Assembly: GCA_020637435.1 (NCBI GenBank)
Contig: JACJVW010000001.1
Span: 699,009 to 763,008 of the forward strand
Direction: 5' to 3'
DNA from: Candidatus Woesearchaeota archaeon
GTDB lineage: Archaea > Nanobdellota > Nanobdellia > Woesearchaeales > JACJVW01
Length of the DNA stretch: 64,000 nt
The notes beneath the pieces are model-generated. The model had not been told where the DNA came from. It ran no database searches and worked only from the letters and a program-made list of their open reading frames with translations. Shown here in pieces: positions 1 through 64,000 of the stretch (positions within the stretch are counted from its first letter, which is position 1; every line of letters begins with the position of its first letter). The translations under genes were made by a program, and so were the position numbers.

Positions 1-3000
1 AAAGTGGACAGTTCTATCGAATACCTTGCCACACGTATGGGCATCCAGTCTGCTGTAAGCAGGGGCGAAAGGTATATCGATTTCGTCAACAACAGGGAGC
101 CTTCCATAAATGTGACCTTTACCGAGAAGACAATCCTTGTAACATACTCGCTTAAGGACGCGATAGGGAATTCAATTCCAGTCGAGCTTGTAGAGAACCG
201 CTTCGGTCAATTCTACACCTTTAAGCCGACTTCGCCCCTCACTTCAGATGGAGAGTATTATTTCGAGATAGATGTCACCGACCCCTACGGTAATCCTCTT
301 GAGGCAAGGCCGGTCACAAGGACCTTCATCGTCGATACTGTTGACCCTATAGTAACGCTTGTGGAGCCTGCTACTGGAGAAGTGGTGAAGAAGACTTCAA
401 CGTCGCTCAAACTTGCGCTCAGCGAATCCTCGACGCTCAAGGAAGTGTATACGAATGATGTATATGTCGATGGCATCTATGATGGCACCTTCAAAGACCA
501 GATAACAAAATCTCTCAAAGTGGACGACGGGGCAGTGACACTCAAAGTCATCGTTGAGGATTACGCAGGAAACAGGGGAGAAGCTACAGTCCAATATGTC
601 GTCGTGACCAAACCTCTGGTCATAGACCTCGTAGCACCCACCCACAGCGTAGCAAGTACACAGCCCTACGCGGTAAAGATAAACACGACCAGGCCTGCTG
701 AGTGCAGATACAATATAGACCGGTCGCTAAGATTTGACGACATGACCCTAAGCTTCGAGTCATCAGATAAGCTCCTGCACATCATCCCTTCACTTGCTCA
801 GGAAGTCCGAATCTATATAGCCTGTGTGGACATCTATGGGTATGATGCAGCAAAGAACTACAAACTGACCCTAGACACAGACAGTCCTGGTTTCACAAAT
901 GTTGAAGTCATACCTTCTGTCGTGACTGAGACAAATGAAGTGACCTTCAAAGTTGAGACCGACGAGCCGACCATCTGCGTATTCAAAGACCACGAGGGCA
1001 ATGAATATCAGTTCCCAGGCTATCTGGCTGCGCAGTTTGAGAAAGAAAACTCAGTGACTGCCACTACCCCTGTTGAGAAAGGGGAATATGACTATCAGAT
1101 CCAGTGCGAGGATCAGGGACCGCTGTACACCGGATGGAGAGTGGTCAATGTCAACGTCAATCTAGACGAAGCGTATGCGATAGTCGACAATACGCCGCGG
1201 TTCTTCCCGAACAACAAGGCAAAACTCAATATCTCTGCAAATAAAGAGTCATATTGCTTCTATGGATTGACCGCTTCTGTATCCGACAGGAAAGTGATGA
1301 CCACAAACAACGGCTACAATTTCCTTGAACCCATAACGGTAAGCGGCGATGGAAGGTATTCTTATCATATATTCTGTTCCATGGTCTCCGACCCGTCTCA
1401 ATTCAAAGAGCTTGATGTCAGCTTCATTGTGGACCGGTCAATCCCGTATATGCTCTATGTGAACATCACCAATCCGGAGATGAATAACACCTTGTACTCC
1501 TACCGGACAGACAAGCTTTATGGTGCCTGGAAGGGTTTCGACAATGAGACCAACATCTCCCGGTACCATTGGTCGATATACGAGAATAAAGGCTTCGCTG
1601 GTGACGACTTCATCGTATCAGGTTTCACGACCTCCGAGTCAGACTGGTTAACTGGTCTGACGCTCAAAAATGAATCAAGATACTTCCTAAGGGTCATGGC
1701 TCAGAACGGAGCAGGCATCTGGAGCATCAATATGACCAGCGCCAATATCGAGATCGATACCAGTCTGCGCGGCACGGTTGACGATGAAGACGATGACGGC
1801 ACAATCGATCCTCAGTGTGCAGATGGCACTCAAAACGGTGAGGAGACAGATGTGGACTGCGGAGGAACTTTCTGCAGGCCTTGTCGTGCCGGTGAGATGT
1901 GTCTGCTTGATGAAGATTGCGATACTGGACTCTGCGACATAGACACAGGCAGTCTTGGATTCCTTGGTGACAAGATCTGCATCGAAGTGAATGAAGAGTG
2001 TAACCCGAACAAAGACAAGGACTGCGACGGTATCCCTAACGAGGATGACGATGACATCGATGGCGACGGCAAACCCAACGATGAAGACCCTGATGATGAT
2101 AATGACGGGCTATGCGATACACTCAACAGCCCACTGAATGGCGATGAATGTGAAGACCAGGACTTCGACGATGACGGTGACGGCATCCCTGATGACCAGG
2201 ACCCCGATACTGATGATGATCTTGACAATGACGGCACCAAGAATGATGACGATGATGACATCGATGGTGACGGCATCCCTAACAACAAGGATCCTGACGA
2301 TGACAATGACGGTCTGTGCGATACTCCTGACAGTCCGCTGAATGATGATTCATGTGATCCTGAGCGGGACACTGATGGTGACGGCATTCCTGACAAGCAC
2401 GACCCTGATAGGGATGGCGACGGCGATCCAGATAATTTCGACGATGACGGCGGTCTTAAGGACGATGATGGAGATGGCATCCCTAACATACACGACCCTG
2501 ACAAAGACGGTGACGGTGATGTGGATAATTTTGAAAACGTAGTGACTGACCCAAATAGAGACACTGACGGCGACGGCATCCGTGATGTTGATGATGATGA
2601 CATTGACGGTGACGGAATTAAGAACGGTCACGACCCTGATGTTGATGGCGACGGTAGACCAGACAACTTCGAGACCGTAGTCAAAGACAATAAGAAAGAT
2701 ACCGACGGTGACGGCATCCCTGACATCAATGAAAGAGATATTGATGATGACGGCATCCCTAATGGTCTTGACGATGATGTCGATGGTGACGGCAAGAAAG
2801 ACAATGAAGGCTTCAAGGACGATGTAGAAGACTCCGATGGCGACGGCATCCCTGACATCAATGACGATGATATCGACGGCGACGGCATCAAGAATGGTGA
2901 CGATCCGGATGTTGACGGCGACGGGGAAGTAGACCAGTTCGACCCAATAGATCCTGAGGGAGATATCGACGGTGACGGCATCCCTAACATAGACGATGAC

Positions 3001-4767
3001 GACATTGACGGTGATGGCGAGAAGAACAGCGATGACTTGGACAGCAATGGCGACGGCATCCCTGACCAGCCAGGCACCGACACAGATGATGACAACAACG
3101 GTAAGGATGATACCAAAGACAATAGAGGAGATGATCTCGACAAGGATGGCGTCAAGAACGAAGAAGATGATGACATCGACGGCGACGGTCTAAAGAACTC
3201 TGAAGACCCCGACGATGACAATGACGGTCTTTGCGACACCCCTGACAGCCCTCTAAATGAAGGGGTTTGCGTCGGCGAAGACTTGGACGATGACGGCGAT
3301 GGCATGGTCGACCATGAGGACAAAGATACCAACGACGATCTTGACAATGATGGCTTAAAGAACTCCGAAGACCCTGACATGGACGGCGACGGCATCCTCA
3401 ATGAGAATGACCTGGATAATGATAATGATGGCATCCCTAACGACCAGGATGATGACAGCAATAATAACGGTATCCTTGACATAGAAGAGGATGATGATAA
3501 TGACGGAATGGCTAATGGCTGGGAAGAGCGTCACGGACTCAATTCTGACGACCCCAAAGACGCTTCACAAGATAAGGATGGCGACGGCCTGACCAATCTG
3601 GAAGAGTACCGGCTCAAAGACTCACAGTGGAAAAAGTCTACTGACCCTACGAAAGCGGATACAGATGGAGATGGATGGAGTGACAAGAAAGAAGTGGATG
3701 CTGGCACCAATCCTCTTGATCCCGATGACCACCCGACCAACTGGTGGCTCATCATCCTGCTCATCATCCTGATACTGGTGGTTCTTGGCGTAGGAGGCTA
3801 CATAGGCTACCAGAAGTACACAGAGATGGAGAAGTCAAAGACGGCGAAGCTGCCTCCTCTGCCGCCGCCCCGGCCGGCTCCAAAACCAAGCGCCCCTGTT
3901 CCTCCTGGAGCGAGGCCACCTCTGCCTGTACCGGTCAATAAGCCGGCAGGTCCATTAACCAAGGAGCAGCTTGTCTCAAGATTCATAGATATAAAGAAGC
4001 TAACGCCTGAACAGCAGAAGCGATTGCAGGAGATAACCCTGCAGGATGTCCAAAAAGCGATCGCTAACAAACCTGTACCTGAAGCAAGAACAGCCATCAT
4101 AGACCTGCTAAAACCGGTGCTACCAAAAAAAGAAGAGAAACCGGGAGAAGAGTGGATCCCCTTCAACAAGATAAAACAGAACCGCATAGAGAAATACATC
4201 CCCCTTAAGGATTTGAGCGCCTCTGAACAGAGAGTACTCAAAGAGATGAGTCTTGCCGACATCGACAAGTTCTTCGACGGCAAGACAAAAGAGCAGGCTA
4301 AAGCCGACCTATCCAAACTTTCCGGAAAGGTTTCCTCTGGCAGCGACGTCTTCGATAAGCTTGACCAGATAAATAAAAGATCAAAAGTCAACAAAGACCA
4401 TAAAGAAGTAAGGGACGTGCTCAAGAGCCTGCAAGGAGTCAACAAAAGTTCCCTCAACAAAGATTCGGAGGCATTCAAGAAACTCAACAAGGTCATAGGT
4501 AAGACACCATCCCTATCGACCCTGAATAACCTGCACAAGATAAGTACATTGGAGACGATCCCTACAGCTCATCTAAAGAAGACCCTCTCAGACCTGACGA
4601 ACAAAGACAATCTGCCGGCAAAGACACAATCTAAGATAATAAATACCCTTATCAAAGACAAGAAAGTGAGTCATGAAGAAGTCCACAAGACCCTTGATGA
4701 GATGAAAGACACCAAAGTGTTGCATCCAAATAAAGTGCATCATATCAAGAAAGAGTTGAAAAAATGA
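1..4767 (+). CDS. Giant cell-surface adhesin-like protein, 5' end cut by window edge (frame open to base 1)
   Basis: 1587-aa ORF. Beta-rich/Ig-like N-terminal segments (VDTVDPIVTLVEP). Cys-rich module DCGGTFCRPCRAGEMCLLDEDCDTGLCD. About 35 acidic DxDxDGxxD/N loops by my count (DTDGDGIPD, DIDGDGIKN, DNDGLCDTPDSPLN x3), thrombospondin type-3 style. Single TM WWLIILLIILILVVLGVGGYIGY, then Pro-rich and Lys-rich tail. Confidence 0.85.
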   Translation, partial: KVDSSIEYLATRMGIQSAVSRGERYIDFVNNREPSINVTFTEKTILVTYSLKDAIGNSIPVELVENRFGQFYTFKPTSPLTSDGEYYFEIDVTDPYGNPLEARPVTRTFIVDTVDPIVTLVEPATGEVVKKTSTSLKLALSESSTLKEVYTNDVYVDGIYDGTFKDQITKSLKVDDGAVTLKVIVEDYAGNRGEATVQYVVVTKPLVIDLVAPTHSVASTQPYAVKINTTRPAECRYNIDRSLRFDDMTLSFESSDKLLHIIPSLAQEVRIYIACVDIYGYDAAKNYKLTLDTDSPGFTNVEVIPSVVTETNEVTFKVETDEPTICVFKDHEGNEYQFPGYLAAQFEKENSVTATTPVEKGEYDYQIQCEDQGPLYTGWRVVNVNVNLDEAYAIVDNTPRFFPNNKAKLNISANKESYCFYGLTASVSDRKVMTTNNGYNFLEPITVSGDGRYSYHIFCSMVSDPSQFKELDVSFIVDRSIPYMLYVNITNPEMNNTLYSYRTDKLYGAWKGFDNETNISRYHWSIYENKGFAGDDFIVSGFTTSESDWLTGLTLKNESRYFLRVMAQNGAGIWSINMTSANIEIDTSLRGTVDDEDDDGTIDPQCADGTQNGEETDVDCGGTFCRPCRAGEMCLLDEDCDTGLCDIDTGSLGFLGDKICIEVNEECNPNKDKDCDGIPNEDDDDIDGDGKPNDEDPDDDNDGLCDTLNSPLNGDECEDQDFDDDGDGIPDDQDPDTDDDLDNDGTKNDDDDDIDGDGIPNNKDPDDDNDGLCDTPDSPLNDDSCDPERDTDGDGIPDKHDPDRDGDGDPDNFDDDGGLKDDDGDGIPNIHDPDKDGDGDVDNFENVVTDPNRDTDGDGIRDVDDDDIDGDGIKNGHDPDVDGDGRPDNFETVVKDNKKDTDGDGIPDINERDIDDDGIPNGLDDDVDGDGKKDNEGFKDDVEDSDGDGIPDINDDDIDGDGIKNGDDPDVDGDGEVDQFDPIDPEGDIDGDGIPNIDDDDIDGDGEKNSDDLDSNGDGIPDQPGTDTDDDNNGKDDTKDNRGDDLDKDGVKNEEDDDIDGDGLKNSEDPDDDNDGLCDTPDSPLNEGVCVGEDLDDDGDGMVDHEDKDTNDDLDNDGLKNSEDPDMDGDGILNENDLDNDNDGIPNDQDDDSNNNGILDIEEDDDNDGMANGWEERHGLNSDDPKDASQDKDGDGLTNLEEYRLKDSQWKKSTDPTKADTDGDGWSDKKEVDAGTNPLDPDDHPTNWWLIILLIILILVVLGVGGYIGYQKYTEMEKSKTAKLPPLPPPRPAPKPSAPVPPGARPPLPVPVNKPAGPLTKEQLVSRFIDIKKLTPEQQKRLQEITLQDVQKAIANKPVPEARTAIIDLLKPVLPKKEEKPGEEWIPFNKIKQNRIEKYIPLKDLSASEQRVLKEMSLADIDKFFDGKTKEQAKADLSKLSGKVSSGSDVFDKLDQINKRSKVNKDHKEVRDVLKSLQGVNKSSLNKDSEAFKKLNKVIGKTPSLSTLNNLHKISTLETIPTAHLKKTLSDLTNKDNLPAKTQSKIINTLIKDKKVSHEEVHKTLDEMKDTKVLHPNKVHHIKKELKK
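1990..3725 (+). repeat. Intragenic tandem array of GAT/GAC-rich units encoding TSP3-like Ca-binding loops
   Basis: Repeated gatggcgacggcatccctgac-type units. A higher-order unit containing DNDGLCDTPDSPLN recurs three times. The array produces long spurious Ser/Pro-rich antisense ORFs. Confidence 0.8.
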
Positions 4768-5297
4768 GCAGAGGACAACTGGCGAATCAGGCATTCATCT
4801 ATATCCTTTCTGCGCTCATATTCTCGCTCGTACTCATCATAGGGTATCGTGCGGTTGACCATTTCCTCGAAGTGCGTGAGCAAGTGGAGATGATCGACCT
4901 CAAAATGGAGATAGAATCGACCATCGAGAACGTAGCGCCTACTCAGGACCGCATAGAGAGAGAGCTCAAAGTTCCTTCAAAGTTTACAGAGATCTGTTTT
5001 GTCGATATGACGCAAGGAGGGAGCGCAGTATGCGCTACTGGTGGCACATTGTGCAACACAGCATGTTTCCCTTCTCCGTCCATATCTCCTGTAGTGTGTG
5101 ATGCATGGGAGTCCAATCTGACGAACAATGTATATCTGTTGCCCATGGCTGATGTATCGATTACTACGGCTAGGATAGAGCTGCAGGATACTGCCGGAGT
5201 TGAGACAGGCTACTTGTGTCTTGATACGACAAGAGGGTTTGTCCGTCTTATCTTCAGCGGCCGGGGTGATAGGGCGGTCATCCAGGAATCAATATGA
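4764..5297 (+). CDS. Class III (prepilin-type) signal peptide protein, pilin-like
   Basis: N-terminus MSRG|QLANQAFIYILSALIFSLVLIIGY. ATGA start/stop overlap with the adhesin gene. Confidence 0.7.
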   Translation: MSRGQLANQAFIYILSALIFSLVLIIGYRAVDHFLEVREQVEMIDLKMEIESTIENVAPTQDRIERELKVPSKFTEICFVDMTQGGSAVCATGGTLCNTACFPSPSISPVVCDAWESNLTNNVYLLPMADVSITTARIELQDTAGVETGYLCLDTTRGFVRLIFSGRGDRAVIQESI

Positions 5298-6370
5298 TGA
5301 GCAAAGCCCAGATTCAGGTACAGTTCAATTGGATATTTGTTCTTATAGTCGGGGGTATGATTGTTCTCTTCTTCACCAATGTGGTCAACACCCAGCAGGA
5401 CATAAGTGAAAAAAAGATTGCGGTCACTGTCATCAATGACTTGGAGACCGTCGCGACAGGTGCAGGAGTAAGCAAAGGTACATCTCAGGTGCTCAACAAG
5501 CCAGACATCGACCTCGAGTTTGACTGCAATTATTGTGACTGCAATTTCAACATGAAAGAAAGCGCGAAATCCTTTGGTGACATGGTCATCTTTGCGCCAA
5601 ACCGTATCGAAGGGCGAAAGATGGTTGCCTGGACCAAGGACTGGAACGCACCTTACCGCATTGTCAACTTCCTTTACCTAACCGGCCCACAGGTCATCTA
5701 CTACATCATCAGCGGACCTACCGCTCCGGAGATCCAGTTCCGATCATTCATCAATGAATCCCTTCCTTCATCCATAATAACGGAATACGGCGGAAACGTA
5801 GGCACCATCATCAATAACAACTATCCTATTGTCAAAGTAGTATACCTCACCTGCCCTACTCTCGGGCCGCTTGATGCGGTATTCAAAACGGACGCGAATC
5901 ATTTCAAGAACTGGGGCATCGAGCGGGAAGACTTGACTGCAGTCTGCATAGACGGAGACAATGCCCCTTTCTATGACCGGGGGGATATGGCTTTCTTCAA
6001 GGCAGTCAACAGCTTTGGGAACTGGGAGTGGGAGCTTGAGAATGTAAGCATGGAGTTTGTTGGGGATGAAAGCATCTTCGCAGGCATCTTCGCGCATGAC
6101 TTTGATCTCTACTACTGCAACATGAGGAATGCCTATGATCGCATGAACCTGATAACAGAGATATACGAAGCTCGAACGACACGCCTCTCCGGAACTAACT
6201 GCATGACGCTCTACAACCAAAGCGGAATCCTCTTGGAATATCTCAAGGTAGAGTCAGCAGCCATCTCTGCAGACCCCACCTACAGTTTTTCAGACTTTTA
6301 TCTCTATCACAAGAACATAACATCCCTCAATATGCAGTTGCAGATAAAATCCTGCCCAAGCCTATACTAA
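5294..6370 (+). CDS. Class III signal peptide protein, pilin-like (358 aa)
   Basis: N-terminus MMSKA|QIQVQFNWIFVLIVGGMIVLFF. ATGA overlap with the upstream gene. Confidence 0.7.
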   Translation: MMSKAQIQVQFNWIFVLIVGGMIVLFFTNVVNTQQDISEKKIAVTVINDLETVATGAGVSKGTSQVLNKPDIDLEFDCNYCDCNFNMKESAKSFGDMVIFAPNRIEGRKMVAWTKDWNAPYRIVNFLYLTGPQVIYYIISGPTAPEIQFRSFINESLPSSIITEYGGNVGTIINNNYPIVKVVYLTCPTLGPLDAVFKTDANHFKNWGIEREDLTAVCIDGDNAPFYDRGDMAFFKAVNSFGNWEWELENVSMEFVGDESIFAGIFAHDFDLYYCNMRNAYDRMNLITEIYEARTTRLSGTNCMTLYNQSGILLEYLKVESAAISADPTYSFSDFYLYHKNITSLNMQLQIKSCPSLY

Positions 6371-6371
6371 G

Positions 6372-6869
6372 ATGAAAGCGCAGATAAAGATGGGAGAGAC
6401 GGTCGCCATTATGATAGTCTTCTTTCTCCTCGTCGCATTCGGTCTTGGATTCTACGTGCAGGTGCAGGAGCACTACTTCGAGAAAGAGCAGGCAAAGATT
6501 CTGCAGCTTAAGGGCTTGCAGATCTCGCAGAAAGCCTCCTATCTTCCGGAACTGCAGTGCAGCGTGCAAAATATCCAGTACGATAATTGTTTTGACATAG
6601 ACAAAGCGGAGATTTTTTTCGAAGTGGTCAACGGCAGTGATGAGAAGTACGCGCACTACTACGATATTTTCGGGTCAAGCACCTTGTATCTGCAGGAAGT
6701 CTATCCCAACAGTGGAAAGACCTATATGATATACGATGCATCGCTTCCTAATGAAAGGGGAACAAACACCCTCACGAGTGTCGTTCCCGTCTCATTGTTC
6801 GACGGAAAACAGAATGTCTTCTCCATAGGTGTTCTGGTCATCAACCACACAGACAGGGATCTAGGATGA
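6372..6869 (+). CDS. Class III signal peptide protein, pilin-like
   Basis: N-terminus MKA|QIKMGETVAIMIVFFLLVAFGLGFYV. 1-nt spacer to the upstream gene. Confidence 0.7.
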   Translation: MKAQIKMGETVAIMIVFFLLVAFGLGFYVQVQEHYFEKEQAKILQLKGLQISQKASYLPELQCSVQNIQYDNCFDIDKAEIFFEVVNGSDEKYAHYYDIFGSSTLYLQEVYPNSGKTYMIYDASLPNERGTNTLTSVVPVSLFDGKQNVFSIGVLVINHTDRDLG

Positions 6870-7351
6870 GAAAAGCACAGATGGAAGTATTAGGCCTCAT
6901 GGTCGTGGTATTGCTGCTCAGTATAGCTGTACTCTTCGTCGTCACATTTGTATTTCTTGATGAAACTCGTGATCCATCTCAGCAGCACCAGGAATCACAG
7001 CTCTCGTCCAATCTGCTAAACGCAATGCTGCAGACAACAGCGATGGATTGTGGAAAGCAGCAGCTTAAATCTCTCTTCCGTGATTGTGCGTTGACCAACG
7101 AGATAAGGTGCGATAACGGAAAGCGTTCCTGCCAGTATCTAAATGAGACCGTATTCAATATTCTTGAGGGCATCCTCAATACCCCGCAGTACAGAAGGGC
7201 GTACTTCTTTAACGCGACCGGCATCCCGCAGACAAATATAGAAGGAGGTATCCAGTTCGGTAGGCCATGCCAGGGAGATCTTGATGCCAAACAATTCCCT
7301 ATCCAGGCGCAGCGAAAGACCGTCGAGATCCAGATAGAGCTCTGCGGGTAA
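6866..7351 (+). CDS. Class III signal peptide protein, pilin-like
   Basis: N-terminus MRKA|QMEVLGLMVVVLLLSIAVLFVV. ATGA overlap with the upstream gene. Confidence 0.7.
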   Translation: MRKAQMEVLGLMVVVLLLSIAVLFVVTFVFLDETRDPSQQHQESQLSSNLLNAMLQTTAMDCGKQQLKSLFRDCALTNEIRCDNGKRSCQYLNETVFNILEGILNTPQYRRAYFFNATGIPQTNIEGGIQFGRPCQGDLDAKQFPIQAQRKTVEIQIELCG

Positions 7352-7371
7352 AGAGCCACCTGCCCATTTCC

Positions 7372-7380
7372 TTTTATAAA
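7372..7380 (+). promoter_or_regulatory. TATA-box-like element for leaderless 7403 gene
   Basis: ttttataaa centred about 27 nt upstream of the ATG at 7403. No SD sequence in between. Confidence 0.45.
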
Positions 7381-7402
7381 CCAGTTTTCATTCTCTTCTC
7401 AT

Positions 7403-9124
7403 ATGCACCCAATATTTACCTTCCTGGGGGGTTCAACCCTCTATGGGCTCTACGATACTTTTGTTAATGACCGTGGCGGACTGGTACACCTCATAGAGCG
7501 CACAGAACGGGCTGACTTGATGGACAAAGTAGAGGCGGCGCGCGATATAGTTTACAATGGTGTTCAGCATCTTGACCATGCGCAGGAGATAGCAGATGTT
7601 GTGGGTTTCCTCAGCCAGTCCGGTCCTTACTTTATGCCCTACCTCCTTGCAGGCCTTGCCTCAATAGGAGCAGTAACAGGAGTGCGGCAGACGCAAAATC
7701 TTCTCAGGCAATACTCTTCATTCCAGGAGAACCGCCATCGAAGAGAGCACCAGGAGTCCTTGCCGACAGGTATGCCTGATAACCCAAGAACAGAACTGGT
7801 AAACTTGGTCGACCATCATCTGAAGAGTATTCGAAGCTGGAATCTCATTGAGTACGAAGGCACCAAAGAAGTGACCAAATCAAGATATCTTAGGGCGATT
7901 CGAAAAAAAGATGACGACCAGGCCCTTGCGTATGCAACCTTGCTATCCCGCAAGGAGTATTTCATCACTACAGCTGGGCGTTTGATGGGGGAAGATTTCA
8001 CTGCCTTTCTTCCGCGACTGGAACGCTTTGACCAGATTGACCCGGATGATATCAACATACATGGCTTTGACGAAAAAGTGGATAACCTTGCCTATGTTGC
8101 GGCGCTTGCTGAACGCTACATAGCTATCGCGCCTGAACAGGCAGAGCAAGTGCTCCCTATATATGATGATGCGCTAAAGCGACTCTATACACTTACCAGA
8201 TTGTTTACCACAAAAGACATGGGACAATTGGAGCTTCAGGGCGAAACCAACAACGCTGTCTACCGTCTTAAACAGCCCTTTGCCAGAAATCTGCTCCTTT
8301 TCAAGGAAGGCGAGTCCCTCGAACAACACCGGAAGGAAATGGATGCAACAGAACAAATAAGGTCATTGTTAAAAGGGCATACGCAGTGGAAAGTACCTCG
8401 CCCGATTGCCGTGTTCGAACCCGACCACCGTAATCTCTCAAAGCCGGTTTACGTCATGTCAGTGGCCCAGGGCGAAACACTCGACCACATGATGAATGAC
8501 AACCCGGCAACAGAAGCAATCAACAGGGTGCTACCCTTCCTGACCTATCTTGCATCACATCTTCCTCCTGCCTCAAACAAAGAACGACTTGAAGACAAAC
8601 TGTACGCACGGCTTGACAACAAAGACTTCATTCCTGATGATCAAAAGCGAGAACAACTGCTGCAGCACGCTGCAATATGGTCCCCCTCTCTACTGGAAGA
8701 TATCAATCAGTTCCCCTACATCGCCAACCTTGATGCGCAGCCAGAGAACTGGATAATTGGTGACCAGATAACCCGTATAGACCTGGAGCCAAAACCGGCA
8801 ACAAGCGCAATCTTCGATATCTGCAAACTCTTTGAATATCACCACTCAGGCCCATTTGAGGACAAGCTCCCCTACCTTCGCCAACACATGCATGCACTCG
8901 GACTAGAATTGCCTGATGAAGATCTATGTAGGGGCTATCTAAGCGCTACCGTGTACCTGGCAATATCAGTAGGTTCTTACCGCTCCTCCCCAAAAGTCAA
9001 AGAGAAGTGGCCGATGAGAAAGATTCTTTTACAGAATGCGTTGCGTGCAGCAGATGCTCTTGCATCTACACAAGCGTATGACCTCTTGCGCAAAGACCTA
9101 AGAGACATCTATGATGGATTATGA
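7403..9124 (+). CDS. Protein-kinase-like fold phosphotransferase (APH/ChoK/Kdo-kinase-like) with N-terminal hydrophobic region
   Basis: Kinase-like order of motifs: LLFKEG (Lys), EMDATEQI (Glu), hinge YVMSVAQGETL, catalytic-loop-like NLDAQPENWII, then ITRIDLEP (DFG-equivalent IDxE). Confidence 0.5.
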   Translation: MHPIFTFLGGSTLYGLYDTFVNDRGGLVHLIERTERADLMDKVEAARDIVYNGVQHLDHAQEIADVVGFLSQSGPYFMPYLLAGLASIGAVTGVRQTQNLLRQYSSFQENRHRREHQESLPTGMPDNPRTELVNLVDHHLKSIRSWNLIEYEGTKEVTKSRYLRAIRKKDDDQALAYATLLSRKEYFITTAGRLMGEDFTAFLPRLERFDQIDPDDINIHGFDEKVDNLAYVAALAERYIAIAPEQAEQVLPIYDDALKRLYTLTRLFTTKDMGQLELQGETNNAVYRLKQPFARNLLLFKEGESLEQHRKEMDATEQIRSLLKGHTQWKVPRPIAVFEPDHRNLSKPVYVMSVAQGETLDHMMNDNPATEAINRVLPFLTYLASHLPPASNKERLEDKLYARLDNKDFIPDDQKREQLLQHAAIWSPSLLEDINQFPYIANLDAQPENWIIGDQITRIDLEPKPATSAIFDICKLFEYHHSGPFEDKLPYLRQHMHALGLELPDEDLCRGYLSATVYLAISVGSYRSSPKVKEKWPMRKILLQNALRAADALASTQAYDLLRKDLRDIYDGL

Positions 9125-9978
9125 TGCAGCCCTGTCGTGGAACCAGCAAGGCTAAGAATATTCGTGATGATGCCGTGCACAAATAAATCCGCTCTGGATA
9201 TTTTTCCTTTCTCAACATCCGCCAAAAGTTCTTTTCCTCTGGCAACAAATTCAGAGAGTCGCTCAAAGCTATAGTTGTAATATAGGGAATAATACTGTTC
9301 AAGATACGCATGGACAGAAGAAAGAGCCTCTACACGTCCCGGTTGGCGGCTGAGTCGCTTGAGGTCATCACAGATATTCTCAAGAACCCATAGGATCGTG
9401 TAGAGGTAGTTCTTTCTGATAGGGGTCATCATGCTCTTGTTAAGGATCCGATGACAATAATTGGTGATCTTGTTGTTCGTTTCTTCATAGCTCTCGATGG
9501 TTGTGGGGTCAGCTCCATCAAGGAGGTCCTTAGCCATGCCGATAACGATGAGAAAATTTCTCCGTATCAATCCTCGAAGGTCAGGGTCTTCAGCAAGTAT
9601 CAAATCCTTGATGAGCAAAGTCGTCTTGCTCTGTTCAAGAATCTCATACCCCATAAGCATAGTGTTGATGGTCATTCGGATAGACTCCAGTTGTTCAGGG
9701 GAACTATACCGTACCGCAAGCTCATCATACCCATCCTTATGCAACGTAGCGATAATGCTTCGTGCCACATCGGCGGAAGTATTGCTGACATCCACAGCAA
9801 GCCGGGTCCGTTGCTGGCTTACCTCTTTGGCAGTGATGCACAGCCCTTGCGAAGAAGGCGTGACCTCCACCTCATCCCCCTTACTGATCCCACTTTCCTT
9901 GGCCCAAACTGCAGGCAGGCTTACTAACAGGGTTTTCCCGGCAAGCTGAATTACTTTCCTTCTCACAACTCGCTTCAC
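9109..9978 (-). CDS. AbrB/SpoVT-domain plus PhoU-like regulator (archaeal phosphate uptake regulator type)
   Basis: N-terminus RRKVIQLAGKTLLVSLPAVWAKESGISKGDEVEV is typical of a looped-hinge AbrB-type domain. The remainder is helical and PhoU-like. Confidence 0.65.
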   Translation of the reverse strand: MKRVVRRKVIQLAGKTLLVSLPAVWAKESGISKGDEVEVTPSSQGLCITAKEVSQQRTRLAVDVSNTSADVARSIIATLHKDGYDELAVRYSSPEQLESIRMTINTMLMGYEILEQSKTTLLIKDLILAEDPDLRGLIRRNFLIVIGMAKDLLDGADPTTIESYEETNNKITNYCHRILNKSMMTPIRKNYLYTILWVLENICDDLKRLSRQPGRVEALSSVHAYLEQYYSLYYNYSFERLSEFVARGKELLADVEKGKISRADLFVHGIITNILSLAGSTTGLHHNPS

Positions 9979-10099
9979 ATCTTAGAGGTATATAAAATTA
10001 TTCAATATATATGACTATATATCATAATATATATTATATTCCATAAATATATACCTTTCTTTGGGCTCTTTACGTATAACACGATTTGAGGTGATTTAC

Positions 10100-10588
10100 A
10101 TGAAGAAGGATCTGTTGATTGTTGCTCATCTGCGAAAGAACGGAAGAGAGACACTGACGAACATGAGTAAGAAGACCAATATTCCTATATCGACCATATA
10201 CGAACGACTGAAGCACAACGACGTCATAACTAGGCATACCGCATTGCTGGATTTTTCCAAGCTGGGCTACAAGGCGAGAGCCAATGTCCTCATCAAGCTT
10301 TCAGCGTCGGCAAGAGACGGATTTATAGAGGCGATGAACTGCTCCAGCATGGTGAACACTGTGTACCGGGTGAACAATGGATTTGATTTTATGGTCGAGG
10401 TGCTCGGTAGGGACCATATCGCACTTGAACAGTACGTAGCTGATTTGGAGACGCGCTTCCTACCTGAAAAGCTTCAGGTGCACTACATCCTGGGCACTCT
10501 TGCCCATGAACGGTTTCTCAGTGACCCCTCAATCATATACGCTGACGCGACAGTGCAAGAACGCAAAAATCATGCAGTTATGGGTTAA
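10100..10588 (+). CDS. Lrp/AsnC-family transcriptional regulator
   Basis: MKKDLLIVAHLRKNGRETLTNMSKKTNIPISTIYERLKH (HTH) plus a C-terminal RAM-like domain. GAGGTGAT SD sits 4 nt before the ATG at 10100. The track ORF starts earlier, at 10061. Confidence 0.75.
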   Translation: MKKDLLIVAHLRKNGRETLTNMSKKTNIPISTIYERLKHNDVITRHTALLDFSKLGYKARANVLIKLSASARDGFIEAMNCSSMVNTVYRVNNGFDFMVEVLGRDHIALEQYVADLETRFLPEKLQVHYILGTLAHERFLSDPSIIYADATVQERKNHAVMG

Positions 10589-10637
10589 CTTTAAATACTA
10601 CAGATACAGATAAACCACTATAAATTGAGGTGATATT

Positions 10638-10907
10638 GTGAATACTAAAGCACAAGGCTTATCGATGAATGTCATCATCGTCGCTGCACTGGCACTATTG
10701 GTTCTCGTCATTGTCTCTGTAATTTTCATGTCAAGATCAAGTACCTTTGTCATTGAGTCCAGAGGTTGTGAGAGTAGCGGCGGCACATGCGTAGACGATC
10801 CAAGCGAATGTCCTGCAGGGACTAAAGCGACAGGTATATCATCCCTGACGTGCACTGACAGCAGTGGCGAGCCGAATGGCAGGATCTGTTGCATAGCTGG
10901 AGAATAA
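10638..10907 (+). CDS. Mini pilin-like protein with C-terminal 6-Cys knob
   Basis: GTG start after GAGGTGAT. MNTKA|QGLSMNVIIVAALALLVLVIVSVIF. Cys pattern C-x6-C-x6-C-x13-C-x11-CC. Confidence 0.7.
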   Translation: MNTKAQGLSMNVIIVAALALLVLVIVSVIFMSRSSTFVIESRGCESSGGTCVDDPSECPAGTKATGISSLTCTDSSGEPNGRICCIAGE

Positions 10908-10909
10908 AC

Positions 10910-11164
10910 ATGATTTTTAATCGAAAAGCTCAGGGATTATCTATGAACACCATTATCATAGCTGCCCTGGCTATTCTTGTTCTTATTGTTCTTGCAGTCA
11001 TCTTCGGCAACAAAGGTCGTGACTTCGCCAACAACACGAGAAGCTGCGAAAATCTTGGCGGCGAGTGCAAATCAGAATGCGATGCTGACCTTGAGCGCAA
11101 GCACATCGGCAAGACCAACTGCGGCGACGTCAGTTATTGCTGCATCCGCATCTACGACCAATAA
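10910..11164 (+). CDS. Mini pilin-like protein with C-terminal 6-Cys knob (paralog of 10638)
   Basis: ATG at 10910 gives MIFNRKA|QGLSMNTIIIAALAILVLIVLAVIF. Cys pattern C-x6-C-x3-C-x13-C-x5-CC. Shares the CE(S/N)xGGxC motif with its neighbour. Confidence 0.7.
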   Translation: MIFNRKAQGLSMNTIIIAALAILVLIVLAVIFGNKGRDFANNTRSCENLGGECKSECDADLERKHIGKTNCGDVSYCCIRIYDQ

Positions 11165-11288
11165 CACACAGCAATCTAATCTTTCTTTTTCATACTTAAG
11201 AGAGTACTCAATGTAACTCCTATTGCCCACATACAAAACCACAGTATCTTGGACAATCTTTATATAGCCGTCTCCCTGTAAACACCGT

Positions 11289-11414
11289 ATGGCAGACGAG
11301 GACACAGGCGAATTTAGCCATCTGGTCAAGTTCATCATCTTGGCCGTCATGATAATAATCATACTGGTGATTTTCGGCACCAAATTCATGTCCTGGGTCC
11401 AGTCGTCATTCTAA
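11289..11414 (+). CDS. 41-aa single-TM mini-ORF (candidate, below ORF-track cutoff)
   Basis: MADEDTGEFSHLVKFIILAVMIIIILVIFGTKFMSWVQSSF. Stop codon is 1 nt before the next start. Same strand as the whole locus. Confidence 0.35.
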   Translation: MADEDTGEFSHLVKFIILAVMIIIILVIFGTKFMSWVQSSF

Positions 11415-11415
11415 G

Positions 11416-12207
11416 ATGAAAGCGCAGGTATTTGGTTCAACAGTCAATATGATACTTCTCCTTGCGGCAGCGGTAGTCCTCATTGGATTCGTCGGCATGT
11501 TTGTCGCAAACACCGTAAAAGGAGAGTCCATCGAAGCCTGCAGGCTAAGCTTCCTTGCCGCATCCTATGATTTCACAGGCGAAGTCCTGGATTTCGATTG
11601 CCCGATAAGGGAAGTCAGCATAAGCAAGCGCGACATCTACAAAGGTGAAGACCTTAAAGAAAATACGCTCAACAGGATCCTCGCTGAAGAGCTTCGCATC
11701 TGCAACTACATGACCGCGGAAGCAAAACACTATCCCTTTGATTCAGAATTGTTCTCGCAAAACACAGCTTGCATCATCTGTGCCGACATTTCTTTTGACG
11801 AATCAATAAGCGAAGATGGACGGTACACCATCTATTCCCACGATGTAAACGAATATCTCAAATCCACCATTCTTCCCAAAGGCACGCAGACCTATGCTGA
11901 ATATCTCGAAGCCAACAGGGACATAGATTTTGACAAAGGCATAACATACATAGAGTCCATCAAAAAAGACACCGTACGCGGAACTCGCTTTGTCCCTAAA
12001 TACACGAACCTCCCCTACGTCTCCACGGTAGATAGCAATCAACGATACTTTGTGGTCTACCAATACGTTGTACCCTCAGACACAGAGTCGGCTTGGGATA
12101 CGGTAGTAGGTTGGGTTACTGACCGCTCAACCGGCCCAAACTCAGCCATCTTCCTCATCGATGAAGAGAACTTACAGTACATGAGTTGTGATATGATTGC
12201 GAACTAA
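11416..12207 (+). CDS. Class III signal peptide protein, pilin-like (263 aa)
   Basis: MKA|QVFGSTVNMILLLAAAVVLIGFVGMFV. Conserved Cys/ILAEEL pattern shared with the next gene. Confidence 0.7.
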   Translation: MKAQVFGSTVNMILLLAAAVVLIGFVGMFVANTVKGESIEACRLSFLAASYDFTGEVLDFDCPIREVSISKRDIYKGEDLKENTLNRILAEELRICNYMTAEAKHYPFDSELFSQNTACIICADISFDESISEDGRYTIYSHDVNEYLKSTILPKGTQTYAEYLEANRDIDFDKGITYIESIKKDTVRGTRFVPKYTNLPYVSTVDSNQRYFVVYQYVVPSDTESAWDTVVGWVTDRSTGPNSAIFLIDEENLQYMSCDMIAN

Positions 12208-13060
12208 AGCCCAGGCCATGGAGAAGATTGTATACGCCACCGTGGCGCTCATGGCAGTCACCATGCTCTCCTACTACATCTACGGCACCATGATTAGTCT
12301 AAGCGAGCGCCATGACGATGAAATATGCAAAGAATCAGTATTCACCAACTACCTTTTGAGTCAAAAAGGCATTGAATCCGACGAAATCCTCTGTCCTACA
12401 AAATACACCACTATCAAAGGCAACGAAAAGAAAGCCCTGGCAGAAGAACTGGAACGCTGTTGGTGGATGCATCACGAAGGCAAGCTCGAACTTTTCTCTG
12501 AAGAAAAAATATACTGCTCCGTCTGCTCCGTTGTTCGCTTTGAAGGCGACGGTACGCTTGAGGGATTCGGAGACTACATGATGACCGCAGAGCGCAAAGA
12601 CGGTTCTACCTACCTCTCTTACCTGGCATCAGTCGAGACAGAACGCGCAGCAGACCTCATCCAGGATGACAACGCATTCCAACAGCTCGATATGGCCTCA
12701 AATTCGATTGACCGTTCCAAACCCCATTCTATAATTTTCGTCTATGCCAAGGGTGAGAACTGGGTCGGTGAGCTCTTTGATACGATAGGCAGAACGACCA
12801 CAACACTGACCGTGGGCACAGTTAGCTCGCTTGGTAGTGGTGCCGTGTTCTTCCTCGTGACCCCTGCAGGAGCCGTATGGGGTGTAAGCGCGGTTGCTGC
12901 TGCACTTTCTGTTGGCACAATTGCAGGTTTTGCTGCTTTATTTGCAGAAGAGGACGCGCACACATCATTTATTATACTAAAAGAACATCAACAAGATGAA
13001 TTAAGAGACTTAGGCTGCCAGGTATTCCCGGCAGTCCAGAAGGATATCCAAAATGAATAG
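12197..13060 (+). CDS. Class III signal peptide protein, pilin-like, with two C-terminal TM helices (paralog of 11416)
   Basis: A TTG start gives (M)RTKA|QAMEKIVYATVALMAVTML. The in-frame KAQ motif favours TTG over the ATG at 12218. Contains ALAEELERCWWM and YCSVCSVVRFEG. Confidence 0.6.
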   Translation: MRTKAQAMEKIVYATVALMAVTMLSYYIYGTMISLSERHDDEICKESVFTNYLLSQKGIESDEILCPTKYTTIKGNEKKALAEELERCWWMHHEGKLELFSEEKIYCSVCSVVRFEGDGTLEGFGDYMMTAERKDGSTYLSYLASVETERAADLIQDDNAFQQLDMASNSIDRSKPHSIIFVYAKGENWVGELFDTIGRTTTTLTVGTVSSLGSGAVFFLVTPAGAVWGVSAVAAALSVGTIAGFAALFAEEDAHTSFIILKEHQQDELRDLGCQVFPAVQKDIQNE

Positions 13061-13181
13061 CAACGCGATGGTACTCTCCAAACTGCTAGCAGCAGGAATT
13101 GCTTTGCTCCTGCTCGTCGTCCTGCTTATCATTCTGAGTGACGCAGGCTCATCATTGTTTCAGGTGGAGTTCCCATGGTAA
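13053..13181 (+). CDS. 42-aa single-TM mini-ORF (candidate)
   Basis: MNSNAMVLSKLLAAGIALLLLVVLLIILSDAGSSLFQVEFPW. Overlaps the upstream stop by 8 nt and the downstream start by 7 nt. Confidence 0.35.
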   Translation: MNSNAMVLSKLLAAGIALLLLVVLLIILSDAGSSLFQVEFPW

Positions 13182-13681
13182 AAGGTGAGATGACCACTTC
13201 CACTCTGGTGGGAGCCGCAATAGTCGTGATTCTCTTCCTCGTCCTGACCATCTTCCCCGGTAAAATTCAGGATGCCTGGACAGGCATGAAAAGCATCTTC
13301 GGAGAAAATGACCCTGATGTACTCTATGACAAAGGCGTTGACAGTTATCTCGATGGCGAATACACCGCTGCAAAAAAGAGTCTAACCTCCTTCATCAACA
13401 CATTTCCCGGCCATCCAAACGTGACAGCTGCAAAAATACACTTAGCTATGGTCCACGCAGCCCAAGGCAACAAGAAATCCTCCTCCGATCTGATTGAAGA
13501 AATACTTAAGACTGACAACCTTCCAGGAGACGTCGCATCACCCCTTTACTCCCAAGAACGAGAAATCTCATCATCATCAACCTCTTACGACTGGGGTTGC
13601 ATCAACTATGGTTCAGCCGGCTGCATATACGGCATAAAGGCGAACACCGACCCCTGCATATGTCGCATGGGCATTGAATAA
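13175..13681 (+). CDS. Pilin-like N-terminus fused to TPR/YbgF-like repeat region
   Basis: MVKG|EMTTSTLVGAAIVVILFLVLTIF. Then YDKGVDSYLDGEYTAAKKSLTSFINTFPGHPNVTAAKIHLAMVHAAQG, which is TPR-like. Confidence 0.6.
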   Translation: MVKGEMTTSTLVGAAIVVILFLVLTIFPGKIQDAWTGMKSIFGENDPDVLYDKGVDSYLDGEYTAAKKSLTSFINTFPGHPNVTAAKIHLAMVHAAQGNKKSSSDLIEEILKTDNLPGDVASPLYSQEREISSSSTSYDWGCINYGSAGCIYGIKANTDPCICRMGIE

Positions 13682-13713
13682 CCCCAGTAAATTTTATTAA
13701 CTCACATCTCAAA

Positions 13714-13983
13714 ATGATACTTATGAACAAAAAAGCAATGACGCAGGAAGCGGTCATCAAAATGGCACTTGGTGTACTCGTATTGCTGGTGCTCATTTTC
13801 CTGTTCACCGACCAGGCTCGAAATTTCGGAGGCATTGTAGGCAATACTTGCGATTGCACTAACCACGAAAAGGCTCTGGAAAACGCTTGCGAAGAAGGAG
13901 AAACACTAACCTACGGCAAACTCAAAGAAGATTGTGAAGGTACAACCAAGGGGGCGAGGGTAAGATGCTGCGTCAAAAAATAG
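13714..13983 (+). CDS. Mini pilin-like protein with C-terminal 6-Cys knob (third member)
   Basis: MILMNKKA|MTQEAVIKMALGVLVLLVLIFLF. Cys pattern C-x-C-x10-C-x14-C-x10-CC. Confidence 0.65.
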   Translation: MILMNKKAMTQEAVIKMALGVLVLLVLIFLFTDQARNFGGIVGNTCDCTNHEKALENACEEGETLTYGKLKEDCEGTTKGARVRCCVKK

Positions 13984-14402
13984 GCATGACTACAAGCACA
14001 CTTATCTCCATGGCTCTTGGTATAGTGCTCTTCATCGTCCTTCTCTTCATGATACAAAACGGTTCGCTCATGGCGTTCTGGGACAGTTCGACGGGTATCG
14101 TCGATTCAGCACAGGTCCAGGCCTGTATGAAAGACCAGGAGCTCAATAACAAGAATCAGGAAGACTGTGACAACGACGGCATCTACGATGTCTGCGACTT
14201 CTGTCTTGGTGCCGACAACCGTCTCGACGGGGATAATGATGGTACTCCAGACCATTGTGATGAAGACCCCGGCAATTCCAAAAAGAAGAAATGCAATGGC
14301 GAACTTATAGAATTGGGAAACTACAAATATTGCGAAGCTCATGAAATCTCAGGTTGCGAAGAGAAAGCAGACTACTTCAGAGAATTAGCCGGAGAGAAGT
14401 AA
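13965..14402 (+). CDS. Pilin-like N-terminus fused to TSP3-like Ca-binding loops
   Basis: MLRQKIG|MTTSTLISMALGIVLFIVLLFMI shares MTTSTL with 13175. Also DCDNDGIYDVCDFCLGADNRLDGDNDGTPDHCDEDP. Alternative start at the ATG at 13986. Confidence 0.6.
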   Translation: MLRQKIGMTTSTLISMALGIVLFIVLLFMIQNGSLMAFWDSSTGIVDSAQVQACMKDQELNNKNQEDCDNDGIYDVCDFCLGADNRLDGDNDGTPDHCDEDPGNSKKKKCNGELIELGNYKYCEAHEISGCEEKADYFRELAGEK

Positions 14403-14403
14403 A

Positions 14404-15444
14404 ATGAACAAGCGGGGCGAATCTTCAACAATGGTCCCCGAACAGGTAGTCAATGCGGCTATCGCAGCTGTACTCGTCCTTGTGGTTCTTTCGGTCATAA
14501 TCGCCTTCGTCTGGAACCTCTTTGATGTCCGAGACACTTCTGAAAAAAACTTTGACCGACTCATAGAAAAAATAAATCAACTTTCTGCCGCAAATGGGGA
14601 ATACACCGTCTATCCTTCCGTACCTTTCACAATCCAGGAAGATTATTCCGTCATCGCCTTCAATCCCGGACAGCCTACCGTGGAGTTCAACGCACCATGG
14701 TACAAGATTTGGACCAGCACTGATGAAGTGGAACGTCCAGAAGAGTGCAGGCTACGGGTCTCAGCATGCATCTGCCTCTACAAAGACACAGATGTAGTCA
14801 AATGTCACACGCTCTCCCAGACCACCTATTTCGGAGCAACAACCCTTGATGTTGGGCTTATCACTACAGTAGCCCTACCTTTCAGCAGTGATGATTCTAT
14901 GATGCTTGCCCTTGAGCAGGATGGGTATTCAAGCAGGCTTCAGGATGAGTATGCGCAAATCTTCTTTCCCTCAGCTGTAGATTGGGGATTAACGAAGAAA
15001 GATGTGGATTGGAACGCACAGCTGCTCTATATGGACATGGTTAATTCTGGCGAGCACAAATACATCATGATAACACCTGCCAAAAACACCACTGAGCTGA
15101 AGAATAAACGAAAAGAGACTATGGATTACGAAAAGGCCTACCGTTTAGAACAGGAAATATATGATATTGCGGCAGGGGCGCAAAATGAGGAGAACATGCT
15201 CCTTCTCTACTCAAAATGCTATGAACTCTTCGGCGTCCACCCTGAAGTGTACCCTACAGAAATCTGTGACAATCTGGTCTGCCAGGACCTGCAAAGTGAT
15301 GAGAAAGGGAACTGTGAGATTGAGAATCACTGCATCTGTCTTCCCTTTTATGGAGAAGAGTACTGCGATAATAGCGCAAACAGATTCTGCTACGACACTG
15401 GCTGCTCAGACATTGAGATATCAGGCGCAGACTGCGGATATTAA
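14404..15444 (+). CDS. Pilin-like N-terminus protein with Cys-rich C-terminal tail (346 aa)
   Basis: MNKRG|ESSTMVPEQVVNAAIAAVLVLVVLSVIIAF. C-terminal CDNLVCQDL...CEIENHCICLPFYGEEYCDNSANRFCYDTGC. Confidence 0.65.
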   Translation: MNKRGESSTMVPEQVVNAAIAAVLVLVVLSVIIAFVWNLFDVRDTSEKNFDRLIEKINQLSAANGEYTVYPSVPFTIQEDYSVIAFNPGQPTVEFNAPWYKIWTSTDEVERPEECRLRVSACICLYKDTDVVKCHTLSQTTYFGATTLDVGLITTVALPFSSDDSMMLALEQDGYSSRLQDEYAQIFFPSAVDWGLTKKDVDWNAQLLYMDMVNSGEHKYIMITPAKNTTELKNKRKETMDYEKAYRLEQEIYDIAAGAQNEENMLLLYSKCYELFGVHPEVYPTEICDNLVCQDLQSDEKGNCEIENHCICLPFYGEEYCDNSANRFCYDTGCSDIEISGADCGY

Positions 15445-15547
15445 AATGAGGCCAACTTCTGGAAACTTAGACCTTAAGTTCCTGAATCTTCCGGACATCT
15501 TAACCTACATAATCCTAAAAGCGGGTTTTTCCTTCATTACCCCCTGA

Positions 15548-15558
15548 ATATTTATAAA
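15548..15558 (+). promoter_or_regulatory. Internal TATA-like box for the 15582 transcription unit
   Basis: atatttataaa centred about 28 nt before the ATG at 15582. Lies in the only sizeable spacer (137 nt) of the locus. A T-run (gggttttt) sits just upstream. Confidence 0.4.
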
Positions 15559-15581
15559 CTCAAACACCCTAAAAACCCGTA

Positions 15582-16553
15582 ATGCTGCGCAGTAAAAAGG
15601 GTGACTTGCAGCAGGAGATAATCCTGCATGCGATAGACTTCGTCATATTGGTAGCTTTCTTGCTTATCTGCCTGCAGATTGTTGATGGAATCGAAGAGAA
15701 TAGGGTCTTCGACAAGAATTTTCTCGCCAAAGACCTTGCCCTTACTGCAAGCGTGGTTGCGGCCGCGCCCGAAGATATCAGCACCATCTACGACCCGGGT
15801 GCTTTCGACTCACGGCTTTCCTATTTCGACTACGTCTTTGAAGACCACAAGATGACCGTCATCACCAAGCAGGGTGTCAAAGTCTACGCTCCGTACTCCT
15901 ATCCTGAGCAAGCGGAAGCGAAGATACCTAATGTGGTCAAACCGGAATCCCTCTTTTTCGAAAAGATCGGCAACGCCTTCTATATCTCACTCACACCGCA
16001 CGACCTGCCAGAGCGAAAAGACCTCTGCGATGGAGTGCAAAAAGTGCAAAAGGCGCCTCTCCATATTACTTCAGGCACCGGCCTCACCGACCTAAGCGCC
16101 TATCCTGATGCAGCGGAAGTGGAATTCCTGGCGCTGGATGTTCAGGACACGCTCATACTCGCGGGACTTCAGATACAGCAGTATCTTGATGAAGGAACGC
16201 TCTTCATAAGCTTGCAACCGGGAATAAGCAATGATGAAATACAACCAATTACAATTCACTTCACAGCAAACACGCGCGGTATCGCATGCGGTATCAGGAA
16301 TATGTTCCAAAATGATCTTGCATTGCAGTCATGGTTCTCCAACCAATTAATGCGGGTAACTATGCATGAAATCCCTTCAAACATTGATGAGGCAGATATT
16401 CGAGCAACAGAAGCAAAAGGCGTAGTCGTCATTGAGCTGGGCAATGTCGCCGCATATGATAATCTATTTTCAACTACAACCAAAGACAATACACAACCGT
16501 ACAGAAAAACGGTTCAGGACATAGCAGATGGTATCAAGGAAGGTATCGAATAA
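15582..16553 (+). CDS. Pilin-like N-terminus protein (323 aa)
   Basis: MLRSKKG|DLQQEIILHAIDFVILVAFLLICLQIV. Confidence 0.6.
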   Translation: MLRSKKGDLQQEIILHAIDFVILVAFLLICLQIVDGIEENRVFDKNFLAKDLALTASVVAAAPEDISTIYDPGAFDSRLSYFDYVFEDHKMTVITKQGVKVYAPYSYPEQAEAKIPNVVKPESLFFEKIGNAFYISLTPHDLPERKDLCDGVQKVQKAPLHITSGTGLTDLSAYPDAAEVEFLALDVQDTLILAGLQIQQYLDEGTLFISLQPGISNDEIQPITIHFTANTRGIACGIRNMFQNDLALQSWFSNQLMRVTMHEIPSNIDEADIRATEAKGVVVIELGNVAAYDNLFSTTTKDNTQPYRKTVQDIADGIKEGIE

Positions 16554-17067
16554 AGGTATATCGACCCTAAGCATGGTCGGATACTTCTGGAAAATCTCTC
16601 TAATAACGGTAGTTTTCTTTGCGTTCTACTTCCTTGTGAAATCTATGGTAGTATCAGACTTTGACACCAGCACAGTGGAAGCAGAACTCTTCTTTTACCA
16701 GACAGTCTATGCAAAAAAGGGCATATCCTACTACGACAGTGTTATCGACAAAGTCTACCCCGGCAAGATTGACCTGGCAAGGGTCAAGGACAAATCGACC
16801 ATTGAAGCAGAGCTTCTACAGACCTTTGACTATGGTGGTGCGGAACCTCGGTTAGCTGCAAAATACATATTGGAAGACGCTTCGGGAAAAGAGCTTGCCA
16901 CCTGGTACTACGACGAAGACATGTATGATAATCTTATTGCCGTGGCATTTGGCACTGGCGCGGGAGCTGCAATCGAAGTCACGCACTCCTTATATGTTAT
17001 AATTATTGATGAGGGAAAAAAACGTTCAGGGGTGCTCAAAGCCTCCATCGTTAAGCAAAATTCATGA
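16528..17067 (+). CDS. Pilin-like N-terminus protein (179 aa; start uncertain)
   Basis: ..SNKG|ISTLSMVGYFWKISLITVVFFAFYFLV. Alternative ATG at 16573. Confidence 0.55.
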   Translation: MVSRKVSNKGISTLSMVGYFWKISLITVVFFAFYFLVKSMVVSDFDTSTVEAELFFYQTVYAKKGISYYDSVIDKVYPGKIDLARVKDKSTIEAELLQTFDYGGAEPRLAAKYILEDASGKELATWYYDEDMYDNLIAVAFGTGAGAAIEVTHSLYVIIIDEGKKRSGVLKASIVKQNS

Positions 17068-17588
17068 AACGGGCAAATGTAACAGGGGCATTGGTGCTTA
17101 TCTTTAGTGTCATCGCTCTCATTCTCATGTTCCTTGTCTTCTACATCATTGCGGGCCAGGAAGACCAGAAAGTCTTCTCAGACAAAAATGAAGCTGAGTC
17201 TCTTGACGCGGACATCATGCTGCGAAACATCCTGGATACGCCCTCCACTAAAGGCACTGTACGTGACCTCATTGAGTACGACCTTGTGCAGATGACCTGG
17301 AAGGACACCTTTAGAGACAGCAGCTATGAAGATGAACTGGAGACCATCATGGAAAAGCTCTTTCCTCTGATGAGACACCAAATAAAAGTAGCAGATGAAA
17401 CATGTGAGCGAAGAAGTATATTTCGGGTCTATGTTACGCAGGGAAGCCCTGATACTTATACCGATGATGAGGGCTGGACAACCGCATGCCCCTCTCTTGG
17501 AAGGTTGCAGGAAGTAAGAAAAGAAATCACACTCTCAACAGGGCGCACCGTAATGGTAGGTCTTGAATTCATGTACAGGGAAATATGA
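17064..17588 (+). CDS. Pilin-like N-terminus protein (174 aa)
   Basis: MKRA|NVTGALVLIFSVIALILMFLVFYII. ATGA overlap with the upstream gene. Confidence 0.6.
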   Translation: MKRANVTGALVLIFSVIALILMFLVFYIIAGQEDQKVFSDKNEAESLDADIMLRNILDTPSTKGTVRDLIEYDLVQMTWKDTFRDSSYEDELETIMEKLFPLMRHQIKVADETCERRSIFRVYVTQGSPDTYTDDEGWTTACPSLGRLQEVRKEITLSTGRTVMVGLEFMYREI

Positions 17589-18694
17589 GAAAAAAAGGAA
17601 TGGTGTTTTACGTTGGCATTGTCCTCGTTGCTCTAGTCCTACTCACGACAACTATGATATCTCTCAAAGGACTTCAGGATGAACTGCCTGACTATCCGAT
17701 AGGTGAACAGCAGTTCTCCATCCTTAATGCATATGAATCCATCTCAAAAGACGGGGAAGACCTTGCATGGATGGCAAAAAAAGCCGCAGACCGTGCTATG
17801 CTTGACCTTGCAAAGAACGGGGGGCACAATGTCATCAAAGAATCAGAAAGCGCAAGTGACAACCCCTGCGGAACATCCGGCAATTTTGAGCTGTGGAACC
17901 TTGGCACGACCGAGTGCTTCCCTGATCCGCAAAGCGCGTTTGAGTCCTACTTCAACGACCACATGCTCGACATGCAGCTGCGTTGGGGTCAGGAGCCTGT
18001 CTCCTACTCACTCACTCTCTCTGATGAAGTCATTTATGGCTCTGCCGGAAGAAAAGTCCAGTACACAAAACCGGTGCGGGCAATTCCCGTGCCGATAACC
18101 GGCACCTCACAGATAGTCTGTCCAGCCATGCAGCTCAGCGCAGTAACCTATGCCACAGCAAATGCCATCAATGGCGATGTGCATGGGTGCACACAGGCAA
18201 AAAGAGATGCAAAGGAATGTACCTTCCTCCTTCCTTCCGAGTTTGCATCACTCTGTGCTGTTGAAGACCCCCGAGTGGAAATTGCCAGACCAGGGGGCAA
18301 TGCCATGGTCCCAGAACTTGCGCAGTTCCTTGTGGATATTGCTGCAAAATGGCAGGCGATAGAATGCGCAGGCGTTGATAACTGTCAGGCAAGACTCCAT
18401 GTCTCAAGCATAGGCACAGGGCGTCACAGCGCTGGAAGTATGCACAATCTGGGCAGGGCAATAGATGTCAGCCGCTGTATCGACAAAGACGGCAAGACCC
18501 ACTATGCATCAAGCTACAATACCTATGACACAAGCACCGTATACGGCCGCTGCTACAAGATGGTCTATGACGAAGCACGGGATCGAGGCTTCAACTTCAT
18601 CGGCCAGTGGAGCTGCCTGGGCTTCACAGCCGAGACCTGCAGCGAGCAAAAACTCTACCACTCCGACCATATGCATATAGATTACAGAACATGA
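17585..18694 (+). CDS. Pilin-like N-terminus fused to LAS-family (peptidase M15/VanY-like) zinc peptidase domain
   Basis: MRKKG|MVFYVGIVLVALVLLTTTMI. C-terminal GRHSAGSMHNLGRAIDVS matches SxHxxGxAxD. Followed by HSDHMHIDY (second His ligand motif). Confidence 0.7.
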   Translation: MRKKGMVFYVGIVLVALVLLTTTMISLKGLQDELPDYPIGEQQFSILNAYESISKDGEDLAWMAKKAADRAMLDLAKNGGHNVIKESESASDNPCGTSGNFELWNLGTTECFPDPQSAFESYFNDHMLDMQLRWGQEPVSYSLTLSDEVIYGSAGRKVQYTKPVRAIPVPITGTSQIVCPAMQLSAVTYATANAINGDVHGCTQAKRDAKECTFLLPSEFASLCAVEDPRVEIARPGGNAMVPELAQFLVDIAAKWQAIECAGVDNCQARLHVSSIGTGRHSAGSMHNLGRAIDVSRCIDKDGKTHYASSYNTYDTSTVYGRCYKMVYDEARDRGFNFIGQWSCLGFTAETCSEQKLYHSDHMHIDYRT

Positions 18695-20271
18695 GACTCG
18701 AACTGACACTTGTAGGACTAATAGCAATGATTGTCCTAGTCAGAATATTCATTCCTGTAGACACCGTAACTGGTATGGCATCTTCTGATGAAGGAGAGAT
18801 TGACGAAGGGATCAAGCAAGTGCTCATGGAATACTTCATCGACTACGATTCACTTCAGGCACAGCTCGAGCAACGACAGGAACAGATTGACCTTGTTCAG
18901 CAGGTAGGTGCAAGGCAGGGTCTGCCGGATACCTTCTATCCTGCACATCTTTTCATTATCTCAAACGGGCTCTACGAACAGACAACCTGTTCACAGGTCG
19001 CGGAACTCTTCTGGATTGAAGAGTGCCAGGGCCTGCCAAAAGATGAATGTGAGGCCGAAATGCATTGCACAGCCTGCGAAGAAGGTGGATGCGGATGCAG
19101 CCTTTTCAAGAATTATCCGCTAACCTATCATGCAGTATCCTGCAATTTTGGTATGGGGCAAGTCTCGTTTAAAGACGCGTACAATCTTGGCTATAGCGGA
19201 CCTGTTGAAGGTTTGGAAGACACCGAGACAAACCTTCGCATGTATTTCCTCACTATGAAACGGCTTAACGAAGATGCAAGAACCCAGACCATCATTGACC
19301 GCATCATTGCTCATGACATAGGTCTTGAACGCCTAACGCAAATAAAAGAGACCTATGGAGAAACCTTCGAGGAATACTACATCGCACTGCCTTTTCCAAA
19401 AAGATACGCGATTCTTGCGGGAAAAGTGCTGACCATCGCAAGCGTTCTGCAAGAACCCACCAACGATGACCTTGAAGAACACATCGAGAATGCGCTCTCA
19501 CGCTTGAGCATACCTCCTGTTGAGCAAATCTCCTCAGTAAGGATGAGTTCTCTGCCACGCTTCCGCATAGATGAGGACTACGCGCTAAGCCAAATGTCCC
19601 AGATGAAAGAAGACGCAAAAAATCTCATCAGCACCTGCAAAGGCGAAGAGCGCGTAGAGCAGTGCGTGCAGGACAATCTCCCAAAAGACTGGCAGACCGG
19701 AAGCACCTGCGCAACCGTTTTTGACAAAGCGATAGCGTACATCGACCAATGCGCATCCGCCATCAATCCACCCTGCAATTGTTTCTATGACTCTATCAAA
19801 CAGGACGAAACCATTACATTCACAAACACTGACGGCGGCATTCGTGTCGCTGTTGGAAGAGAAGCTTCCACCCTCGCGGGAGTACGGCTTGAGGAACCCT
19901 CCATTGTTTTCAACGAAGATACCATGGACTGGCTAAGTCTCCCCATCATCGGTGATGACCAGAAATTCATTGGCAATCTGGGAAGCGGAAAGATTGGCTT
20001 TGTTGACAAAGGAACCTCCGGGTGTAAATATCCTGATACAAAAATAGTCAGATTCTGTGCAGACACAGGACAAACCATCACTCATGTAGCAGGTAGCGAG
20101 ATACGCGAAGAGCAACTCATCTATCGTTTTGCGCTTGATTTTAGGGATGTTCAGGAGGGGCCTTACACCTTTGGTGAGACCGTTCCCACTGATGGTCATG
20201 CATTAGTCATAACCAAAATTGTTACACAGCAGGACCAACTCAATGCAGTAACAGGGGTGGCTGGACAATGA
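18691..20271 (+). CDS. N-terminally anchored Cys-rich extracellular protein (526 aa from ATG 18691)
   Basis: The ATG at 18691 overlaps the upstream stop (ATGA). MRLELTLVGLIAMIVLVRIFIPV. Cys cluster ECQGLPKDECEAEMHCTACEEGGCGC. No family assigned. Confidence 0.6.
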   Translation: MRLELTLVGLIAMIVLVRIFIPVDTVTGMASSDEGEIDEGIKQVLMEYFIDYDSLQAQLEQRQEQIDLVQQVGARQGLPDTFYPAHLFIISNGLYEQTTCSQVAELFWIEECQGLPKDECEAEMHCTACEEGGCGCSLFKNYPLTYHAVSCNFGMGQVSFKDAYNLGYSGPVEGLEDTETNLRMYFLTMKRLNEDARTQTIIDRIIAHDIGLERLTQIKETYGETFEEYYIALPFPKRYAILAGKVLTIASVLQEPTNDDLEEHIENALSRLSIPPVEQISSVRMSSLPRFRIDEDYALSQMSQMKEDAKNLISTCKGEERVEQCVQDNLPKDWQTGSTCATVFDKAIAYIDQCASAINPPCNCFYDSIKQDETITFTNTDGGIRVAVGREASTLAGVRLEEPSIVFNEDTMDWLSLPIIGDDQKFIGNLGSGKIGFVDKGTSGCKYPDTKIVRFCADTGQTITHVAGSEIREEQLIYRFALDFRDVQEGPYTFGETVPTDGHALVITKIVTQQDQLNAVTGVAGQ

Positions 20272-21176
20272 AACTGCTCACAACCCTCCTAGCCGTTCTA
20301 CTTATCCTGCCCTCAGTAGCAGCTATCTGTGAAGACATGCAGTACGCGCAGTATCCTCTTTCGCCTGAGCTCTACAGGTTCTATCTCTACGACCATCGGG
20401 CAATTGACGTAACACTTCCAGAATTTCAATCGGAGAATCCAACAATCACTCTGGGACAGCAAATCTGTCTGCCAAAAAAGATTTCAAACAAACTTTCCTT
20501 AAGCGAAGGTGAGACCATCATCAACCTTTGGCAGTTCTATGGTGCGCCCCGCGGTTACTCTCTAAGCGAGACCGCTCTAAAAATTCTAGACAAGCAAGAC
20601 CCAACAACCGCTGCACTCTACCGTTCATCTCCCGGGCGCTTTGACCCTTACTCCTTTTCAGTTCAGCATCCGCTAAATACCGGCACTCTCGATTGGGAAG
20701 GAGCACCACTACCGCCACAACAAAACGAAAACGTTTTGCAGGTCATCGATACCAAAATTTTACCCAGTACGCTAATCGATGAACTCATCCTTGATGACCT
20801 TCAAGGCATCCAAAGGGAATACTCGGTAAGCGAAGAATTCATCGAGCTCATCACCAATCTTGCTGTACAAAGGACAAACAGTGGTGTCGACATTCGTGTA
20901 ATTGTCCTTGAGACGTCCTTCCTTGATGAAAGCTCCATCTCCTACAATGCCATTGCAGCGTCCGCATTCGAGAGAAAATTCAAGGACCGTGAACGTAAGC
21001 AGGCAGTAGTTGTCCTTGAGCGCGACAGAGCAATTTCTGTAGTCTATAATCCTGACCTCTTCGATGAAGAAATCATCAACAGGGAGGTTGCCTACGCAAC
21101 AGACCTTCTAGAACTCGGCGATAGCAGTCTCAACATATTAAAGAGCGTAACACAGGGGATAGTCGATGCGTCGTGA
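20268..21176 (+). CDS. Secreted protein with classical signal peptide
   Basis: MKLLTTLLAVLLILPSVAAICED. ATGA overlap with the upstream gene. Confidence 0.6.
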   Translation: MKLLTTLLAVLLILPSVAAICEDMQYAQYPLSPELYRFYLYDHRAIDVTLPEFQSENPTITLGQQICLPKKISNKLSLSEGETIINLWQFYGAPRGYSLSETALKILDKQDPTTAALYRSSPGRFDPYSFSVQHPLNTGTLDWEGAPLPPQQNENVLQVIDTKILPSTLIDELILDDLQGIQREYSVSEEFIELITNLAVQRTNSGVDIRVIVLETSFLDESSISYNAIAASAFERKFKDRERKQAVVVLERDRAISVVYNPDLFDEEIINREVAYATDLLELGDSSLNILKSVTQGIVDAS

Positions 21177-21726
21177 ACTGCGAGTTATTGGCATTGACGA
21201 TGGTCCTTTCGATAAATTCAAAGTGAAAAGCACCTTGCTGGTAGGCACCTATTTTCGAGGAGGGCAGGTACTTGACGGTATCCTCTCAACTAAAGTACGC
21301 ATTGACGGTGCCAACGCTAACCTAAAGATAGCCGATATGGTGAATAGTTCTAAATTCAAAAAAGACCTTCGTGCAATCCTCCTTGGAGGCATCACGGTCG
21401 GCGGTTTTAACATCATCGACATCATCAAATTATACCACGCCACTCATGTTCCAATCATCGTATTCCTTAGAAAACGACCAAACATAACAAAATTTAAGGC
21501 AACCCTTCGCAACCTGGGTATGGAAAAGAAAACCCTTGCAGTCGACCACGCGGGACCGCTGCACAAAGTAAACAACAACTTCTACCAGTATGCGGGCATC
21601 ACGGCAGAAGAAGCCGCTCAGATAATCAGCCTCACGACCACCAACGCAGAAATCCCCGAACCCTTGCGCTTAGCGCACATCATCGCAGCAGGTATTGTAC
21701 GTGGAGAATCCTACGGAAACGCGTAA
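21166..21726 (+). CDS. DUF99/UPF0215 family protein (archaeal EndoV-like fold)
   Basis: RVIGIDDGPF...LLVGTYFRGGQVLDGILSTKVRIDG...ILLGGITVGGFNIID is characteristic of UPF0215. Confidence 0.7.
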   Translation: MRRELRVIGIDDGPFDKFKVKSTLLVGTYFRGGQVLDGILSTKVRIDGANANLKIADMVNSSKFKKDLRAILLGGITVGGFNIIDIIKLYHATHVPIIVFLRKRPNITKFKATLRNLGMEKKTLAVDHAGPLHKVNNNFYQYAGITAEEAAQIISLTTTNAEIPEPLRLAHIIAAGIVRGESYGNA

Positions 21727-21783
21727 GGCAATACTGCAATATCGCGAAAAAAAGGGGTATACTGCAAAGATGCCAGCCCACAT

Positions 21784-22536
21784 TCAGAACTCAAGGTCGT
21801 AATTCTTATTCAACTTACCCTTCTGCCAATCATCAATGACCTTGTTCCCTGCTCGTTTAAGATCTGGTAATCCTCCTTTAGCCAGAAAAGAGAACTTCTC
21901 AGCTATCTCAGTAAGCATATCTTCCTCGTCTTCCGAGTCGTTAATACCATATGACTCAAGCACGGCATCACGCTGTGCTACGATCAGCGAAAGTGCGACA
22001 AACTCTGGGTCCTTAATCTGATGGATGCTCTTCGCACCAATCAGTGCATGTTTCGCCTCATCGGATTCCTTAAAAGCAAGCACACCGGGAGTATCAAGGA
22101 TCTGTATCCTGTTGTCTATCCTGACTTTTTGGAGTCCTTTAGTGTAACCGGACACGCTGCTCGTTTTCGCAGCTTTCTTGCCTTTGAGCGCATTGATCAC
22201 AGAACTCTTCCCTGTATTCGGGTAGCCGATAACGCCGACAACAACCTCCCTTTCAGGAGCGTACCGCAGGATCCTCTCACGAAGCATAGTCATGCCGTAC
22301 ATCTTCTTCGTCGACACAAAAACAGATGGCTTTAGTTTTTTCTTCCATGCTTCCGCATGCCCTTGGCTGACCAGGTCGCACTTATTCAGTACATAGATGA
22401 GCTGTTTTCCTGACTTCTCAACCTTCCGTTCAAGCTCCTCATTACGTGAGATATCAGGGACACGTGCGTCAAGCACTTCGAGGATGATGTCTGATCGTGC
22501 GATGACCTCGTGGATCACATTCCAGAACTGCGCCAT
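21784..22536 (-). CDS. Circularly permuted ribosome-biogenesis GTPase (YlqF/RbgA/Nug-like)
   Basis: G4 NKCDL precedes G1 GYPNTGKSSVIN and G3 DTPGV. Confidence 0.8.
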   Translation of the reverse strand: MAQFWNVIHEVIARSDIILEVLDARVPDISRNEELERKVEKSGKQLIYVLNKCDLVSQGHAEAWKKKLKPSVFVSTKKMYGMTMLRERILRYAPEREVVVGVIGYPNTGKSSVINALKGKKAAKTSSVSGYTKGLQKVRIDNRIQILDTPGVLAFKESDEAKHALIGAKSIHQIKDPEFVALSLIVAQRDAVLESYGINDSEDEEDMLTEIAEKFSFLAKGGLPDLKRAGNKVIDDWQKGKLNKNYDLEF

Positions 22537-22627
22537 AAAAGCCGTAAAAGATCCCCCTTAATAAAAAGCTTACCAATGTAGTTCCCACTCTACATAAGAA
22601 CTTCCTTTGTAGCGCCGAAGACAATAG

Positions 22628-24544
22628 TTAGAGCTCAACCTTGACCACGTCGCGATCAAGTTTTGCTATAGAATCACTCGCCAATTGACGCAGTTCCTCA
22701 GTCATGCTTGCTTTCTTAAGCTGTCTAAGCAGATCGATGGATTGTCTGAACAATCTAATGAGGTCGCCTTCTTCAAGAGTACTGTACTCGAACAGTTCTT
22801 CGAACGTAGCACCATTGGCCCAGGCCTTAGTGATGCGGATGACATTATTCAGATGTCTCTTGTTAAGATTCTTCATCACATACTGGTTGTTCGAAAGTTT
22901 CTTGAAGATCCTGTCCGAAGTAGGAAACTCCTTGCGTATACCATAGAACCTGTCACCTCTGCGACCCTCATAGGCTATGGCGACCACGACAAGAAGGGCT
23001 TCCATATCACTAAGCCGTTTGTAAAGGTCAGTCGCGAAGATCTCTGCGATAAGGATCTCATTTGCATAGATATGCCGCACGAACCATCCTTTCTCGGTAA
23101 GTTCATCATTTTTCACATAACCCATTTTTTCAAGCATGCGCTTCTTATGGTTCCAGCTCGCAAGGATTCTTACCTGTTTGCTGCCCTGCTTACGAAGGAA
23201 ATAGTCGAAATTGCTTTTTAGGATAGTCTCTATCTCTGAATCATCGTGGTTATTGATGAGGTTGATGATAGTATTGATGGAAAGTTTGAATTGAGAGATG
23301 ATAGGTTCCCGGTCCGCTTCGCTGAACTGCCTGATCTTCTCAAGACTGTCGCTTCGTCTATCGTACACGATTATTGATGTGCCTTCTTTATCGATGCCAC
23401 GACGCCCAGCCCGCCCAGCCATCTGGAAATACTCTTTTGAATTGAAGTATCGAAAACTGATGCCGTCGAACTTCTGCACGGCGTTGAAGCAGACGGTCTT
23501 CGCGGGCATGTTGATCCCTACCGCAAAAGTCTCGGTTGCGTACAGCACTTTGATAAGTCCCTCCGCAAAAAGGTGTTCTACTACATTCTTAAGGTCCGGC
23601 AGCATACCTGCATGGTGGTATGCTATTCCTTTATTGATGACTGCACGAAGTGATTGAGCGCTCTGCATCCTTTTAAGATCGGGCTTCATATACCTGCTAT
23701 AGATCTCAGTGATCCTCTGCTTCTGTTCCTGGCCGGGAAAATCGAATGCTTTGGCAAGCTCTCTGGCTTTAGCCTCACAGTTCTTCCTGGAGAATACGAA
23801 GAATATCGCGGGTAGTCCAAACGATCTGATGTCTCTGATAAGGTCAACATGGGATGCAAGCTTTTCCCTGTGCTTCTTTCTCTGCTTTCCTCTGGGCGGC
23901 GCAAGTCTTGGATCGTCAAGCGTCTCTTCCAGCTCATCTGCGGTGCAGATACCTATGTGCGCATCATAGAAAAGATGCGTCAGCGGGACCGCGCGCTTAT
24001 CATACCTCACCACATCCACATCATGGTCCTTTATTGATGCAATCCAGTCAGCAAACTGTCGTGCGTTAGGGATAGTGGCAGACAAACATAGAAAACGCAC
24101 ATGCTCTCCTGAAAAGATTAGGCTCTCTTCCCAGACTACGCCTCTCTCAATATCGTTGATAAAGTGGATCTCATCAAAGACAATATACGACAAGTCCTGG
24201 AGCATAGGGTCATTCACCATAAGCATATTCCGGTAGATCTCGGTAGTCATAACCACCACAGGGGCGGTGGGATTGATGACTACGTCACCTGTCATAATCC
24301 CTACCTTCTCTTCACCATAGGAGGCCTTGAAATCCTTATACTTCTGGTTTGTAAGCGCCTTAATCGGTGCTGTATAGAACACTCGTTTGCCTGCTTCCAT
24401 ACTCATATCAATTACATAATCAGCAATGAGAGTCTTACCGGTTCCGGTTGCAGCACTAACTACAACACTATGGTTCCGCTCCAGGCTCTCGATAGCCTCA
24501 ACCTGGAACTTATCCAGCGTATATCCCTTATACTCCATACTCAA
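22628..24544 (-). CDS. Ski2-like SF2 RNA helicase (HelY/Mtr4-like)
   Basis: SAATGTGKT (motif I), FDEIHF (motif II, DEIH), SAT, HHAGMLP, QMAGRAGRRG (motif VI). Confidence 0.8.
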   Translation of the reverse strand: MSMEYKGYTLDKFQVEAIESLERNHSVVVSAATGTGKTLIADYVIDMSMEAGKRVFYTAPIKALTNQKYKDFKASYGEEKVGIMTGDVVINPTAPVVVMTTEIYRNMLMVNDPMLQDLSYIVFDEIHFINDIERGVVWEESLIFSGEHVRFLCLSATIPNARQFADWIASIKDHDVDVVRYDKRAVPLTHLFYDAHIGICTADELEETLDDPRLAPPRGKQRKKHREKLASHVDLIRDIRSFGLPAIFFVFSRKNCEAKARELAKAFDFPGQEQKQRITEIYSRYMKPDLKRMQSAQSLRAVINKGIAYHHAGMLPDLKNVVEHLFAEGLIKVLYATETFAVGINMPAKTVCFNAVQKFDGISFRYFNSKEYFQMAGRAGRRGIDKEGTSIIVYDRRSDSLEKIRQFSEADREPIISQFKLSINTIINLINNHDDSEIETILKSNFDYFLRKQGSKQVRILASWNHKKRMLEKMGYVKNDELTEKGWFVRHIYANEILIAEIFATDLYKRLSDMEALLVVVAIAYEGRRGDRFYGIRKEFPTSDRIFKKLSNNQYVMKNLNKRHLNNVIRITKAWANGATFEELFEYSTLEEGDLIRLFRQSIDLLRQLKKASMTEELRQLASDSIAKLDRDVVKVEL

Positions 24545-24770
24545 ATGTATGCCGTCCAGTCTATTTAAAACCCCGCATTACATGACAATAGTGTGGTACA
24601 AAGAAACACTCTTTTTCTGTACATCTCCCGATTCTCAGGGTGTCTCTTCTATAAGCTCCCTCAAATGCTAGAAACCACTCCAAGAACAGCAAAAAACTCC
24701 TAAAGCCTTCTAAACAACTTTATCACATGGCAAATGCCTGTCTACGTTCTTTATCTAAAACGAAGCATAA

Positions 24771-24780
24771 TTTTATATAT
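24771..24780 (+). promoter_or_regulatory. TATA box for ABC ATPase gene
   Basis: ttttatatat centred about 28 nt before the ATG at 24803. Confidence 0.45.
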
Positions 24781-24802
24781 CTCGACAACGGAATTTCGCC
24801 TA

Positions 24803-26005
24803 ATGATTAGTCTCAAGTCTCATAAGGGCGATATTGATAAGGCTCTTGACGATGCTGACCTTATCCAGAAGAGTATCAAAAGCATCTCTGAATACGTCTT
24901 TAAGCAGATGGAATCGGGCCTTTCAGAGAAGCATGCGCTTCAGATGCTCCATGAGCGTCATCTGGACGATCAGATTATCGAAAAAATCATGGCTGCTGCT
25001 AAGAAGATGCAGGATGAGAAAAAAGCGTCTGAAGTTGATATCCAGGACGTTGCGGGCAAATCAGCAATGAAAGTCCATGCGGTATCCAAAGCCTTCGGCG
25101 AAAATCAAGTGCTCAAAGAGGTCTCACTCGATATCAGCAAAGGAGACCTGGTCGGTATCATAGGGCTTTCCGGTTCAGGAAAGACAACTCTCCTAAGTAT
25201 ACTCATCGGCTTGCTCCAACCTGAAGAGGGCGCTGTATACTTTAGGCATCCCTCACACGACAAGCTTCTGCCTGTGCTTGACAAGAAGCGTGAGATGACT
25301 AAGGTTTTCGGCTTCGCTCCTCAGGATCCGTCCTTTTACAGCAAGCTTACCGTTTGGGAGAACCTTGACCATTTCGGTTCACTCTACAACATTCATGCCC
25401 ACGACAGAAAAGAGACCATCACTTCTCTACTTGAACTGGTAGGCTTGGAAAATGCGCACAAAACCCTTGGGGAGAATCTCTCCGGCGGTATGCAGCGAAG
25501 ACTTGGTATAGCCTGTTCACTCATCCATAATCCAGAGGTGCTCATCCTGGACGAGCCGACCGCAGACCTTGACCCTGTCATGCGAAAGGAAATATGGAAT
25601 CTCATCAAAGAAATTAACAACCATGGGCGCACAGTCATCCTGACTTCTCATTTTTTAAGTGAAGTAGAGGGTCTCTGCAATAAGATTGCCATTCTGCATG
25701 GTTCAAAGATTGTGGCGTATGGCACCCCTAATCAGCTCAAAGACGGCTACTCCAAGAACGAGGAGATTCGTCTTGAGACACATAAAGGGGACTACAAAGA
25801 CATCATGAAGGCGCTCAAGGATCACAAATTGGACATTAAACAGATGGCCGTGCGTGATCATCGTCTGGTGCTATATGCGCCGCAGGCTGATAAGATGCTT
25901 AGGCAACTGCTCGGTATTCTGGAGAAACAGGGCGAGAAGATCGTCGACGTTGAGCTCAACAAACCTTCCCTAAACGAAGTGTTTGAGTCTATCGTGGTAA
26001 AATAA
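24803..26005 (+). CDS. ABC transporter ATP-binding protein with ~90-aa helical N-terminal extension
   Basis: Walker A GLSGSGKTT, signature LSGGMQRR, Walker B LILDEPTADLD. Start moved to 24803 on promoter spacing; the track ORF starts at 24734. Confidence 0.8.
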   Translation: MISLKSHKGDIDKALDDADLIQKSIKSISEYVFKQMESGLSEKHALQMLHERHLDDQIIEKIMAAAKKMQDEKKASEVDIQDVAGKSAMKVHAVSKAFGENQVLKEVSLDISKGDLVGIIGLSGSGKTTLLSILIGLLQPEEGAVYFRHPSHDKLLPVLDKKREMTKVFGFAPQDPSFYSKLTVWENLDHFGSLYNIHAHDRKETITSLLELVGLENAHKTLGENLSGGMQRRLGIACSLIHNPEVLILDEPTADLDPVMRKEIWNLIKEINNHGRTVILTSHFLSEVEGLCNKIAILHGSKIVAYGTPNQLKDGYSKNEEIRLETHKGDYKDIMKALKDHKLDIKQMAVRDHRLVLYAPQADKMLRQLLGILEKQGEKIVDVELNKPSLNEVFESIVVK

Positions 26006-26017
26006 AGAGGTGGCTAC

Positions 26018-27730
26018 ATGGGTAGCGTACTACGTATCATCAAGAAGAATTTCAAACTACTGATGCGGTCAAGAAGTTCCGCGCTCATGATAATCCTTGG
26101 TCCTCTACTTGTTATTGCTCTGGTGGGGCTTGCTTTCAATAACTCCAATGCCTATGAAGTAGGGGTGGGGGTCTATTCTGAGTCCTATTCTGATGTATCA
26201 CAGGCCATCGTTGGCGCGCTTGAAGAGCAAAACTTCATGGTTCGCATGTATGGTGACATACTAACTTGTAAGCAAGGGGTACGACAGGGGGAAGTGAATT
26301 TATGTATGGTCTTCTCACCCAGTATTGGTGTCTCTGCTGATATGGATAACTCCATATCTGTACACGTAGATTATTCGGAATACAATCTAGCGTGGATGGT
26401 TCTGGACCGTGTATCTAACAGCGTTAGTTCAACCTCTTCGAATCTCACCGCCGGTATGACTGATATTCTTCTCAACAAAATAGCTGCAACCCAGGCGGAA
26501 ATTGAGAAAGACAAAGCCGTTCTGGGCGAGCTTATTGAATACAACAAGCAGTCAGGAATCGGCCTAAGTGCGATAAAATCAAATATAGATAAAGAGGATG
26601 CAACCTTCTCTGTAGACAATATTGATACTGGTGCAATCTCCAGCACTTCTTCCGATATGCAGAATCGCCTAAATATTGTTGCAGATGAAGTCGAGAAAAC
26701 TCTCCAATCCCTGCGTCTTACTATTACTGGTCTTGACATTAATGATTCTAAAAAGAAAGGCCCTCTTACGCTCATCAACCAGACTTTGGCCCGTACATTA
26801 ACTATGCGTGACCAGGTCTCCGGGAAAAACGAGGAAGTCCAATCAGCCCTCTCTGAGGTCCAGAATGGGCTGGCACAGGTTGAACTCCAAATGCGTTCGA
26901 TAGGCTCTCTTAACAGCCAATCTCAGCAGGAAATTGATACGCTCAAAGAAGTCCTTAAGGGTGAACTGCAGACAATAATGAAACTGCAAAAATCGTTTAA
27001 CACGCTCACCAAAGATATCTCTTCCATTGAGGTAACCAATGCAGAATCTATAGCAGTTCCTATTCAGACCGTCATTGAGCCCATCACCTCTGAAAAGACA
27101 CATTTCAACTATCTCTTCCCAAGTTTATTGGTCATGCTGCTCATGTTCGCAAGCATGCTCCTTTCATCTACTCTTGTGGTGATGGAGAAGACCTCTAAGG
27201 CATTTATCCGAAACTTCATCACTCCTACTCCTGACATTATTTTCGTAATAGCGACATACTTAACGGGCTTAATCATTGTGGGGCTACAGCTCTTCGTCAT
27301 TGTTCTAGTATCTGCATTCTTTATTGACCTGCCTTTTGATGTCGCTTTTGTGCCTGTAGTGGTAGTCTTGCTCGTTACGGCAACCTTCTTTATTTTACTT
27401 GGTATGTCTCTTGGTTATTTGTTCAAAAGAGAAGAGGCGGCAACCTTGACCTCCCTTTCACTAAGCAGTCTATTCCTTCTAGTGTCGGGTGTAATCTTGC
27501 CTATGGAGAGCATGCCTGCGGGTATTCGCGGAATTGCAGCCTACAATCCTTTCGTGCTCGCAGAAGGGGCATTAAAAAAAGTCCTTATCTTCGACCTTCA
27601 TTTTAGTGATGTCTCTTTTGGACTTTTCTTATTGCTTGCATATGGGATAATTATCTTTGTAGGTATTCTGTTCTTCCATACTTTGCTAAAGAAGGGGACT
27701 CTCTTGCCCAAGCCTAAGGTGAAGAAATAG
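26018..27730 (+). CDS. ABC-2 type permease with large coiled extracellular insert (YhgE/Pip-like architecture)
   Basis: One N-terminal TM, a polar/coiled region of about 330 aa, then five C-terminal TMs. Adjacent to the ABC ATPase. GAGGTGG SD. Confidence 0.7.
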   Translation: MGSVLRIIKKNFKLLMRSRSSALMIILGPLLVIALVGLAFNNSNAYEVGVGVYSESYSDVSQAIVGALEEQNFMVRMYGDILTCKQGVRQGEVNLCMVFSPSIGVSADMDNSISVHVDYSEYNLAWMVLDRVSNSVSSTSSNLTAGMTDILLNKIAATQAEIEKDKAVLGELIEYNKQSGIGLSAIKSNIDKEDATFSVDNIDTGAISSTSSDMQNRLNIVADEVEKTLQSLRLTITGLDINDSKKKGPLTLINQTLARTLTMRDQVSGKNEEVQSALSEVQNGLAQVELQMRSIGSLNSQSQQEIDTLKEVLKGELQTIMKLQKSFNTLTKDISSIEVTNAESIAVPIQTVIEPITSEKTHFNYLFPSLLVMLLMFASMLLSSTLVVMEKTSKAFIRNFITPTPDIIFVIATYLTGLIIVGLQLFVIVLVSAFFIDLPFDVAFVPVVVVLLVTATFFILLGMSLGYLFKREEAATLTSLSLSSLFLLVSGVILPMESMPAGIRGIAAYNPFVLAEGALKKVLIFDLHFSDVSFGLFLLLAYGIIIFVGILFFHTLLKKGTLLPKPKVKK

Positions 27731-28219
27731 ATGTATGTTATCTGCGTAACTGGCACGCCTGGTGCTGGTAAGACTACGTTGGCTAAGAAGCTGGCTAAGC
27801 AATTCTCCTTTACTCACATCGACCTTACTGAATTGATAAAGCGGGAACGTCTTCATGATGGGTATGACAAAACAGCAAAATGCTATGATGTAGATACTGC
27901 CCGTTTAGGCAGATTCATAAAACAACACCTCACTTTTCTGGCTAAAAGTGCTTCTGGTGTGATCTTGGATGGTCATTTGTCTCACTATCTCTCTCCCAAA
28001 TCTGTGGACCTCTGCATTGTAGTCAAAGCCTCGCTTCCGTCTATTCGTTCACGCCTCAAAAAGCGTGGTTACGCTGACTCCAAGATACAGGATAACCTGT
28101 TCTGTGAGGCAGTGGATCTTTGTTACGCTGAGGCTCTAGAATCGGGACATGCTGTTCTGCTCTACTCCTCTGGGCTTCGGCCCCTATACAGCGAGATTAG
28201 GCGGTATCTGGCTATCTGA
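27731..28219 (+). CDS. Adenylate kinase isoenzyme 6 / Fap7-like NTPase
   Basis: MYVICVTGTPGAGKTTLAKKLAK P-loop. Size and DGHLSH motif fit AK6/Fap7. Confidence 0.7.
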   Translation: MYVICVTGTPGAGKTTLAKKLAKQFSFTHIDLTELIKRERLHDGYDKTAKCYDVDTARLGRFIKQHLTFLAKSASGVILDGHLSHYLSPKSVDLCIVVKASLPSIRSRLKKRGYADSKIQDNLFCEAVDLCYAEALESGHAVLLYSSGLRPLYSEIRRYLAI

Positions 28220-28968
28220 GGACATGTCCTTGGCACGTCCTATCTTCCTGAGATGCGCAATTTCTCTTCATGTGGGATATAAAATCCCTTTTTCCTGTTT
28301 CCAAGGGGCATATCCATGATCCTTATGCCTTTCTCTCTTGTCTCATAAATGAGGTTCCTCAGGGTCTTTGGTCTCATGCCCATCTGTGCGGCCAAGGTGT
28401 GGTAGTCCAGGGGTTCTGTCGCTAGGAATAGGGTTTTAATAAGTGTCTCCTGGCTATACGTCATCCTGTGGGGGTCTCTTGGCTGGCGTATCTCTCTTCC
28501 TTGCATTGGTCTGATTGGGTTTTCTTGTCCTCTGTTGTCCTTTATGTCTGTCCTTGAAGGACTTGGGGACATGTCCTTGTCCTTTTGTGTCCTTTGTATC
28601 TCTTCAAATTGTCCTTTGAGGTCTAAAAACGCGGATTTCAGGGAATTTAGCTCTTCTACTGCATCTCTTCTTTCTTCTTGGAGTCCTTCGATCGTCCTTT
28701 GTTGTCTTTCAATTGTCCTGGTAAGGTCCTCTAGATGTCCTAGGTGTCCTAGGACATGTCCTCGGGACATGTCCTTGTCAATTTTATGGAGTTTATTTCC
28801 AATATAGAGCATCCACTCCGCAAGTATTTCTTTTTCTTGTCTTTCCCGTTCTAATCGGGTACTCTTGGGTAAATAGGGTTCTTCCACTCTTTGTGCGCTC
28901 CTCTCTGGAAGAATCTCTACTTGTTTTTATGTCCTTTTATGTCCTTAATTGCTGTAGAACTTGTCCTT
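28220..28968. repeat. Dense strand-biased GTCCT/AGGAC motif swarm including four copies of palindrome GGACATGTCC
   Basis: My manual count is 20 GTCCT on the + strand in about 750 bp. GGACATGTCC at 28220-28229, 28567-28576, 28752-28761 and 28765-28774. TTTTATGTCC x2 at 28925-28944. Confidence 0.8.
28240..28887 (-). CDS. Coiled-coil protein with C-terminal HTH-like domain
   Basis: Heptad-like IERQQRTIEGLQEERRDAVEELNSLKSAFLDLKGQFEEIQ. C-terminal LDYHTLAAQMGMRPKTLRNLIYETREKG. GTG start at 28887; alternative ATG at 28812. Confidence 0.6.
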   Translation of the reverse strand: MEEPYLPKSTRLERERQEKEILAEWMLYIGNKLHKIDKDMSRGHVLGHLGHLEDLTRTIERQQRTIEGLQEERRDAVEELNSLKSAFLDLKGQFEEIQRTQKDKDMSPSPSRTDIKDNRGQENPIRPMQGREIRQPRDPHRMTYSQETLIKTLFLATEPLDYHTLAAQMGMRPKTLRNLIYETREKGIRIMDMPLGNRKKGFYIPHEEKLRISGR

Positions 28969-28979
28969 CTGTGTCTTTT

Positions 28980-29882
28980 TTACTCTAGAAGTTCGATATC
29001 GTCGATAATCCCGTCTCCGTCAGTATCATACCCTTGGACTATGGCGTGGAATCTCTTTTGACCTGTATATCTGTGCAAAGAAAGCTTGTGGTACTTAGTA
29101 ATGGCCAGTATGGCGGCTCTCGTCCCCTTCTCTGTAATCCCTCCTATGGTAATAATGTCTTTTGTGGGGTCTGAGGGGTGCTGTGTCTTGGCTATGAGAC
29201 CTATTTCGTCCTCTGTATACGCTTTTCTTGCTTCAATCATGTGGAAGTTCTCTGTGGAGAATTTAGCGCTGTTAAGGGCGTTTATTGAGCTAGTAAACGT
29301 ATTAGTGATAGGTCCTCCTATAGTTATGCAGGAGTGTTCTTGGGCATGTTGGTCTACTTCTGTGTCCAATCTAAGGCGAATAGTGCTGTCTGGATTTTGG
29401 GCACCAAGAAAATGGGTCAATTCTGCTGCAAGATAACTGTCTCTTGCCCTTGATTTAAAGGGCCCGTGGGGGTCTGAGGAACCCACTATGACCTGTATGC
29501 AGTTCTCCTTACTCGCCTTCTGGAAAAAGGGCAGAATCTCCCTTTGGTGGGGTTTGGCACGCTGGGTGTGCCATTTTTCAGACCAAGTGAGGAATGCGGC
29601 TGGCGCAGCGGCCCGATAGGCTCTGGCAATAGTTCCTCGTACCTCTTTCCTGCGTGTCTCAACCACTAAACCTGCTGAAATGAGGTATTTAAGGTGGTAA
29701 TAAGCTTGTTGCTCCTGCACGTCCGCTGCTCTTGCCATCTCTTTTGGGAAAGCTTCTCTCTCGCAAAGGTAGGTGAGTAGCCTGATTCTGACGGGGTGTC
29801 CGAGTGCTTTTGCCTGGTCTTTAGGTACTTGTACTGCGTTAATGCTCTTCTCCTCGTCAATAATCTGGTATTCTTTTTCCAT
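28980..29882 (-). CDS. ArsR-type winged-HTH regulator with large C-terminal domain ending in an EF-hand-like loop
   Basis: ALGHPVRIRLLTYLCEREAFPKEMARAADVQEQQAYYHLKYLISAGLV is ArsR-like. C-terminal DTDGDGIIDDIE. Confidence 0.65.
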   Translation of the reverse strand: MEKEYQIIDEEKSINAVQVPKDQAKALGHPVRIRLLTYLCEREAFPKEMARAADVQEQQAYYHLKYLISAGLVVETRRKEVRGTIARAYRAAAPAAFLTWSEKWHTQRAKPHQREILPFFQKASKENCIQVIVGSSDPHGPFKSRARDSYLAAELTHFLGAQNPDSTIRLRLDTEVDQHAQEHSCITIGGPITNTFTSSINALNSAKFSTENFHMIEARKAYTEDEIGLIAKTQHPSDPTKDIITIGGITEKGTRAAILAITKYHKLSLHRYTGQKRFHAIVQGYDTDGDGIIDDIELLE

Positions 29883-30123
29883 TTTTTACCAAAAGTGAGT
29901 ATAAGCGTATATATAAATCTCTTTATATTATGAAAAAAACCATACTAATACTATCTCAATATTCCTATCCTCTCCATTTAGTACATTAAAAAAGAGTATA
30001 GTTTAAGATAACCTCCAAAAAGGTAGGTATCTTAACCAAAAGGGATAAAATGGGGCTAAAACAAACTAATGGGCCTGATAGGGATATTAGAACTATCTTA
30101 TTCTGATTTTTTTCACAGCAGTG

Positions 30124-30131
30124 TATATAAA
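30124..30131 (+). promoter_or_regulatory. TATA box for glmM operon
   Basis: tatataaa centred about 26 nt before the ATG at 30153. Confidence 0.45.
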
Positions 30132-30152
30132 GGGTCTGGGAACTAGGGGGGT

Positions 30153-31487
30153 ATGGAATTTTTCGGTACTGATGGAATAAGGGGTGTAGCGAACCAGTAC
30201 CCGCTAGACCCGGTCACGATTGTTAAGATTGGTGCTGCTATCGCGGCATATGCTAAAAACTACGCAGAACGGCCCCGTGTGCTCATCGGCAAAGATACTC
30301 GCTTATCCGGGTATTTGGTCGAGAATGCGCTTACTTCTGGAATTGTTGGTGCCGGGGCGGATGTCATGCTCATAGGCCCTCTGCCTACGCCTGCAATCGC
30401 GCATCTGACACGCTCGATGGGCGCTCATCTGGGTGTGGTCATCTCAGCATCTCACAATCCTGCCCCTGACAACGGCATAAAGCTGTTTGACCGGGATGGT
30501 CACAAACTCTCCGTAGAGCAGGAAGAGGAGATTGAGTCCTTAATTTTGGCCAAAAGTGAGGATGAGCGACTAACCGGGACACAGATTGGTAAAGCCAGGC
30601 GTATTGATGACGCACGAGGCCGATACATAGAGTATGCCAAAAGTACTGTCGCAGACCAAAATCTTGATGGCCTTTCTGTTGTGCTCGATTGTGCTAATGG
30701 CGCAGCAAGCCCAATTGCAAAAAGTATCTATGCAGAACTTGGCGCACATACCATTGTATATCATAACACTCCTGATGGTGTAAATATAAACGAGGGTTGT
30801 GGGGCTCTGCATCCAAAATTCCTGGCCGAGAAGGTCAAAGAGCACAATGCAGATATCGGTATTGCCTTTGACGGCGACGCAGACCGTGCTATCTTTGTGG
30901 ATGAACGGGGCGAAGTCATAGACGGCGATGCAATTCTGTACGCTATAGCTCACCGCTTAGCCAAAGACCAGGCCCTCGGTTCACTGGTCGTAACTACCTA
31001 CAGCAACATGGGTCTTGACAGCTCCTTGCGTGAAATTGGTGTTGATGTCATTCGTGTGGCCTGCGGTGACAAATTCGTCATGGAAGCAATGCGCGAAGGC
31101 GGTCATAGTTTTGGTGGTGAAAACAGCGGCCACCTCATCTTTGGTAATCACTCTACAACTGGTGATGGTATCGTCGCAGGACTCCAGATTATGAGGGTTC
31201 TTAAGAAAGACAATATCCCTGCATCTCGCCTTGCTGAAGGATACATTCCTAATGTACAGGTGTTAAATGCAGTGGAAGTACGTGAAAAAATACCTCTTGA
31301 ACAGCTGCCCAAAACAAATGATGTTATACAAAGGTGCCAGGAAGAGCTGGCTGAGGCTGGCCGGGTGTATTTCAGGTACTCCGGCACAGAGAACAAAGCT
31401 CGGATTTTGGTAGAAGCAAAAGAACAGCATCAGGCAGACCGCATCATGGCAGAAGTCCTGGATGCATTGAATGAAGATCTAAGGTGA
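30153..31487 (+). CDS. glmM: Phosphoglucosamine mutase
   Basis: FGTDGIRGVANQYPLDP N-terminus. Active-site SASHNPAPDNGIKLF. Mg loop FDGDADR. Confidence 0.85.
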   Translation: MEFFGTDGIRGVANQYPLDPVTIVKIGAAIAAYAKNYAERPRVLIGKDTRLSGYLVENALTSGIVGAGADVMLIGPLPTPAIAHLTRSMGAHLGVVISASHNPAPDNGIKLFDRDGHKLSVEQEEEIESLILAKSEDERLTGTQIGKARRIDDARGRYIEYAKSTVADQNLDGLSVVLDCANGAASPIAKSIYAELGAHTIVYHNTPDGVNINEGCGALHPKFLAEKVKEHNADIGIAFDGDADRAIFVDERGEVIDGDAILYAIAHRLAKDQALGSLVVTTYSNMGLDSSLREIGVDVIRVACGDKFVMEAMREGGHSFGGENSGHLIFGNHSTTGDGIVAGLQIMRVLKKDNIPASRLAEGYIPNVQVLNAVEVREKIPLEQLPKTNDVIQRCQEELAEAGRVYFRYSGTENKARILVEAKEQHQADRIMAEVLDALNEDLR

Positions 31488-31492
31488 TACTC

Positions 31493-32680
31493 ATGCAAGC
31501 AGTAATACTGGCAGCGGGCAAGTCGACCAGGACGATGCCTCTTACACAGACAAGACCAAAACCCCTTCTCACTATACTCAACCGACCTCTCCTCGAGTAC
31601 AATCTCGATCAGCTCGATCGATTGGTCGATGAAGTTATTCTCATTGTCGGCTACAGGAAAGAGATGATAATGGAATATTTCGGCGACCACTACAAATCTA
31701 TGAAGCTGACATATGTGGAGCAGACAGAGCAGCTTGGGACAGGCCATGCGGTGCAGCAGGTAAAAGGGCATATCACCGGAAGATTTCTGGTCATTAATGG
31801 TGATGACCTCTATGCCAGGCAGGACTTCGAAGAACTGCTCAAACATGATGCTGCTCTGCTGGTCAAAGAGGTTGAGCATGCTGAAAGGTGGGGTATTGTG
31901 GAGCCTGATGGTGACAAAGTTAAGCGACTTGTAGAGAAACCGAAAGACCCTCCCTCCAACTTGGGCAATATAGGTGCGTATGTATTCGACAAGACTCTCT
32001 TCAACCTGCAGATAGACAAATCGGAACGAGGGGAATATGAGATTACTGACTACGTCACGCTCCTTGCTTCGCAGGGAGTCTTCAGGTATGTTGTAGCCAA
32101 GGGGTATTGGATACCGATTGGCTACCCCTGGCAGATTCTCGATGCGACAGAATTTCTAATCAAGAACATAAAGGAATCAGTAGTAGAGGGCACGGTCGAG
32201 GATGGCGTTACGCTCAAGGGTATCGTAAAGATAGGTAAGGGTGCGATCATCAAGACCGGCGCTTACATCGAAGGTCCTGTTGTCATAGGAGAAGACTGCA
32301 AAGTCGGCCCCAACTGCTATATCCGGGCAGGAACTGTTCTTGGACGTGGTTGCAAAGTCGGCAATGCCTGTGAGGTAAAGAACTCAACTTTGGGCGAAGG
32401 TACATCCATCGGACATCTTTCCTATGTAGGTGACTCGGTGATAGGTGACCACGTAAATTTTGGCGCGGGGACAGTGACTGCGAATCTTCGCCATGACAAC
32501 GGCAATGTACAGGTCGTCGTCAAAGGTGCGAAGGTCGACTCCGGTCGCAGAAAGTTGGGTGCGATGATAGGTGACCGTGCAAAGACGGGCATACATACTT
32601 CCATTTATCCTGGCAGGATGATCTTCAGCGAAGCCAAATCTATGCCTGGTGATATTGTCAAATACAATCTTGGTGAATGA
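31493..32680 (+). CDS. glmU: Bifunctional sugar-1-phosphate nucleotidylyltransferase/acetyltransferase (archaeal GlmU-type)
   Basis: MQAVILAAGKSTRTMPLTQTRPKPLL plus a C-terminal left-handed beta-helix of hexapeptide repeats. AGGTGAT SD before the ATG at 31493. Lies between glmM and glmS. Confidence 0.7.
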   Translation: MQAVILAAGKSTRTMPLTQTRPKPLLTILNRPLLEYNLDQLDRLVDEVILIVGYRKEMIMEYFGDHYKSMKLTYVEQTEQLGTGHAVQQVKGHITGRFLVINGDDLYARQDFEELLKHDAALLVKEVEHAERWGIVEPDGDKVKRLVEKPKDPPSNLGNIGAYVFDKTLFNLQIDKSERGEYEITDYVTLLASQGVFRYVVAKGYWIPIGYPWQILDATEFLIKNIKESVVEGTVEDGVTLKGIVKIGKGAIIKTGAYIEGPVVIGEDCKVGPNCYIRAGTVLGRGCKVGNACEVKNSTLGEGTSIGHLSYVGDSVIGDHVNFGAGTVTANLRHDNGNVQVVVKGAKVDSGRRKLGAMIGDRAKTGIHTSIYPGRMIFSEAKSMPGDIVKYNLGE

Positions 32681-32681
32681 A

Positions 32682-34400
32682 ATGTGCGGAATATTCGGAT
32701 TACTGGCAAAGACGACATGCAAAGTTAAAGAGGACCTCCTTGCAGGTTTGCGAAGGCTTGAATACAGAGGTTACGACTCCGTCGGTTTTGCGACGACAGA
32801 GGGTGAGCTGCAGAAGGATGTCGGTTTCATCGGCAACTTCATGGAAGGTGTTCCTTCAATCGAGACTAAATCTGCGATAAGCCATACCCGCTGGGCAACG
32901 CATGGTGGTGTGACAGTCTCGAACGCTCACCCTTTTAGATATGGTGAGGTGGTGATTGTCCACAATGGTATCATCGAAAACCTTAAGGAACTCAAGTCGG
33001 CCTGTGAGGGTCATGAGTTCTCGTCGGAGACGGACAGCGAGATTATCGCTCATCTTCTTGATAATGCTCTCAAAGAAGGTAAAGACATGCAACAGGCCAT
33101 ATCCGGGCTGCGCAGCCAGCTTAAAGGGACATATGCAGTACTGGCGATTCACCTTGGTGAACACGCGCTCTATGCGATCAAGAAAGACTCTCCTCTTCTG
33201 CTTGGTATAGGCGACCAGGCATACTATCTTGCCTCGGACATGCACGCTTTCTCGAACAGGACTGACAAAGCTGTATTCTTCAAGGACATGGATGTTTGCG
33301 TCATCCGGCCTGAAGGTTACCAGTTCTATGATGAGGGCGGACCGGTCGACAAAGAGGTCACGACCGTGGAATGCATCGATGCAGAACCTTCCAAAGAACC
33401 CTACGAACATTATATGTTAAAAGAGATCAATGAACAGCAGATAACTACTGAACGGCTATTAGAGTCAGTCGCAGGGGCGCAAAATGAGAAGATGGCGAGA
33501 GCCAAAGAGTTGATCCTGGGTGCGCGACGCGTCGTATTTCTTGCATGTGGTTCAAGTTATCATGCATCGCTGCTTGGCGTATACCTCCTAAATAAGCAGG
33601 GTATAGAGACTCATGCCATCATCGCAAGCGAGTTTGAAGGTTTCACTCTTGTGGGTGAGAGCACGCTCGTCATAGCAGTCTCTCAGAGCGGAGAGACGAT
33701 GGATGTGGTGACAGTGCTAAAAGATGTCAAACAAAAAGGAGCGAAGATACTGGGTATCGTGAATGTGCCTTTCTCGACCATTGAGCGCTTGAGTGATGTT
33801 TGCGTCAATACCGTGGCAGGCCCGGAGATCTGCGTTGCATCAACCAAAGTCTATACGGCTCAGGTCGTCATGATGCTTGAACTGGCAAGGCTTTTTGGGT
33901 ATGAGTGCGACATAAGTTCGATACCTACGGACATCGCCAAAACCATCCACGAAAACGAGGCGAAAGTCAAAGAGACTGCTCAATACCTAAAAGATAAGCA
34001 CGATGTGTATGTGCTTGGCCGTGGCCCCATGTATCCTGTCGCAAGAGAAGTTGCGTTGAAACTCAAAGAGATACCCTATCTGCATGCGGAAGGGATGATG
34101 GCAGGAGAGCTGAAGCACGGCACTATAGCACTAATTGAAAAGGGTACTCCAGTCATAACTCTGATATATGATGATAATCCTGACATGGTCTCGAACACAG
34201 AAGAAGTAAGGTCAAGAGGTGCGGATATCATATCGATAAGCAACACCCAAGGGACCTTCGTCATACCGGGAAGCACAAAGACGCAGTTCGCCATCAATGC
34301 CTGCATTATCGGACACTTGTTGAGTTACTACATCGCTCATATGAGAGGTCTTCCGATCGACAAGCCTCGGAATCTCGCAAAATCAGTGACAGTAAAATGA
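32682..34400 (+). CDS. glmS: Glutamine--fructose-6-phosphate aminotransferase
   Basis: MCGIFG Ntn start at 32682. Two SIS domains (ACGSSYHA, SQSGETMD). C-terminal KPRNLAKSVTV. Confidence 0.9.
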   Translation: MCGIFGLLAKTTCKVKEDLLAGLRRLEYRGYDSVGFATTEGELQKDVGFIGNFMEGVPSIETKSAISHTRWATHGGVTVSNAHPFRYGEVVIVHNGIIENLKELKSACEGHEFSSETDSEIIAHLLDNALKEGKDMQQAISGLRSQLKGTYAVLAIHLGEHALYAIKKDSPLLLGIGDQAYYLASDMHAFSNRTDKAVFFKDMDVCVIRPEGYQFYDEGGPVDKEVTTVECIDAEPSKEPYEHYMLKEINEQQITTERLLESVAGAQNEKMARAKELILGARRVVFLACGSSYHASLLGVYLLNKQGIETHAIIASEFEGFTLVGESTLVIAVSQSGETMDVVTVLKDVKQKGAKILGIVNVPFSTIERLSDVCVNTVAGPEICVASTKVYTAQVVMMLELARLFGYECDISSIPTDIAKTIHENEAKVKETAQYLKDKHDVYVLGRGPMYPVAREVALKLKEIPYLHAEGMMAGELKHGTIALIEKGTPVITLIYDDNPDMVSNTEEVRSRGADIISISNTQGTFVIPGSTKTQFAINACIIGHLLSYYIAHMRGLPIDKPRNLAKSVTVK

Positions 34401-35491
34401 AGTATGCGTTATCAGGTCTGGACTTGGCATTTCTGGTGGATGAGATGCAGGGACTATTGGGTGCGAAGATAGATAAGATATTCCAGCCGGAGAAAGATGA
34501 CATCATCATAAGGATGCATCGTACCGGGATGGGAAAGGTGCATCTGCGGTTCCTGCTGCCCTCGCTGGTATATATGGCTAAGGACAAAGCAGATGCGCAA
34601 AAAGATCCAAGCAATTTCTGTATGTTCATGCGAAAAAGACTCTCGGGTGCCCGTATCGATGCCCTTGAACAGATAGGTACTGAGCGTATGTTGCGTATCA
34701 GGTTGCAGAGTAAAGACAGCAAGTATGAACTTATCGCAGAACTCTTCGGAAAAGGAAATCTTCTCCTCATTGAAGCTGGAAAAGTTTTGACCGCTCTGCA
34801 CTACTCAATTCAAAGTGGCCGTCTTCTTCGACCTAAAGGAGAATACATGCTTCCTCATATGCGTCCGGATATACGGACATTGTCAGCAGAGGACATAAAG
34901 AAAAAGCTTGATGCTTCCGCTCAACCGACACTTGTCAAAGCGATAGCTGTAGACTTGGGAATGGGCGGCGTCTATGCTGAAGAGGTCATACTGCGTGCGG
35001 GTCTCGACAAGCAGGTAAAACCTGGTGGACATGACCTCTATCCTGTCATCCAGGATCTGCTACATGGTCCTTTGGAGCCTGCAGTAATTCTGGAAGGTGA
35101 TAAGCCCGTCTCCCTAGCTCCGATAAAGATGCGACTCTATGAAGGGATGCAGGTGAAGCCATTCGGTACATTCTCTGAGGCGATAGACGAGGTATTCCTT
35201 CCAATCCAGCAGAGGGCCAAGACGGCTGCAGAGAAAAAGATGGAAAGACTGCAGAAGATTATTGACGCTCAATCAGAAGTCATAAAGAAGCTCGAGATGC
35301 AGATCGATGAAGAACAGGCAAAAGGAAATGCCGTATACGCCGATTATGCGAGGCTTTCGTCTTTGCTTAAGCAGATAAATGAGGCAAGAAAGACCAAGTC
35401 CTGGGATGAGATTGCTCAAGTCGTCGAGCAGCTTCCTTTTGTGCAGAAGTTGGATAAGAAGAACAAAGTGTTATCAGTAGTGGCTGAGTGA
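34397..35491 (+). CDS. NFACT-N family protein (FbpA/Rqc2/RqcH-like), short form
   Basis: MKYALSGLDLAFLVDEMQGLLGAKIDKIFQPEKDDIIIRMHR is typical NFACT-N. The ORF ends inside the coiled-coil region at 364 aa. Confidence 0.65.
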   Translation: MKYALSGLDLAFLVDEMQGLLGAKIDKIFQPEKDDIIIRMHRTGMGKVHLRFLLPSLVYMAKDKADAQKDPSNFCMFMRKRLSGARIDALEQIGTERMLRIRLQSKDSKYELIAELFGKGNLLLIEAGKVLTALHYSIQSGRLLRPKGEYMLPHMRPDIRTLSAEDIKKKLDASAQPTLVKAIAVDLGMGGVYAEEVILRAGLDKQVKPGGHDLYPVIQDLLHGPLEPAVILEGDKPVSLAPIKMRLYEGMQVKPFGTFSEAIDEVFLPIQQRAKTAAEKKMERLQKIIDAQSEVIKKLEMQIDEEQAKGNAVYADYARLSSLLKQINEARKTKSWDEIAQVVEQLPFVQKLDKKNKVLSVVAE

Positions 35492-36322
35492 TGCTCGTCC
35501 TATCGATGCAGTCTGTGGTGTCGTGAACATCATAGTCTGTGCGATTCCTGATTTGGGGATAAGGGATATGGTCGCAGTCTCTTCTTCACCCATATTGTAA
35601 GGCATCTCAAACATTATATTGATGATATCTCCTTTGTTGAACTTTCCTTCGACTGCTCGCGGATTCGACTGTTTGAGATACTCAGTGACGTAGTATCCTC
35701 CTTTCTGGATCATCTCATATTCCACGTTGGTGACCGTATTGCCGCTGCAGGTACCTGACACCGATGTGATGTAGCTGTTGATGCTTAACTGATCGATAAA
35801 AGTTCCTGCGGAGCAGTTTCCAAGGACGATATCCGCATCATTGCTTAAGTCGATTGACACTAGCCCGTTGACATCTGCGCTGATAGTCTCAGAGACATTG
35901 TCTCCATCGATATCCTCGCCTACGGTGCTCGGGACAGGATACGACTCAAACCCTTTAGTATAAAATCCATCAACACTGTGATCATGCGTATGTCCCTGGC
36001 CTCTGTAATTTAGCGATGCAGTTGCCTGGTCAGAAGTGATAGAGATGGTCATATCGGAAAAACCGCAGCCCTCACAATCCACAAGGAGTTTCATGGTCAT
36101 GCTGACGTTGCGTAATGTGTTATCTTCTTGATACATGGAATATATATCGACCAGTTGCAGTGATCCGGTGACAAATTGTTCAGCTTTCTGTTCATTCTTG
36201 AACGCCTCCTGTTCAAGACTGTTCGCAGACCAGATCATAAGAGCTGCGATCGCGCCAGCTATGACGATGAACGCTATCATGATCAGCATCGTGCTGATAC
36301 CCATCTCTCCACGCTTAGACAT
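35474..36322 (-). CDS. Archaellin (archaeal flagellin) family protein
   Basis: MSKRG|EMGISTMLIMIAFIVIAGAIAALMIWSANSLEQEAFKNEQKAEQFVTGSLQLVDI follows the archaellin N-terminal pattern. Confidence 0.65.
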   Translation of the reverse strand: MSKRGEMGISTMLIMIAFIVIAGAIAALMIWSANSLEQEAFKNEQKAEQFVTGSLQLVDIYSMYQEDNTLRNVSMTMKLLVDCEGCGFSDMTISITSDQATASLNYRGQGHTHDHSVDGFYTKGFESYPVPSTVGEDIDGDNVSETISADVNGLVSIDLSNDADIVLGNCSAGTFIDQLSINSYITSVSGTCSGNTVTNVEYEMIQKGGYYVTEYLKQSNPRAVEGKFNKGDIINIMFEMPYNMGEEETATISLIPKSGIAQTMMFTTPQTASIGRASLSHY

Positions 36323-36511
36323 ACATCCATTTTACGGATTCGCACTATATATAGTTTGCTGTTAGAGATAGTTATACGATATCAAGAGTTATGTACTTGT
36401 TTACGTCTTTTCAAATATGCTCAAAGGGGTAAGTTTTAGGACAGGTAGGATGCTGAGTATTCGAAAAAGGGGTATTTGTAGCACGATCGTTGTGTTGGAT
36501 TTGTGTGGAGG

Positions 36512-36522
36512 TAAGAAAAAAG
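36512..36522 (-). terminator. Oligo-T tract after 5S rRNA
   Basis: The minus strand reads CACTTTTTTCTTAC immediately 3' of helix I. Confidence 0.4.
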
Positions 36523-36636
36523 TGAACAGCTTTCCTGGGTTCCCGTACTTCAGTACAGTACAACCAGAAACGTGGGTCAGCTTGACTGCTGTGTTCGAAA
36601 TGGGAACAGGTAGACCTGACCGCTTTGGCCGTTCAA
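36523..36636 (-). rRNA. 5S ribosomal RNA (stand-alone)
   Basis: Minus strand reads TTGAACGGCCAAAGCGGTCAGGTCTACCTGTTCCCATTTCGAACACAGCAGTCAAGCTGACCCACG...GTACTGTACTGAAGTACGGGAACCCAGGAAAGCTGTTCA. Helix I GAACGGC/GCTGTTC, helix II GGTCAG/CTGACC, loop C CCCATTTCGAAC. Ends +/-3 nt. Confidence 0.85.
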
Positions 36637-36656
36637 GACCTACGAATCAGGTTTGG

Positions 36657-36663
36657 TTTATAA
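36657..36663 (-). promoter_or_regulatory. TATA box for 5S rRNA
   Basis: Minus-strand TTATAAA centred about 24 nt upstream of the 5S 5' end. Confidence 0.45.
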
Positions 36664-36838
36664 GCTTTTTCCCTCTTGTGATTACAGCTCCTGTCCTAAA
36701 AATATGTAGAATATGATGTCTCTTTGGTCAGATATAGTCATTCCAGACCGCCATAGTACAAAAAAGAGGTATCATGCTAAAACTATTTAAATATCCGTCT
36801 GTCTGTCTCATCCTTATCCAATAAATGAGGTTATATTC

Positions 36839-38146
36839 ATGAAAATCTGTGTAGTCGGAAGCGGATACGTGGGCCTGGTGTCAGGAACATGCTTCGCTGA
36901 CCTTGGAAATGACGTTATATGTGTAGATATCGATCAGAATCGTGTAGATATGCTCAATAGTGGCAAAGTCCCTATCTTCGAACCCGGACTTGACCATCTC
37001 TTCCTCAAGAATAAGGACGAAGGCAGGCTCAGATTCAGCAGTGACATCGCAGAAGGCATCCGGCATGGTGAGGCTATCTTCATCGGTGTCGGAACTCCTG
37101 AGGGAGAAGACCACCGTGCAGACCTCTCTGCGGTGCGAGCTGTCGCCAAAAGCATAGGTGAACATATCAACGGCTACAAAGTAGTCGTCAACAAGAGCAC
37201 AGTTCCCGTCGGCACGGGCGATATGGTTAGGCAGATAGTGCAGGAGAACATGAAAGAGCAGCATGAGTTCGATGTAGTCTCTAATCCTGAATTCCTAAGG
37301 GAAGGTTCAGCTGTCTACGATTTCAAGAATCCTGACCGTGTGATAGTCGGTACAGACTCAGAGCGTGCAAAAGAGGTCATGGAGCGCCTCTACAAGAGCG
37401 TCACCCGAACGACCCAGCCGCTAATGTTCACCGACATAAAAAGTGCTGAGATAATCAAGTACGCATCAAATTCCATGCTTGCGACCCGTATATCTTTCAT
37501 GAACATGCTTGCGTGCCTCTGCGAAAAAGAGGGCGCTGATATCACCCAGGTCTCCAAGGGCATGGGTCTTGACCGGAGGATAGGTCCAAAATTCCTGCAT
37601 GCGGGTATTGGTTATGGTGGCAGCTGTTTCCCAAAAGATGTGCAGGCGCTTACCATGACGCTTGAAGACAAAGGTTGCGATGCAGCGCTAATGCGTGCAG
37701 TTACCGGTGTCAATAAAGCTCAGCGTGACAGGGTTACTCCAACTGTCCGAGAGGCGCTTGGCGGTCTTCAGGATAAAAAGGTCGCTGTCTGGGGCATCGC
37801 ATTTAAGCCGAAGACAGACGATATACGTGAAGCCCCTGCTATTGATATCATAAGGGCTATCGAAGCTGACGGCGGCAAAGTCAATGCGTATGATCCGGAA
37901 GCTCAGACGAATGCCAAACGCCATCTTCCAAATGTGGATTTCTTTGAGACGCCGTATGATGCGCTCGCAGGAGTTGATGCACTCATCATCTGCACTGAAT
38001 GGGACGATTTTCGCAACCTTGACATCCATCGGATGAAATCCTTGATGAACCAGCCTGTGCTGTACGACGGACGTAACATCTACAGCAAGAAAGAGATGAA
38101 AGAGGCAGGTTTCACCTATTTCAGCATAGGCAGGGGTGGTCAGTGA
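36839..38146 (+). CDS. ugd: UDP-glucose 6-dehydrogenase
   Basis: MKICVVGSGYVGLVSGTCFADLGNDVICVDID Rossmann start. Catalytic GGSCFPKD. Confidence 0.85.
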   Translation: MKICVVGSGYVGLVSGTCFADLGNDVICVDIDQNRVDMLNSGKVPIFEPGLDHLFLKNKDEGRLRFSSDIAEGIRHGEAIFIGVGTPEGEDHRADLSAVRAVAKSIGEHINGYKVVVNKSTVPVGTGDMVRQIVQENMKEQHEFDVVSNPEFLREGSAVYDFKNPDRVIVGTDSERAKEVMERLYKSVTRTTQPLMFTDIKSAEIIKYASNSMLATRISFMNMLACLCEKEGADITQVSKGMGLDRRIGPKFLHAGIGYGGSCFPKDVQALTMTLEDKGCDAALMRAVTGVNKAQRDRVTPTVREALGGLQDKKVAVWGIAFKPKTDDIREAPAIDIIRAIEADGGKVNAYDPEAQTNAKRHLPNVDFFETPYDALAGVDALIICTEWDDFRNLDIHRMKSLMNQPVLYDGRNIYSKKEMKEAGFTYFSIGRGGQ

Positions 38147-39144
38147 TGAAGATAATCCTTCCGGTCGCTGGAAAAGGAACACGACTTCGGCCCCACACAT
38201 TCTCAAAACCAAAATCACTGGTCAAAGTAGCGGGTAACACTGTGCTCTACCACATAGTCGATTCTCTGCGAAAGGTAGAGGGCGCAGAGTTTGTGTTCAT
38301 CGTCGACAAAGACAACAAAGTCTACATCGAAGAGTACATCAGACGAAAGTTCGATATGGCTGCTCAGTACTTCATCCAGGAAGAGCGCTTGGGTCCCGCG
38401 CATGCGGTATGGCTTGCCAAACCTGCGATAAATGAGGGGGATGATATGCTTATAGTGTTCAATGACACTATCGCCATCACCGACTATGCAAAACTGACCG
38501 GTCTAAGCGAAGGGTACGACGGTCTGCTCTACGTGCACCAGACCGAGACACCAGAACGCTTCGGAATAGTCGAATTGACAGACAATGAAGTCATCAAGCA
38601 GATTGTAGAGAAGCCCAAAGAATTCATAGGTGATCTAGCCGTCGTTGGCGCATACTACTTCAAAGATGCAATGCGGTTCATGAACGCATGCGACCAGATG
38701 ATAGTGAACAATGAGATGGAGAAAGGCGAATATTACATGAACTTCGCGATCCATAAACTTATCGCAGAAGGGGCTAAACTGAAGTCCCACCCTGTCGAGA
38801 AATGGCTTGATTGTGGAAAGCCAGAGACGCTCCTGGAGACGAATCGTGAGCTGCTTGAACTCCATCATGGCCAGGCGATAGAGAATGACGCTTCTCTTAT
38901 CATCCCTCCTGTCTGCATTCCTGATTCTGCGACGGTCAAGAACTGCCTCATCGGGCCCTATGTCTCGATAGGTGAGAACGCGTTCATAGAGGGCTGCAAG
39001 ATAGAAAATTCCATCATCGATGACAATGCTCACATAGAAGGTATAAATCTTAAAGAGAGCATCATCGGTCAGAATGCCATTGTCAAAGGCAGCGCCAGAA
39101 AACTGAATATAGGCGACAATTCAGAAGTCGATTTCAGAAAATAG
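38146..39144 (+). CDS. Sugar-1-phosphate nucleotidylyltransferase with C-terminal hexapeptide-repeat domain
   Basis: MKIILPVAGKGTRLRPHTFSKPKSLV. LbH-like C-terminus. Start overlaps the ugd stop by 1 nt. Confidence 0.75.
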   Translation: MKIILPVAGKGTRLRPHTFSKPKSLVKVAGNTVLYHIVDSLRKVEGAEFVFIVDKDNKVYIEEYIRRKFDMAAQYFIQEERLGPAHAVWLAKPAINEGDDMLIVFNDTIAITDYAKLTGLSEGYDGLLYVHQTETPERFGIVELTDNEVIKQIVEKPKEFIGDLAVVGAYYFKDAMRFMNACDQMIVNNEMEKGEYYMNFAIHKLIAEGAKLKSHPVEKWLDCGKPETLLETNRELLELHHGQAIENDASLIIPPVCIPDSATVKNCLIGPYVSIGENAFIEGCKIENSIIDDNAHIEGINLKESIIGQNAIVKGSARKLNIGDNSEVDFRK

Positions 39145-39151
39145 TTTTTTT
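39145..39151 (+). terminator. T7 tract directly after stop codon
   Basis: tagTTTTTTTct between convergent genes. Confidence 0.4.
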
Positions 39152-39185
39152 CTACGTTCCCCTATCTTTCTTCCAGAGTATCTGT

Positions 39186-39572
39186 TCAGCTGGTGAACAC
39201 GATAAACCTAAACACGAAGAATTTCAGGATGAATAGGAATAAGGTGACCGCTATGATTGCTGCCATATAAGCCATATGCAATATCTCCACCAGGAGGGTG
39301 ACCATGCCTGCATCAAGTGTGAACATAACCGTAAGTGTCATGCAAAATCTAAGGAAATTTCTTCGTTTATTCTTCCGTTCATTGAATGTGATATATGCGC
39401 TGTAGAAAAAACCGATCATCGTCTGCGTTGAGAGCGCGACGATATAGGAAATGAAATACCATACATCAAAGACTTCGGTCAGTAGATATGTAAGGCCAAG
39501 TTTGACCGTGATGCTGAGCGCTCCGCCAAACGCATATTTAACGAACATGTCGAGGTATCTGCTAAGCTTCAT
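39186..39572 (-). CDS. GtrA-like membrane protein
   Basis: The ATG at 39572 (MKLSRYLDMFVKYAFGGALSITVKLGLTYLL...) overlaps the GT2 stop (ATGA). Four TMs. The longer track ORF extension overlaps GT2 and is rejected. Confidence 0.65.
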   Translation of the reverse strand: MKLSRYLDMFVKYAFGGALSITVKLGLTYLLTEVFDVWYFISYIVALSTQTMIGFFYSAYITFNERKNKRRNFLRFCMTLTVMFTLDAGMVTLLVEILHMAYMAAIIAVTLFLFILKFFVFRFIVFTS

Positions 39573-40438
39573 TGTCTGTGCATATCCGCGAGGAATCCGA
39601 AAAGGATGACCTGCAATCCAGTCACGATAAGTAGCATCATCATGAATAATAGTCCAAGGTGCCCCTGGATTCCTGAAGTAAGGTGCAGATAGACAAAATA
39701 GATTGCGATAAGCCCTCCTAGCCCCATCAAAACGACACCCATCATGCCGAAGAACATCAAAGGGGCGAAATCCCTGTAGATGCGAAAGATATTTACCCAT
39801 GCTTTAAATGCGTAGTCAAAAGGATTGGAAAACAGTCTGCTCGGTCGTGTCTTTCTTGTGGCTATAGGTATCTCGCTGATACGCATATTATTCCGTCCTG
39901 CTCTGATAAGCTGTTCCTGGGTATAAGTAAAATCATTGATAAGCGGGAGTTTAGCAACCTCCTTAGTGAATGCGCGAAATCCTGTCGTCGTATCGGTGAT
40001 CCTTGTCTTGAGGAGCTGTGAGAATACCTTTGCAAAAGCGATGTTACCAAGACGTTTGCTTATCGAGCCGCTGTAAAGGCCTTGCTCAAATCTGCTGCCA
40101 AGGACGATGTCATCGCCCATCTCAATGCGCTCGAGAAGCTGAGGTATGAACGAAGCGGGATACTGGCCGTCCGCGTCAGTGTGCACGATGACATCTGCTT
40201 TCATCGCGAGGCATTCCTTCATCTCTTTCTTAAACGTGTACGCAAGACCCATATTCTTCTTATTGCTGACGACCTTTGCCCCGTGCTTGCTAGCAATAGC
40301 GACAGTCTTGTCATTACTGCCGTCGTCCACTACAAGGATCTTATGGGTGTAATCATGAAGCGCACCGCTGATCTCGTCGATCACTCTACCGATGGTCCTT
40401 TCTTCGTTAAAAGCGGGTATCGCTACGACAACCTTCAT
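39569..40438 (-). CDS. Family 2 glycosyltransferase (dolichyl-phosphate sugar synthase-like) with C-terminal TMs
   Basis: MKVVVAIPAFNEERTIGRVIDEI, VVDDGSNDKT, DADGQYP. TATA-like box about 28 nt upstream of 40438. Confidence 0.75.
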   Translation of the reverse strand: MKVVVAIPAFNEERTIGRVIDEISGALHDYTHKILVVDDGSNDKTVAIASKHGAKVVSNKKNMGLAYTFKKEMKECLAMKADVIVHTDADGQYPASFIPQLLERIEMGDDIVLGSRFEQGLYSGSISKRLGNIAFAKVFSQLLKTRITDTTTGFRAFTKEVAKLPLINDFTYTQEQLIRAGRNNMRISEIPIATRKTRPSRLFSNPFDYAFKAWVNIFRIYRDFAPLMFFGMMGVVLMGLGGLIAIYFVYLHLTSGIQGHLGLLFMMMLLIVTGLQVILFGFLADMHRQ

Positions 40439-40606
40439 GAAGAAGAGGGGTGAAAAACGGGTTATAAATATATAGGTCAAAGCTTGCGAAAAGCCTCATT
40501 GCTAATACAGGTCCTGTTTGAAACGTCCTAGATAGGCAGATGTTATGGTATGGGGCGAGATACTGGTACACAATACTTTTATAGGGGTAGATGCTAACTG
40601 ACCTGC

Positions 40607-42679
40607 ATGAGTGTGTGGTTGTTTTTGTTATTCGGTTTTGGTTTCGGTTTTATCTGTGATCTCATCCTCAAACGATGGGATGCAGGATTCTTGGAGAAAC
40701 TCACAATCCGTTTCGGTATGGGATTGTTGACTTTGCCTATTCTCGGTGTAGTCTTAGCGACACTCCACATTCCTCTGCAGTGGTGGATATTTGCCCTGCT
40801 TGCCTTTGCCACCGCAATTGCTGCCATAATGCTTCGCAAAGACACCTTGATGAAAGATGCGCTTGGGGTAAGTAAAGAGATAAACACGCTCAAGATAAAA
40901 AAATCAACGGTCTATCAGTTGCTTGCTATCGTTCTCTTTATCAGCGCTGCCCAGATGTATATTGGGGGGTCATTTAATTATCCTTGGTTTGAAGATGGCG
41001 ATCCCTATGGCTACGCGATGGTCAGTGAATTCATCGCTGAAGAATGCACGTTCTTTCATGATGAGTATTTTGCGCACTATGTCTATCCCTATACTCAGGG
41101 CTACCAGATATTCATGGGTATGCTCCTGCAGGTCCATGATTCAACGTACTGGGTGATGAAATTCTTCATGAGTTTGCTCTGTGCCCTCTCCTTACTGTTC
41201 TTCTACAGCTTTGTGCATGCATTCACGAACAAACCTGATATCGCATTCTGGTCGACTGCGGTGCTCTGGGCTGTGCCTGCGTGGTTAAGCCACTTCATCT
41301 ATTCCCTCAATTTCAACATGGTCCTGATCCCTGTCTTCCTCTACGCGTTAGTCAGGACAGAAGAAGATAAAAGATGGCAGTACCTTGGCGGGCTTGCGCT
41401 TGCTTCCCTGATAGTGAGCCATTTCTATACCTCTCTCATACTTATCATACTTACCGTAATCTACATAGGTCTTCGTATCCTGGTGATGGCAAAAATAGAG
41501 AAACCCTTGCTAAATACCTTGGGTCTTGGCCTTCTTGCCAGTCTCGTCTACTGGGTGCCTGTATTCGTGACCAAAAGCCATCTCTTTGAGGAAGGCCATG
41601 AGCTGGGTGGTGTGTACGTATTCTATCCTCTCATCAAGCACCTCCTGGGCATAGGGGGAATAGTGGCCGCGATCTTTTTTGCAGCCCTGATCTTTTTGTA
41701 CATCGCCAAAGTCAATGACAACCTGCGACTTAGATTCCTGGAAAAAAAATATCTTGCACCGGTGATTGTCGCGGGCACTACCCTGGCATTCCTTGCATTG
41801 CTTATCCTTCCTGCAGAAAAGATCATGTACTCTGGCGGAAGCGCAAGCCGTTCGTACACTTGGGGGGATTTCTTCATCGCTTCACCGACCAATATGATAA
41901 ACAATCCTGTCGGAATAGGTCTTGTAGCTATGACTCTCTGTTGCATAGGGCTTATCCTGTTATTACTCAATTACAGGAAACTCTTTGAAGAAAAGAACTT
42001 CTTCCTCTTGGTATCGCTGATGTGGTTGGTTTTCACATTTCTTGGTGTCAAGGGCTACGACCTTTCTATCGGTTTTGTCCCGTTTCGTATGTGGACCTTT
42101 TTCGCTATCCCCGTAGCCCTCGTTGCGGGCTACTTCATCCATGAGCTCATCAAGCTATCTCAGGTACCAAAAGAGATGCCTCTCAAAGTAGGTGCATTCA
42201 TCGTGCTCTTTGCGCTCGTCGGCTACGGCCTCTACGCAACATCCTTCTCTCAGAAGTATTATCACAACACAGTACCTTGGCCTGAGCACCAGGTGATGCA
42301 TCCTGATTCTCAGCCGCTGTACATCTGGATGAGGGATAATCTTCCTTCGGGTACGTTTGTCCTTCCCTACTGCATCTATCCGATGACCTCTTTTGGCTAC
42401 GATATGAAAGTGCCCATGTGGAAATATCCTGAGCTCGGTGAGCATATGGGGGGGAGTGAGGAGCCCTACTACAATGCCTTGATTAAAGGCTCTGCTGAAG
42501 ATGCGTATCTTTTCCTCAAGGAACGTGAGGTCGAATACACTATTCTTGGGGCTAGTTGCATTGCTAAAGCAAAGCGTGACCCGCAGTTGATGAATACTGT
42601 GCTGCAGGACCTGTTCAATCATACCGGGTTCCAGTTAGTACACGCTACCAACTCTGAATTTTTATTTAGGGTGGTATAG
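40607..42679 (+). CDS. Large polytopic membrane protein, probable GT-C-type glycosyltransferase (ArnT/PMT-like)
   Basis: 690 aa with more than 12 predicted TMs and a soluble C-terminal domain. Glycan-gene neighbourhood. The family call is by architecture only. Confidence 0.4.
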   Translation: MSVWLFLLFGFGFGFICDLILKRWDAGFLEKLTIRFGMGLLTLPILGVVLATLHIPLQWWIFALLAFATAIAAIMLRKDTLMKDALGVSKEINTLKIKKSTVYQLLAIVLFISAAQMYIGGSFNYPWFEDGDPYGYAMVSEFIAEECTFFHDEYFAHYVYPYTQGYQIFMGMLLQVHDSTYWVMKFFMSLLCALSLLFFYSFVHAFTNKPDIAFWSTAVLWAVPAWLSHFIYSLNFNMVLIPVFLYALVRTEEDKRWQYLGGLALASLIVSHFYTSLILIILTVIYIGLRILVMAKIEKPLLNTLGLGLLASLVYWVPVFVTKSHLFEEGHELGGVYVFYPLIKHLLGIGGIVAAIFFAALIFLYIAKVNDNLRLRFLEKKYLAPVIVAGTTLAFLALLILPAEKIMYSGGSASRSYTWGDFFIASPTNMINNPVGIGLVAMTLCCIGLILLLLNYRKLFEEKNFFLLVSLMWLVFTFLGVKGYDLSIGFVPFRMWTFFAIPVALVAGYFIHELIKLSQVPKEMPLKVGAFIVLFALVGYGLYATSFSQKYYHNTVPWPEHQVMHPDSQPLYIWMRDNLPSGTFVLPYCIYPMTSFGYDMKVPMWKYPELGEHMGGSEEPYYNALIKGSAEDAYLFLKEREVEYTILGASCIAKAKRDPQLMNTVLQDLFNHTGFQLVHATNSEFLFRVV

Positions 42680-42774
42680 CCGCCACCAGTATACAAAATA
42701 GTAACCTTTAAATACGAGCGAAAGCATTTCTAGCCTAACGGCGACAAGCCGGATGCAAAATGAGGTGAAAATCA

Positions 42775-43218
42775 ATGCAAAAGAAAGGACAAGCAGCTAT
42801 GGAGTTCCTTATGACGTACGGCTGGGCTATTCTGGTCGTTCTTGCAGCTATTGCAGCTCTCGCTTACTTCGGAGTTCTAAATCCCGACAGATTCCTACCA
42901 GAGAAATGCACACTGCCAAGTGGAATTGCATGCTTAGACGTAGAAGGTTCAACTTCATCGATAACTATGAGTATTCAGAACGCTCAGGGAATCGATATGG
43001 CAAACATCAATCTCTCTTTAGTTGACACGACCGCAAGTACAGAAGTTCAGTGCACAGGATCAACATCACTATCCAACGGTGCAAAGGCAGTCTACACTTG
43101 TAGTGGTTCGTCAAACTTCAGTACTGGAAAGCTGAACAACCAGGTTCGTATCATCTACACGAACTCTCAGACAGCTCTCAACCACACAAAGACTGGAGAA
43201 TTGATTCTGAAGATCTAA
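42775..43218 (+). CDS. Archaeal type IV pilin (class III signal peptide)
   Basis: MQKKG|QAAMEFLMTYGWAILVVLAAIAALAYFGV is a classic archaeal pilin N-terminus. GAGGTGA SD. T-rich terminator after the stop. Confidence 0.8.
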   Translation: MQKKGQAAMEFLMTYGWAILVVLAAIAALAYFGVLNPDRFLPEKCTLPSGIACLDVEGSTSSITMSIQNAQGIDMANINLSLVDTTASTEVQCTGSTSLSNGAKAVYTCSGSSNFSTGKLNNQVRIIYTNSQTALNHTKTGELILKI

Positions 43219-43238
43219 GGTCTTCAATTTTTTATTTT

Positions 43239-43661
43239 TCAAAATTTTATCGGCACTATTTCTTCATACAGAAAGACGATGCGTTCTCCTATGTGCAGCA
43301 TAGGCAGGACGGATACCGGTTTAGGACTGAATCTGCCCGGGATAAATTGGCCCCTCACCCATGCAAGATCATCGCTGATGACAGAAATAGGGTGATAATC
43401 TTTTTTGAATCCTTCGTAGAAACCACGCAACTCTCCTTCTTCCATCTGCTCAAGGATGCATTCCAGATGGAGCATGCGGTGCTCAAAGAGGGATTTGCCA
43501 AATGCCCTGTTCTTCTGAGGGTCTACTGAGCCGATATACACTTCATATTGTGGATAGGGGTACGCATCCATCTTGTTGGCGCTTCGTCTCCATAATCCTG
43601 ACTCATAGTCATGCAGATATAATGACCCACAACGGGTGATGAAGGCCTGTATAAAATCCAT
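43239..43661 (-). CDS. Hypothetical protein
   Basis: 140-aa ORF. On the minus strand, TTTATAAAT lies about 25 nt upstream of the ATG. No recognisable motifs. Confidence 0.45.
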   Translation of the reverse strand: MDFIQAFITRCGSLYLHDYESGLWRRSANKMDAYPYPQYEVYIGSVDPQKNRAFGKSLFEHRMLHLECILEQMEEGELRGFYEGFKKDYHPISVISDDLAWVRGQFIPGRFSPKPVSVLPMLHIGERIVFLYEEIVPIKF

Positions 43662-43870
43662 GGGGTCAGGAATCTTCTCCTATTTATAAATGCCCTCTCA
43701 ACCATCAAAATCAAAGGGATTAACCCTCTCTGCGCCCTATTCTGTATTCTTTTCATTTTTCGGATAAATAATGTCAAAAACATGTCACATTTGTCTCCCT
43801 TAACTGAAGAATAAGTCAGGATAGCGTCTGAAACATGTCTCAACAAAGTCTCAATTAACCTCCTTCCATC

Positions 43871-43918
43871 TCCACAGGAAATAAGGGGGTGCTCATTTTC
43901 CACAGGAAATAAGGGGGT
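43871..43918. repeat. Direct repeat CCACAGGAAATAAGGGGGT x2
   Basis: Copies at 43872-43890 and 43900-43918, separated by gctcatttt. Confidence 0.8.
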
Positions 43919-43992
43919 TCAGCCGCCTATGGTCAACCTCTCTCCTTTTAGATTGTCTCAATAGGTCTCATCTTGTCCTGAGACTCAGTAAA

Positions 43993-44002
43993 TTTTATAT
44001 AT
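43993..44002 (+). promoter_or_regulatory. TATA box for 44024 gene
   Basis: ttttatatat centred about 27 nt before the ATG at 44024. Confidence 0.45.
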
Positions 44003-44023
44003 CTCCCCACGTAGATACTTTGC

Positions 44024-44410
44024 ATGGACGAAGACATGAAGTTGACGCTCGAACTGCTCCGCTCGACAATAAAGCAGAACGAACTTATGCTATCTCACAT
44101 TCTCGAAGAGAATAAGCGGCTTCGTGAAGAGCTTTCCCAGGTTCGTGCTGCTCCTGAGAATCGCCTCGAGCAAGAGATGCTTAGCAGGCTTCGCAAGCGC
44201 AAAGGCTCAGTCATCCGCAACCGTATACTGGATACAGTGCAGAACAAGGAGCTCAGTCTTGCCGAACTCAAAGGTTTCATTGTTGATGAGCAGCAGTATT
44301 GTTCAAAAGCTTCATTCTACAGGTATATCGACAAGCTTGTCGCCGAAGGGACGATCCAGCTGATAGGGGACCGGCTCCACGCAGCGCAGGTGCACGATGC
44401 TTTACAATAA
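44024..44410 (+). CDS. Small coiled-coil plus winged-HTH protein
   Basis: N-terminal LELLRSTIKQNELMLSHILEENKRLREELSQ. C-terminal RNRILDTVQNKELSLAELKGFIVDEQQYCSKASFYRYIDKLVAEGTI. Confidence 0.6.
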   Translation: MDEDMKLTLELLRSTIKQNELMLSHILEENKRLREELSQVRAAPENRLEQEMLSRLRKRKGSVIRNRILDTVQNKELSLAELKGFIVDEQQYCSKASFYRYIDKLVAEGTIQLIGDRLHAAQVHDALQ

Positions 44411-44744
44411 GTCAAAAGATATTGTCCTCTCTAAAGACCTAAGAGTTTGTACCTCTTTATGGTCCAAGGCCACTGGACTCATGTTCGCCAGAGCACCGAG
44501 AACCCTTGTGTTCGTCATGCCTTCACCACAGATAGTGCCTTTGCACATGTTCTTTGTGCATTTCCCTATAGATGTGCTTTTTCTCGATGATAAAAAAAAA
44601 GTGGTGGAGATCAAATATGATTTCAGACCCTACACCATCTACACTCCAAAAAACAGGGCTAAGTACATTGTAGAGATTCCTCAAGGTACTGCAGACAGCT
44701 GCCAAGTCGGAGACACACTCGAACTTGGCGAGAAGAGCATTTAA
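44397..44744 (+). CDS. DUF192 family protein
   Basis: ATGLMFAR..., PIDVLFLDDKKKVVEI and AKYIVEIPQG fit the DUF192 pattern. Confidence 0.65.
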   Translation: MLYNKSKDIVLSKDLRVCTSLWSKATGLMFARAPRTLVFVMPSPQIVPLHMFFVHFPIDVLFLDDKKKVVEIKYDFRPYTIYTPKNRAKYIVEIPQGTADSCQVGDTLELGEKSI

Positions 44745-44757
44745 ATAAACTGTCCGC

Positions 44758-45591
44758 TTGACGATTTTCGATTGGTGTATTAGATTGAGACTAGCGCAAT
44801 TCATTGATGAACAGATATTTTACAGGCTCCCTACCGGCGTGTATTTCTTCTTCCATTTCCTCTCCTTACTAGTTCTTTTCCTAAGAAGGGTGGTGTTTGG
44901 TGGTGTTCTTAGACGTGACAAGTCAAAGAGTCACAAAGAATATAATGATACCAAACAAGTTCATGATACTTTTGATTCCCCATACCAGCAGAACATCCTT
45001 ATGGGTCTTTACAAGGGTAAGCTGACAAAAATGACATACCGGCAAGCTCGAGAGGTCTCGCTACGTCCATTATACAAAATGATTGAGGATCGCTTAAAAA
45101 AGCAGAAAAAACTCAAGGTGATAGAGATCGGCTGCGGAGCTGGTTTCAACCTTATCCTCCTGCATCGCAAATTTGGAGACCGGCTGCAGCTTTATGGCAT
45201 GGACTATGCTGGCCGCAGGGTACAAAGGGCAAAGGAACAGTTGGGGGGCCATGCAAACCTCCATACTGGCTCTATCACAGAGCAAACAAAATACGGGGAA
45301 AATGAATTTGACATAGTCTTCAGCTCTCATTGCCTCGAGCAGATACCTCATTACCTTCCATGTGCGATAAGAGAGATGGCACGGATCACAAAGAAAGACA
45401 TCATGCTCATGGAGCCTGCATTCTCGCTTGCAAATCCTGCACAAAAATTATACCTTATCGTATCGGACTTTGTTACAGTGATGAAAGAGGTGCTAGAAGA
45501 GTCAGACCTAAAGCTCAGGAGCATACACCCAAATGCTGTTTCTCCAAATCCGCTCAATAAGAGCGGGGTATTCATCCTCGAGAAAGCATAG
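44758..45591 (+). CDS. Class I SAM-dependent methyltransferase (start uncertain; first ATG at 45001)
   Basis: Motif I VIEIGCGAGFNLILL. The TTG-start version adds a hydrophobic N-terminus. Confidence 0.6.
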   Translation: MTIFDWCIRLRLAQFIDEQIFYRLPTGVYFFFHFLSLLVLFLRRVVFGGVLRRDKSKSHKEYNDTKQVHDTFDSPYQQNILMGLYKGKLTKMTYRQAREVSLRPLYKMIEDRLKKQKKLKVIEIGCGAGFNLILLHRKFGDRLQLYGMDYAGRRVQRAKEQLGGHANLHTGSITEQTKYGENEFDIVFSSHCLEQIPHYLPCAIREMARITKKDIMLMEPAFSLANPAQKLYLIVSDFVTVMKEVLEESDLKLRSIHPNAVSPNPLNKSGVFILEKA

Positions 45592-45730
45592 TCCATTTAG
45601 TAGAAATTGAAGCTTATCCGTAGTGATGTGGGACATGGGGACGCTGAGTACACATGGCAATCTCCAAGCTTAAGTTTTGAAACAAACACTATGAAGTCCC
45701 TCGTCCTCTTATTAGTGTTATAAAGAAATA

Positions 45731-45842
45731 TGGGGACACTGAGATTCGAACTCAGATCCGCTGGTGTTTCCCTATGGTTGGTCACTGCAGAACCAGCCAC
45801 CGACTGGAGCCAGCTATTCTAGCCAGGTTATACTATGTCCCC
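45731..45842 (-). tRNA. tRNA-Trp (anticodon CCA) with a 38-nt intron after position 37; CCA end not encoded
   Basis: Minus strand: acceptor GGGGACA/TGTCCCC, T arm CTGAG-TTCGAAT-CTCAG, anticodon stem GCTGG/CCAGC, loop CTCCAG^intron^A. The D stem GTAT/GAAT pairs poorly (G.U, U-A, A.A, U.G). Confidence 0.75.
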
Positions 45843-45917
45843 GTTAACCTTTGGCAAAGAGTGTCCTGTTTAAAAGCTTTTTTGCGATGAGAAAGTGTGG
45901 AAGATTATGTGAAAGTC

Positions 45918-48140
45918 CTATTTCTTCTTGGTTTTTTTCTTAGCAGTACTCTTCTTTTTTGGTTCCAGAACAATCTCCTGTTCTCTGTTGGATTCAAGTC
46001 GGCTAAGCAGTATGATGGTGACGACAAGCATGAGCAGGCCAAGTATAATATACCAGCGGTATTCTTTAAGGAAACTCATGATCGCTGATTCCTTCTCTTC
46101 CTTAGGTGGCGCTTCGTTGCGGATACAGACTTTCATGACATCTCCTTCCACATAGCCTCCTCGTCCGTCATCCGCACTAAGCTTAATATAATCAAGTCCG
46201 TAATAACCAAGGCTTGGCCAGAACTGTGCCCGGCTCTCTTCTATGGTGATATTCGTCATGGCAGGATACCTTACCACTCCAAATGTAAGATTATCTCCAT
46301 CAGGATCAACAAAGAGCGAAGAAAGATTGATCTCATGCATCGTGTCTTTGTACATCTCTACACTGCAGTTCTCATATACGATCTCCTCTACAGTGATATT
46401 CTCTTCAGTTGCAGGCTCTTCGATCAAAGTAGTATTCTCTGTTGTCGCATTCTCGGTGATGGTGATCTCACCATGTGGCCAGAACCACCAGATAAGCAAT
46501 ACAAGGAACAGGATGATTAAAAGCAGAAGAATAAGCCAGAGCCACCAAGGCAAGCCTTTTCTCTCTCTTTCCTTCTTAGTCTCTTTTGTCTCTGAGCTGC
46601 GTGTAGTACTGTCCTTACTCCGTGAGCTCAACAGCAGCAGGAGCAAAAGCAGCAGCAGCAGAGCCAGGATGATCCACCAGAAATTACCAAGGAGAAATGC
46701 GATGAATCCTCCTTCCTTGTCCATCACTTGTATCTCTTTCGTCTCCTTGAAAACTCGGTCTTTGTCAGAAACGATGATAGTTGTCAGGTAATCTCCTTCG
46801 GAAACATTCTCATCAGCTTGCACAAGCAGGTAGAATCCCTTCATCTCTCCAGGCACAACCTGCATCTCTGCCAAAGCCACATAGATAGTTTCATTACCAT
46901 CGTCGATGGCATTGACTGCTTTGATGAATTTAGGCCCCTCGATGCTGACTTTGTATCGTGCATCTTCTGCGCCATTATTGGAAAGGTTGACTTGTAGTCT
47001 GGACTCTCCAAGCCCAACGCTACCCTCTTCTATCTCGATACCCGGTGTGCTGCACCAGATGATCTCGATAGGTACATCATACACCTGTCTCGTCTCGCTG
47101 ACATCATCGACTGCCCTTACTCGCACATTGGTAATGCCCTGCACGCTTGATGCAGGACTTACATTGACGAAAGTGACGGCGCTTTGGCCAGGACTCATGT
47201 TCACAAGGCGTTCAACAACAGCGTATGCGGGGATCTCACTGGCGGCAGTGATGGTATAGCTGTTCACCATTGTTGCGTCGTTCGTGACCTTGATGGGTAA
47301 TAGTGTTGACGTGCCGTCGCACATGCTGTAAGCTTCAGTTGCTGCTTCATAGCCCGGTACGTCGGTCATCTCACCAAAACCGAGCGTATAGTCAAAGCAG
47401 GCGTCCACAACATACGTGAATGGTATCTTCTCTTCCTGCATGTTCTTTTCTGAAGAAAGGGTAAAAGTAAGGTTGTGCTCACCTGCTGTTAAGCAGGGGC
47501 TCTCGACGATGACATAGAATGACGCTGAGTCCCCTGGTGCAAGCACAAGGCTCTTCATACTCTGACTCACCCGCTTCGTAAGGCTTGCCGGAATGTCGAC
47601 GTCCAAAGTGATGGTATCGATGAACTCTCGGGTGTTGCGCACCTCTATCTCTATGGATTCTGTCGTGCACGGACAGGTGTTAACTGATTTTTTATCTATT
47701 CGATACGCGAAATTATCGCATTGTAGGAAAGTGATGGTCTGGGTAAGCTCTTTGCTTGGTCCGCCCTGTTCATCGATCCGGGTAACTCTGGGAAAATCTC
47801 CGGTCATCCCGCAAGGTGCATTGGTGATAAGAGTAAGCTCCTGAGGAGATCCGTCGCTGATGATGATGTCATTCGGATAGTAGCTTGTATACTGGGCAGC
47901 GGAACCGTTTACGCTTATCTCATACAAGCTGATTGTATCAAGATACACGTCCAGTTCTTCGCTGTTTTCGAGAACTTCGACTCCTGCCGCAGGATTTGTG
48001 ATAGTGATGGTTGATGGTTCGGTACTGCTGCACCAGCATGCATATTGGTGTGCATCTGATGCAGTTGCGTAGAAATTGGCTGATACGCCGAAGGCCAATG
48101 CGATGACGAGTAAGAATGTGATAAATAGTTGCTTATTCAT
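45918..48140 (-). CDS. Large surface protein with signal peptide and three TM segments
   Basis: MNKQLFITFLLVIALAFGVSA signal peptide. Beta-rich ectodomain. TMs WWIILALLLLLLLLLLLS, WWLWLILLLLIILFLVLLIWWFW and YIILGLLMLVVTIILL. Cadherin-like FVDPDGDNLTF. Confidence 0.7.
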   Translation of the reverse strand: MNKQLFITFLLVIALAFGVSANFYATASDAHQYACWCSSTEPSTITITNPAAGVEVLENSEELDVYLDTISLYEISVNGSAAQYTSYYPNDIIISDGSPQELTLITNAPCGMTGDFPRVTRIDEQGGPSKELTQTITFLQCDNFAYRIDKKSVNTCPCTTESIEIEVRNTREFIDTITLDVDIPASLTKRVSQSMKSLVLAPGDSASFYVIVESPCLTAGEHNLTFTLSSEKNMQEEKIPFTYVVDACFDYTLGFGEMTDVPGYEAATEAYSMCDGTSTLLPIKVTNDATMVNSYTITAASEIPAYAVVERLVNMSPGQSAVTFVNVSPASSVQGITNVRVRAVDDVSETRQVYDVPIEIIWCSTPGIEIEEGSVGLGESRLQVNLSNNGAEDARYKVSIEGPKFIKAVNAIDDGNETIYVALAEMQVVPGEMKGFYLLVQADENVSEGDYLTTIIVSDKDRVFKETKEIQVMDKEGGFIAFLLGNFWWIILALLLLLLLLLLLSSRSKDSTTRSSETKETKKERERKGLPWWLWLILLLLIILFLVLLIWWFWPHGEITITENATTENTTLIEEPATEENITVEEIVYENCSVEMYKDTMHEINLSSLFVDPDGDNLTFGVVRYPAMTNITIEESRAQFWPSLGYYGLDYIKLSADDGRGGYVEGDVMKVCIRNEAPPKEEKESAIMSFLKEYRWYIILGLLMLVVTIILLSRLESNREQEIVLEPKKKSTAKKKTKKK

Positions 48141-48189
48141 TCTGCCATGACCTCAAAAGATGATAAGAAAAAAAGAAGTAAAAAAAGAC

Positions 48190-49488
48190 TTAGTAGTAAG
48201 TCTGACCCTCGTCGTCTTTGTCGCCTTTTAGCTTATTGAATCCTACGATAAGTGCTAGTAGGATAAGCAGGACAACTAGGACGATAAGTCCGACTTCAAG
48301 TCCTTTCTTTACTTTGTCCCAACCCTGGGAGCTTGCAGTTGCGTCTTCAGAACCTGCTGCGCCGTCTTCAGCGACAGTTGCTTTAAGAGCTACTTCCTTA
48401 AGCTCTTTGCCGTCAGCGAAGACTTTGACAGAGAACATATGCTCTCCTGCGGTAGCTTCTTCTTCAGCGGTTAGGTAGATATACATAGCCTTTGTCTCGC
48501 CAGCTCCAACAACCATGGTGTTTGATGGGGTTACTTTACTGGTTGCCCAGCCTGCGGTACCGTCGACGTTGACAGTGTATACTTTGCTGCTGCTTCCCAT
48601 ATTGGATACAGTTACAGGGTAGATTGATCCGCTCTCACCTACGACAAGATCCTGGTTGCTGCTGCCGATATTTAGCACAGTCTTCTCAGGTTTATCCTGG
48701 GATGAGGAACTCTCTGATGCATAGCAAGCTTCATCAGCGATGACACGGATACTGGTCTCTTTGGTTACTCTGTCATAGCCTTCGTCATATTCTACTTCAG
48801 CTACAGCGGTATAGACTCCTGCTGCGGTGCATGCAGGGATCCGTAGGTAAAGCTCCTCAGAGGTGATGGAATCTTCCTCGTCTAGCTCATCGATATAGTC
48901 GGATGCGCTAACGCCAAGTGCAGGGATACTGACTCGGACACGTAGGCTGTCTTCATCCTGTTCACCGACGTTCTTGATTCGTACGGTGGATAGGAGTGCA
49001 CGGCCTGCGACAACCTCTCCCTCAGGGGAGAAGATGACATCCTTGATCTCAAGTCCGTGTCGTGCGGATTTAAGGACGATGCGAAGAAGCATTTCTTCAC
49101 TGCCGCCAGTTCGGCCGCCTACTCGGACGATGAGGTCATAATTGTCTTTGTCAGCATCTGTAGGAATCTTGATATTGAGATTCTTATAGACGGTCTCATT
49201 TGGATCGATGTTGAAAGTGTGTGAAGAATCGGAAATCTCATTGACATCATTGTACTCGTAACCGAGCATGTCAACCTCGATTTCAACATCTTTCTCTCTC
49301 TCTTCTGCTGTTACTTTTATTCTAAAGTCTAGCTTGTCTCCTCGCTCGACGACCAGATTGTCTCCATCTTCATAAACGTCTCCATTTATTTTGACAGATT
49401 CAAGAGTCGGTAGAGCGGTTGCTGCAGCACTGAACATAAAGAGAAATGCTGCCAGGATGGCTAGTGTACTGATTGCTTTTCCTTTCAT
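48190..49488 (-). CDS. Surface (S-layer-like) protein with signal peptide and C-terminal TM anchor
   Basis: Start at MKGKAISTLAILAAFLFMFSAAATA, preceded by AAGGTGGGGG SD. Repeated beta-sandwich-like segments. C-terminal GLIVLVVLLILLALIVGF plus a charged tail. Confidence 0.7.
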   Translation of the reverse strand: MKGKAISTLAILAAFLFMFSAAATALPTLESVKINGDVYEDGDNLVVERGDKLDFRIKVTAEEREKDVEIEVDMLGYEYNDVNEISDSSHTFNIDPNETVYKNLNIKIPTDADKDNYDLIVRVGGRTGGSEEMLLRIVLKSARHGLEIKDVIFSPEGEVVAGRALLSTVRIKNVGEQDEDSLRVRVSIPALGVSASDYIDELDEEDSITSEELYLRIPACTAAGVYTAVAEVEYDEGYDRVTKETSIRVIADEACYASESSSSQDKPEKTVLNIGSSNQDLVVGESGSIYPVTVSNMGSSSKVYTVNVDGTAGWATSKVTPSNTMVVGAGETKAMYIYLTAEEEATAGEHMFSVKVFADGKELKEVALKATVAEDGAAGSEDATASSQGWDKVKKGLEVGLIVLVVLLILLALIVGFNKLKGDKDDEGQTYY

Positions 49489-49781
49489 TTTGGTTTTAAC
49501 CCCCACCTTTTCTAAAGTGTAAAAAGTGTATATGCGGTCAATGAGCGATATAAAATCCAACACCTGTCCGCATGGTCAAGTAGTTAAAATCTTTAACCAT
49601 CTCCTAGTAACTCATATGCTGTATTTAAAGTTTGTGCTTACTCTACAATGGTATCGGACATTGTTTATGGGGGCGTAATCCCAGCTATGTACTAAAGCCT
49701 TGTGGACCTTAAAGGACCCCCTGCGTCCGGCAATGAGGAACTTTAACAACCTTTAATAATTCTACCCGGCCAAACGAATGG

Positions 49782-50912
49782 ATGAAGATAGCGATAGTCG
49801 GTGCCGGACCCTCCGGAAGTTATGTGGCATATCTTTTTGCACAGGCTGATCATGAAGTGGTGCTCTTTGAAGAACATCCCCAAGTAGGTACCCCTGTGCA
49901 ATGCACGGGCATTGTAACAAGCAAGATTGATGCCATCCTCCCTCTTAAAGACGTAGTGAAAGAGGCAAAAGTCAATACCATCACCAAAGCGCGCATCTAC
50001 GCCCCATCTAAAAATGCAGTTGATTTCGAGCTTAAAGAGAAGAACTACATTCTCAACCGCGGCTACTTTGACCAGCTTATTGCAAAAAAAGCCCAGGCAG
50101 CCGGAGCAGAGCTGCGCCTCGGTACTCGGGTAACCAGTTCTCACCAGGGTATGGTAAGTTTCAAGACACAAACCGGTGTCATGACCGAACGCTATGACGT
50201 GGTCATTGGGGCAGATGGTCCAAATAGCATCATCGCCAAAGAAGTTCTCGCAAAACATGCAAGGAAAAGGTCACCTTGGGGCGGTCTGCAGGCAACAGTG
50301 GCATGCGACAATGGAAATGTAGTTGAATTCTATCCCTACTGGGGAACTTATTCCTGGGTCGTTCCGGAAGGCAAATGCAGGGCACGTATAGGTCTGGTAG
50401 GCAACAAAGACACCAAGAAGCAGTTTGATGAATTTGTCAAATGGCGCATGGGGGCTACACCAAAATTCCTCACTCGCGAAGCCGGCATCATCCCTTACTA
50501 CGCTCCTCATCTCAGCTCCAAAAAAGGTATGACCTTCCTCCTCGGTGACGCTGCAGGTCAGGTGAAGGCTACGACCGGTGGTGGCATCATCCCTGGTCTT
50601 GAGGCTGCTGAAGCGCTCTTTGAGGCAGTAACAGAGGGTAAAGACTACGCCTGTCTCTGGAAAAAGCGCGTCGGAAGGAATCTCCTCATGCACAATCTCA
50701 TGAGATCTCTCCTGGATGTCTGCAAGGACAAAGACTATGAATATCTCGTCAAGATTATCAAAAGGAAAGATGTAAAGGCGATCATTGAGCACAGTGACCG
50801 CGAGTATCCTGTCCAATATCTCTACAGGCTTCTTGCAAAAGAACCGAGGTTAATGCTTTTCGGCTCTGGCCTCCTGTTGCGCTCGATTATGCAAAACAAA
50901 AAGCTTTTTTAA
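49782..50912 (+). CDS. Geranylgeranyl reductase family flavoprotein (archaeal lipid saturation)
   Basis: MKIAIVGAGPSGSYVAYLFAQADHEVVLFEE FAD fold, CTGIV, GDAAGQVKATTGGGI. Confidence 0.8.
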   Translation: MKIAIVGAGPSGSYVAYLFAQADHEVVLFEEHPQVGTPVQCTGIVTSKIDAILPLKDVVKEAKVNTITKARIYAPSKNAVDFELKEKNYILNRGYFDQLIAKKAQAAGAELRLGTRVTSSHQGMVSFKTQTGVMTERYDVVIGADGPNSIIAKEVLAKHARKRSPWGGLQATVACDNGNVVEFYPYWGTYSWVVPEGKCRARIGLVGNKDTKKQFDEFVKWRMGATPKFLTREAGIIPYYAPHLSSKKGMTFLLGDAAGQVKATTGGGIIPGLEAAEALFEAVTEGKDYACLWKKRVGRNLLMHNLMRSLLDVCKDKDYEYLVKIIKRKDVKAIIEHSDREYPVQYLYRLLAKEPRLMLFGSGLLLRSIMQNKKLF

Positions 50913-51095
50913 TCCAACAGAAGCTACTCCTGCTACTGGGTGTGTTGGACCCTTGTACTGCAAATGTACGGATTAAGATTCTGTTGGATCGGTGAACAGT
51001 TCAGAGTGCTTCGGTAGCGCAAGAAGAGTGCCGGTTCAAGAGGATGGGCATTTTCCGCTAGATGGATACAACGCAATTATATTGGGGTTTAGTAG

Positions 51096-54000
51096 ATGAG
51101 AAGAAGAAGAGAGAAATCAGATGAAGAGACCCTTGATCTGAAAAGTATGTTTACATCATTCATGAAAAAGAAAGACGATGACGAAGACGTCACCGTCGAC
51201 GTTGGACAAGCCAGGAAATTTCTGACCACATATGGCGTAATGCTGCTGGTGCTCATACCTATCATAATATCCATCTTCTTCAGGGCTGCTCCCTTGACTC
51301 TGCCTGTTGCAGATGATTGGGCTCAGTCAACTGTCGACAATTACTTCAAATCTGAGATAGCGCGTCAGGTCAACCAGCAAAATCCGAATCTTCCGGATAT
51401 AAATAAGCAACAGATAATAAATGACCAATACGCCGAATTCTATGCGAACAACAAAGCGACCATAGAACAGCAGGTGACAGGCACTGCAGCACACTTCCGT
51501 TCAAGGATGCAGGACGAATCCGGTCAGACCTACCTCCTCGCTATCGACCCGTACGTATGGTACAGCTACACTAAAAACTATATTGAGTATGGTCATTGGG
51601 GCAACGAATATGTGGATGGCAAATCATGGTTCACCTTGCGAAACGGTAGAGAGGGCCAACCCGCTCCAGACACGATGCTCTTCTTCTCCACCTTTGGTGT
51701 TATTATCTATAAAATCATGAATATTTTCACGGACACCTCTGTCATGAAAGCGGTTTTCCTCATCCCGCTCGTTCTCATGACTATCGCAACCGCGGCAGCA
51801 TACTTCGTAGGTCTGCGCATTTCAGGCGTTGTTGGGGCATTGATAGCAAGTATTATCATCGGCATCCACCCGGGCCTCTTAGGTAGGACTGCCGCAGGAT
51901 TCTCCGATACAGACAACGTCATCGCATTCTTCGAGATTCTGGTCATAGCGACCTTCTTCATCGCGTATGAATTGAAGAACCGAAAGATAGGCATAGGTAT
52001 TGCTGCAGCATCAGGTATATTGACAGGTATCTATGGTTTTATGCACCAGAGTTGGTGGCATACCTATGATTTCATCCTTTTCGCCGCTGGTGCGACACTG
52101 GTGTTCCTCATAGCAACTCATTTCAGGGAACATAAGTTCAGGTTTGATAATCTGGTCAAGATGGAGAGCATACGCCACATTTTCATCTTGACGATGACTC
52201 TCGTAGTGTCGACCACAGTCACAATCCTGGGAATATCTTTATTGCGTGGGAAATCCCTCCTAAATGGACTTACTGCGGCGATAGGTGACCCCATCATGGA
52301 GCCGTTGGGATTCATGGTGCGAAAGTCGGTCGCAGTGACTACGGTTTGGCCAAACGTCCTGACTACTGTTGCTGAGCTTAACCAGAGCTCTGTGTCAGCA
52401 GTGATAAGTCAGCTCGGGGGCAAACTGCTTTTCGCATTGAGCATAATCGGTGTAATCTATCTATTGCTCAAGAAAGTTGATGGTGAGAGGAAATACTTCA
52501 TCTACGGTGTTCTGCTTGCGCTCTGGTACGCATCATCGGTTTACGCTGCGCAGTCCAGTGTCCGATTTATTGCCTTCGTCGTTCCGGCGTTCGCATTTTC
52601 TCTTGGGGCATTTGCGGCATTCGTCTATGATTTCATCTCAGGCTTGCTTGAGACCCAGTTTAGGATAAGCAAATGGGCGACGCGACCAGTCGTCATTCTG
52701 TTGCTCTTCTTCATCGTCCTCATGCCAGTCCTAAAGAGTGCGGAGGTGACTGCCAAGAATGAAGTGCCAAGTATGAATGACGCATGGTATACCGCGCTTC
52801 AGAACATCAAGGCTGATGGGGATGATGGTATCATAACTTCATGGTGGGATTTCGGCCACTGGTTCGTAGCGATTGGAGAAAGACGTGTGACCTTTGATGG
52901 CGGCGACCAGGGTGAGCGTATCCACTGGGTCGGTAAGTCTCTCTTGACGGACAATGAGAAACTGTCTGTTGGCATCCTGCGGATGCTCAATTGCGGCCAG
53001 GAGAAGGCGCCCCATGTTCTTGCTGGATTCCTTGACGGTAACACCGTACGTGCTATCAAGATACTTGATGAGATAATGGTAGTCTCTCGACCTGAAGCTA
53101 GTGAGATACTGCTGGATGCAGGATTGACTGATGATCAGATCTCTCAAGTACTGGAAGTCACCCATTGCGAAGATCTTTTACCTCAATACTATATCGCATC
53201 CGATGATATGATCGGCAAAGCGGGTGTATGGGGTCACTTTGGAAGCTGGAATTTTACCAAAGCATCCATGTTCAACAAAGTGCACAGGCTTACGCAGACC
53301 AAAGGTGTCGATGTGCTCATGAATGATTTCGGCTATGATCAGGCCGGAGCATCAAGACTGTTCCAGGAGATTAAGACAGCCAACGCAGACCAGTGGATAT
53401 CACCATGGCCCGGTTATCAGGGCCTTAGTTCATGCAGTTTCATTGGTGATACGGCTACCTGCGGAAATGGTCTCATCGTAAATCTGACGACGATGGACGC
53501 AAGGCTTTCGCTTCAGGGAGGGGTAGGTATTCCTTACTCTGTAGTATATCCGACTGAAGAGGATATCGTGGAGAAGCCACTGGCGAATGCCAATATCCCT
53601 ATATCTGCAGTGCTTATCCCAAGCGGTGCTGGATTTCAAAGCATCCTTGCTGACCCGTTGCAGGCTGATGGCATGTTCACACGGTTATTCTTCTTTGACG
53701 GTCACGGCCTTGAATGCTTTGATCAGTTCGACTATCAGCAGAGCTTCACCAACAACCAGATATATGTCTACAAAGTTGACTGGTCATGCTCAAGCAAAGC
53801 GGTGATGCCTGAACTTGCAGCTGCAAAGTCGGCAGCCGAGCAGGTGATGGAAGCTGAAGCAGCGGCACCTCAGGACGTGGTAGAAGCGTCGCACATCCTC
53901 TTGACCTTGGATAACAGAACTGAAGAAGAGGCGATCGCCCTTGCGAACGAGATTATCGCTCAAGTGAACGAGACCAATTTCGCTGACCTTGCAAGGCAGT

Positions 54001-54176
54001 ATTCAGAGGGTCCCTCTGCTCCTGCTGGTGGTGCGCTTGGCTGGTTCAGCCGAGGCATGATGGTTGCTCCCTTTGAGGAGGCTGCTTTCGCTCTGGAGCC
54101 AGGTGAAGTAAGTGCACCGGTCAAGACAGAATTCGGTTACCACATCATCTACGTCACCGGCAAAGATCAGCGTTAG
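51096..54176 (+). CDS. aglB: Archaeal oligosaccharyltransferase AglB (STT3) fused to a C-terminal PpiC/parvulin PPIase domain
   Basis: Multi-TM N-terminal half. SWWDFGHW (WWDYG motif) at about 52842-52856. The last ~98 aa match parvulin: ASHILL...[59 protein letters not shown]. Confidence 0.85.
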
Positions 54177-54293
54177 TCTTAATTTCTACGATTTCACCTT
54201 TTTATTTCAAATTGTTTTCTTCCTTGGAAAAACAGCGTTCTGCTTTGCACAACATTAATAAATCCAATTCTGGCCCTATGCATTGGGGATAGC

Positions 54294-54950
54294 TTGAAAA
54301 CCTTTGTGGTCATCGCTGCATACAATGAACAGAAGCATATCGCTAGTGTGGTCTCCAGGGTCAAGAGACTCCTCAAAGATGTCATTGTCGTCGATGACGG
54401 AAGTCGTGACGAGACCTATGCGCTTGCACAGGATGCTGGGGCGCTCGTCCTTCGCCACATAATCAATCTGGGCAAGGGAGCCGCCATCAAGACCGGATGT
54501 GATTACGCTCTAAAACAAGGGGCTGAAGCGCTCATCCTCGTCGATGCCGACGGCCAGCACGATCCAAAAGAGATCCCTCGTTTCATCGAGATGCTTAAAG
54601 AGAAGGACATAGTCTTTGGCTATCGCAATTTAACTAAAAACATGCCCTTCGTATTCTCGCTTGGCAATAGATCTATCAACTTAGTTACCTATCTGCTCTA
54701 TGGCATATACCTTAATGATACGCAATCAGGTTATCGGGCGCTCACTGCAGATACCTATCGAAAAGTGCGATGGCGCTCAACAAACTACTCTATGGAGAGT
54801 GAAATGGTGGCCAATGTAGGCAAGCATCATCTTAAATTTGGACAATTACGCATCCGCACAAAATACAACGACAAATACAAGGGAACGACCATGGTAACCG
54901 GCATAAAGATTGTGCTGGACATGCTATGGTGGAAAATCACCAGGTGGTAA
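54294..54950 (+). CDS. Family 2 glycosyltransferase
   Basis: TTG start. FVVIAAYNEQKHIASVV, VVDDGSRDET, DADGQHDP. Confidence 0.75.
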   Translation: MKTFVVIAAYNEQKHIASVVSRVKRLLKDVIVVDDGSRDETYALAQDAGALVLRHIINLGKGAAIKTGCDYALKQGAEALILVDADGQHDPKEIPRFIEMLKEKDIVFGYRNLTKNMPFVFSLGNRSINLVTYLLYGIYLNDTQSGYRALTADTYRKVRWRSTNYSMESEMVANVGKHHLKFGQLRIRTKYNDKYKGTTMVTGIKIVLDMLWWKITRW

Positions 54951-54953
54951 AAA

Positions 54954-55286
54954 ATGATACTAGGTATACAATTATTGGGTCTTCTATTCGCATTCATGAT
55001 GCTGTACTTGACCTATCTATACTACAAACGTGAACAATATGAATTGAGGGGCCTCATCGTCTGGTCCCTCATCTGGATAGGCTTTGGCATCCTCGTCATG
55101 TTTCCTGCATCCGTCTATGGAGTCATGGAAGTACTCAACATTCAAAGAACAGTGGACTTCTTCGTCATAGGTGGTTTCCTTGTTTTCTCTACCATACTCT
55201 TCTATCTCTACATCATCACTAAAGAGACGCAGCGCAAGGTAGAGTCCCTGGTACGCCAGATTGCTATCGAAAAGAAGAAAAAATGA
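54954..55286 (+). CDS. Small membrane protein, DUF2304-like
   Basis: 110 aa with 3-4 TMs, directly downstream of the GT2 gene (the usual DUF2304 context). Confidence 0.55.
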   Translation: MILGIQLLGLLFAFMMLYLTYLYYKREQYELRGLIVWSLIWIGFGILVMFPASVYGVMEVLNIQRTVDFFVIGGFLVFSTILFYLYIITKETQRKVESLVRQIAIEKKKK

Positions 55287-56434
55287 GAATTTGTTTTGTC
55301 AATCCAACCCTGCTAATTAGGCGACCAATCGCTGAACTGGTAGGCAAGCTTGCACAAGAAAACGACACTGGCGTACTCGTCCCAAGACCGCTCTTTCGAA
55401 AAGTCAATACGGACTGGCACGCTAATGAACATCTGTCTCACGCAAAAATCTATTCCTACGCAGCAATCAACATCCCTTTCATCCGTTTTGAATGGCCTAT
55501 CCCCATAAGTCCCTTCTACTTCATCCATCTCATTACCATCTACCGCAGATATGACGTTATCCATAGCTGGACTTACTTTTACCTAAGTTCAGTCTTTGTG
55601 GCCTTGGCGCGTCTTTGTATGGGCAAGAAATTGATTGTAAGCGCAGATACCCTTCCAGGCTATTCCTTCAACCCAGGCAAAACCACTACGGCATTATTTA
55701 AGATATACACCCGGGTATTCCGTGGCATAGTCTTTGGTCTTGCTGATAAAGTGCATCTCTACGGCAAATCCCTGCTTCGTTTCTCAAGAGTCATAAACGT
55801 CCCCACAAAGAGAATCTCTGTCATCCCCACAGGAATAAACCTTGATAAGTTCAAGTCTGCTAAACCGGCACCCCGAGGCAAACTCGGACTATCTAAGCAG
55901 GATATCGTCTTCTGTTATGCTGGTCTTCTTGTGCCAAGAAAGGGCATTGACATCATCATAAACACCATCGACAAGCTTCGTCATGAAGGACTTCCTGCCA
56001 AAGCACTCATCATAGGTTCCATAATCGGCAACAGTCCTCACGAAAAAATGTACATCAACCTAGTAAAGGAAAAAGGACTGGAAAAAGATATCATATTCAC
56101 CGGATGGAGAAAAGACATCCCGGAACTCTTCAAGGCAAGCGACGTGCTCTTCCTTCCCAGTAGGGGTGAGGGACTGCCGGGTATTGTCATGGAAGGCATG
56201 GCTTGCGGCCTTCCCGTGCTTTCAACAGACATTCCCTGCATCCCCGACTTAGTCCAAAACACCAGGAACGGATACCTCTGCAAACTTGACGACAAATTAG
56301 CATTTCTTCAAGCTGCTAGAAAACTGGTGAACGATAAGAACAGTCGTCAGAATATGGGCAAAGAGTCCATCAAGCTCATAGAAGATTTCTCCTGGGAAAA
56401 CATCCTACCAAGATATATGGAGATGTACAGATGA
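55283..56434 (+). CDS. Family 4 (GT-B) glycosyltransferase
   Basis: C-terminal SRGEGLPGIVMEGMACGLPVLSTD (EX7E region). Confidence 0.75.
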   Translation: MRICFVNPTLLIRRPIAELVGKLAQENDTGVLVPRPLFRKVNTDWHANEHLSHAKIYSYAAINIPFIRFEWPIPISPFYFIHLITIYRRYDVIHSWTYFYLSSVFVALARLCMGKKLIVSADTLPGYSFNPGKTTTALFKIYTRVFRGIVFGLADKVHLYGKSLLRFSRVINVPTKRISVIPTGINLDKFKSAKPAPRGKLGLSKQDIVFCYAGLLVPRKGIDIIINTIDKLRHEGLPAKALIIGSIIGNSPHEKMYINLVKEKGLEKDIIFTGWRKDIPELFKASDVLFLPSRGEGLPGIVMEGMACGLPVLSTDIPCIPDLVQNTRNGYLCKLDDKLAFLQAARKLVNDKNSRQNMGKESIKLIEDFSWENILPRYMEMYR

Positions 56435-57507
56435 ATCCCCACCAAAAGCGAACCCTGCTCTTTGTCATCACCGGTCTAACGCAGGGCGGCGCTGAGCTCC
56501 AGCTCTACAATCTGGTAAAAGAACTAAGGAAGGAAAACAAAATAATTGTCCTCAACTTCTTTGGTGGCCACTACGTACAAGAAATTGCGAGCCTCGGAGT
56601 TAGTGTCATCACCTTCAAAATCAAGTCAAAGTGGTCAGCTCTTACTGCAGTGAACGCAACCATCAAGGTTATAGACAAGGAACGGCCCCATGTGGTCATG
56701 TCCCTCCTCCCGCACGCAAATATAGTAACAAAGCTAGCCATGCTCTTTACTTCTCACACCCCAAAGTACATTTATAGCATAAGGGCAAAAGAAATCAAGG
56801 ATATTTGGCAGCTCGTAGTGGAAAGACTACTTGACTTCACCGCGGACGCAATAACGACCAATGCAAAAGCCACGACTGACTATGTGCAAAAATATTTTCT
56901 CTTTCCAAAAAAGAAAATACACACTATCTGGAACGGCTACGAATTTGCAAAAGCCACGAAACAAAAAGACTTCTTCCCAAAGAGGAAAGTAATTCTTACC
57001 GTAGCAAACGACAAACCGCAAAAGGACTACGCGACCAATCTAAAAACTGCCTCATTGGTATGTGCACAACGTGACGATATAGTGTTTGCTTATGTAGGTG
57101 ACATAGCAGGCAATGCAGGATTCAAAAAAGAAATTGCCAAACTGAAGCTCAAAGACAAAGTGCACCTCCTCGGCAATCGTACTGATGTGCCAAACCTGAT
57201 GGTCTCTTCAGATATCTTCTTTCTTCCCACACTCTACGAAGGCCAGAGCAATGTCCTCATAGAAGCAATGCACTACGGTCTGCCTATCGTAACCACCGAC
57301 CTTGAAGAGAACCATGAAATCCTGGCGGGAGCGGCACTAACGACAAAAACTCGGGACTCTCAGGCAATGTCAAAAGCAATTCTTCGCTTGATTGATGACA
57401 AGAAACTCGCTAAAAATGTAATCCTCAAAGGAAAACAGCAGAGCAAACTCTTCTCACTTGAAAAGCTCGTACTTTCGTACAAGAAGCTACTTCGAAGTAT
57501 CTATTAG
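56431..57507 (+). CDS. Family 4 (GT-B) glycosyltransferase
   Basis: TLYEGQSNVLIEAMHYGLPIVTTD. ATGA overlap with the upstream gene. Confidence 0.75.
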   Translation: MNPHQKRTLLFVITGLTQGGAELQLYNLVKELRKENKIIVLNFFGGHYVQEIASLGVSVITFKIKSKWSALTAVNATIKVIDKERPHVVMSLLPHANIVTKLAMLFTSHTPKYIYSIRAKEIKDIWQLVVERLLDFTADAITTNAKATTDYVQKYFLFPKKKIHTIWNGYEFAKATKQKDFFPKRKVILTVANDKPQKDYATNLKTASLVCAQRDDIVFAYVGDIAGNAGFKKEIAKLKLKDKVHLLGNRTDVPNLMVSSDIFFLPTLYEGQSNVLIEAMHYGLPIVTTDLEENHEILAGAALTTKTRDSQAMSKAILRLIDDKKLAKNVILKGKQQSKLFSLEKLVLSYKKLLRSIY

Positions 57508-58881
57508 TTGCTTCTTCCAGTTATAGGGCGGGTCAAAATGATGATTCTTGTACTTCTGCTTCTCATCGACAATTTTCGGATTGCCCCCTAGGTCTTTTCT
57601 AAGCAGTCCATTCGTCACATGATTTACATGCTCATAGTTAAATCCCATAAGCTTCGTAGCTACATAATCCGTTGCGACAGGATTTCTGCTGGCGAGTATA
57701 ACCTTTGCGTTGATGGGTGACGGATTCAGTGGAGTATCTTTCTCTCCTGCGATAATCCCATCAATAACAGAAAGATACTTTCGCTGCTGAGTTGAATGCA
57801 TCTTTCCCTTCGCATCGGCATACAGCAAAATAGTATTCAAATCAAGAATAGTCCTCCAAAGTGTATCATTGCTTGGATTAGAACCCTTAAACGCAATATG
57901 CACATACTTCTTTCGTACCTTCCTAAGCAGTACTCTGCCTACGCCATTAATGCGTGGTGCATCCCAGATTACCTTGATTATTTTATCGATAAGCGGTGCC
58001 TTCTTCTCATACTCATCAGTATTGATAGTATAATGTGGCATCCAGCTTCGCGGAGAAGTAATCCCAATCATATTCTTCAGGCTGACGGTAACCCCTGTCT
58101 TTTTGTGAGCCTTCATCTTAGGCACATTGATTATGCAGTCTGCGTCAAGTATTGTCTTTGCGATGCCGTAGATATGCTTCCCCTTCGCATGACAATGCAG
58201 CGGATTCTTCGCACTTCTCGCAAGCTGCGTAGAACGTATCTTCTTCCAATAATCAGGTACTTGTTCAAACTCGCTTTTCTCCTGCAAATCAACAACCACA
58301 AAATCTTCCTTCGTCTTGTGCAGCATCCAAAGGCCAAGCTCAAAATGCCCTACACGGAGTGCCATCGTCTTATCCAGCGACTCGTCTCGTAAATCAACAA
58401 TATCGACGGGAACGCTATGCTCCTCACGTAAATACCTCACCGTATCAAGCATACCGTTCTTCTTTATCACATCGTGAAAATCAGTAATATCAATTGGACC
58501 ATCAGCAATAGTAATTCTGCCTCGCCCCTTTAGCGCAAGATACGCGTAATCAATTAATGGCCTGACAACTGAACCGTGGGTAACAGCGCTTTCAAACTGG
58601 CTCTTTGGCAAATTATGTGAATCAACTACAAGATTTGGTTTTATAACAACATTTTGCCCAGGTTTAATAATCTCCTTAAACGGATTCCAGTTATTCTTCC
58701 CATAGTTGCGCTTATCTAGCCCCATATCATACAGACTCTTGCGCACTGCATCATAGACTTCATTCCCCTGTGCAGTCTCAGAAAAAGGATATTCTGGATA
58801 CTTCTTCGATGGATGAAATGGAGCTTCCTTCGGGTACAACTTCTTAGTATACGTAACAGCTACATGCGTAGAATTAATCAT
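57487..58881 (-). CDS. DUF362 domain protein
   Basis: VVIKPNLV and KMKAHKKTGVTVSLKNMIGI motifs. Confidence 0.6.
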   Translation of the reverse strand: MINSTHVAVTYTKKLYPKEAPFHPSKKYPEYPFSETAQGNEVYDAVRKSLYDMGLDKRNYGKNNWNPFKEIIKPGQNVVIKPNLVVDSHNLPKSQFESAVTHGSVVRPLIDYAYLALKGRGRITIADGPIDITDFHDVIKKNGMLDTVRYLREEHSVPVDIVDLRDESLDKTMALRVGHFELGLWMLHKTKEDFVVVDLQEKSEFEQVPDYWKKIRSTQLARSAKNPLHCHAKGKHIYGIAKTILDADCIINVPKMKAHKKTGVTVSLKNMIGITSPRSWMPHYTINTDEYEKKAPLIDKIIKVIWDAPRINGVGRVLLRKVRKKYVHIAFKGSNPSNDTLWRTILDLNTILLYADAKGKMHSTQQRKYLSVIDGIIAGEKDTPLNPSPINAKVILASRNPVATDYVATKLMGFNYEHVNHVTNGLLRKDLGGNPKIVDEKQKYKNHHFDPPYNWKKQLIDTSK

Positions 58882-60164
58882 ATGCTCTTCACCTTTGATA
58901 TGACCGCGCGTACCTTTCCGCTGCGCGACCTCTTAAACTCCTTTACTTTCGCAATCGTAAAAGTAAAGTCCTTCCCAACAGTTTCCTGAATCCTTTTTCT
59001 CAGATCCTTTTCCACAGCATCATCATAGTCATCTCCTGGGATAACGCTGATATCCAATGCTCCTTTCGTATCCTGAATAACCTGATAATGGGCAACCTGC
59101 GGCGTTCTCTTAAACACGACCGTCCAAATCATGGGCGAATGATATCCGCCTTTCTTATCAACAACAAAATCATCGGTTCTTCCCTCAACAAGTTCCATCA
59201 TAGGAAGGCCTCGTCCGCATGAGCACACATGCTTACTGGGAATTCCGATATCGCCAATCTTATATCTGATAAATGGCATGGCATAATTGAACAGGTTGGT
59301 ATAGACTATCTCTCCTTTCTCGCCGTACTTGACAGGCCTGCCATCTGTATCAAGGAACTCCATGACCACACTGTCAACATCCATATGATATCCTTCATGC
59401 CGGGAGCATTCCCAAGCAGTCCTGTTCATTTCAAGGCAGCCGAATAAATCAATCATCTTAACACCAAAGGCCTCCTCTACCAGCTCCCTGGTCTTCGAAT
59501 CAAGCAGCTCGCCAGTACCAAAAACCACTTCAGGTCGTATCTTTGGGTGTCTCTTCTTGCGAAGCTCATAAGCAAGTGCTTTGATGGATGAGGAATATCC
59601 GTCCAGAACTCGTGGCCGGACAGCTGCAATCTGTGGCAACACCTGTGAAATCGGCTTAAATGCATCAACATAATTTGGATTAAGAAAACCCATTTTCTGA
59701 AACAGAAATTTCTTGTCATGCACATGGATGGGGTCTCCAAAAGTCAACCACCTGTCATGGAAACGCAAACCGTTCGCTATGTAAGAGCGCAAATTAATAG
59801 CTTTTGAAAAGTCATCAGCCCTTTCATCATACGCAATCTTTAATGGGATGCCCGTTGAACCACTCGTAGGGCTAACTATGCATTTGGATAAATCAGTTCC
59901 CTTAGACACAATCTCGTCAGGAAATGCGTTGCGCATATCCTCCTTTGTCGTAAGCGGAAGTTTCTGCAAATCATCCACTGTCCTGATATCCTTTGGAAGA
60001 ACACCTGCCTTCCGAAATTGCTTATGGTAAAATTTAACATTATGATAAGCAAAAGCAACAATCGCTCGAAGTCGTTTCTCCTGATAAGCAAGAAGCTTCT
60101 CTCTTGGCCACCACTGCCGTTGTCGGGCAAGATGAAGATGTCTGAATTTGTTTACTAGACTCAT
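58878..60164 (-). CDS. Adenylate-forming ligase, phenylacetate-CoA ligase/CapK/F390-synthetase family
   Basis: SPTSGSTGIPLKIAY AMP-binding motif. The ATG at 60164 (MSLVNKF...) is preferred; alternative TTG at 60212. Confidence 0.7.
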   Translation of the reverse strand: MSLVNKFRHLHLARQRQWWPREKLLAYQEKRLRAIVAFAYHNVKFYHKQFRKAGVLPKDIRTVDDLQKLPLTTKEDMRNAFPDEIVSKGTDLSKCIVSPTSGSTGIPLKIAYDERADDFSKAINLRSYIANGLRFHDRWLTFGDPIHVHDKKFLFQKMGFLNPNYVDAFKPISQVLPQIAAVRPRVLDGYSSSIKALAYELRKKRHPKIRPEVVFGTGELLDSKTRELVEEAFGVKMIDLFGCLEMNRTAWECSRHEGYHMDVDSVVMEFLDTDGRPVKYGEKGEIVYTNLFNYAMPFIRYKIGDIGIPSKHVCSCGRGLPMMELVEGRTDDFVVDKKGGYHSPMIWTVVFKRTPQVAHYQVIQDTKGALDISVIPGDDYDDAVEKDLRKRIQETVGKDFTFTIAKVKEFKRSRSGKVRAVISKVKSI

Positions 60165-60213
60165 AGGTACAGCACTTTCGTAGGCGGAAATGCGCTTAAA
60201 TACTTTACGCAAT

Positions 60214-60351
60214 AAGGGAGCAGTTGTGCGAAGTCGAGAAATGTACGAAAAAGAGTTTTTTCAAATATGCCTCCCTTTACTGTCACCGTAGCAGGTAGTA
60301 CTGTGCATATTTGAAAAAAGAATCATTTCTTGACGTAGCACAACTGCCCTT
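60214..60351. repeat. Long imperfect inverted repeat (nested perfect blocks)
   Basis: TTTTTTCAAATATGC (60256-60270) pairs with GCATATTTGAAAAAA (60305-60319), a 15-bp perfect match. AAGGG(AG)CAGTTGTGC (60214-60229) pairs with GCACAACTGCCCTT (60338-60351). GTCGAGAAATG pairs with CATTTCTTGAC at 10/11. Confidence 0.8.
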
Positions 60352-60501
60352 ATATCGAGGTTTAGTTGGCCAAGAAATACGCTCTTGATCAACAATGGTG
60401 CCTCCTTTGTTGCTAACCTTGTATGTCTGCAATAAAACTGCACCAAACCATAAAAATAATTTGCACAACTCTTATAAACGCCAAATCACGAACTAACGTC
60501 C

Positions 60502-62337
60502 ATGTGCGGAATCGCCGGGTGTAACTGGGAAGACAAGAAACTTATCATGCGCATGGCGGATATGCTGGAACACCGTGGACCCGATGGATTCGGCTATTTC
60601 ACGGACGACTATGTTTCTCTTGCGCATCGCAGGCTCGCTATTCTTGACCTCTCCGAAAAAGGCAAACAGCCGATGTCAGACGCTTCTGGCAGATACTGGA
60701 TTACCTACAACGGCGAAGTCTATAATTTCGCAGAAATTCGTGCTGAATTGGAAACTCACGGACACAGATTCGCTAGTGGCACGGATACAGAAGTCCTCAT
60801 TTACGCTTATATGGAGTGGGGGCAGGACATGCTCTCCAAATTAAACGGCATGTTTGCCTTCTGCATCTACGATACCAAAGAAAAGGCATACTTCCTGGCG
60901 CGGGACCGGATGGGTATCAAACCGCTCTACTACCATCATGAAGCTGACCGGTTCGTATTCGCTAGTGAACTCAAATCAATTCTGGAGGCCGTACCAACCA
61001 AAATCATTAACAAACAGGCAATTAAGGATTATCTCACCTTTGGCTTCATCCAAAGCCCGGGAAGTATATTGCAAGAGGTCAAGACCCTGCGACCAGGCCA
61101 CTTACTTATGTACAAAAATGGACAACTAACCATTCAAAAATACTGGAGCCTTGACTACTCCAAAAAGTTGGAGAAATCTGAAGACTACTTTGAAAAGAAA
61201 ATTATGCAACATCTTGAGCAAAGCGTCGAACGAAGACTGGTAGCGGACGTCCCGGTTGGTTCGTTTCTTTCTGGGGGCATAGACAGCAGCGCCATCAGCA
61301 CATTGCTCGCAAAGCGAAAAGACAATCTCAACACCTTCTCCGTAAGCTTTGACCATGAAGAATTCAATGAATCAGCTTATGCGCAAAGAGTTGCTGAAGA
61401 GATAGGTTCCAACCACCATGAAGTCCAGTTCTCGGGTGAGCAAGTGACCAAGCTTATCCCAAAACTCGCATTCCTCTACGACGAGCCCTTCGCTGACCCC
61501 TCAATGATTCCCACGTACTTAGTTTCAAAAGTCGCAAAAGAGCACGTTACCGTCTCCCTTTCCGGTGACGGGGGGGATGAGTCATTTGCAGGATACTCAC
61601 GTTACGCCTGGTTCAAAATGATGTCCTGGCATAAACATACTCCTGGTGCAATAAGCTCAGGTATTCTTTATCCAGCCGTAACTGCCGCACATCGAATTAC
61701 CGGCTCCCATGCGTTTAAGAAGGGAAAAATTTTCTTTGAAGATGACCAAAATAAGGACCATGAAATCTATGCGAAGATCCTTGCCTACAGCACAAAAAGA
61801 CACAGGGACAAGCTATCTTTACTGCAAAATAAAAACCCATATACCTCATTTGATGCACCTTTCAAAGAAGCACAAGGGGGAGACCGCTTGCTTAATTGCG
61901 ATGTGCAGCGGTATCTTCCCGACAATATTTTGGTTAAGCTTGATAGGGCGTCCATGGGTGTCGGTCTTGAAGGAAGAGTGCCGTTTCTTGACCACGAATT
62001 TATGGAATTCTCTGCAAAGATTCCGTTCCGCTACAAACTCAAAGGCCTGCAGACCAAGAATATACTCAAGAAAGCACTGAAGAACACCTTACCAAAAGAA
62101 ATTATCTACCGGAAAAAACAGGGATTTGGTGTCCCGCTGAAACACTACTTCAAAGATGAACTCAAAGACTATCTTAGTCAGCGGCTTCTGGATAAAGATG
62201 CTAAATACGCAGAGTACGTCAATCAGGAAACCGTGCAAAAACTCTATGACCATCATCAATCTGGACGCGAAGATAACAACTACATACTCTTCAGCCTCCT
62301 CATGCTTGAGGAGTGGTTCCAGAGGTGGGCAAAATGA
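60502..62337 (+). CDS. asnB: Asparagine synthase (glutamine-hydrolysing) family amidotransferase
   Basis: MCGIAG Ntn start. SGGIDSS PP-loop. cttataaac box about 27 nt upstream. Confidence 0.8.
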   Translation: MCGIAGCNWEDKKLIMRMADMLEHRGPDGFGYFTDDYVSLAHRRLAILDLSEKGKQPMSDASGRYWITYNGEVYNFAEIRAELETHGHRFASGTDTEVLIYAYMEWGQDMLSKLNGMFAFCIYDTKEKAYFLARDRMGIKPLYYHHEADRFVFASELKSILEAVPTKIINKQAIKDYLTFGFIQSPGSILQEVKTLRPGHLLMYKNGQLTIQKYWSLDYSKKLEKSEDYFEKKIMQHLEQSVERRLVADVPVGSFLSGGIDSSAISTLLAKRKDNLNTFSVSFDHEEFNESAYAQRVAEEIGSNHHEVQFSGEQVTKLIPKLAFLYDEPFADPSMIPTYLVSKVAKEHVTVSLSGDGGDESFAGYSRYAWFKMMSWHKHTPGAISSGILYPAVTAAHRITGSHAFKKGKIFFEDDQNKDHEIYAKILAYSTKRHRDKLSLLQNKNPYTSFDAPFKEAQGGDRLLNCDVQRYLPDNILVKLDRASMGVGLEGRVPFLDHEFMEFSAKIPFRYKLKGLQTKNILKKALKNTLPKEIIYRKKQGFGVPLKHYFKDELKDYLSQRLLDKDAKYAEYVNQETVQKLYDHHQSGREDNNYILFSLLMLEEWFQRWAK

Positions 62338-63404
62338 GCAAAGTCTGCATGGTCTCAACTTTTGCATATCCCCTATTCCTGGGCACGCAAGGTCTCTATG
62401 GCGGTGCAGAAGTGCAGATGGCTTTGCTGGCAAAAGAGCTAGGTAAGCACCACAAGGAACACGAGATACATATGCTCATAGCTGATGTCGGCCAAAAAAA
62501 GCACCTCGTCGTGGACAATGTCCACCTGCACACCTCGTTCACCCTAAACAAATCACTTTGGAACTATCTAAAAGCTCCCTTCAGTCTCTACAACAAACTA
62601 AAACAGGTTGACCCTGACATAGTCATCCAGCGCGCATACGGTGCTGAGACACTTATCTGCGGCTGGTACGCTAAAAGAAACAACAAGAAATTCATCTATG
62701 CAGTGGCTCATGACAATGACTACAAAGGCTGGCCAGGACTGCATGGCTTCCTCTTCAAATTAGGGTTTAAGTATGCGGACAAATACATTGTCCAAAGCGT
62801 TGAACAAGAACGCGCTCTAAAACCGAAAAACACAGAACTCATAAAAAAAGGAATAGCGCTTGGTACTCCCGCAAAGGGAAAATCATTTCTGTGGGTCGGA
62901 CGTTCAGTCGAATGGAAACAACCCATGCAGTTTCTTGATACAGCAGCTGCTCTTCCTGACCAGCATTTCACGATGGTCTGCCAACGCTCCAATGACCTGC
63001 TCCTCTTCAATCTGCTAAAAGAACGCGCGGCAACTCTTAACAATGTGCAGTTTTTTGAGAATGTTGCATATCCTGAGCTTGAACACATCTACACGCAAGC
63101 TAGAGCACTAATACTTACTTCAAAAAAAGAGGGTGACCTCCCGATGATTTGCCTTGAGGCGATGAGTCATAGCGTGCCAATAATCTCAACCGGCTGCAAC
63201 CCTGATCAGGTATTTGATAAAAATGATTTTGGGATAGTCGAACCTGGCATGAAAGGGATGATCAATCTCTTAAGAAACATGTGCAATGACGACAAGTTGC
63301 ATGCTAATATGGCAAAAGCAGCCAAAGATTATGTGCAAAAGACCTATGCAATGAAAGACTGCGCAGATGCCTGGTCAAGAGTCATCTCCAATATCACATC
63401 GTGA
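62334..63404 (+). CDS. Family 4 (GT-B) glycosyltransferase
   Basis: The ATG at 62334 overlaps the asnB stop (ATGA). SKKEGDLPMICLEAMSHSVPIISTG. Confidence 0.7.
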   Translation: MSKVCMVSTFAYPLFLGTQGLYGGAEVQMALLAKELGKHHKEHEIHMLIADVGQKKHLVVDNVHLHTSFTLNKSLWNYLKAPFSLYNKLKQVDPDIVIQRAYGAETLICGWYAKRNNKKFIYAVAHDNDYKGWPGLHGFLFKLGFKYADKYIVQSVEQERALKPKNTELIKKGIALGTPAKGKSFLWVGRSVEWKQPMQFLDTAAALPDQHFTMVCQRSNDLLLFNLLKERAATLNNVQFFENVAYPELEHIYTQARALILTSKKEGDLPMICLEAMSHSVPIISTGCNPDQVFDKNDFGIVEPGMKGMINLLRNMCNDDKLHANMAKAAKDYVQKTYAMKDCADAWSRVISNITS

Positions 63405-64000
63405 TGGTATAGATGCTCTTATGACCATTCGTAAGATTTCTGTTTAGCAGCATAAGCGGATTAAGAACCACTACGAGTATAGCGAGCATGCATACATGCA
63501 CCCATCCACGAACTGATTCTTTTCTATACCGTTTCAAATATCCCCAAAAGCTGCCGTAATGGTCAAGTCTTCGTATGCGCAGCTTATTGAGTTCAATAAA
63601 TAAACTAAAAGCCGAATGGAAAATGGGGTTGACATGATCTCCAAGCTTTGGGGGGTCAATAAACAACGTCGGATATCCGGTTATCAAGTTGTCCAGCCGT
63701 GCCATAAAAGAATGCAGGTTTGGTGTCGTAAGGATGCAAATGCCTTTTGGTGCCAGAAGTTTTCTGATGTTCGCAAGGAAATTATCAGTAGAGTACACAT
63801 GTTCAAGCACTTCAATAGTGACGACCACATCAAACGGCTTTCCAAATCTCTTAAGTATTTTTGAGGCAAAGTCAGGCTTGTTAAAATCAGACCGCATAAA
63901 CGGAACTTCATCCTTTAGTTTGTAATCGGTATAATAGTCAACAGCAAAAATAGACGTATAACCCAAAGATAACAGTTGTTCCTCAAACGCTCCTTCTCCC
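63394..64000 (-). CDS. Class I SAM-dependent methyltransferase, 5' end beyond window
   Basis: The frame stays open to base 64000. The upstream in-frame codons read GEGAFEEQLLSLGY, the tail of a GCGxG motif I. FDVVVTIEVLEHV is motif II/III. Confidence 0.7.
   Translation of the reverse strand, partial: GEGAFEEQLLSLGYTSIFAVDYYTDYKLKDEVPFMRSDFNKPDFASKILKRFGKPFDVVVTIEVLEHVYSTDNFLANIRKLLAPKGICILTTPNLHSFMARLDNLITGYPTLFIDPPKLGDHVNPIFHSAFSLFIELNKLRIRRLDHYGSFWGYLKRYRKESVRGWVHVCMLAILVVVLNPLMLLNRNLTNGHKSIYTITM

Follow-up and report, generated by a model that had tools for sequence, protein, structure and literature searches.

Background

Bacteria are known to have modular pilins (PMC8179133). DPANN archaea have been stated to be without type IV pilus components (bioRxiv 10.1101/2020.05.14.094862), whereas a later survey reports that some such systems do occur in this group (bioRxiv 10.64898/2026.04.22.720090). 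The murein hydrolases of small-genome Woesearchaeota and Pacearchaeota are thought to be directed at bacteria (PMC8204110, PMC9723730, PMC12352652). The gene cluster described here, located in a 64,000-nucleotide stretch of a Candidatus Woesearchaeota archaeon contig (the whole stretch is hereafter called the window), is read as an arrangement of the modular-pilin kind.

Organization of the locus

An initial annotation of positions 10638-21176 described 16 ORFs, all on the + strand, as a locus of pilin-like N-termini with heterogeneous C-terminal cargo. All 16 co-directional ORFs are present at these coordinates, and the observation of a locus of this kind is confirmed. The boundaries, in contrast, had been drawn too narrowly, because the same system also spans four further genes with KA/Q or RG/Q N-termini (U1-U4, 4764-7351) and, 5' of these, the C-terminal end of a gene for a 10,405-aa adhesin-like protein (4-4767). 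The initially described locus corresponds to the downstream half of a surface-protein cluster with ~20 genes in two modules: module A consists of a giant, C-terminally anchored Ig/TSP3 surface protein followed by the four pilin-like proteins U1-U4, and module B extends from O1 to O15, nearly all with a basic leader of 3-10 residues that ends in K/R-G/A/S and precedes a hydrophobic helix. The features are as follows (a slash marks the putative cleavage point).

4..4767, +, giant surface protein, C-terminal 1,588 aa of 10,405 aa (full gene length from the source contig)
4764..5297, +, U1, pilin-like, MSRG/QLANQAF..., 177 aa, homologues at the same position in 11 loci
5294..6370, +, U2, pilin-like, MSKA/QIQVQFNWIFVLIVGG..., 358 aa, best-conserved member of the upstream module
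6372..6869, +, U3, pilin-like, MKA/QIKMGETVAIM..., 165 aa
6866..7351, +, U4, pilin-like, MRKA/QMEVLGLMVVV..., 161 aa
7403..10588, insertion of three genes (Pfam): 573-aa protein (+), AbrB/MazE-domain protein (-), Lrp/AsnC-like protein (+)
10638..10907, +, O1, small pilin-like, MNTKA/QGLSMNVIIVAALALLVLV..., 6-Cys variable head, candidate major subunit
10910..11164, +, O2, paralogue of O1 (46% identity)
11289..11414, +, m1, single-TM mini-protein, 41 aa
11416..12207, +, O4, pilin-like, MKA/QVFGSTVNMILLLAAAVV..., 263 aa, O4/O5 family
12197..13060, +, O5, pilin-like, MRTKA/QAMEKIVYATV..., 287 aa
13053..13181, +, m2, single-TM mini-protein, 42 aa
13175..13681, +, O7, pilin-like with TPR-like region, poorly conserved
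13714..13983, +, O8, small 6-Cys pilin-like, MNKKA/MTQEAV...
13965..14402, +, O9, pilin-like, two TSP3-type Ca-binding loops DxDxDGxPDxCD
14404..15444, +, O10, pilin-like, Cys-rich tail (14 Cys), weakly conserved
15582..16553, +, O11, pilin-like, 323 aa, TATA-like box ahead at ~15551
16528..17067, +, O12, pilin-like, 179 aa
17064..17588, +, O13, pilin-like, MKRA/NVTGALVLIF..., 174 aa
17585..18694, +, O14, stem module (aa 1-135, nt 17585-17989) and predicted LAS zinc peptidase domain
18691..20271, +, O15, N-terminally anchored Cys-rich protein, 526 aa, 16 Cys, last conserved cluster gene
20268..21176, +, O16, Sec-type secreted protein, overlapping both neighbours, not conserved

Instead of the single real gap recognized initially, there are two, one of 124 nt between O2 and m1, with TTTATATA at ~11259, and one of 137 nt between O10 and O11, with TATTTATAA at ~15551, plus a gap of 32 nt 5' of O8. 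The Cys-rich anchored protein and the secreted protein that had been taken as the end of the locus differ in status: O15 is conserved, but O16 has no conserved counterpart in relatives, so that its membership in the cluster is doubtful despite the overlaps. The Lrp/AsnC regulator that had been placed directly upstream is present, but its adjacency is not a conserved trait of the cluster: it belongs to the lineage-specific three-gene insertion that separates modules A and B here, whereas in relatives U4 is directly followed by the small pilin genes.

Conservation of the cluster

Synteny across DPANN contigs is strongly conserved. Modules A and B are adjacent and in the same order in at least 25 related contigs, and the order kept comprises the large protein(s), U1-U4, the small pilins, O4, O5, O9, O10, O11, O12, an O13-like gene, the stem-hydrolase and O15. 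Some of the syntenic contigs were recruited via the O14 stem module alone and others via U2; the named contigs that carry the cluster are labelled Woesearchaeota or simply ‘archaeon'. With the TM helix removed, the families extend to 62 loci for the O14 stem, 50 for O12, 42 for O11 and 25-26 for O4/O5.

An integrated virus or mobile element, with small co-directional membrane-protein genes and an endolysin, could account for ORFs that are co-directional, overlapping and mostly orphans, for the presence of a peptidoglycan hydrolase and for the insertion of three unrelated genes mid-cluster. This explanation is, however, poorly supported and appears extremely improbable: the same order recurs on numerous divergent contigs of chromosomal origin, next to housekeeping genes such as RPA and RadA (which lie 3' of O15 in relatives), the G+C content of the locus equals that of the flanks, integrase, capsid, terminase and tRNA were not found, and a murein hydrolase would be of no use to an archaeal virus.

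Protein families of the two modules

The giant protein combines Ig-like domains with TSP3 Ca-binding repeats and has a single C-terminal TM helix and an extended tail rich in charged residues and proline, with Pfam matches to TSP3_bac and Big_5 within 4..4767 and to Big_13 and Glucodextran_B farther upstream; the TSP3-TM-tail architecture is kept in large proteins 5' of U1 in five relatives. The 40 homologues of U2 are all ‘hypothetical' or nameless in the annotation, and none contains a Pfam domain. The N-termini of U3 and U4 give weak hints to the bindosome BasB (E 0.037) and to the PilV minor pilin (E 0.0077, below the cut-off), respectively.

In module B, the O1/O2 family combines a near-invariant motif, KK[AGS]Q[GS]ISINTIIIAAIALAVLVVL, with a variable Cys-rich head, and in O1, the first ~40 residues are near-invariant between contigs; major pilins show such a pattern. 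O8 is a distant relative of O2, and these three proteins, each with 6 Cys, correspond to the three 6-Cys knobs perceived initially. At the position of m1, the mini-ORFs of relatives bear KKG/ motifs, and in the mapped relatives, the gene that takes the place of O13, just 5' of the hydrolase gene, is similar to O13 in size and has a KKG/ N-terminus. O5 ends in a Gly-rich hydrophobic hairpin (~nt 12797-12983). The TPR-like region previously assigned to O7 yields matches under the cut-off (Pfam YfiO, E 0.0013; TPR_6, E 0.031), and no homologues of O7 were found in the related loci. The TSP3 loops of O9 have no Pfam match at E <1, but DxDxDGxPDxCD loops are conserved throughout this family, which has homologues in 9 loci and in which D71, C77, D78 and C80 are invariant; the Cys-rich tail described earlier is that of O10. 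Several cluster ORFs of relatives match fn3, including a weak match in the O15 homologue of one locus (L041).

Pilin-like N-termini

As the initial annotation maintained, 12 of the 16 ORFs (O1, O2, O4, O5 and O7 to O14, with O8 starting at 13714 or 13723) have a basic leader, a [KR][GA] motif (KIG in O9) and a hydrophobic helix, for which the best 19-residue Kyte-Doolittle mean is 1.6-3.5. When the ORFs of the syntenic clusters on related contigs are compared with the remaining ORFs, an N-terminal hydrophobic stretch after K/R is found in 388 of 411 (94%) versus 166 of 760 (22%; Fisher p ~1e-141). G/A/S directly follows the last K/R in 74% of the cluster ORFs versus 42% of the background (p ~3e-12), and Q at +1 is likewise enriched.

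These features suggest that the cluster proteins would be processed by a class III (prepilin-type) signal peptidase. Alternatively, they could be uncleaved signal-anchored (N-in, C-out) proteins that form a surface complex or envelope layer, with neither prepilin processing nor a filament; K/R-G/A/S would then be a mere positive-inside flank, and the hydrolase and the adhesin would still act at the bacterial contact, from the membrane surface. Several observations fit this alternative. The type IV ATPase, platform protein and prepilin peptidase, whose absence from the window was reported before, are indeed not found by a Pfam scan of the window ORFs of at least 140 aa, nor in 13 kb of additional flank on the source contig (5 kb upstream and 8 kb downstream), and no type IV filament core genes lie within ~10 kb of any related cluster. 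No cluster protein reaches the cut-off of the Pfam or NCBIfam pilin and archaellin models, and searches with the profiles of five cluster families found no related solved structure. In O10, O11 and O12, the K[GAS] motif lies, atypically, 8-12 residues ahead of the hydrophobic segment, with an additional Lys in between in O12. The giant adhesin is itself C-terminally membrane-anchored, and the published statement that type IV pilus components are absent from DPANN (bioRxiv 10.1101/2020.05.14.094862) points in the same direction.

Uncleaved anchors are nonetheless the less likely explanation. A simple anchor needs neither G/A/S at a fixed position nor the enriched Q at +1, and the leader length is uniform (3-10 aa in the window proteins). 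The small family has tandem paralogues, an invariant 40-residue N-terminus and a head that varies, as polymerising pilins typically do. Furthermore, the window encodes an archaellin-family protein (Pfam 1.6e-11; solved archaellins 1.4e-5) with a canonical KRG/ leader, so that one or more canonical class III-type substrates are probably encoded in the genome and class III processing is probably present in the cell.

The stem-hydrolase

O14, the last conserved pilin-like member of the cluster, is predicted to be a divergent LAS zinc peptidase, which agrees with the earlier LAS/M15 assignment. Its peptidase domain occupies aa ~215-369 (nt 18227-18691), with H287 (nt 18443), D294 (18464) and H362/H364 (18668/18674) as candidate zinc ligands, and the motif HSxxSxHxxGxAxD...HxxHxH is invariant across 9 homologues. 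The O14 profile matches the Sonic hedgehog N-domain at the LAS motif (E 0.0097). The AF2 model, produced for O14 alone among the cluster proteins, has pLDDT 80-96 over aa 180-369 and best matches Hedgehog-N (target-normalised TM-score 0.52-0.64, rmsd ~3.2 A, prob 1.0), followed by MepA; a loop, in a low-confidence region, separates the TM helix from the next helix, so that the two do not form one continuous alpha-1.

VanY/M15, M23, SLT, CHAP, amidase and NlpC/P60 domains are all peptidoglycan hydrolases, and it is such domains that are interchanged on the O14 stem. This single ~130-aa N-terminal module is joined to C-termini of 124 to 1062 aa, so that heterogeneous cargo on a shared stem, as originally envisaged, is real for the O14 family. 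Among 40 representatives of the stem family, the cargo is M23 in 10, SLT in 5, M15 and CHAP in 3 each, Amidase_3, VanY and NlpC/P60 in 2 each, and Amidase_2 in 1. At the syntenic O14 position in 37 loci, where canonical VanY/M15 domains occur, the matches are to VanY (18), Peptidase_M15 (15), M15_3 and M15_2 (4 each), and Amidase_2, M23 and SLT (1 each). In one locus (L043), the C-terminal domain of O15 is fused onto an O14-type stem.

Dedicated lytic transglycosylases open the producer's own wall for bacterial pili, secretion systems and flagella, and bacterial pilus and secretion gene clusters often include their own wall-cutting enzyme. By analogy, the hydrolase, which occupies the same place in the cluster throughout, might serve the producer by remodelling a murein-like wall of the archaeon for the passage of a surface structure. 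To our knowledge, however, archaea have no peptidoglycan, and because the producer would thus be without murein, the hydrolase would have to act on bacterial walls. Mur-type genes were not found in the window, and the free exchange of glycosidases, amidases and several endopeptidase families fits a diversification aimed at varied foreign walls better than upkeep of the archaeon's own. Given also that Woesearchaeota and Pacearchaeota are not known as murein makers and that their hydrolases are read as directed at bacteria (PMC8204110, PMC9723730, PMC12352652), a role in remodelling the archaeon's own wall is very unlikely.

Functional implications

The overall interpretation offered initially is thus partly supported: the peptidase, the synteny and the cargo of the O14 family stand, but the boundaries do not, and the adjacency of the Lrp-like gene is specific to this lineage. 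The contact or attack role that it proposed is also suggested here, as a bacteria-directed one, by the murein hydrolase cargo. The cluster is best read as a bacteria-directed contact apparatus of the modular-pilin type, and the complete scenario, with class III-processed subunits in a type IV-type fibre and a wall hydrolase aimed at bacteria, appears reasonably probable. Type IV filament machinery encoded elsewhere would assemble a short fibre or pseudopilus built mainly from O1 and O2, whose N-terminus is invariant and whose 6-Cys head varies; the remaining cluster proteins would be low-abundance subunits with functional heads. The giant adhesin, together with the Ca-binding or Cys-rich heads, would hold on to a bacterial cell, and O14 would present the peptidoglycan hydrolase on its stem, such that the sacculus would be cut locally at the contact site. 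The tiny archaea that carry this cluster probably grip and cut bacterial walls.

Organization of the gene cluster

All 16 plus-strand ORFs originally reported in the locus at 10638-21176 (O1 to O16, including the mini-ORFs m1 and m2) are present, and the junctions between them are, as described, mostly overlaps or spacings of 1-2 nt. Instead of the single real gap claimed in the initial annotation, there are two, one of 124 nt between O2 and m1 and one of 137 nt between O10 and O11, each with a TATA-like box ~25-30 nt 5' of the start codon. The prepilin-like N-termini are borne out in 12 of the 16 ORFs, in which a leader of 3-10 residues has K/R-G/A at its end (KIG in O9) and gives way to a strongly hydrophobic stretch. 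A window-wide motif scan yields four additional genes at 4764-7351 (U1-U4) whose products have a KA↓Q or RG↓Q motif at the N-terminus (the arrow denotes the predicted cleavage site), so that a short basic leader with G, A or S at position -1 and K or R at position -2 (I in O9) is found in 12 of the 16 locus ORFs and in all four upstream ones. The hydrophobic stretch starts straight after the predicted cleavage site in O1, O2, O4, O7, O13, O14 and U1-U4, and 8-12 residues downstream of the motif in O10-O12.

U1-U4 lie directly 3' of an ORF that runs off the start of the window and that is part of one 10,405-codon gene on the source contig. In relatives, large proteins of the same C-terminal architecture are encoded 5' of U1. 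On one contig, the giant gene and U1-U4 stand alone, which indicates that the system consists of two modules: the giant gene with U1-U4 (module A) and O1 to O15 (module B). Thus, the locus as initially delimited was too narrow, leaving out the giant gene and U1-U4; at the other end, O16, taken as the last gene, has no counterpart in related loci, unlike O15. In this lineage alone, the modules are separated by three inserted genes. One of them is the Lrp/AsnC-like gene, which indeed lies upstream of the locus here but has no counterpart in relatives.

The giant gene and the inserted genes
4-4767 in the window and further upstream (L027, 1-10004), ending at window position 4767: giant gene; in its visible part, Ig-like domains of the types Big_13, Big_5 and Glucodextran_B, followed by calcium-binding TSP3 repeats, a single TM helix and a long charged tail
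7403-9124, plus strand: inserted gene 1; 573 aa, no Pfam match, kinase-like motifs by eye (DAQPENW, RIDLE)
9109-9978, minus strand: inserted gene 2; AbrB/MazE domain
10061-10588, plus strand: inserted gene 3; Lrp/AsnC-like, Pfam scores just under the cut-offs

Judging by this order of domains, from the Ig-like region through TSP3 to the single TM helix and the tail, the giant protein is a C-terminally anchored, adhesin-like protein and not a pilin. The tail, of ~300 aa, is rich in Pro, Lys and Glu and is presumably cytoplasmic.

The automatic gene calls (locus L001) place the starts of O1, O2, O5 and O12 at internal Met codons, so that the basic leader and the motif are lost (window 10638-17067), and omit m1, with an antisense ORF of 105 aa called in its place (11072-11389). 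Comparison of homologues favors the longer GTG, TTG or ATG starts over these calls. The truncated starts and the missed m1 help explain why the cluster has remained without annotation. The locus tags of O14 and U2 are H6504_03545 and H6504_03460.

Conservation of gene order

The initial annotation named synteny across DPANN genomes as a check, and a conserved gene order is indeed found. Exhaustive HMMER search retrieves 59 homologues of O14, of which 7-8 are full-length and ~50 match the first ~130 residues alone; a word-indexed homologue search recovers nothing but O14 itself. This N-terminal module, hereinafter the stem, is marked by the motifs KKG, a TM helix, IGExQ, YIDQSAK, NGGF and CG..LW..C.PD. 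Scanning of metagenome contigs with a tight 8-sequence stem alignment results in 62 loci; the 36-sequence stem alignment is too diverse for locus search, and a homologue search that used it returned nothing at E <=1e-5.

When the window proteins are compared with all ORFs of the 62 loci, one gene order recurs. It starts with the large protein(s) and U1 to U4 and continues with between one and three O1/O2-like genes, a mini-ORF, O4, O5, variable genes, O9, O10, O11, O12, an O13-like gene, the stem gene and O15, after which come housekeeping genes such as RPA and RadA. Loci retrieved independently, via homologues of U2, have the identical gene order. Families had to be built with the hydrophobic helices removed, because otherwise these helices merged all families; under this treatment, the O14 stem is represented in 62 loci, O12 in 50, O11 in 42, O4/O5 in 25-26 and U1-U4 in 11-14, the latter count being limited by the reach of the flanks. 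In one related locus (L043, 8347-10086), an O14-type stem and a C-terminal region with homology to O15 (aa 236-491) form one protein, which indicates that domains are exchanged between neighboring genes of the cluster.

The archaeal marker Endo_dU, identified with Pfam, is located just 3' of the locus region, and the nearest reference genomes by this marker, at ~50% identity, are MAGs of Woesearchaeota, Nanoarchaeota and Pacearchaeota. As a synteny anchor, Endo_dU is of no use: none of the 24 reference-genome loci includes the cluster, so that this adjacency is not conserved. The possibility that the region is a mobile element is rejected on the basis of the lack of tRNA and integrase genes and of a composition that is the same as in the flanks; G+C is even throughout the region, and the window contains no tRNA genes.

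Pilin-like N-termini

With an unbiased measure, in which the first hydrophobic stretch is located and then the last basic residue before it, an N-terminus of this type is present in 388 of the 411 cluster ORFs, compared with 166 of the 760 other ORFs. The residue that follows the last basic one is G, A or S in 74% of the cluster N-termini vs 42% in the background, and the preceding residue is most often K; at position +1 of the cluster ORFs, Q is the most common. The O1/O2 family, which consists of small pilin-like paralogues in tandem copies, combines ~40 near-invariant N-terminal residues, KK[AGS]Q[GS]ISINTIIIAAIALAVLVVLFAIFTGR, with a variable head that contains ~6 Cys. At the sequence level, this pattern is the one expected of a polymerizing major pilin.

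The O14 peptidase and the interchangeable hydrolase heads

The C-terminal domain of O14 (17585-18694) had been described as a LAS/M15 peptidase. The LAS part of this assignment stands, both by the zinc motif and by the predicted fold, but the Pfam cut-off for M15 is not reached. Nine O14 homologues share the invariant residues H281, S285, H287, G290, D294, H359, H362 and H364, within the motif HSxxSxHxxGxAxD...HxxHxH, where H287, D294, H362 and H364 correspond to the H-x6-D and H-x-H zinc motifs; the combination of SxHxxGxAxD and HxH is the sequence pattern by which LAS zinc peptidases are recognized. Exactly at this motif, the profile of the family matches the Sonic hedgehog N-domain (E 0.0097). 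An AlphaFold model built with the 9-sequence alignment is confident over residues 180-369, with pLDDT of 80-96 in the peptidase domain (the single-sequence model, with pLDDT of 48, was unusable). The Foldseek search proposed as a check returns Hedgehog-N for this model (E 3e-4, prob 1.0, target-normalized TM-score 0.52-0.64, rmsd 3.1-3.3 A), followed by the murein endopeptidase MepA (E 0.015) and, weakly, the phage T5 L-Ala-D-Glu peptidase. None of the Pfam M15 models is matched at the cut-off (Peptidase_M15_4 E 0.17, Extensin-like_C E 0.042), and phmmer search of PDB sequences with O14 gives no match. Being below every Pfam M15 cut-off, O14 is best classified, on motif and model, as a divergent LAS domain and not as a demonstrated M15 member. 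Like other LAS zinc peptidases (Hedgehog N-domain, MepA, VanY/M15, phage L-Ala-D-Glu peptidases), it has its zinc motifs within SxHxxGxAxD and a predicted fold that superposes on Hedgehog-N and MepA; it differs in the C-terminal HxxHxH, compared with ExxH in the VanY-type domains found at the same position in relatives.

The cargo is heterogeneous, as initially proposed: in relatives, one and the same stem is joined to differing murein hydrolase domains detected with Pfam. The 40 representatives of the stem family carry M23 (10), SLT (5), Peptidase_M15 (3), CHAP (3), Amidase_3, VanY, Peptidase_C39_2 and NlpC/P60 (2 each), and Amidase_2, 3D, phage tail lysozyme and lysozyme-like domains (1 each). 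Among the 37 stem genes at the O14 position in related loci, VanY (18) and Peptidase_M15 (15) predominate, with M15_3 and M15_2 (4 each) and single cases of Amidase_2, M23 and SLT; a few other cluster genes also encode amidase or lysozyme domains. This swapping of cargo among peptidoglycan hydrolases is the most informative result of the analysis. A single stem on which murein glycosidase, amidase and endopeptidase heads replace one another, in organisms that themselves lack murein, points to bacterial walls as the probable substrate.

The O5 protein and its family have a conserved, hydrophobic, Gly/Ala/Ser-rich hairpin near the C-terminus (aa ~200-262 of O5; 12797-12983). The family profile weakly matches (E 0.036) the region with which the pore-forming toxins AhlB/SmhB insert into membranes; this similarity may be an effect of composition, yet is suggestive beside the proposed attack role.

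Pilins or uncleaved anchors

Peptidase, conserved synteny and heterogeneous cargo are the parts of the original reading that stand, whereas pilin processing and filament assembly are putative. No cluster protein reaches the cut-offs of the curated pilin and archaellin models (Pfam Arch_flagellin and Class_IIIsignal; NCBIfam arch_flag_Nterm). Similarities to known proteins are weak, sub-threshold and N-terminal (U4 to PilV, E 0.0077; U3 to the bindosome protein BasB, E 0.037); searches of PDB sequences with the profiles of U2, U3, O1/O2, O12 and O4/O5 produce nothing significant, and the comparison of the O1/O2 profile with the archaellin-like protein of the window is uninformative (probability 6.6%). 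In the model of O14, the only cluster protein modeled, the N-terminal part comprises a helix at 3-32, a loop, a helix at 41-77 and short strands, with pLDDT of 40-80. The absence of a type IV ATPase, platform protein and prepilin peptidase from the window, noted initially, holds for the ORFs scanned with Pfam; furthermore, none is encoded in 5 kb upstream and 8 kb downstream of the window or within ~10 kb of any related cluster, and a Walker-motif scan of the related loci yields no secretion ATPase. The main rival explanation holds that the cluster proteins are uncleaved, anchored proteins that form a membrane-surface complex; the biological role would then be unchanged. A gene elsewhere in the window bears on this choice:

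35474-36322, minus strand: archaellin-family gene; KRG↓ leader, Pfam Arch_flagellin 1.6e-11, solved archaellins 1.4e-5

As a positive control, this protein scores 45.3 bits with Pfam Arch_flagellin (cut-off 29.5) and 16.6 bits with NCBIfam arch_flag_Nterm, under the cut-off of 20. Its presence is indirect evidence suggesting that the organism has class III processing. The gene stands alone, adjoins a 5S rRNA gene (36521-36636, minus strand) and has no archaellum motor genes nearby.

Other surface and envelope genes are found in the window. Two large surface proteins with Ig-like domains (FixG_C, NPCBM_assoc, Big_9, DUF4625), encoded on the minus strand at 45918-48140 and 48190-49563, may be components of the envelope or the S-layer. 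The minus-strand gene at 28980-29882 combines an ArsR-type HTH (HTH_20) with S_layer_C (E 5.8e-5), an unusual pairing. An STT3/AglB oligosaccharyltransferase fused to a C-terminal parvulin-type PPIase domain (51096-54176, plus strand) belongs to a large glycosylation island that extends from ~30 kb to beyond the window end.

Comparison with known systems

A close parallel in general design is provided by bacterial modular type IV pilins, such as PilB/PilC of Streptococcus sanguinis, which comprise more than 1,200 proteins with 264 architectures (PMC8179133). In both cases, varying functional domains are grafted onto a short pilin-type N-terminal module, and the subunits are expected to be of low abundance or located at the tip. 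The bacterial proteins, however, have a curated signature (IPR012902), G↓F...E5 leaders, known processing by PilD and adjacent assembly genes, whereas the cluster proteins match no curated signature, have a predicted archaeal K/R-G/A/S↓ leader and lack linked assembly genes. Class III signal peptides on archaeal binding proteins are established (bioRxiv 10.64898/2026.04.22.720090), and, like the cluster, the bindosome consists of archaeal functional proteins with pilin-type N-termini whose genes lie apart from those of the ATPase and platform. The bindosome cargo, however, consists of solute-binding proteins for nutrient uptake, encoded beside ABC transporters, as opposed to the murein hydrolase, Ca-binding and Cys-rich heads here, which are encoded together with a giant adhesin in a cluster of their own of ~20 genes.

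A block of four co-transcribed, small pilin-like genes beside a very large adhesin-like protein, and many distinct low-abundance subunits, also resemble the complexes of minor pilins with the tip protein PilY1 in bacterial type IV pili and the GspH-K pseudopilins of type II secretion, but there is no detectable homology beyond the sub-threshold N-terminal similarity, and the adhesin here is a C-terminally anchored Ig/TSP3 protein of 10,405 aa. The Epd pili of Methanococcus maripaludis (system 1, also reported from some DPANN) similarly include a short major pilin and several minor pilins with KG↓Q/KA↓Q-type leaders. Epd pilins fall into known arCOG and Pfam families and are served by a peptidase of their own, EppA; none of these is detected for the cluster, which also encompasses far more pilin-like genes.

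Murein hydrolases of Woesearchaeota and Pacearchaeota have been reported, in the passages retrieved from three studies, as individual genes, and their products have been interpreted as directed against bacteria (PMC8204110, PMC9723730, PMC12352652). The lineages, enzyme classes and inferred bacterial target are the same as here ('Module 98' and fam00969, PMC8204110; GH23, PMC9723730; archaeal peptidoglycan hydrolases, PMC12352652). Module 98, a set of 51 families that are restricted to these two lineages and for the most part hypothetical (PMC8204110), may overlap with the cluster. The terms 'pili', 'pilus' and 'pilin' are absent from the main texts of the three papers, and their retrieved passages do not describe this gene cluster or a stem common to different hydrolases. 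A recognized Sec/Tat signal is given in PMC12352652 for just 32% of archaeal peptidoglycan hydrolases; the shared stem offers a candidate alternative route for their export or anchoring. DPANN have been stated to lack type IV pilus components (bioRxiv 10.1101/2020.05.14.094862).

A putative contact apparatus

The two modules would constitute one surface apparatus, in which the giant adhesin and U1-U4 would be analogous to a bacterial large adhesin with four minor pilins. Beyond the gene content and order, the motifs and the predicted fold, which are shown, we infer that the leaders are processed and that the subunits polymerize, with O1/O2 forming the bulk of a short fiber or pseudopilus and the other subunits contributing calcium-binding (O9), Cys-rich (O8, O10, O15) and enzymatic (O14) heads. 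Genes for the assembly ATPase, platform protein and peptidase would lie elsewhere in the genome; archaeal pilin genes are commonly found apart from the assembly genes (PMC4858521). Once contact is made with a bacterium, the putative target, the hydrolase would produce a local opening in the sacculus.

There is a substantial chance that the cluster encodes a distinct, lineage-specific organelle. The full proposal, that is, a previously undescribed cross-domain contact organelle specific to Woesearchaeota and Pacearchaeota, with ~16-20 pilin-like subunits, a giant adhesin and a stem-mounted murein hydrolase, which is assembled by highly divergent machinery or without a type IV ATPase and attaches to and breaches bacteria, is a tentative one and, in this complete form, rather doubtful.

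Woesearchaeota and Pacearchaeota are among the most abundant uncultured archaea of groundwater and sediments. Murein hydrolases previously noted in these archaea as isolated genes, most without a recognized export signal, are here tied to a syntenic set of pilin-like genes and a giant adhesin. The outcome is a parts list, ~20 protein families so far without annotation, of a putative apparatus directed against bacteria, which makes the question of whether DPANN archaea have bacterial hosts directly testable. In 2016, cognate pilins were noted to be 'missing' for the type IV ATPases of nanoarchaea (PMC4858521); the cluster may provide these as well. If the full proposal is true, these abundant DPANN archaea would be parasites or predators of bacteria, not of other archaea.

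Follow-up and report, generated by a model that had tools for sequence, protein, structure and literature searches.

Why would an archaeon without known murein encode what looks like a murein peptidase, and why should that peptidase begin with a pilin-like N-terminus? The question is raised by one gene in a 64-kb stretch of DNA from a Candidatus Woesearchaeota archaeon (the whole stretch analysed, here called the window; the contig that carries it is 782 kb long). Its open reading frame is identical to the NCBI entry 'hypothetical protein H6504_03545 [Candidatus Woesearchaeota archaeon]', and the positions of the gene, its parts and its neighbours are collected in Table 1. The answer that we favour, with a probability of about 0.6, is that this secreted, two-domain Woesearchaeote protein is a LAS murein peptidase, displayed on the cell surface or on a pilus and aimed at bacterial walls. 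Elsewhere in the window there are genes for Endo_dU, Arch_flagellin, STT3/AglB and a DSHCT Ski2-like helicase, which, like the source names of the matched records, fit an archaeal origin.

Table 1. Features of the locus in window coordinates (arrows mark predicted cleavage)
Feature	Position	Strand	Basis or remarks
Giant TSP3-repeat surface protein, cut by the window edge	4-4767	+	Pfam TSP3_bac
Four prepilin-like genes after the TSP3 gene	4764-5297, 5294-6370, 6372-6869, 6866-7351	+	Translations
Two small (~90 aa) candidate major pilins, KAQ↓GLSMNxIIxAALA	10638-10907, 10889-11164	+	Translations
Further prepilin-like genes	11416-12207, 12197-13060, 13175-13681	+	Translations
Six upstream co-directional genes, most prepilin-like	13714-13983, 13965-14402, 14404-15444, 15582-16553, 16528-17067, 17064-17588	+	
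Target gene: prepilin-like carrier module and LAS zinc-peptidase domain	17585-18694	+	369 aa, ATG start
Putative class III (prepilin-type) leader MRKKG	17585-17599	+	Predicted cleavage after G5; KK[G/A/S] conserved just before the hydrophobic helix
Hydrophobic N-terminal helix, aa 6 to ~33, MVFYVGIVLVALVLLTTTMISL	17600-17683	+	AF2 model: helix 3-33
Conserved carrier module, aa 1 to ~160	17585-18064	+	Family alignment; IGExQ motif, Cys pair C95/C111
Low-confidence linker, ~aa 161-185	18065-18139	+	pLDDT <50 at residues 165-173; low block mean 161-180
Cys-rich C-terminal LAS (Hedgehog/DD-peptidase fold) domain, ~aa 186-369	18140-18691	+	Foldseek; weak Pfam PF06904, PF13539
H281-S-A-G-S-M-H287-N-L-G-R-A-I-D294 (H-x6-D)	18425-18466	+	H287 and D294 predicted zinc ligands
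SMHNLGRAID, aa 285-294	18437-18466	+	Translation of target ORF
H359-S-D-H362-M-H364 (HxxHxH)	18659-18676	+	H364 predicted third zinc ligand; H359 and H362 predicted catalytic residues
HSDHMHIDY, aa 359-367	18659-18685	+	Translation of target ORF
Downstream partner, 526-aa secreted Cys-rich protein	18691-20271	+	N-terminal half SLT-like, degenerate here; C-terminal domain conserved
Last operon gene, 302-aa protein with Sec-type signal peptide	20268-21176	+	Overlapping start; orthologues in L001 and L002

The target protein begins with MRKKGMVFYVGIVLVALVLL. A 4-bp ATGA overlap lies at either end of its gene (at 17585 and at 18691), and we take this to mean that the gene belongs to an operon with translational coupling. 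The many conserved Cys in an alignment of the homologues, together with the secreted products of the neighbouring genes, point to an extracellular location of the protein.

The pattern SxHxxGxAxD occurs once in the six-frame translation of the window, at residues 285-294 of the target. In ten homologues with 24-37% identity to the target, H281, S285, H287, G290, D294, H359, H362 are invariant, whilst A292 and H364 are kept in at least nine of the ten (the homologue P0025 has Asp at the H364 position). Both zinc motifs of the LAS group, Pfam clan Peptidase_MD, are present: the first, H-x(3-6)-D, as H287-NLGRAI-D294, and the second, H-x-H (or E-x-x-H), as H362-M-H364, within a segment that reads (S/T)-H-x-(N/D)-H-(I/M)-H across the family. 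In Sonic hedgehog (Shh) the zinc ligands are H141, D148 and H183, with H-x-H as the second motif of the group (PMC6027127), and in the sequence-profile alignment the H281-D294 motif of the target falls on the zinc-motif segment of Shh. From the sequence, the predicted zinc ligands are H287, D294 and H364.

An AF2 model based on a 44-row alignment had a pLDDT of 87.9 overall and of >90 over most of the C-terminal domain; it was used instead of a single-sequence prediction, which gave a pLDDT of 48. When this model was compared with the PDB using Foldseek, the 38 best matches were all Hedgehog N-domains, aligned over ~160 columns with probabilities of 0.95-1.0 and TM scores of 0.44-0.61 (36 of them at 0.99-1.0 and 0.48-0.61; the 38th, 7rhq, at 0.95 and 0.44). 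The murein endopeptidase MepA (1u10) came next, with a probability of 0.97 and an E-value of 0.024, and no other PDB entry had a probability >0.1. A sequence profile searched against the PDB likewise placed Shh and Ihh best over the zinc motif, below threshold (E 0.012-0.1); a single-sequence search found nothing. As modelled, then, the C-terminal domain of the target has the LAS, or Hedgehog/DD-peptidase, fold.

The domain fits no named family. No Pfam family scored above threshold for the target, the best being PF06904 (14.5-16.4 bits) and PF13539 (12.9-15.7 bits, with weak matches in five of the ten family members) against cut-offs of ~25. PF02557 did not match the target, HH_signal (PF01085) was absent among the matches with E<=1 for the target and all ten family members, and Pfam found no peptidoglycan-binding domain of the LysM, SH3 or PG_binding type in the target. 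Searches for homologues by word index, whether started from the protein, the C-domain profile or the N-module profile, returned only the self-match and P0025, and a metagenome scan with the C-domain alignment gave zero relatives. The family is tiny, with ~10 representatives among 1.84 billion. Because the Pfam matches are sub-threshold and the second motif is HxxHxH instead of the ExxH of VanY, we conclude that this is a new divergent LAS family and not a member of VanY/M15B.

Comparison with the nearest known proteins shows what is shared and what is not. Hedgehog-N, grouped here with the bacterial 'Hh/DD-peptidase' (M15A-like) proteins and the best match by both structure and sequence profile, has the H-x6-D and H-x-H motifs in common with the target (PMC6027127) and aligns over the pattern GxHSxxSxHxxGxAxDI(S/T)xxD+D, at an identity of just 14-19%. 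Where Hedgehog has its catalytic Glu (E177 in the mouse protein, four positions ahead of H-x-H), the target has Y358 and the family mostly Ser, and the invariant H359 lies one residue from the E177 position. Unlike Hedgehog, the target comes from an archaeal host and has a prepilin-like N-terminus. MepA (MEROPS M74) matches the LAS fold of the target, but with a TM of 0.24 when normalised to the query and 0.35 when normalised to the MepA structure; the target has no Pfam M74 match, and MepA, unlike the target, has a Sec signal and does housekeeping work in the periplasm. The second motif of MepA is likewise of the HxxHxH type, with His rather than Glu around the zinc. The VanY and M15B-C peptidases share the exact SxHxxGxAxD, but the ExxH of VanY is absent from the target: the genuine VanY-type domains in sister loci (see below) read ExWHFE (E-x-W-H) where the target family has HxxHxH. 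With neither E177 of Hedgehog nor the ExxH Glu of VanY/VanX having an equivalent, a His-based mechanism must be assumed. Closer kinship was rejected for the VanY-type and M15_3-type domains (hhalign probabilities of 24% and 13%) and for the phage M15 endolysins, for which the best LAS-like match in BFVD had an E-value of 0.14 and PHROGs gave none; a BFVD match with a lower E-value (3.8e-03) had an rmsd of 21.5 over 344 columns and so is not a domain match. Ply500 (2vo9) gave E 0.42 by sequence and the phage T5 enzyme (2mxz) E 2.8 by structure.

An earlier, sequence-only reading of this DNA had called the protein a LAS-family zinc peptidase of M15/VanY type, with an exact fit to SxHxxGxAxD and with HSDHMHIDY following as the source of a further His ligand. 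Both motifs are where it placed them, with the residues of the first conserved as described, H359 and H362 invariant and H364 kept in 9/10, and the structure search returned the LAS fold alone; the comparison with VanY, phage M15 endolysins and Hedgehog that it had proposed put Hedgehog-N and MepA nearest and turned up no different fold. The M15/VanY label is not established, given the sub-threshold Pfam scores, HxxHxH in place of ExxH and these nearest neighbours.

The N-terminal part of the protein is a carrier module shared by ~50 representative proteins and 80 metagenome loci, in which G40, Q43, G79, G80, C95, G96, W104, C111 and P113 are nearly invariant. It matched nothing in Pfam, NCBIfam or the PDB, and no pilin was among the Foldseek matches of its globular part. 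Class III sites in archaea are set by positions -2 (positive), -1 and +1 (PMC3387779). The start of the target, MRKKG↓MVFYVGIVLVALVLL, has the positive residue at -2, the small residue at -1 and the hydrophobic helix of ~20 aa of such a site; 54 of 59 members of the carrier family have KK[G/A/S]xxF and, after it, a hydrophobic run, and an archaellin-family protein of the same genome starts MSKRG↓EMGISTMLIMIAF.

What the carrier bears varies widely. The module is present in >100 other DPANN proteins, with M23, VanY, M15, SLT, CHAP, amidase and NlpC/P60 domains among its C-terminal cassettes. Among 60 carrier representatives, Pfam identified M23 in 10, SLT in 5, Peptidase_M15 and CHAP in 3 each, Amidase_3, VanY, C39_2 and NlpC/P60 in 2 each, and Amidase_2, 3D, phage lysozyme and Lysozyme_like in 1 each. 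In 53 further complete carriers from metagenome loci the slot of the target domain is filled mainly by genuine VanY (21) and Peptidase_M15 (19) domains, with M15_3 in 4, SLT in 2 and Amidase_2, Amidase_3 and M23 in 1 each. At least 12 peptidoglycan-hydrolase families thus occur on the one module across sister genomes, and we read the slot of the target domain as a swappable peptidoglycan-hydrolase cassette.

The carrier gene comes last in a conserved run of 8-14 prepilin-like genes that all point the same way. In the window at least 15 prepilin-like genes lie between 4764 and 18694. A class-III-like screen picked out four of the six genes directly upstream of the target, those at 13714, 14404 and 17064 by the scan and that at 13965 by direct reading of its leader, KIG↓MTTSTLISMALGIVLF; the genes at 15582 (KKG↓D, its helix containing charged residues) and 16528 (NKG↓ISTLSM, weaker) have similar leaders and fell outside the screen. 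Homologues of the 16528-17067 product occur in 37 loci, and in those that also contain the carrier gene they keep the same relative position. The locus is syntenic between the window and three others (L001, L002 and L003): in L003 a 1545-aa TSP3 protein is followed by genes for 169, 355, 168 and 190 aa, an order that matches the start of the window, and the prepilin-like set of 10638 to 13681 recurs there and in metagenome loci. The carrier gene follows at least four co-directional prepilin-like genes in 31 of 33 metagenome loci, where 216 of 331 upstream ORFs were flagged as prepilin-like, vs 2 of 147 downstream. No prepilin-like protein of the locus matched a Pfam or NCBIfam pilin family, and the 64-kb window holds no pilus ATPase, platform protein or prepilin peptidase.

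Downstream, orthologues of 18691-20271 occupy the same position in L001, L002 and L003. Their Pfam SLT matches are below threshold (E 7.6e-4 in L001, 2.6e-3 in L002), and the copy in the window has Ser at the catalytic Glu position of the SLT-like region; since a profile of the product found nothing in the PDB, the SLT assignment derives entirely from these sub-threshold matches and from motifs. In at least ten loci the C-terminal region of the product immediately follows a carrier gene, and in two loci (L019 and L069) it has become part of the carrier protein by fusion. The 302-aa product of the last operon gene has no family match. The suggestion that the next gene encodes a partner of the peptidase is thus borne out by conserved synteny and by the two fusions, and that of a pilin-like N-terminus by the conserved KK[G/A/S]xxF, the organism's own archaellin (MSKRG↓E) and the place at the end of the prepilin-like array.

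The fold of wall-cutting enzymes, a pilin-like carrier and a gene that ends a conserved pilus-like operon together suggest that the archaeon probably uses the protein to cut the walls of bacteria to which it attaches. The carrier would start with a class III signal (MRKKG↓MVF...) that is presumably cleaved ahead of the hydrophobic helix. This helix would either anchor the protein in the membrane or let it enter, as a minor subunit or tip subunit, a pilus-like fibre built, on this proposal, from the ~15 prepilin-like products of the same locus. A flexible linker would join the carrier to the disulfide-rich LAS domain (lysostaphin/D-Ala-D-Ala carboxypeptidase/Sonic hedgehog), where one Zn2+ is predicted at H287 and D294 (H-x6-D) and H364 (H-x-H), with H281, H359 and H362 predicted around the catalytic water. 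In bacterial peptidoglycan, the domain would hydrolyse a peptide or amide bond, either within the stem peptide or at the cross-link, and the enzyme probably acts together with the co-translated, Cys-rich, SLT-like downstream protein. We found no report in the literature of murein or pseudomurein synthesis in DPANN, and because the archaeon has no known murein the most likely substrate would be the wall of an attached bacterium, be it host, prey or nutrient source. SLT domains and MurNAc-L-Ala amidases need MurNAc and target bonds in murein, not in pseudomurein. As the carrier also bears both of these, the wall of a bacterial partner or prey is the best supported of the three roles first suggested for the protein; action on pseudomurein or on a substrate outside the cell wall is less so.

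Several other explanations have to be weighed against this one. The enzyme and its target could be as proposed without the carrier being a pilus subunit: the N-terminus would then act as a signal-anchor that is not cleaved, or as a class III signal that serves export only, and the peptidase would be tethered to the membrane at the cell-cell contact zone. This we regard as doubtful, if well worth considering. A carrier that matches no pilin family or pilin fold would suit it, as would the break in the AF2 helix at aa 34-40, where a pilin would have one long alpha-1 helix, the absence of assembly machinery from the 64-kb window and the existence of non-pilin proteins that also use class III sites, such as the sugar-binding proteins of Sulfolobus (PMC3387779). 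A plain anchor, however, would not need the small residue after KK that is conserved in 54/59 carriers, and the fixed place of the gene, closing a long prepilin-like array with ATGA-coupled neighbours, also counts against it. An improbable alternative is that the LAS domain cuts something other than murein: pseudomurein of a methanogen host, an S-layer or matrix protein (compare the matrix role proposed for Hedgehog-N), or subunits of the apparatus during maturation. The nearest structures are indeed Hedgehog N-domains and not murein enzymes, the Pfam murein-peptidase families all stay below threshold and the usual catalytic Glu is missing. All cultivated DPANN, moreover, have archaeal hosts, those of Woesearchaeota being not known (PMC11291902), which counts against a bacterial target. 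Yet MepA, a genuine murein endopeptidase, was also matched with a probability of 0.97, the same carrier slot holds SLT, Amidase_2, Amidase_3, VanY, M23 and CHAP domains, and archaeal peptidoglycan hydrolases are largely missing from lineages that make pseudomurein (Strock et al., PMC12352652).

It is most improbable that the enzyme is a housekeeping 'space-maker' that locally opens the cell's own wall for fibre assembly. Bacterial trans-envelope machines do carry dedicated lytic transglycosylases or peptidases, and the conserved gene position within a pilus-like operon would fit such a role; but murein and pseudomurein synthesis genes are absent from the 64-kb window, the literature has no report of murein in DPANN, and the occurrence of at least 12 hydrolase families in one slot looks driven by the target and not by a fixed housekeeping need. 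We give least credence of all to a catalytically dead LAS domain that only binds, or adheres to, peptidoglycan-like ligands. Drosophila Hedgehog offers a precedent for a LAS domain with lost catalysis (PMC6027127), and the SLT-like domain of the partner has no catalytic Glu in this genome; the zinc-ligand and second-shell His residues are nevertheless conserved at 24-37% identity (H364 in 9/10), whereas pseudo-enzymes show the opposite pattern.

A murein peptidase aimed at bacteria would be in keeping with what has been reported for related archaea. Nanoarchaeota sensu GTDB stand out for their peptidoglycan hydrolases (Strock et al. 2025, PMC12352652), and the combination of GH23 lytic transglycosylases with pore-forming toxins in Woesearchaeota has been interpreted as predation on bacteria (Vigneron et al. 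2022, PMC9723730). Like the target, the enzymes of both studies are murein-type hydrolases of murein-less archaea, enriched in Nanoarchaeota/Woesearchaeota and read as antibacterial or predatory tools. The surveys were Pfam- or CAZy-based, however, and the target is invisible to Pfam; that of Strock et al. demanded a catalytic and a binding domain and sought Sec/Tat signals, whereas the target has no binding domain and a prepilin-like carrier. The words 'pilin' and 'pili' do not appear in either paper, whilst the target sits on such a carrier in a pilin-like operon. As in the target, a functional globular domain is borne on a prepilin-type N-terminus in the bindosome proteins of Sulfolobus and in modular bacterial minor pilins (PMC3387779), with assembly probably by pilus-like machinery, but, unlike in the bindosome proteins, the cargo here is a family of predicted wall-degrading enzymes and the carrier contains an extra conserved domain of ~120 aa. 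The target locus is distinct from the type IV pilus loci of Hamm et al. 2024, which contain CpaF, TadC and coiled-coil proteins. Peptidoglycan hydrolases of DPANN were therefore already known, whilst the carrier-and-operon architecture and the LAS family of the target appear to be new; we found no earlier description of pilin-borne hydrolases in DPANN in the literature.

We tentatively raise a wider possibility, as yet more conjecture than conclusion: the whole locus may encode a DPANN-specific organelle for attachment to bacteria and breaching of their walls, comprising the TSP3 adhesin, the ~15 prepilin-like proteins, the cassette carrier and the Cys-rich, SLT-like partner. A terminal pilin-like subunit would bring the enzyme to the wall, and swaps of cassette (LAS, VanY, M23, SLT, CHAP, amidases) would follow the differences in wall chemotype between bacterial hosts. 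If so, many Woesearchaeales and Pacearchaeales would live on bacteria and not on archaea, and these would be the first pilus-delivered wall hydrolases acting across domains. DPANN make up a large share of archaeal diversity, and the hosts and mode of interaction of Woesearchaeota are not known. The carrier and its cassettes offer a testable handle here, as they predict bacterial partners and name a surface apparatus, and the type of cassette may reflect the chemistry of the host wall. At least one family of predicted archaeal peptidoglycan hydrolases escapes Pfam-based censuses, and the Hedgehog/DD-peptidase fold, as modelled here, gains an archaeal branch.

The target gene encodes a 369 aa product, identical in a homology search to a hypothetical protein of Candidatus Woesearchaeota archaeon, and ATGA overlaps join it to its upstream and downstream neighbours. 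The window is archaeal, as it carries Endo_dU, an archaellin-family gene, AglB/STT3 and a Ski2-like DSHCT helicase. Both motifs named in the sequence-only reading are present: SMHNLGRAID (aa 285-294), the single SxHxxGxAxD in a six-frame translation of the window, and HSDHMHIDY (aa 359-367). Word-indexed homology searches returned only the protein itself. An exhaustive HMMER search through 1.84 billion representatives gave 59 matching proteins; nine also have the C-terminal domain (C-domain; eight at full length, one as the C-domain alone) and the remaining ~50 align to target residues 1 to ~150 only. Homologues with names come from Woesearchaeota and Nanoarchaeota. In a 10-sequence alignment (24-37% identity), H281, S285, H287, G290, D294, H359 and H362 are invariant, and A292, C298, D300, C323, C344 and H364 almost so.

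The target had no significant match in Pfam, NCBIfam, PHROGs or PDB sequences; its best Pfam matches, Extensin-like_C and Peptidase_M15_4 (both from one peptidase clan), scored 13-16 bits against cut-offs of ~25. With a C-domain profile, the best matches among PDB sequences were the Sonic and Indian hedgehog N-domains (E 0.012-0.1), coinciding exactly with the zinc-motif stretch, and hhalign against SHH-N gave E 2e-4 and a probability of 44%. An AF2 model from a 44-row alignment had a pLDDT of 87.9, mostly >90 in the C-domain. The sequence-only reading had proposed VanY, phage M15 endolysins and the Hedgehog N-domain for comparison; Foldseek against the PDB returned 38 consecutive Hedgehog N-domain matches over ~160 columns (the first 36 with probability 0.99-1.0 and TM 0.48-0.61) and MepA (probability 0.97), with the phage T5 L-Ala-D-Glu peptidase at E 2.8 at best. 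BFVD gave no convincing match to the model. H-x6-D and H-x-H, which define the LAS/Hedgehog-DD-peptidase fold (PMC6027127), are both found in the C-domain. Taken together, the profile, hhalign, AF2 and Foldseek results indicate that the modelled C-domain has this fold. Shh binds zinc through H141, D148 and H183, and alignment to it predicts H287, D294 and H364 as the ligands in the target. In the same alignment H281 corresponds to Shh H135; Shh E177 has no equivalent, and the invariant H359 adjoins that position.

The earlier M15/VanY-type label holds for the LAS fold and the exact SxHxxGxAxD, and fails at family level. VanY and VanX have ExxH as second motif, whereas the target has HxxHxH, and hhalign gave probabilities of only 24% and 13% against genuine VanY-type and M15_3-type domains from the same slot in sister loci. 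VanY/M15B membership was therefore rejected, and the C-domain is filed as a new, small and divergent LAS family. Membership of the Hedgehog family was also rejected.

The N-terminal carrier module (residues 1 to ~160) is conserved. It has KK[G/A/S]-x-x-F, a hydrophobic helix and IGExQ, as well as two long helices and a beta region in which a Cys pair is conserved (CGxYxGYxLW...CxP). Pfam on 60 representatives with the module found, as C-terminal domains, M23 (10), SLT (5), Peptidase_M15 and CHAP (3 each), Amidase_3, VanY, C39_2 and NlpC/P60 (2 each) and Amidase_2, 3D, phage lysozyme and Lysozyme_like (1 each). A metagenome scan placed the module in 80 loci; 53 complete proteins taken from these carried VanY (21), Peptidase_M15 (19), M15_3 and M15_2 (4 each), SLT (2) and Amidase_2, Amidase_3, M23 and C39_2 (1 each). 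Judged by these domains, the module is a dedicated carrier of peptidoglycan hydrolases. The LAS domain of the target, invisible to Pfam, is one more cassette in its slot.

Positions of the features discussed (L001, L002, L003, L019 and L069 are other loci with related genes)
Feature	Locus	Position	Strand
Surface protein with TSP3-type repeats (cut by window start)	window	4-4767	
Three co-directional prepilin-like blocks	window	4764-7351; 10638-13681; 13714-18694	
Three ~90-aa prepilin-like proteins, Cys-rich C-termini	window	10638-10907; 10889-11164; 13714-13983	
Prepilin-like protein, weak Amidase_3-like C-terminus	window	15582-16553	
	L001	7485-8387	
Gene with homologues in 37 loci	window	16528-17067	
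Target	window	17585-18694	+
Partner	window	18691-20271	+
	L001	10573-12213	
	L002	1608-3218	
	L003	11089-12573	
Carrier protein fused to partner C-terminal region	L019	7986-9725	
	L069	7127-10123	
UDP-sugar synthesis and glycosyltransferase clusters	window	30153-34400; 36839-40480; 54294-63404	
Archaellin-family gene (PF01917)	window	35474-36322	-
STT3/AglB-PPIC protein (1026 aa)	window	51096-54176	

The pilin-like N-terminus proposed for the target is supported. In archaeal class III sites, position -2 holds a positive residue and position -1 a small one (PMC3387779); the target leader conforms, and an archaellin-family protein of the same genome has the leader MSKRG|EMGISTMLIMIAF. The archaellin-family gene in the window adjoins NFACT and sugar-nucleotide genes, with no archaellum motor genes nearby. 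At least 15 genes in the window have prepilin-like N-termini, downstream of a giant TSP3-repeat protein, and two small ~90-aa products carry KAQ|GLSMNxIIxAALA. This gene order is repeated in L001, L002 and L003. Of the 33 non-redundant metagenome loci that extend at least 5 kb upstream, 31 have at least four same-strand prepilin-like genes upstream of the carrier gene, the flag falling on 216/331 upstream versus 2/147 downstream ORFs. Homologues of the 16528-17067 product keep a constant relative position in every locus that also has the carrier gene. Curated pilin families (Pfam, NCBIfam) did not match the prepilin-like proteins, Foldseek against the PDB gave no pilin fold for the carrier module, and the 64-kb window holds no pilus assembly genes.

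The three Cys-rich ~90-aa proteins are candidate major pilins; pilin families did not match them, and one has a weak 'defensin-like' Pfam match (PF25052, E 0.0014). The conserved locus begins with the surface protein (at least 1587 aa; 1545 aa in L003), a likely adhesin in which Ig-like domains accompany dozens of Asp-rich TSP3-type calcium-binding repeats; it also has a C-terminal transmembrane segment and a tail rich in Pro and Lys. Three genes upstream of the target, the Amidase_3-like C-terminus (E 0.14, 'VVIELGNV...IADGIKEGI') apparently lacks the usual zinc ligands and may be a degenerate MurNAc-L-Ala amidase fold.

The downstream gene had been suggested as a partner, and its orthologues lie directly downstream of the carrier gene in L001, L002 and L003. 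Their N-terminal halves have SLT motifs (ES, GLxQ/GGIMQ, AYNxG), with sub-threshold Pfam SLT matches: 'VES...GLTQI...AYNMG' in L001 and L002 and 'QES...GGIMQ...AYNRG' in L003. The window copy has degenerate motifs ('IISN', 'GMGQ', 'AHDIG') and may be inactive in this half, since Ser replaces the catalytic Glu. In at least 10 loci the C-terminal Cys-rich region recurs in the gene that immediately follows the carrier gene, and its fusion to the carrier protein in L019 and L069 supports a functional partnership.

L001 (CAYYOI010000002.1) is labelled 'uncultured Methanosarcinales archaeon'. L002, which is a Woesearchaeota MAG, has a near-identical operon, GTPase and helicase (partner protein 75% identical), and the label or binning of L001 is probably wrong. 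Elsewhere in the window, an unusual fusion joins an STT3/AglB oligosaccharyltransferase domain to a C-terminal PPIC-type peptidyl-prolyl isomerase domain. The dense sugar-gene clusters (phosphoglucosamine mutase-like, GlmU-like, GlmS-like, UDP-glucose dehydrogenase) include no mur-type genes and would fit surface proteins that are heavily glycosylated.

The best explanation is that the target would be a surface- or pilus-displayed zinc peptidase acting on bacterial murein; here we infer zinc binding, catalysis, substrate, signal cleavage, filament incorporation and target organism. Between the walls considered by the sequence-only reading, that of a partner or prey is preferred and pseudomurein disfavoured, because SLT and MurNAc-L-Ala amidase cassettes, which by established enzymology point to murein, occur on the same carrier. 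The cassette diversity speaks for diversification driven by the target and against housekeeping. A murein-directed role fits the prominence of peptidoglycan hydrolases in Nanoarchaeota (PMC12352652) and the GH23 enzymes and pore-forming toxins of Woesearchaeota (PMC9723730). Pilins are mentioned in neither paper, and Hamm et al. 2024 described DPANN type IV pilus loci that are separate from the target operon. Murein hydrolases in DPANN and LAS enzymes are already known. What appear to be new are a divergent LAS family that is Hedgehog-like and confined to DPANN, and a prepilin-like carrier with swappable hydrolase cassettes, encoded by the terminal gene of a conserved pilin-like operon.
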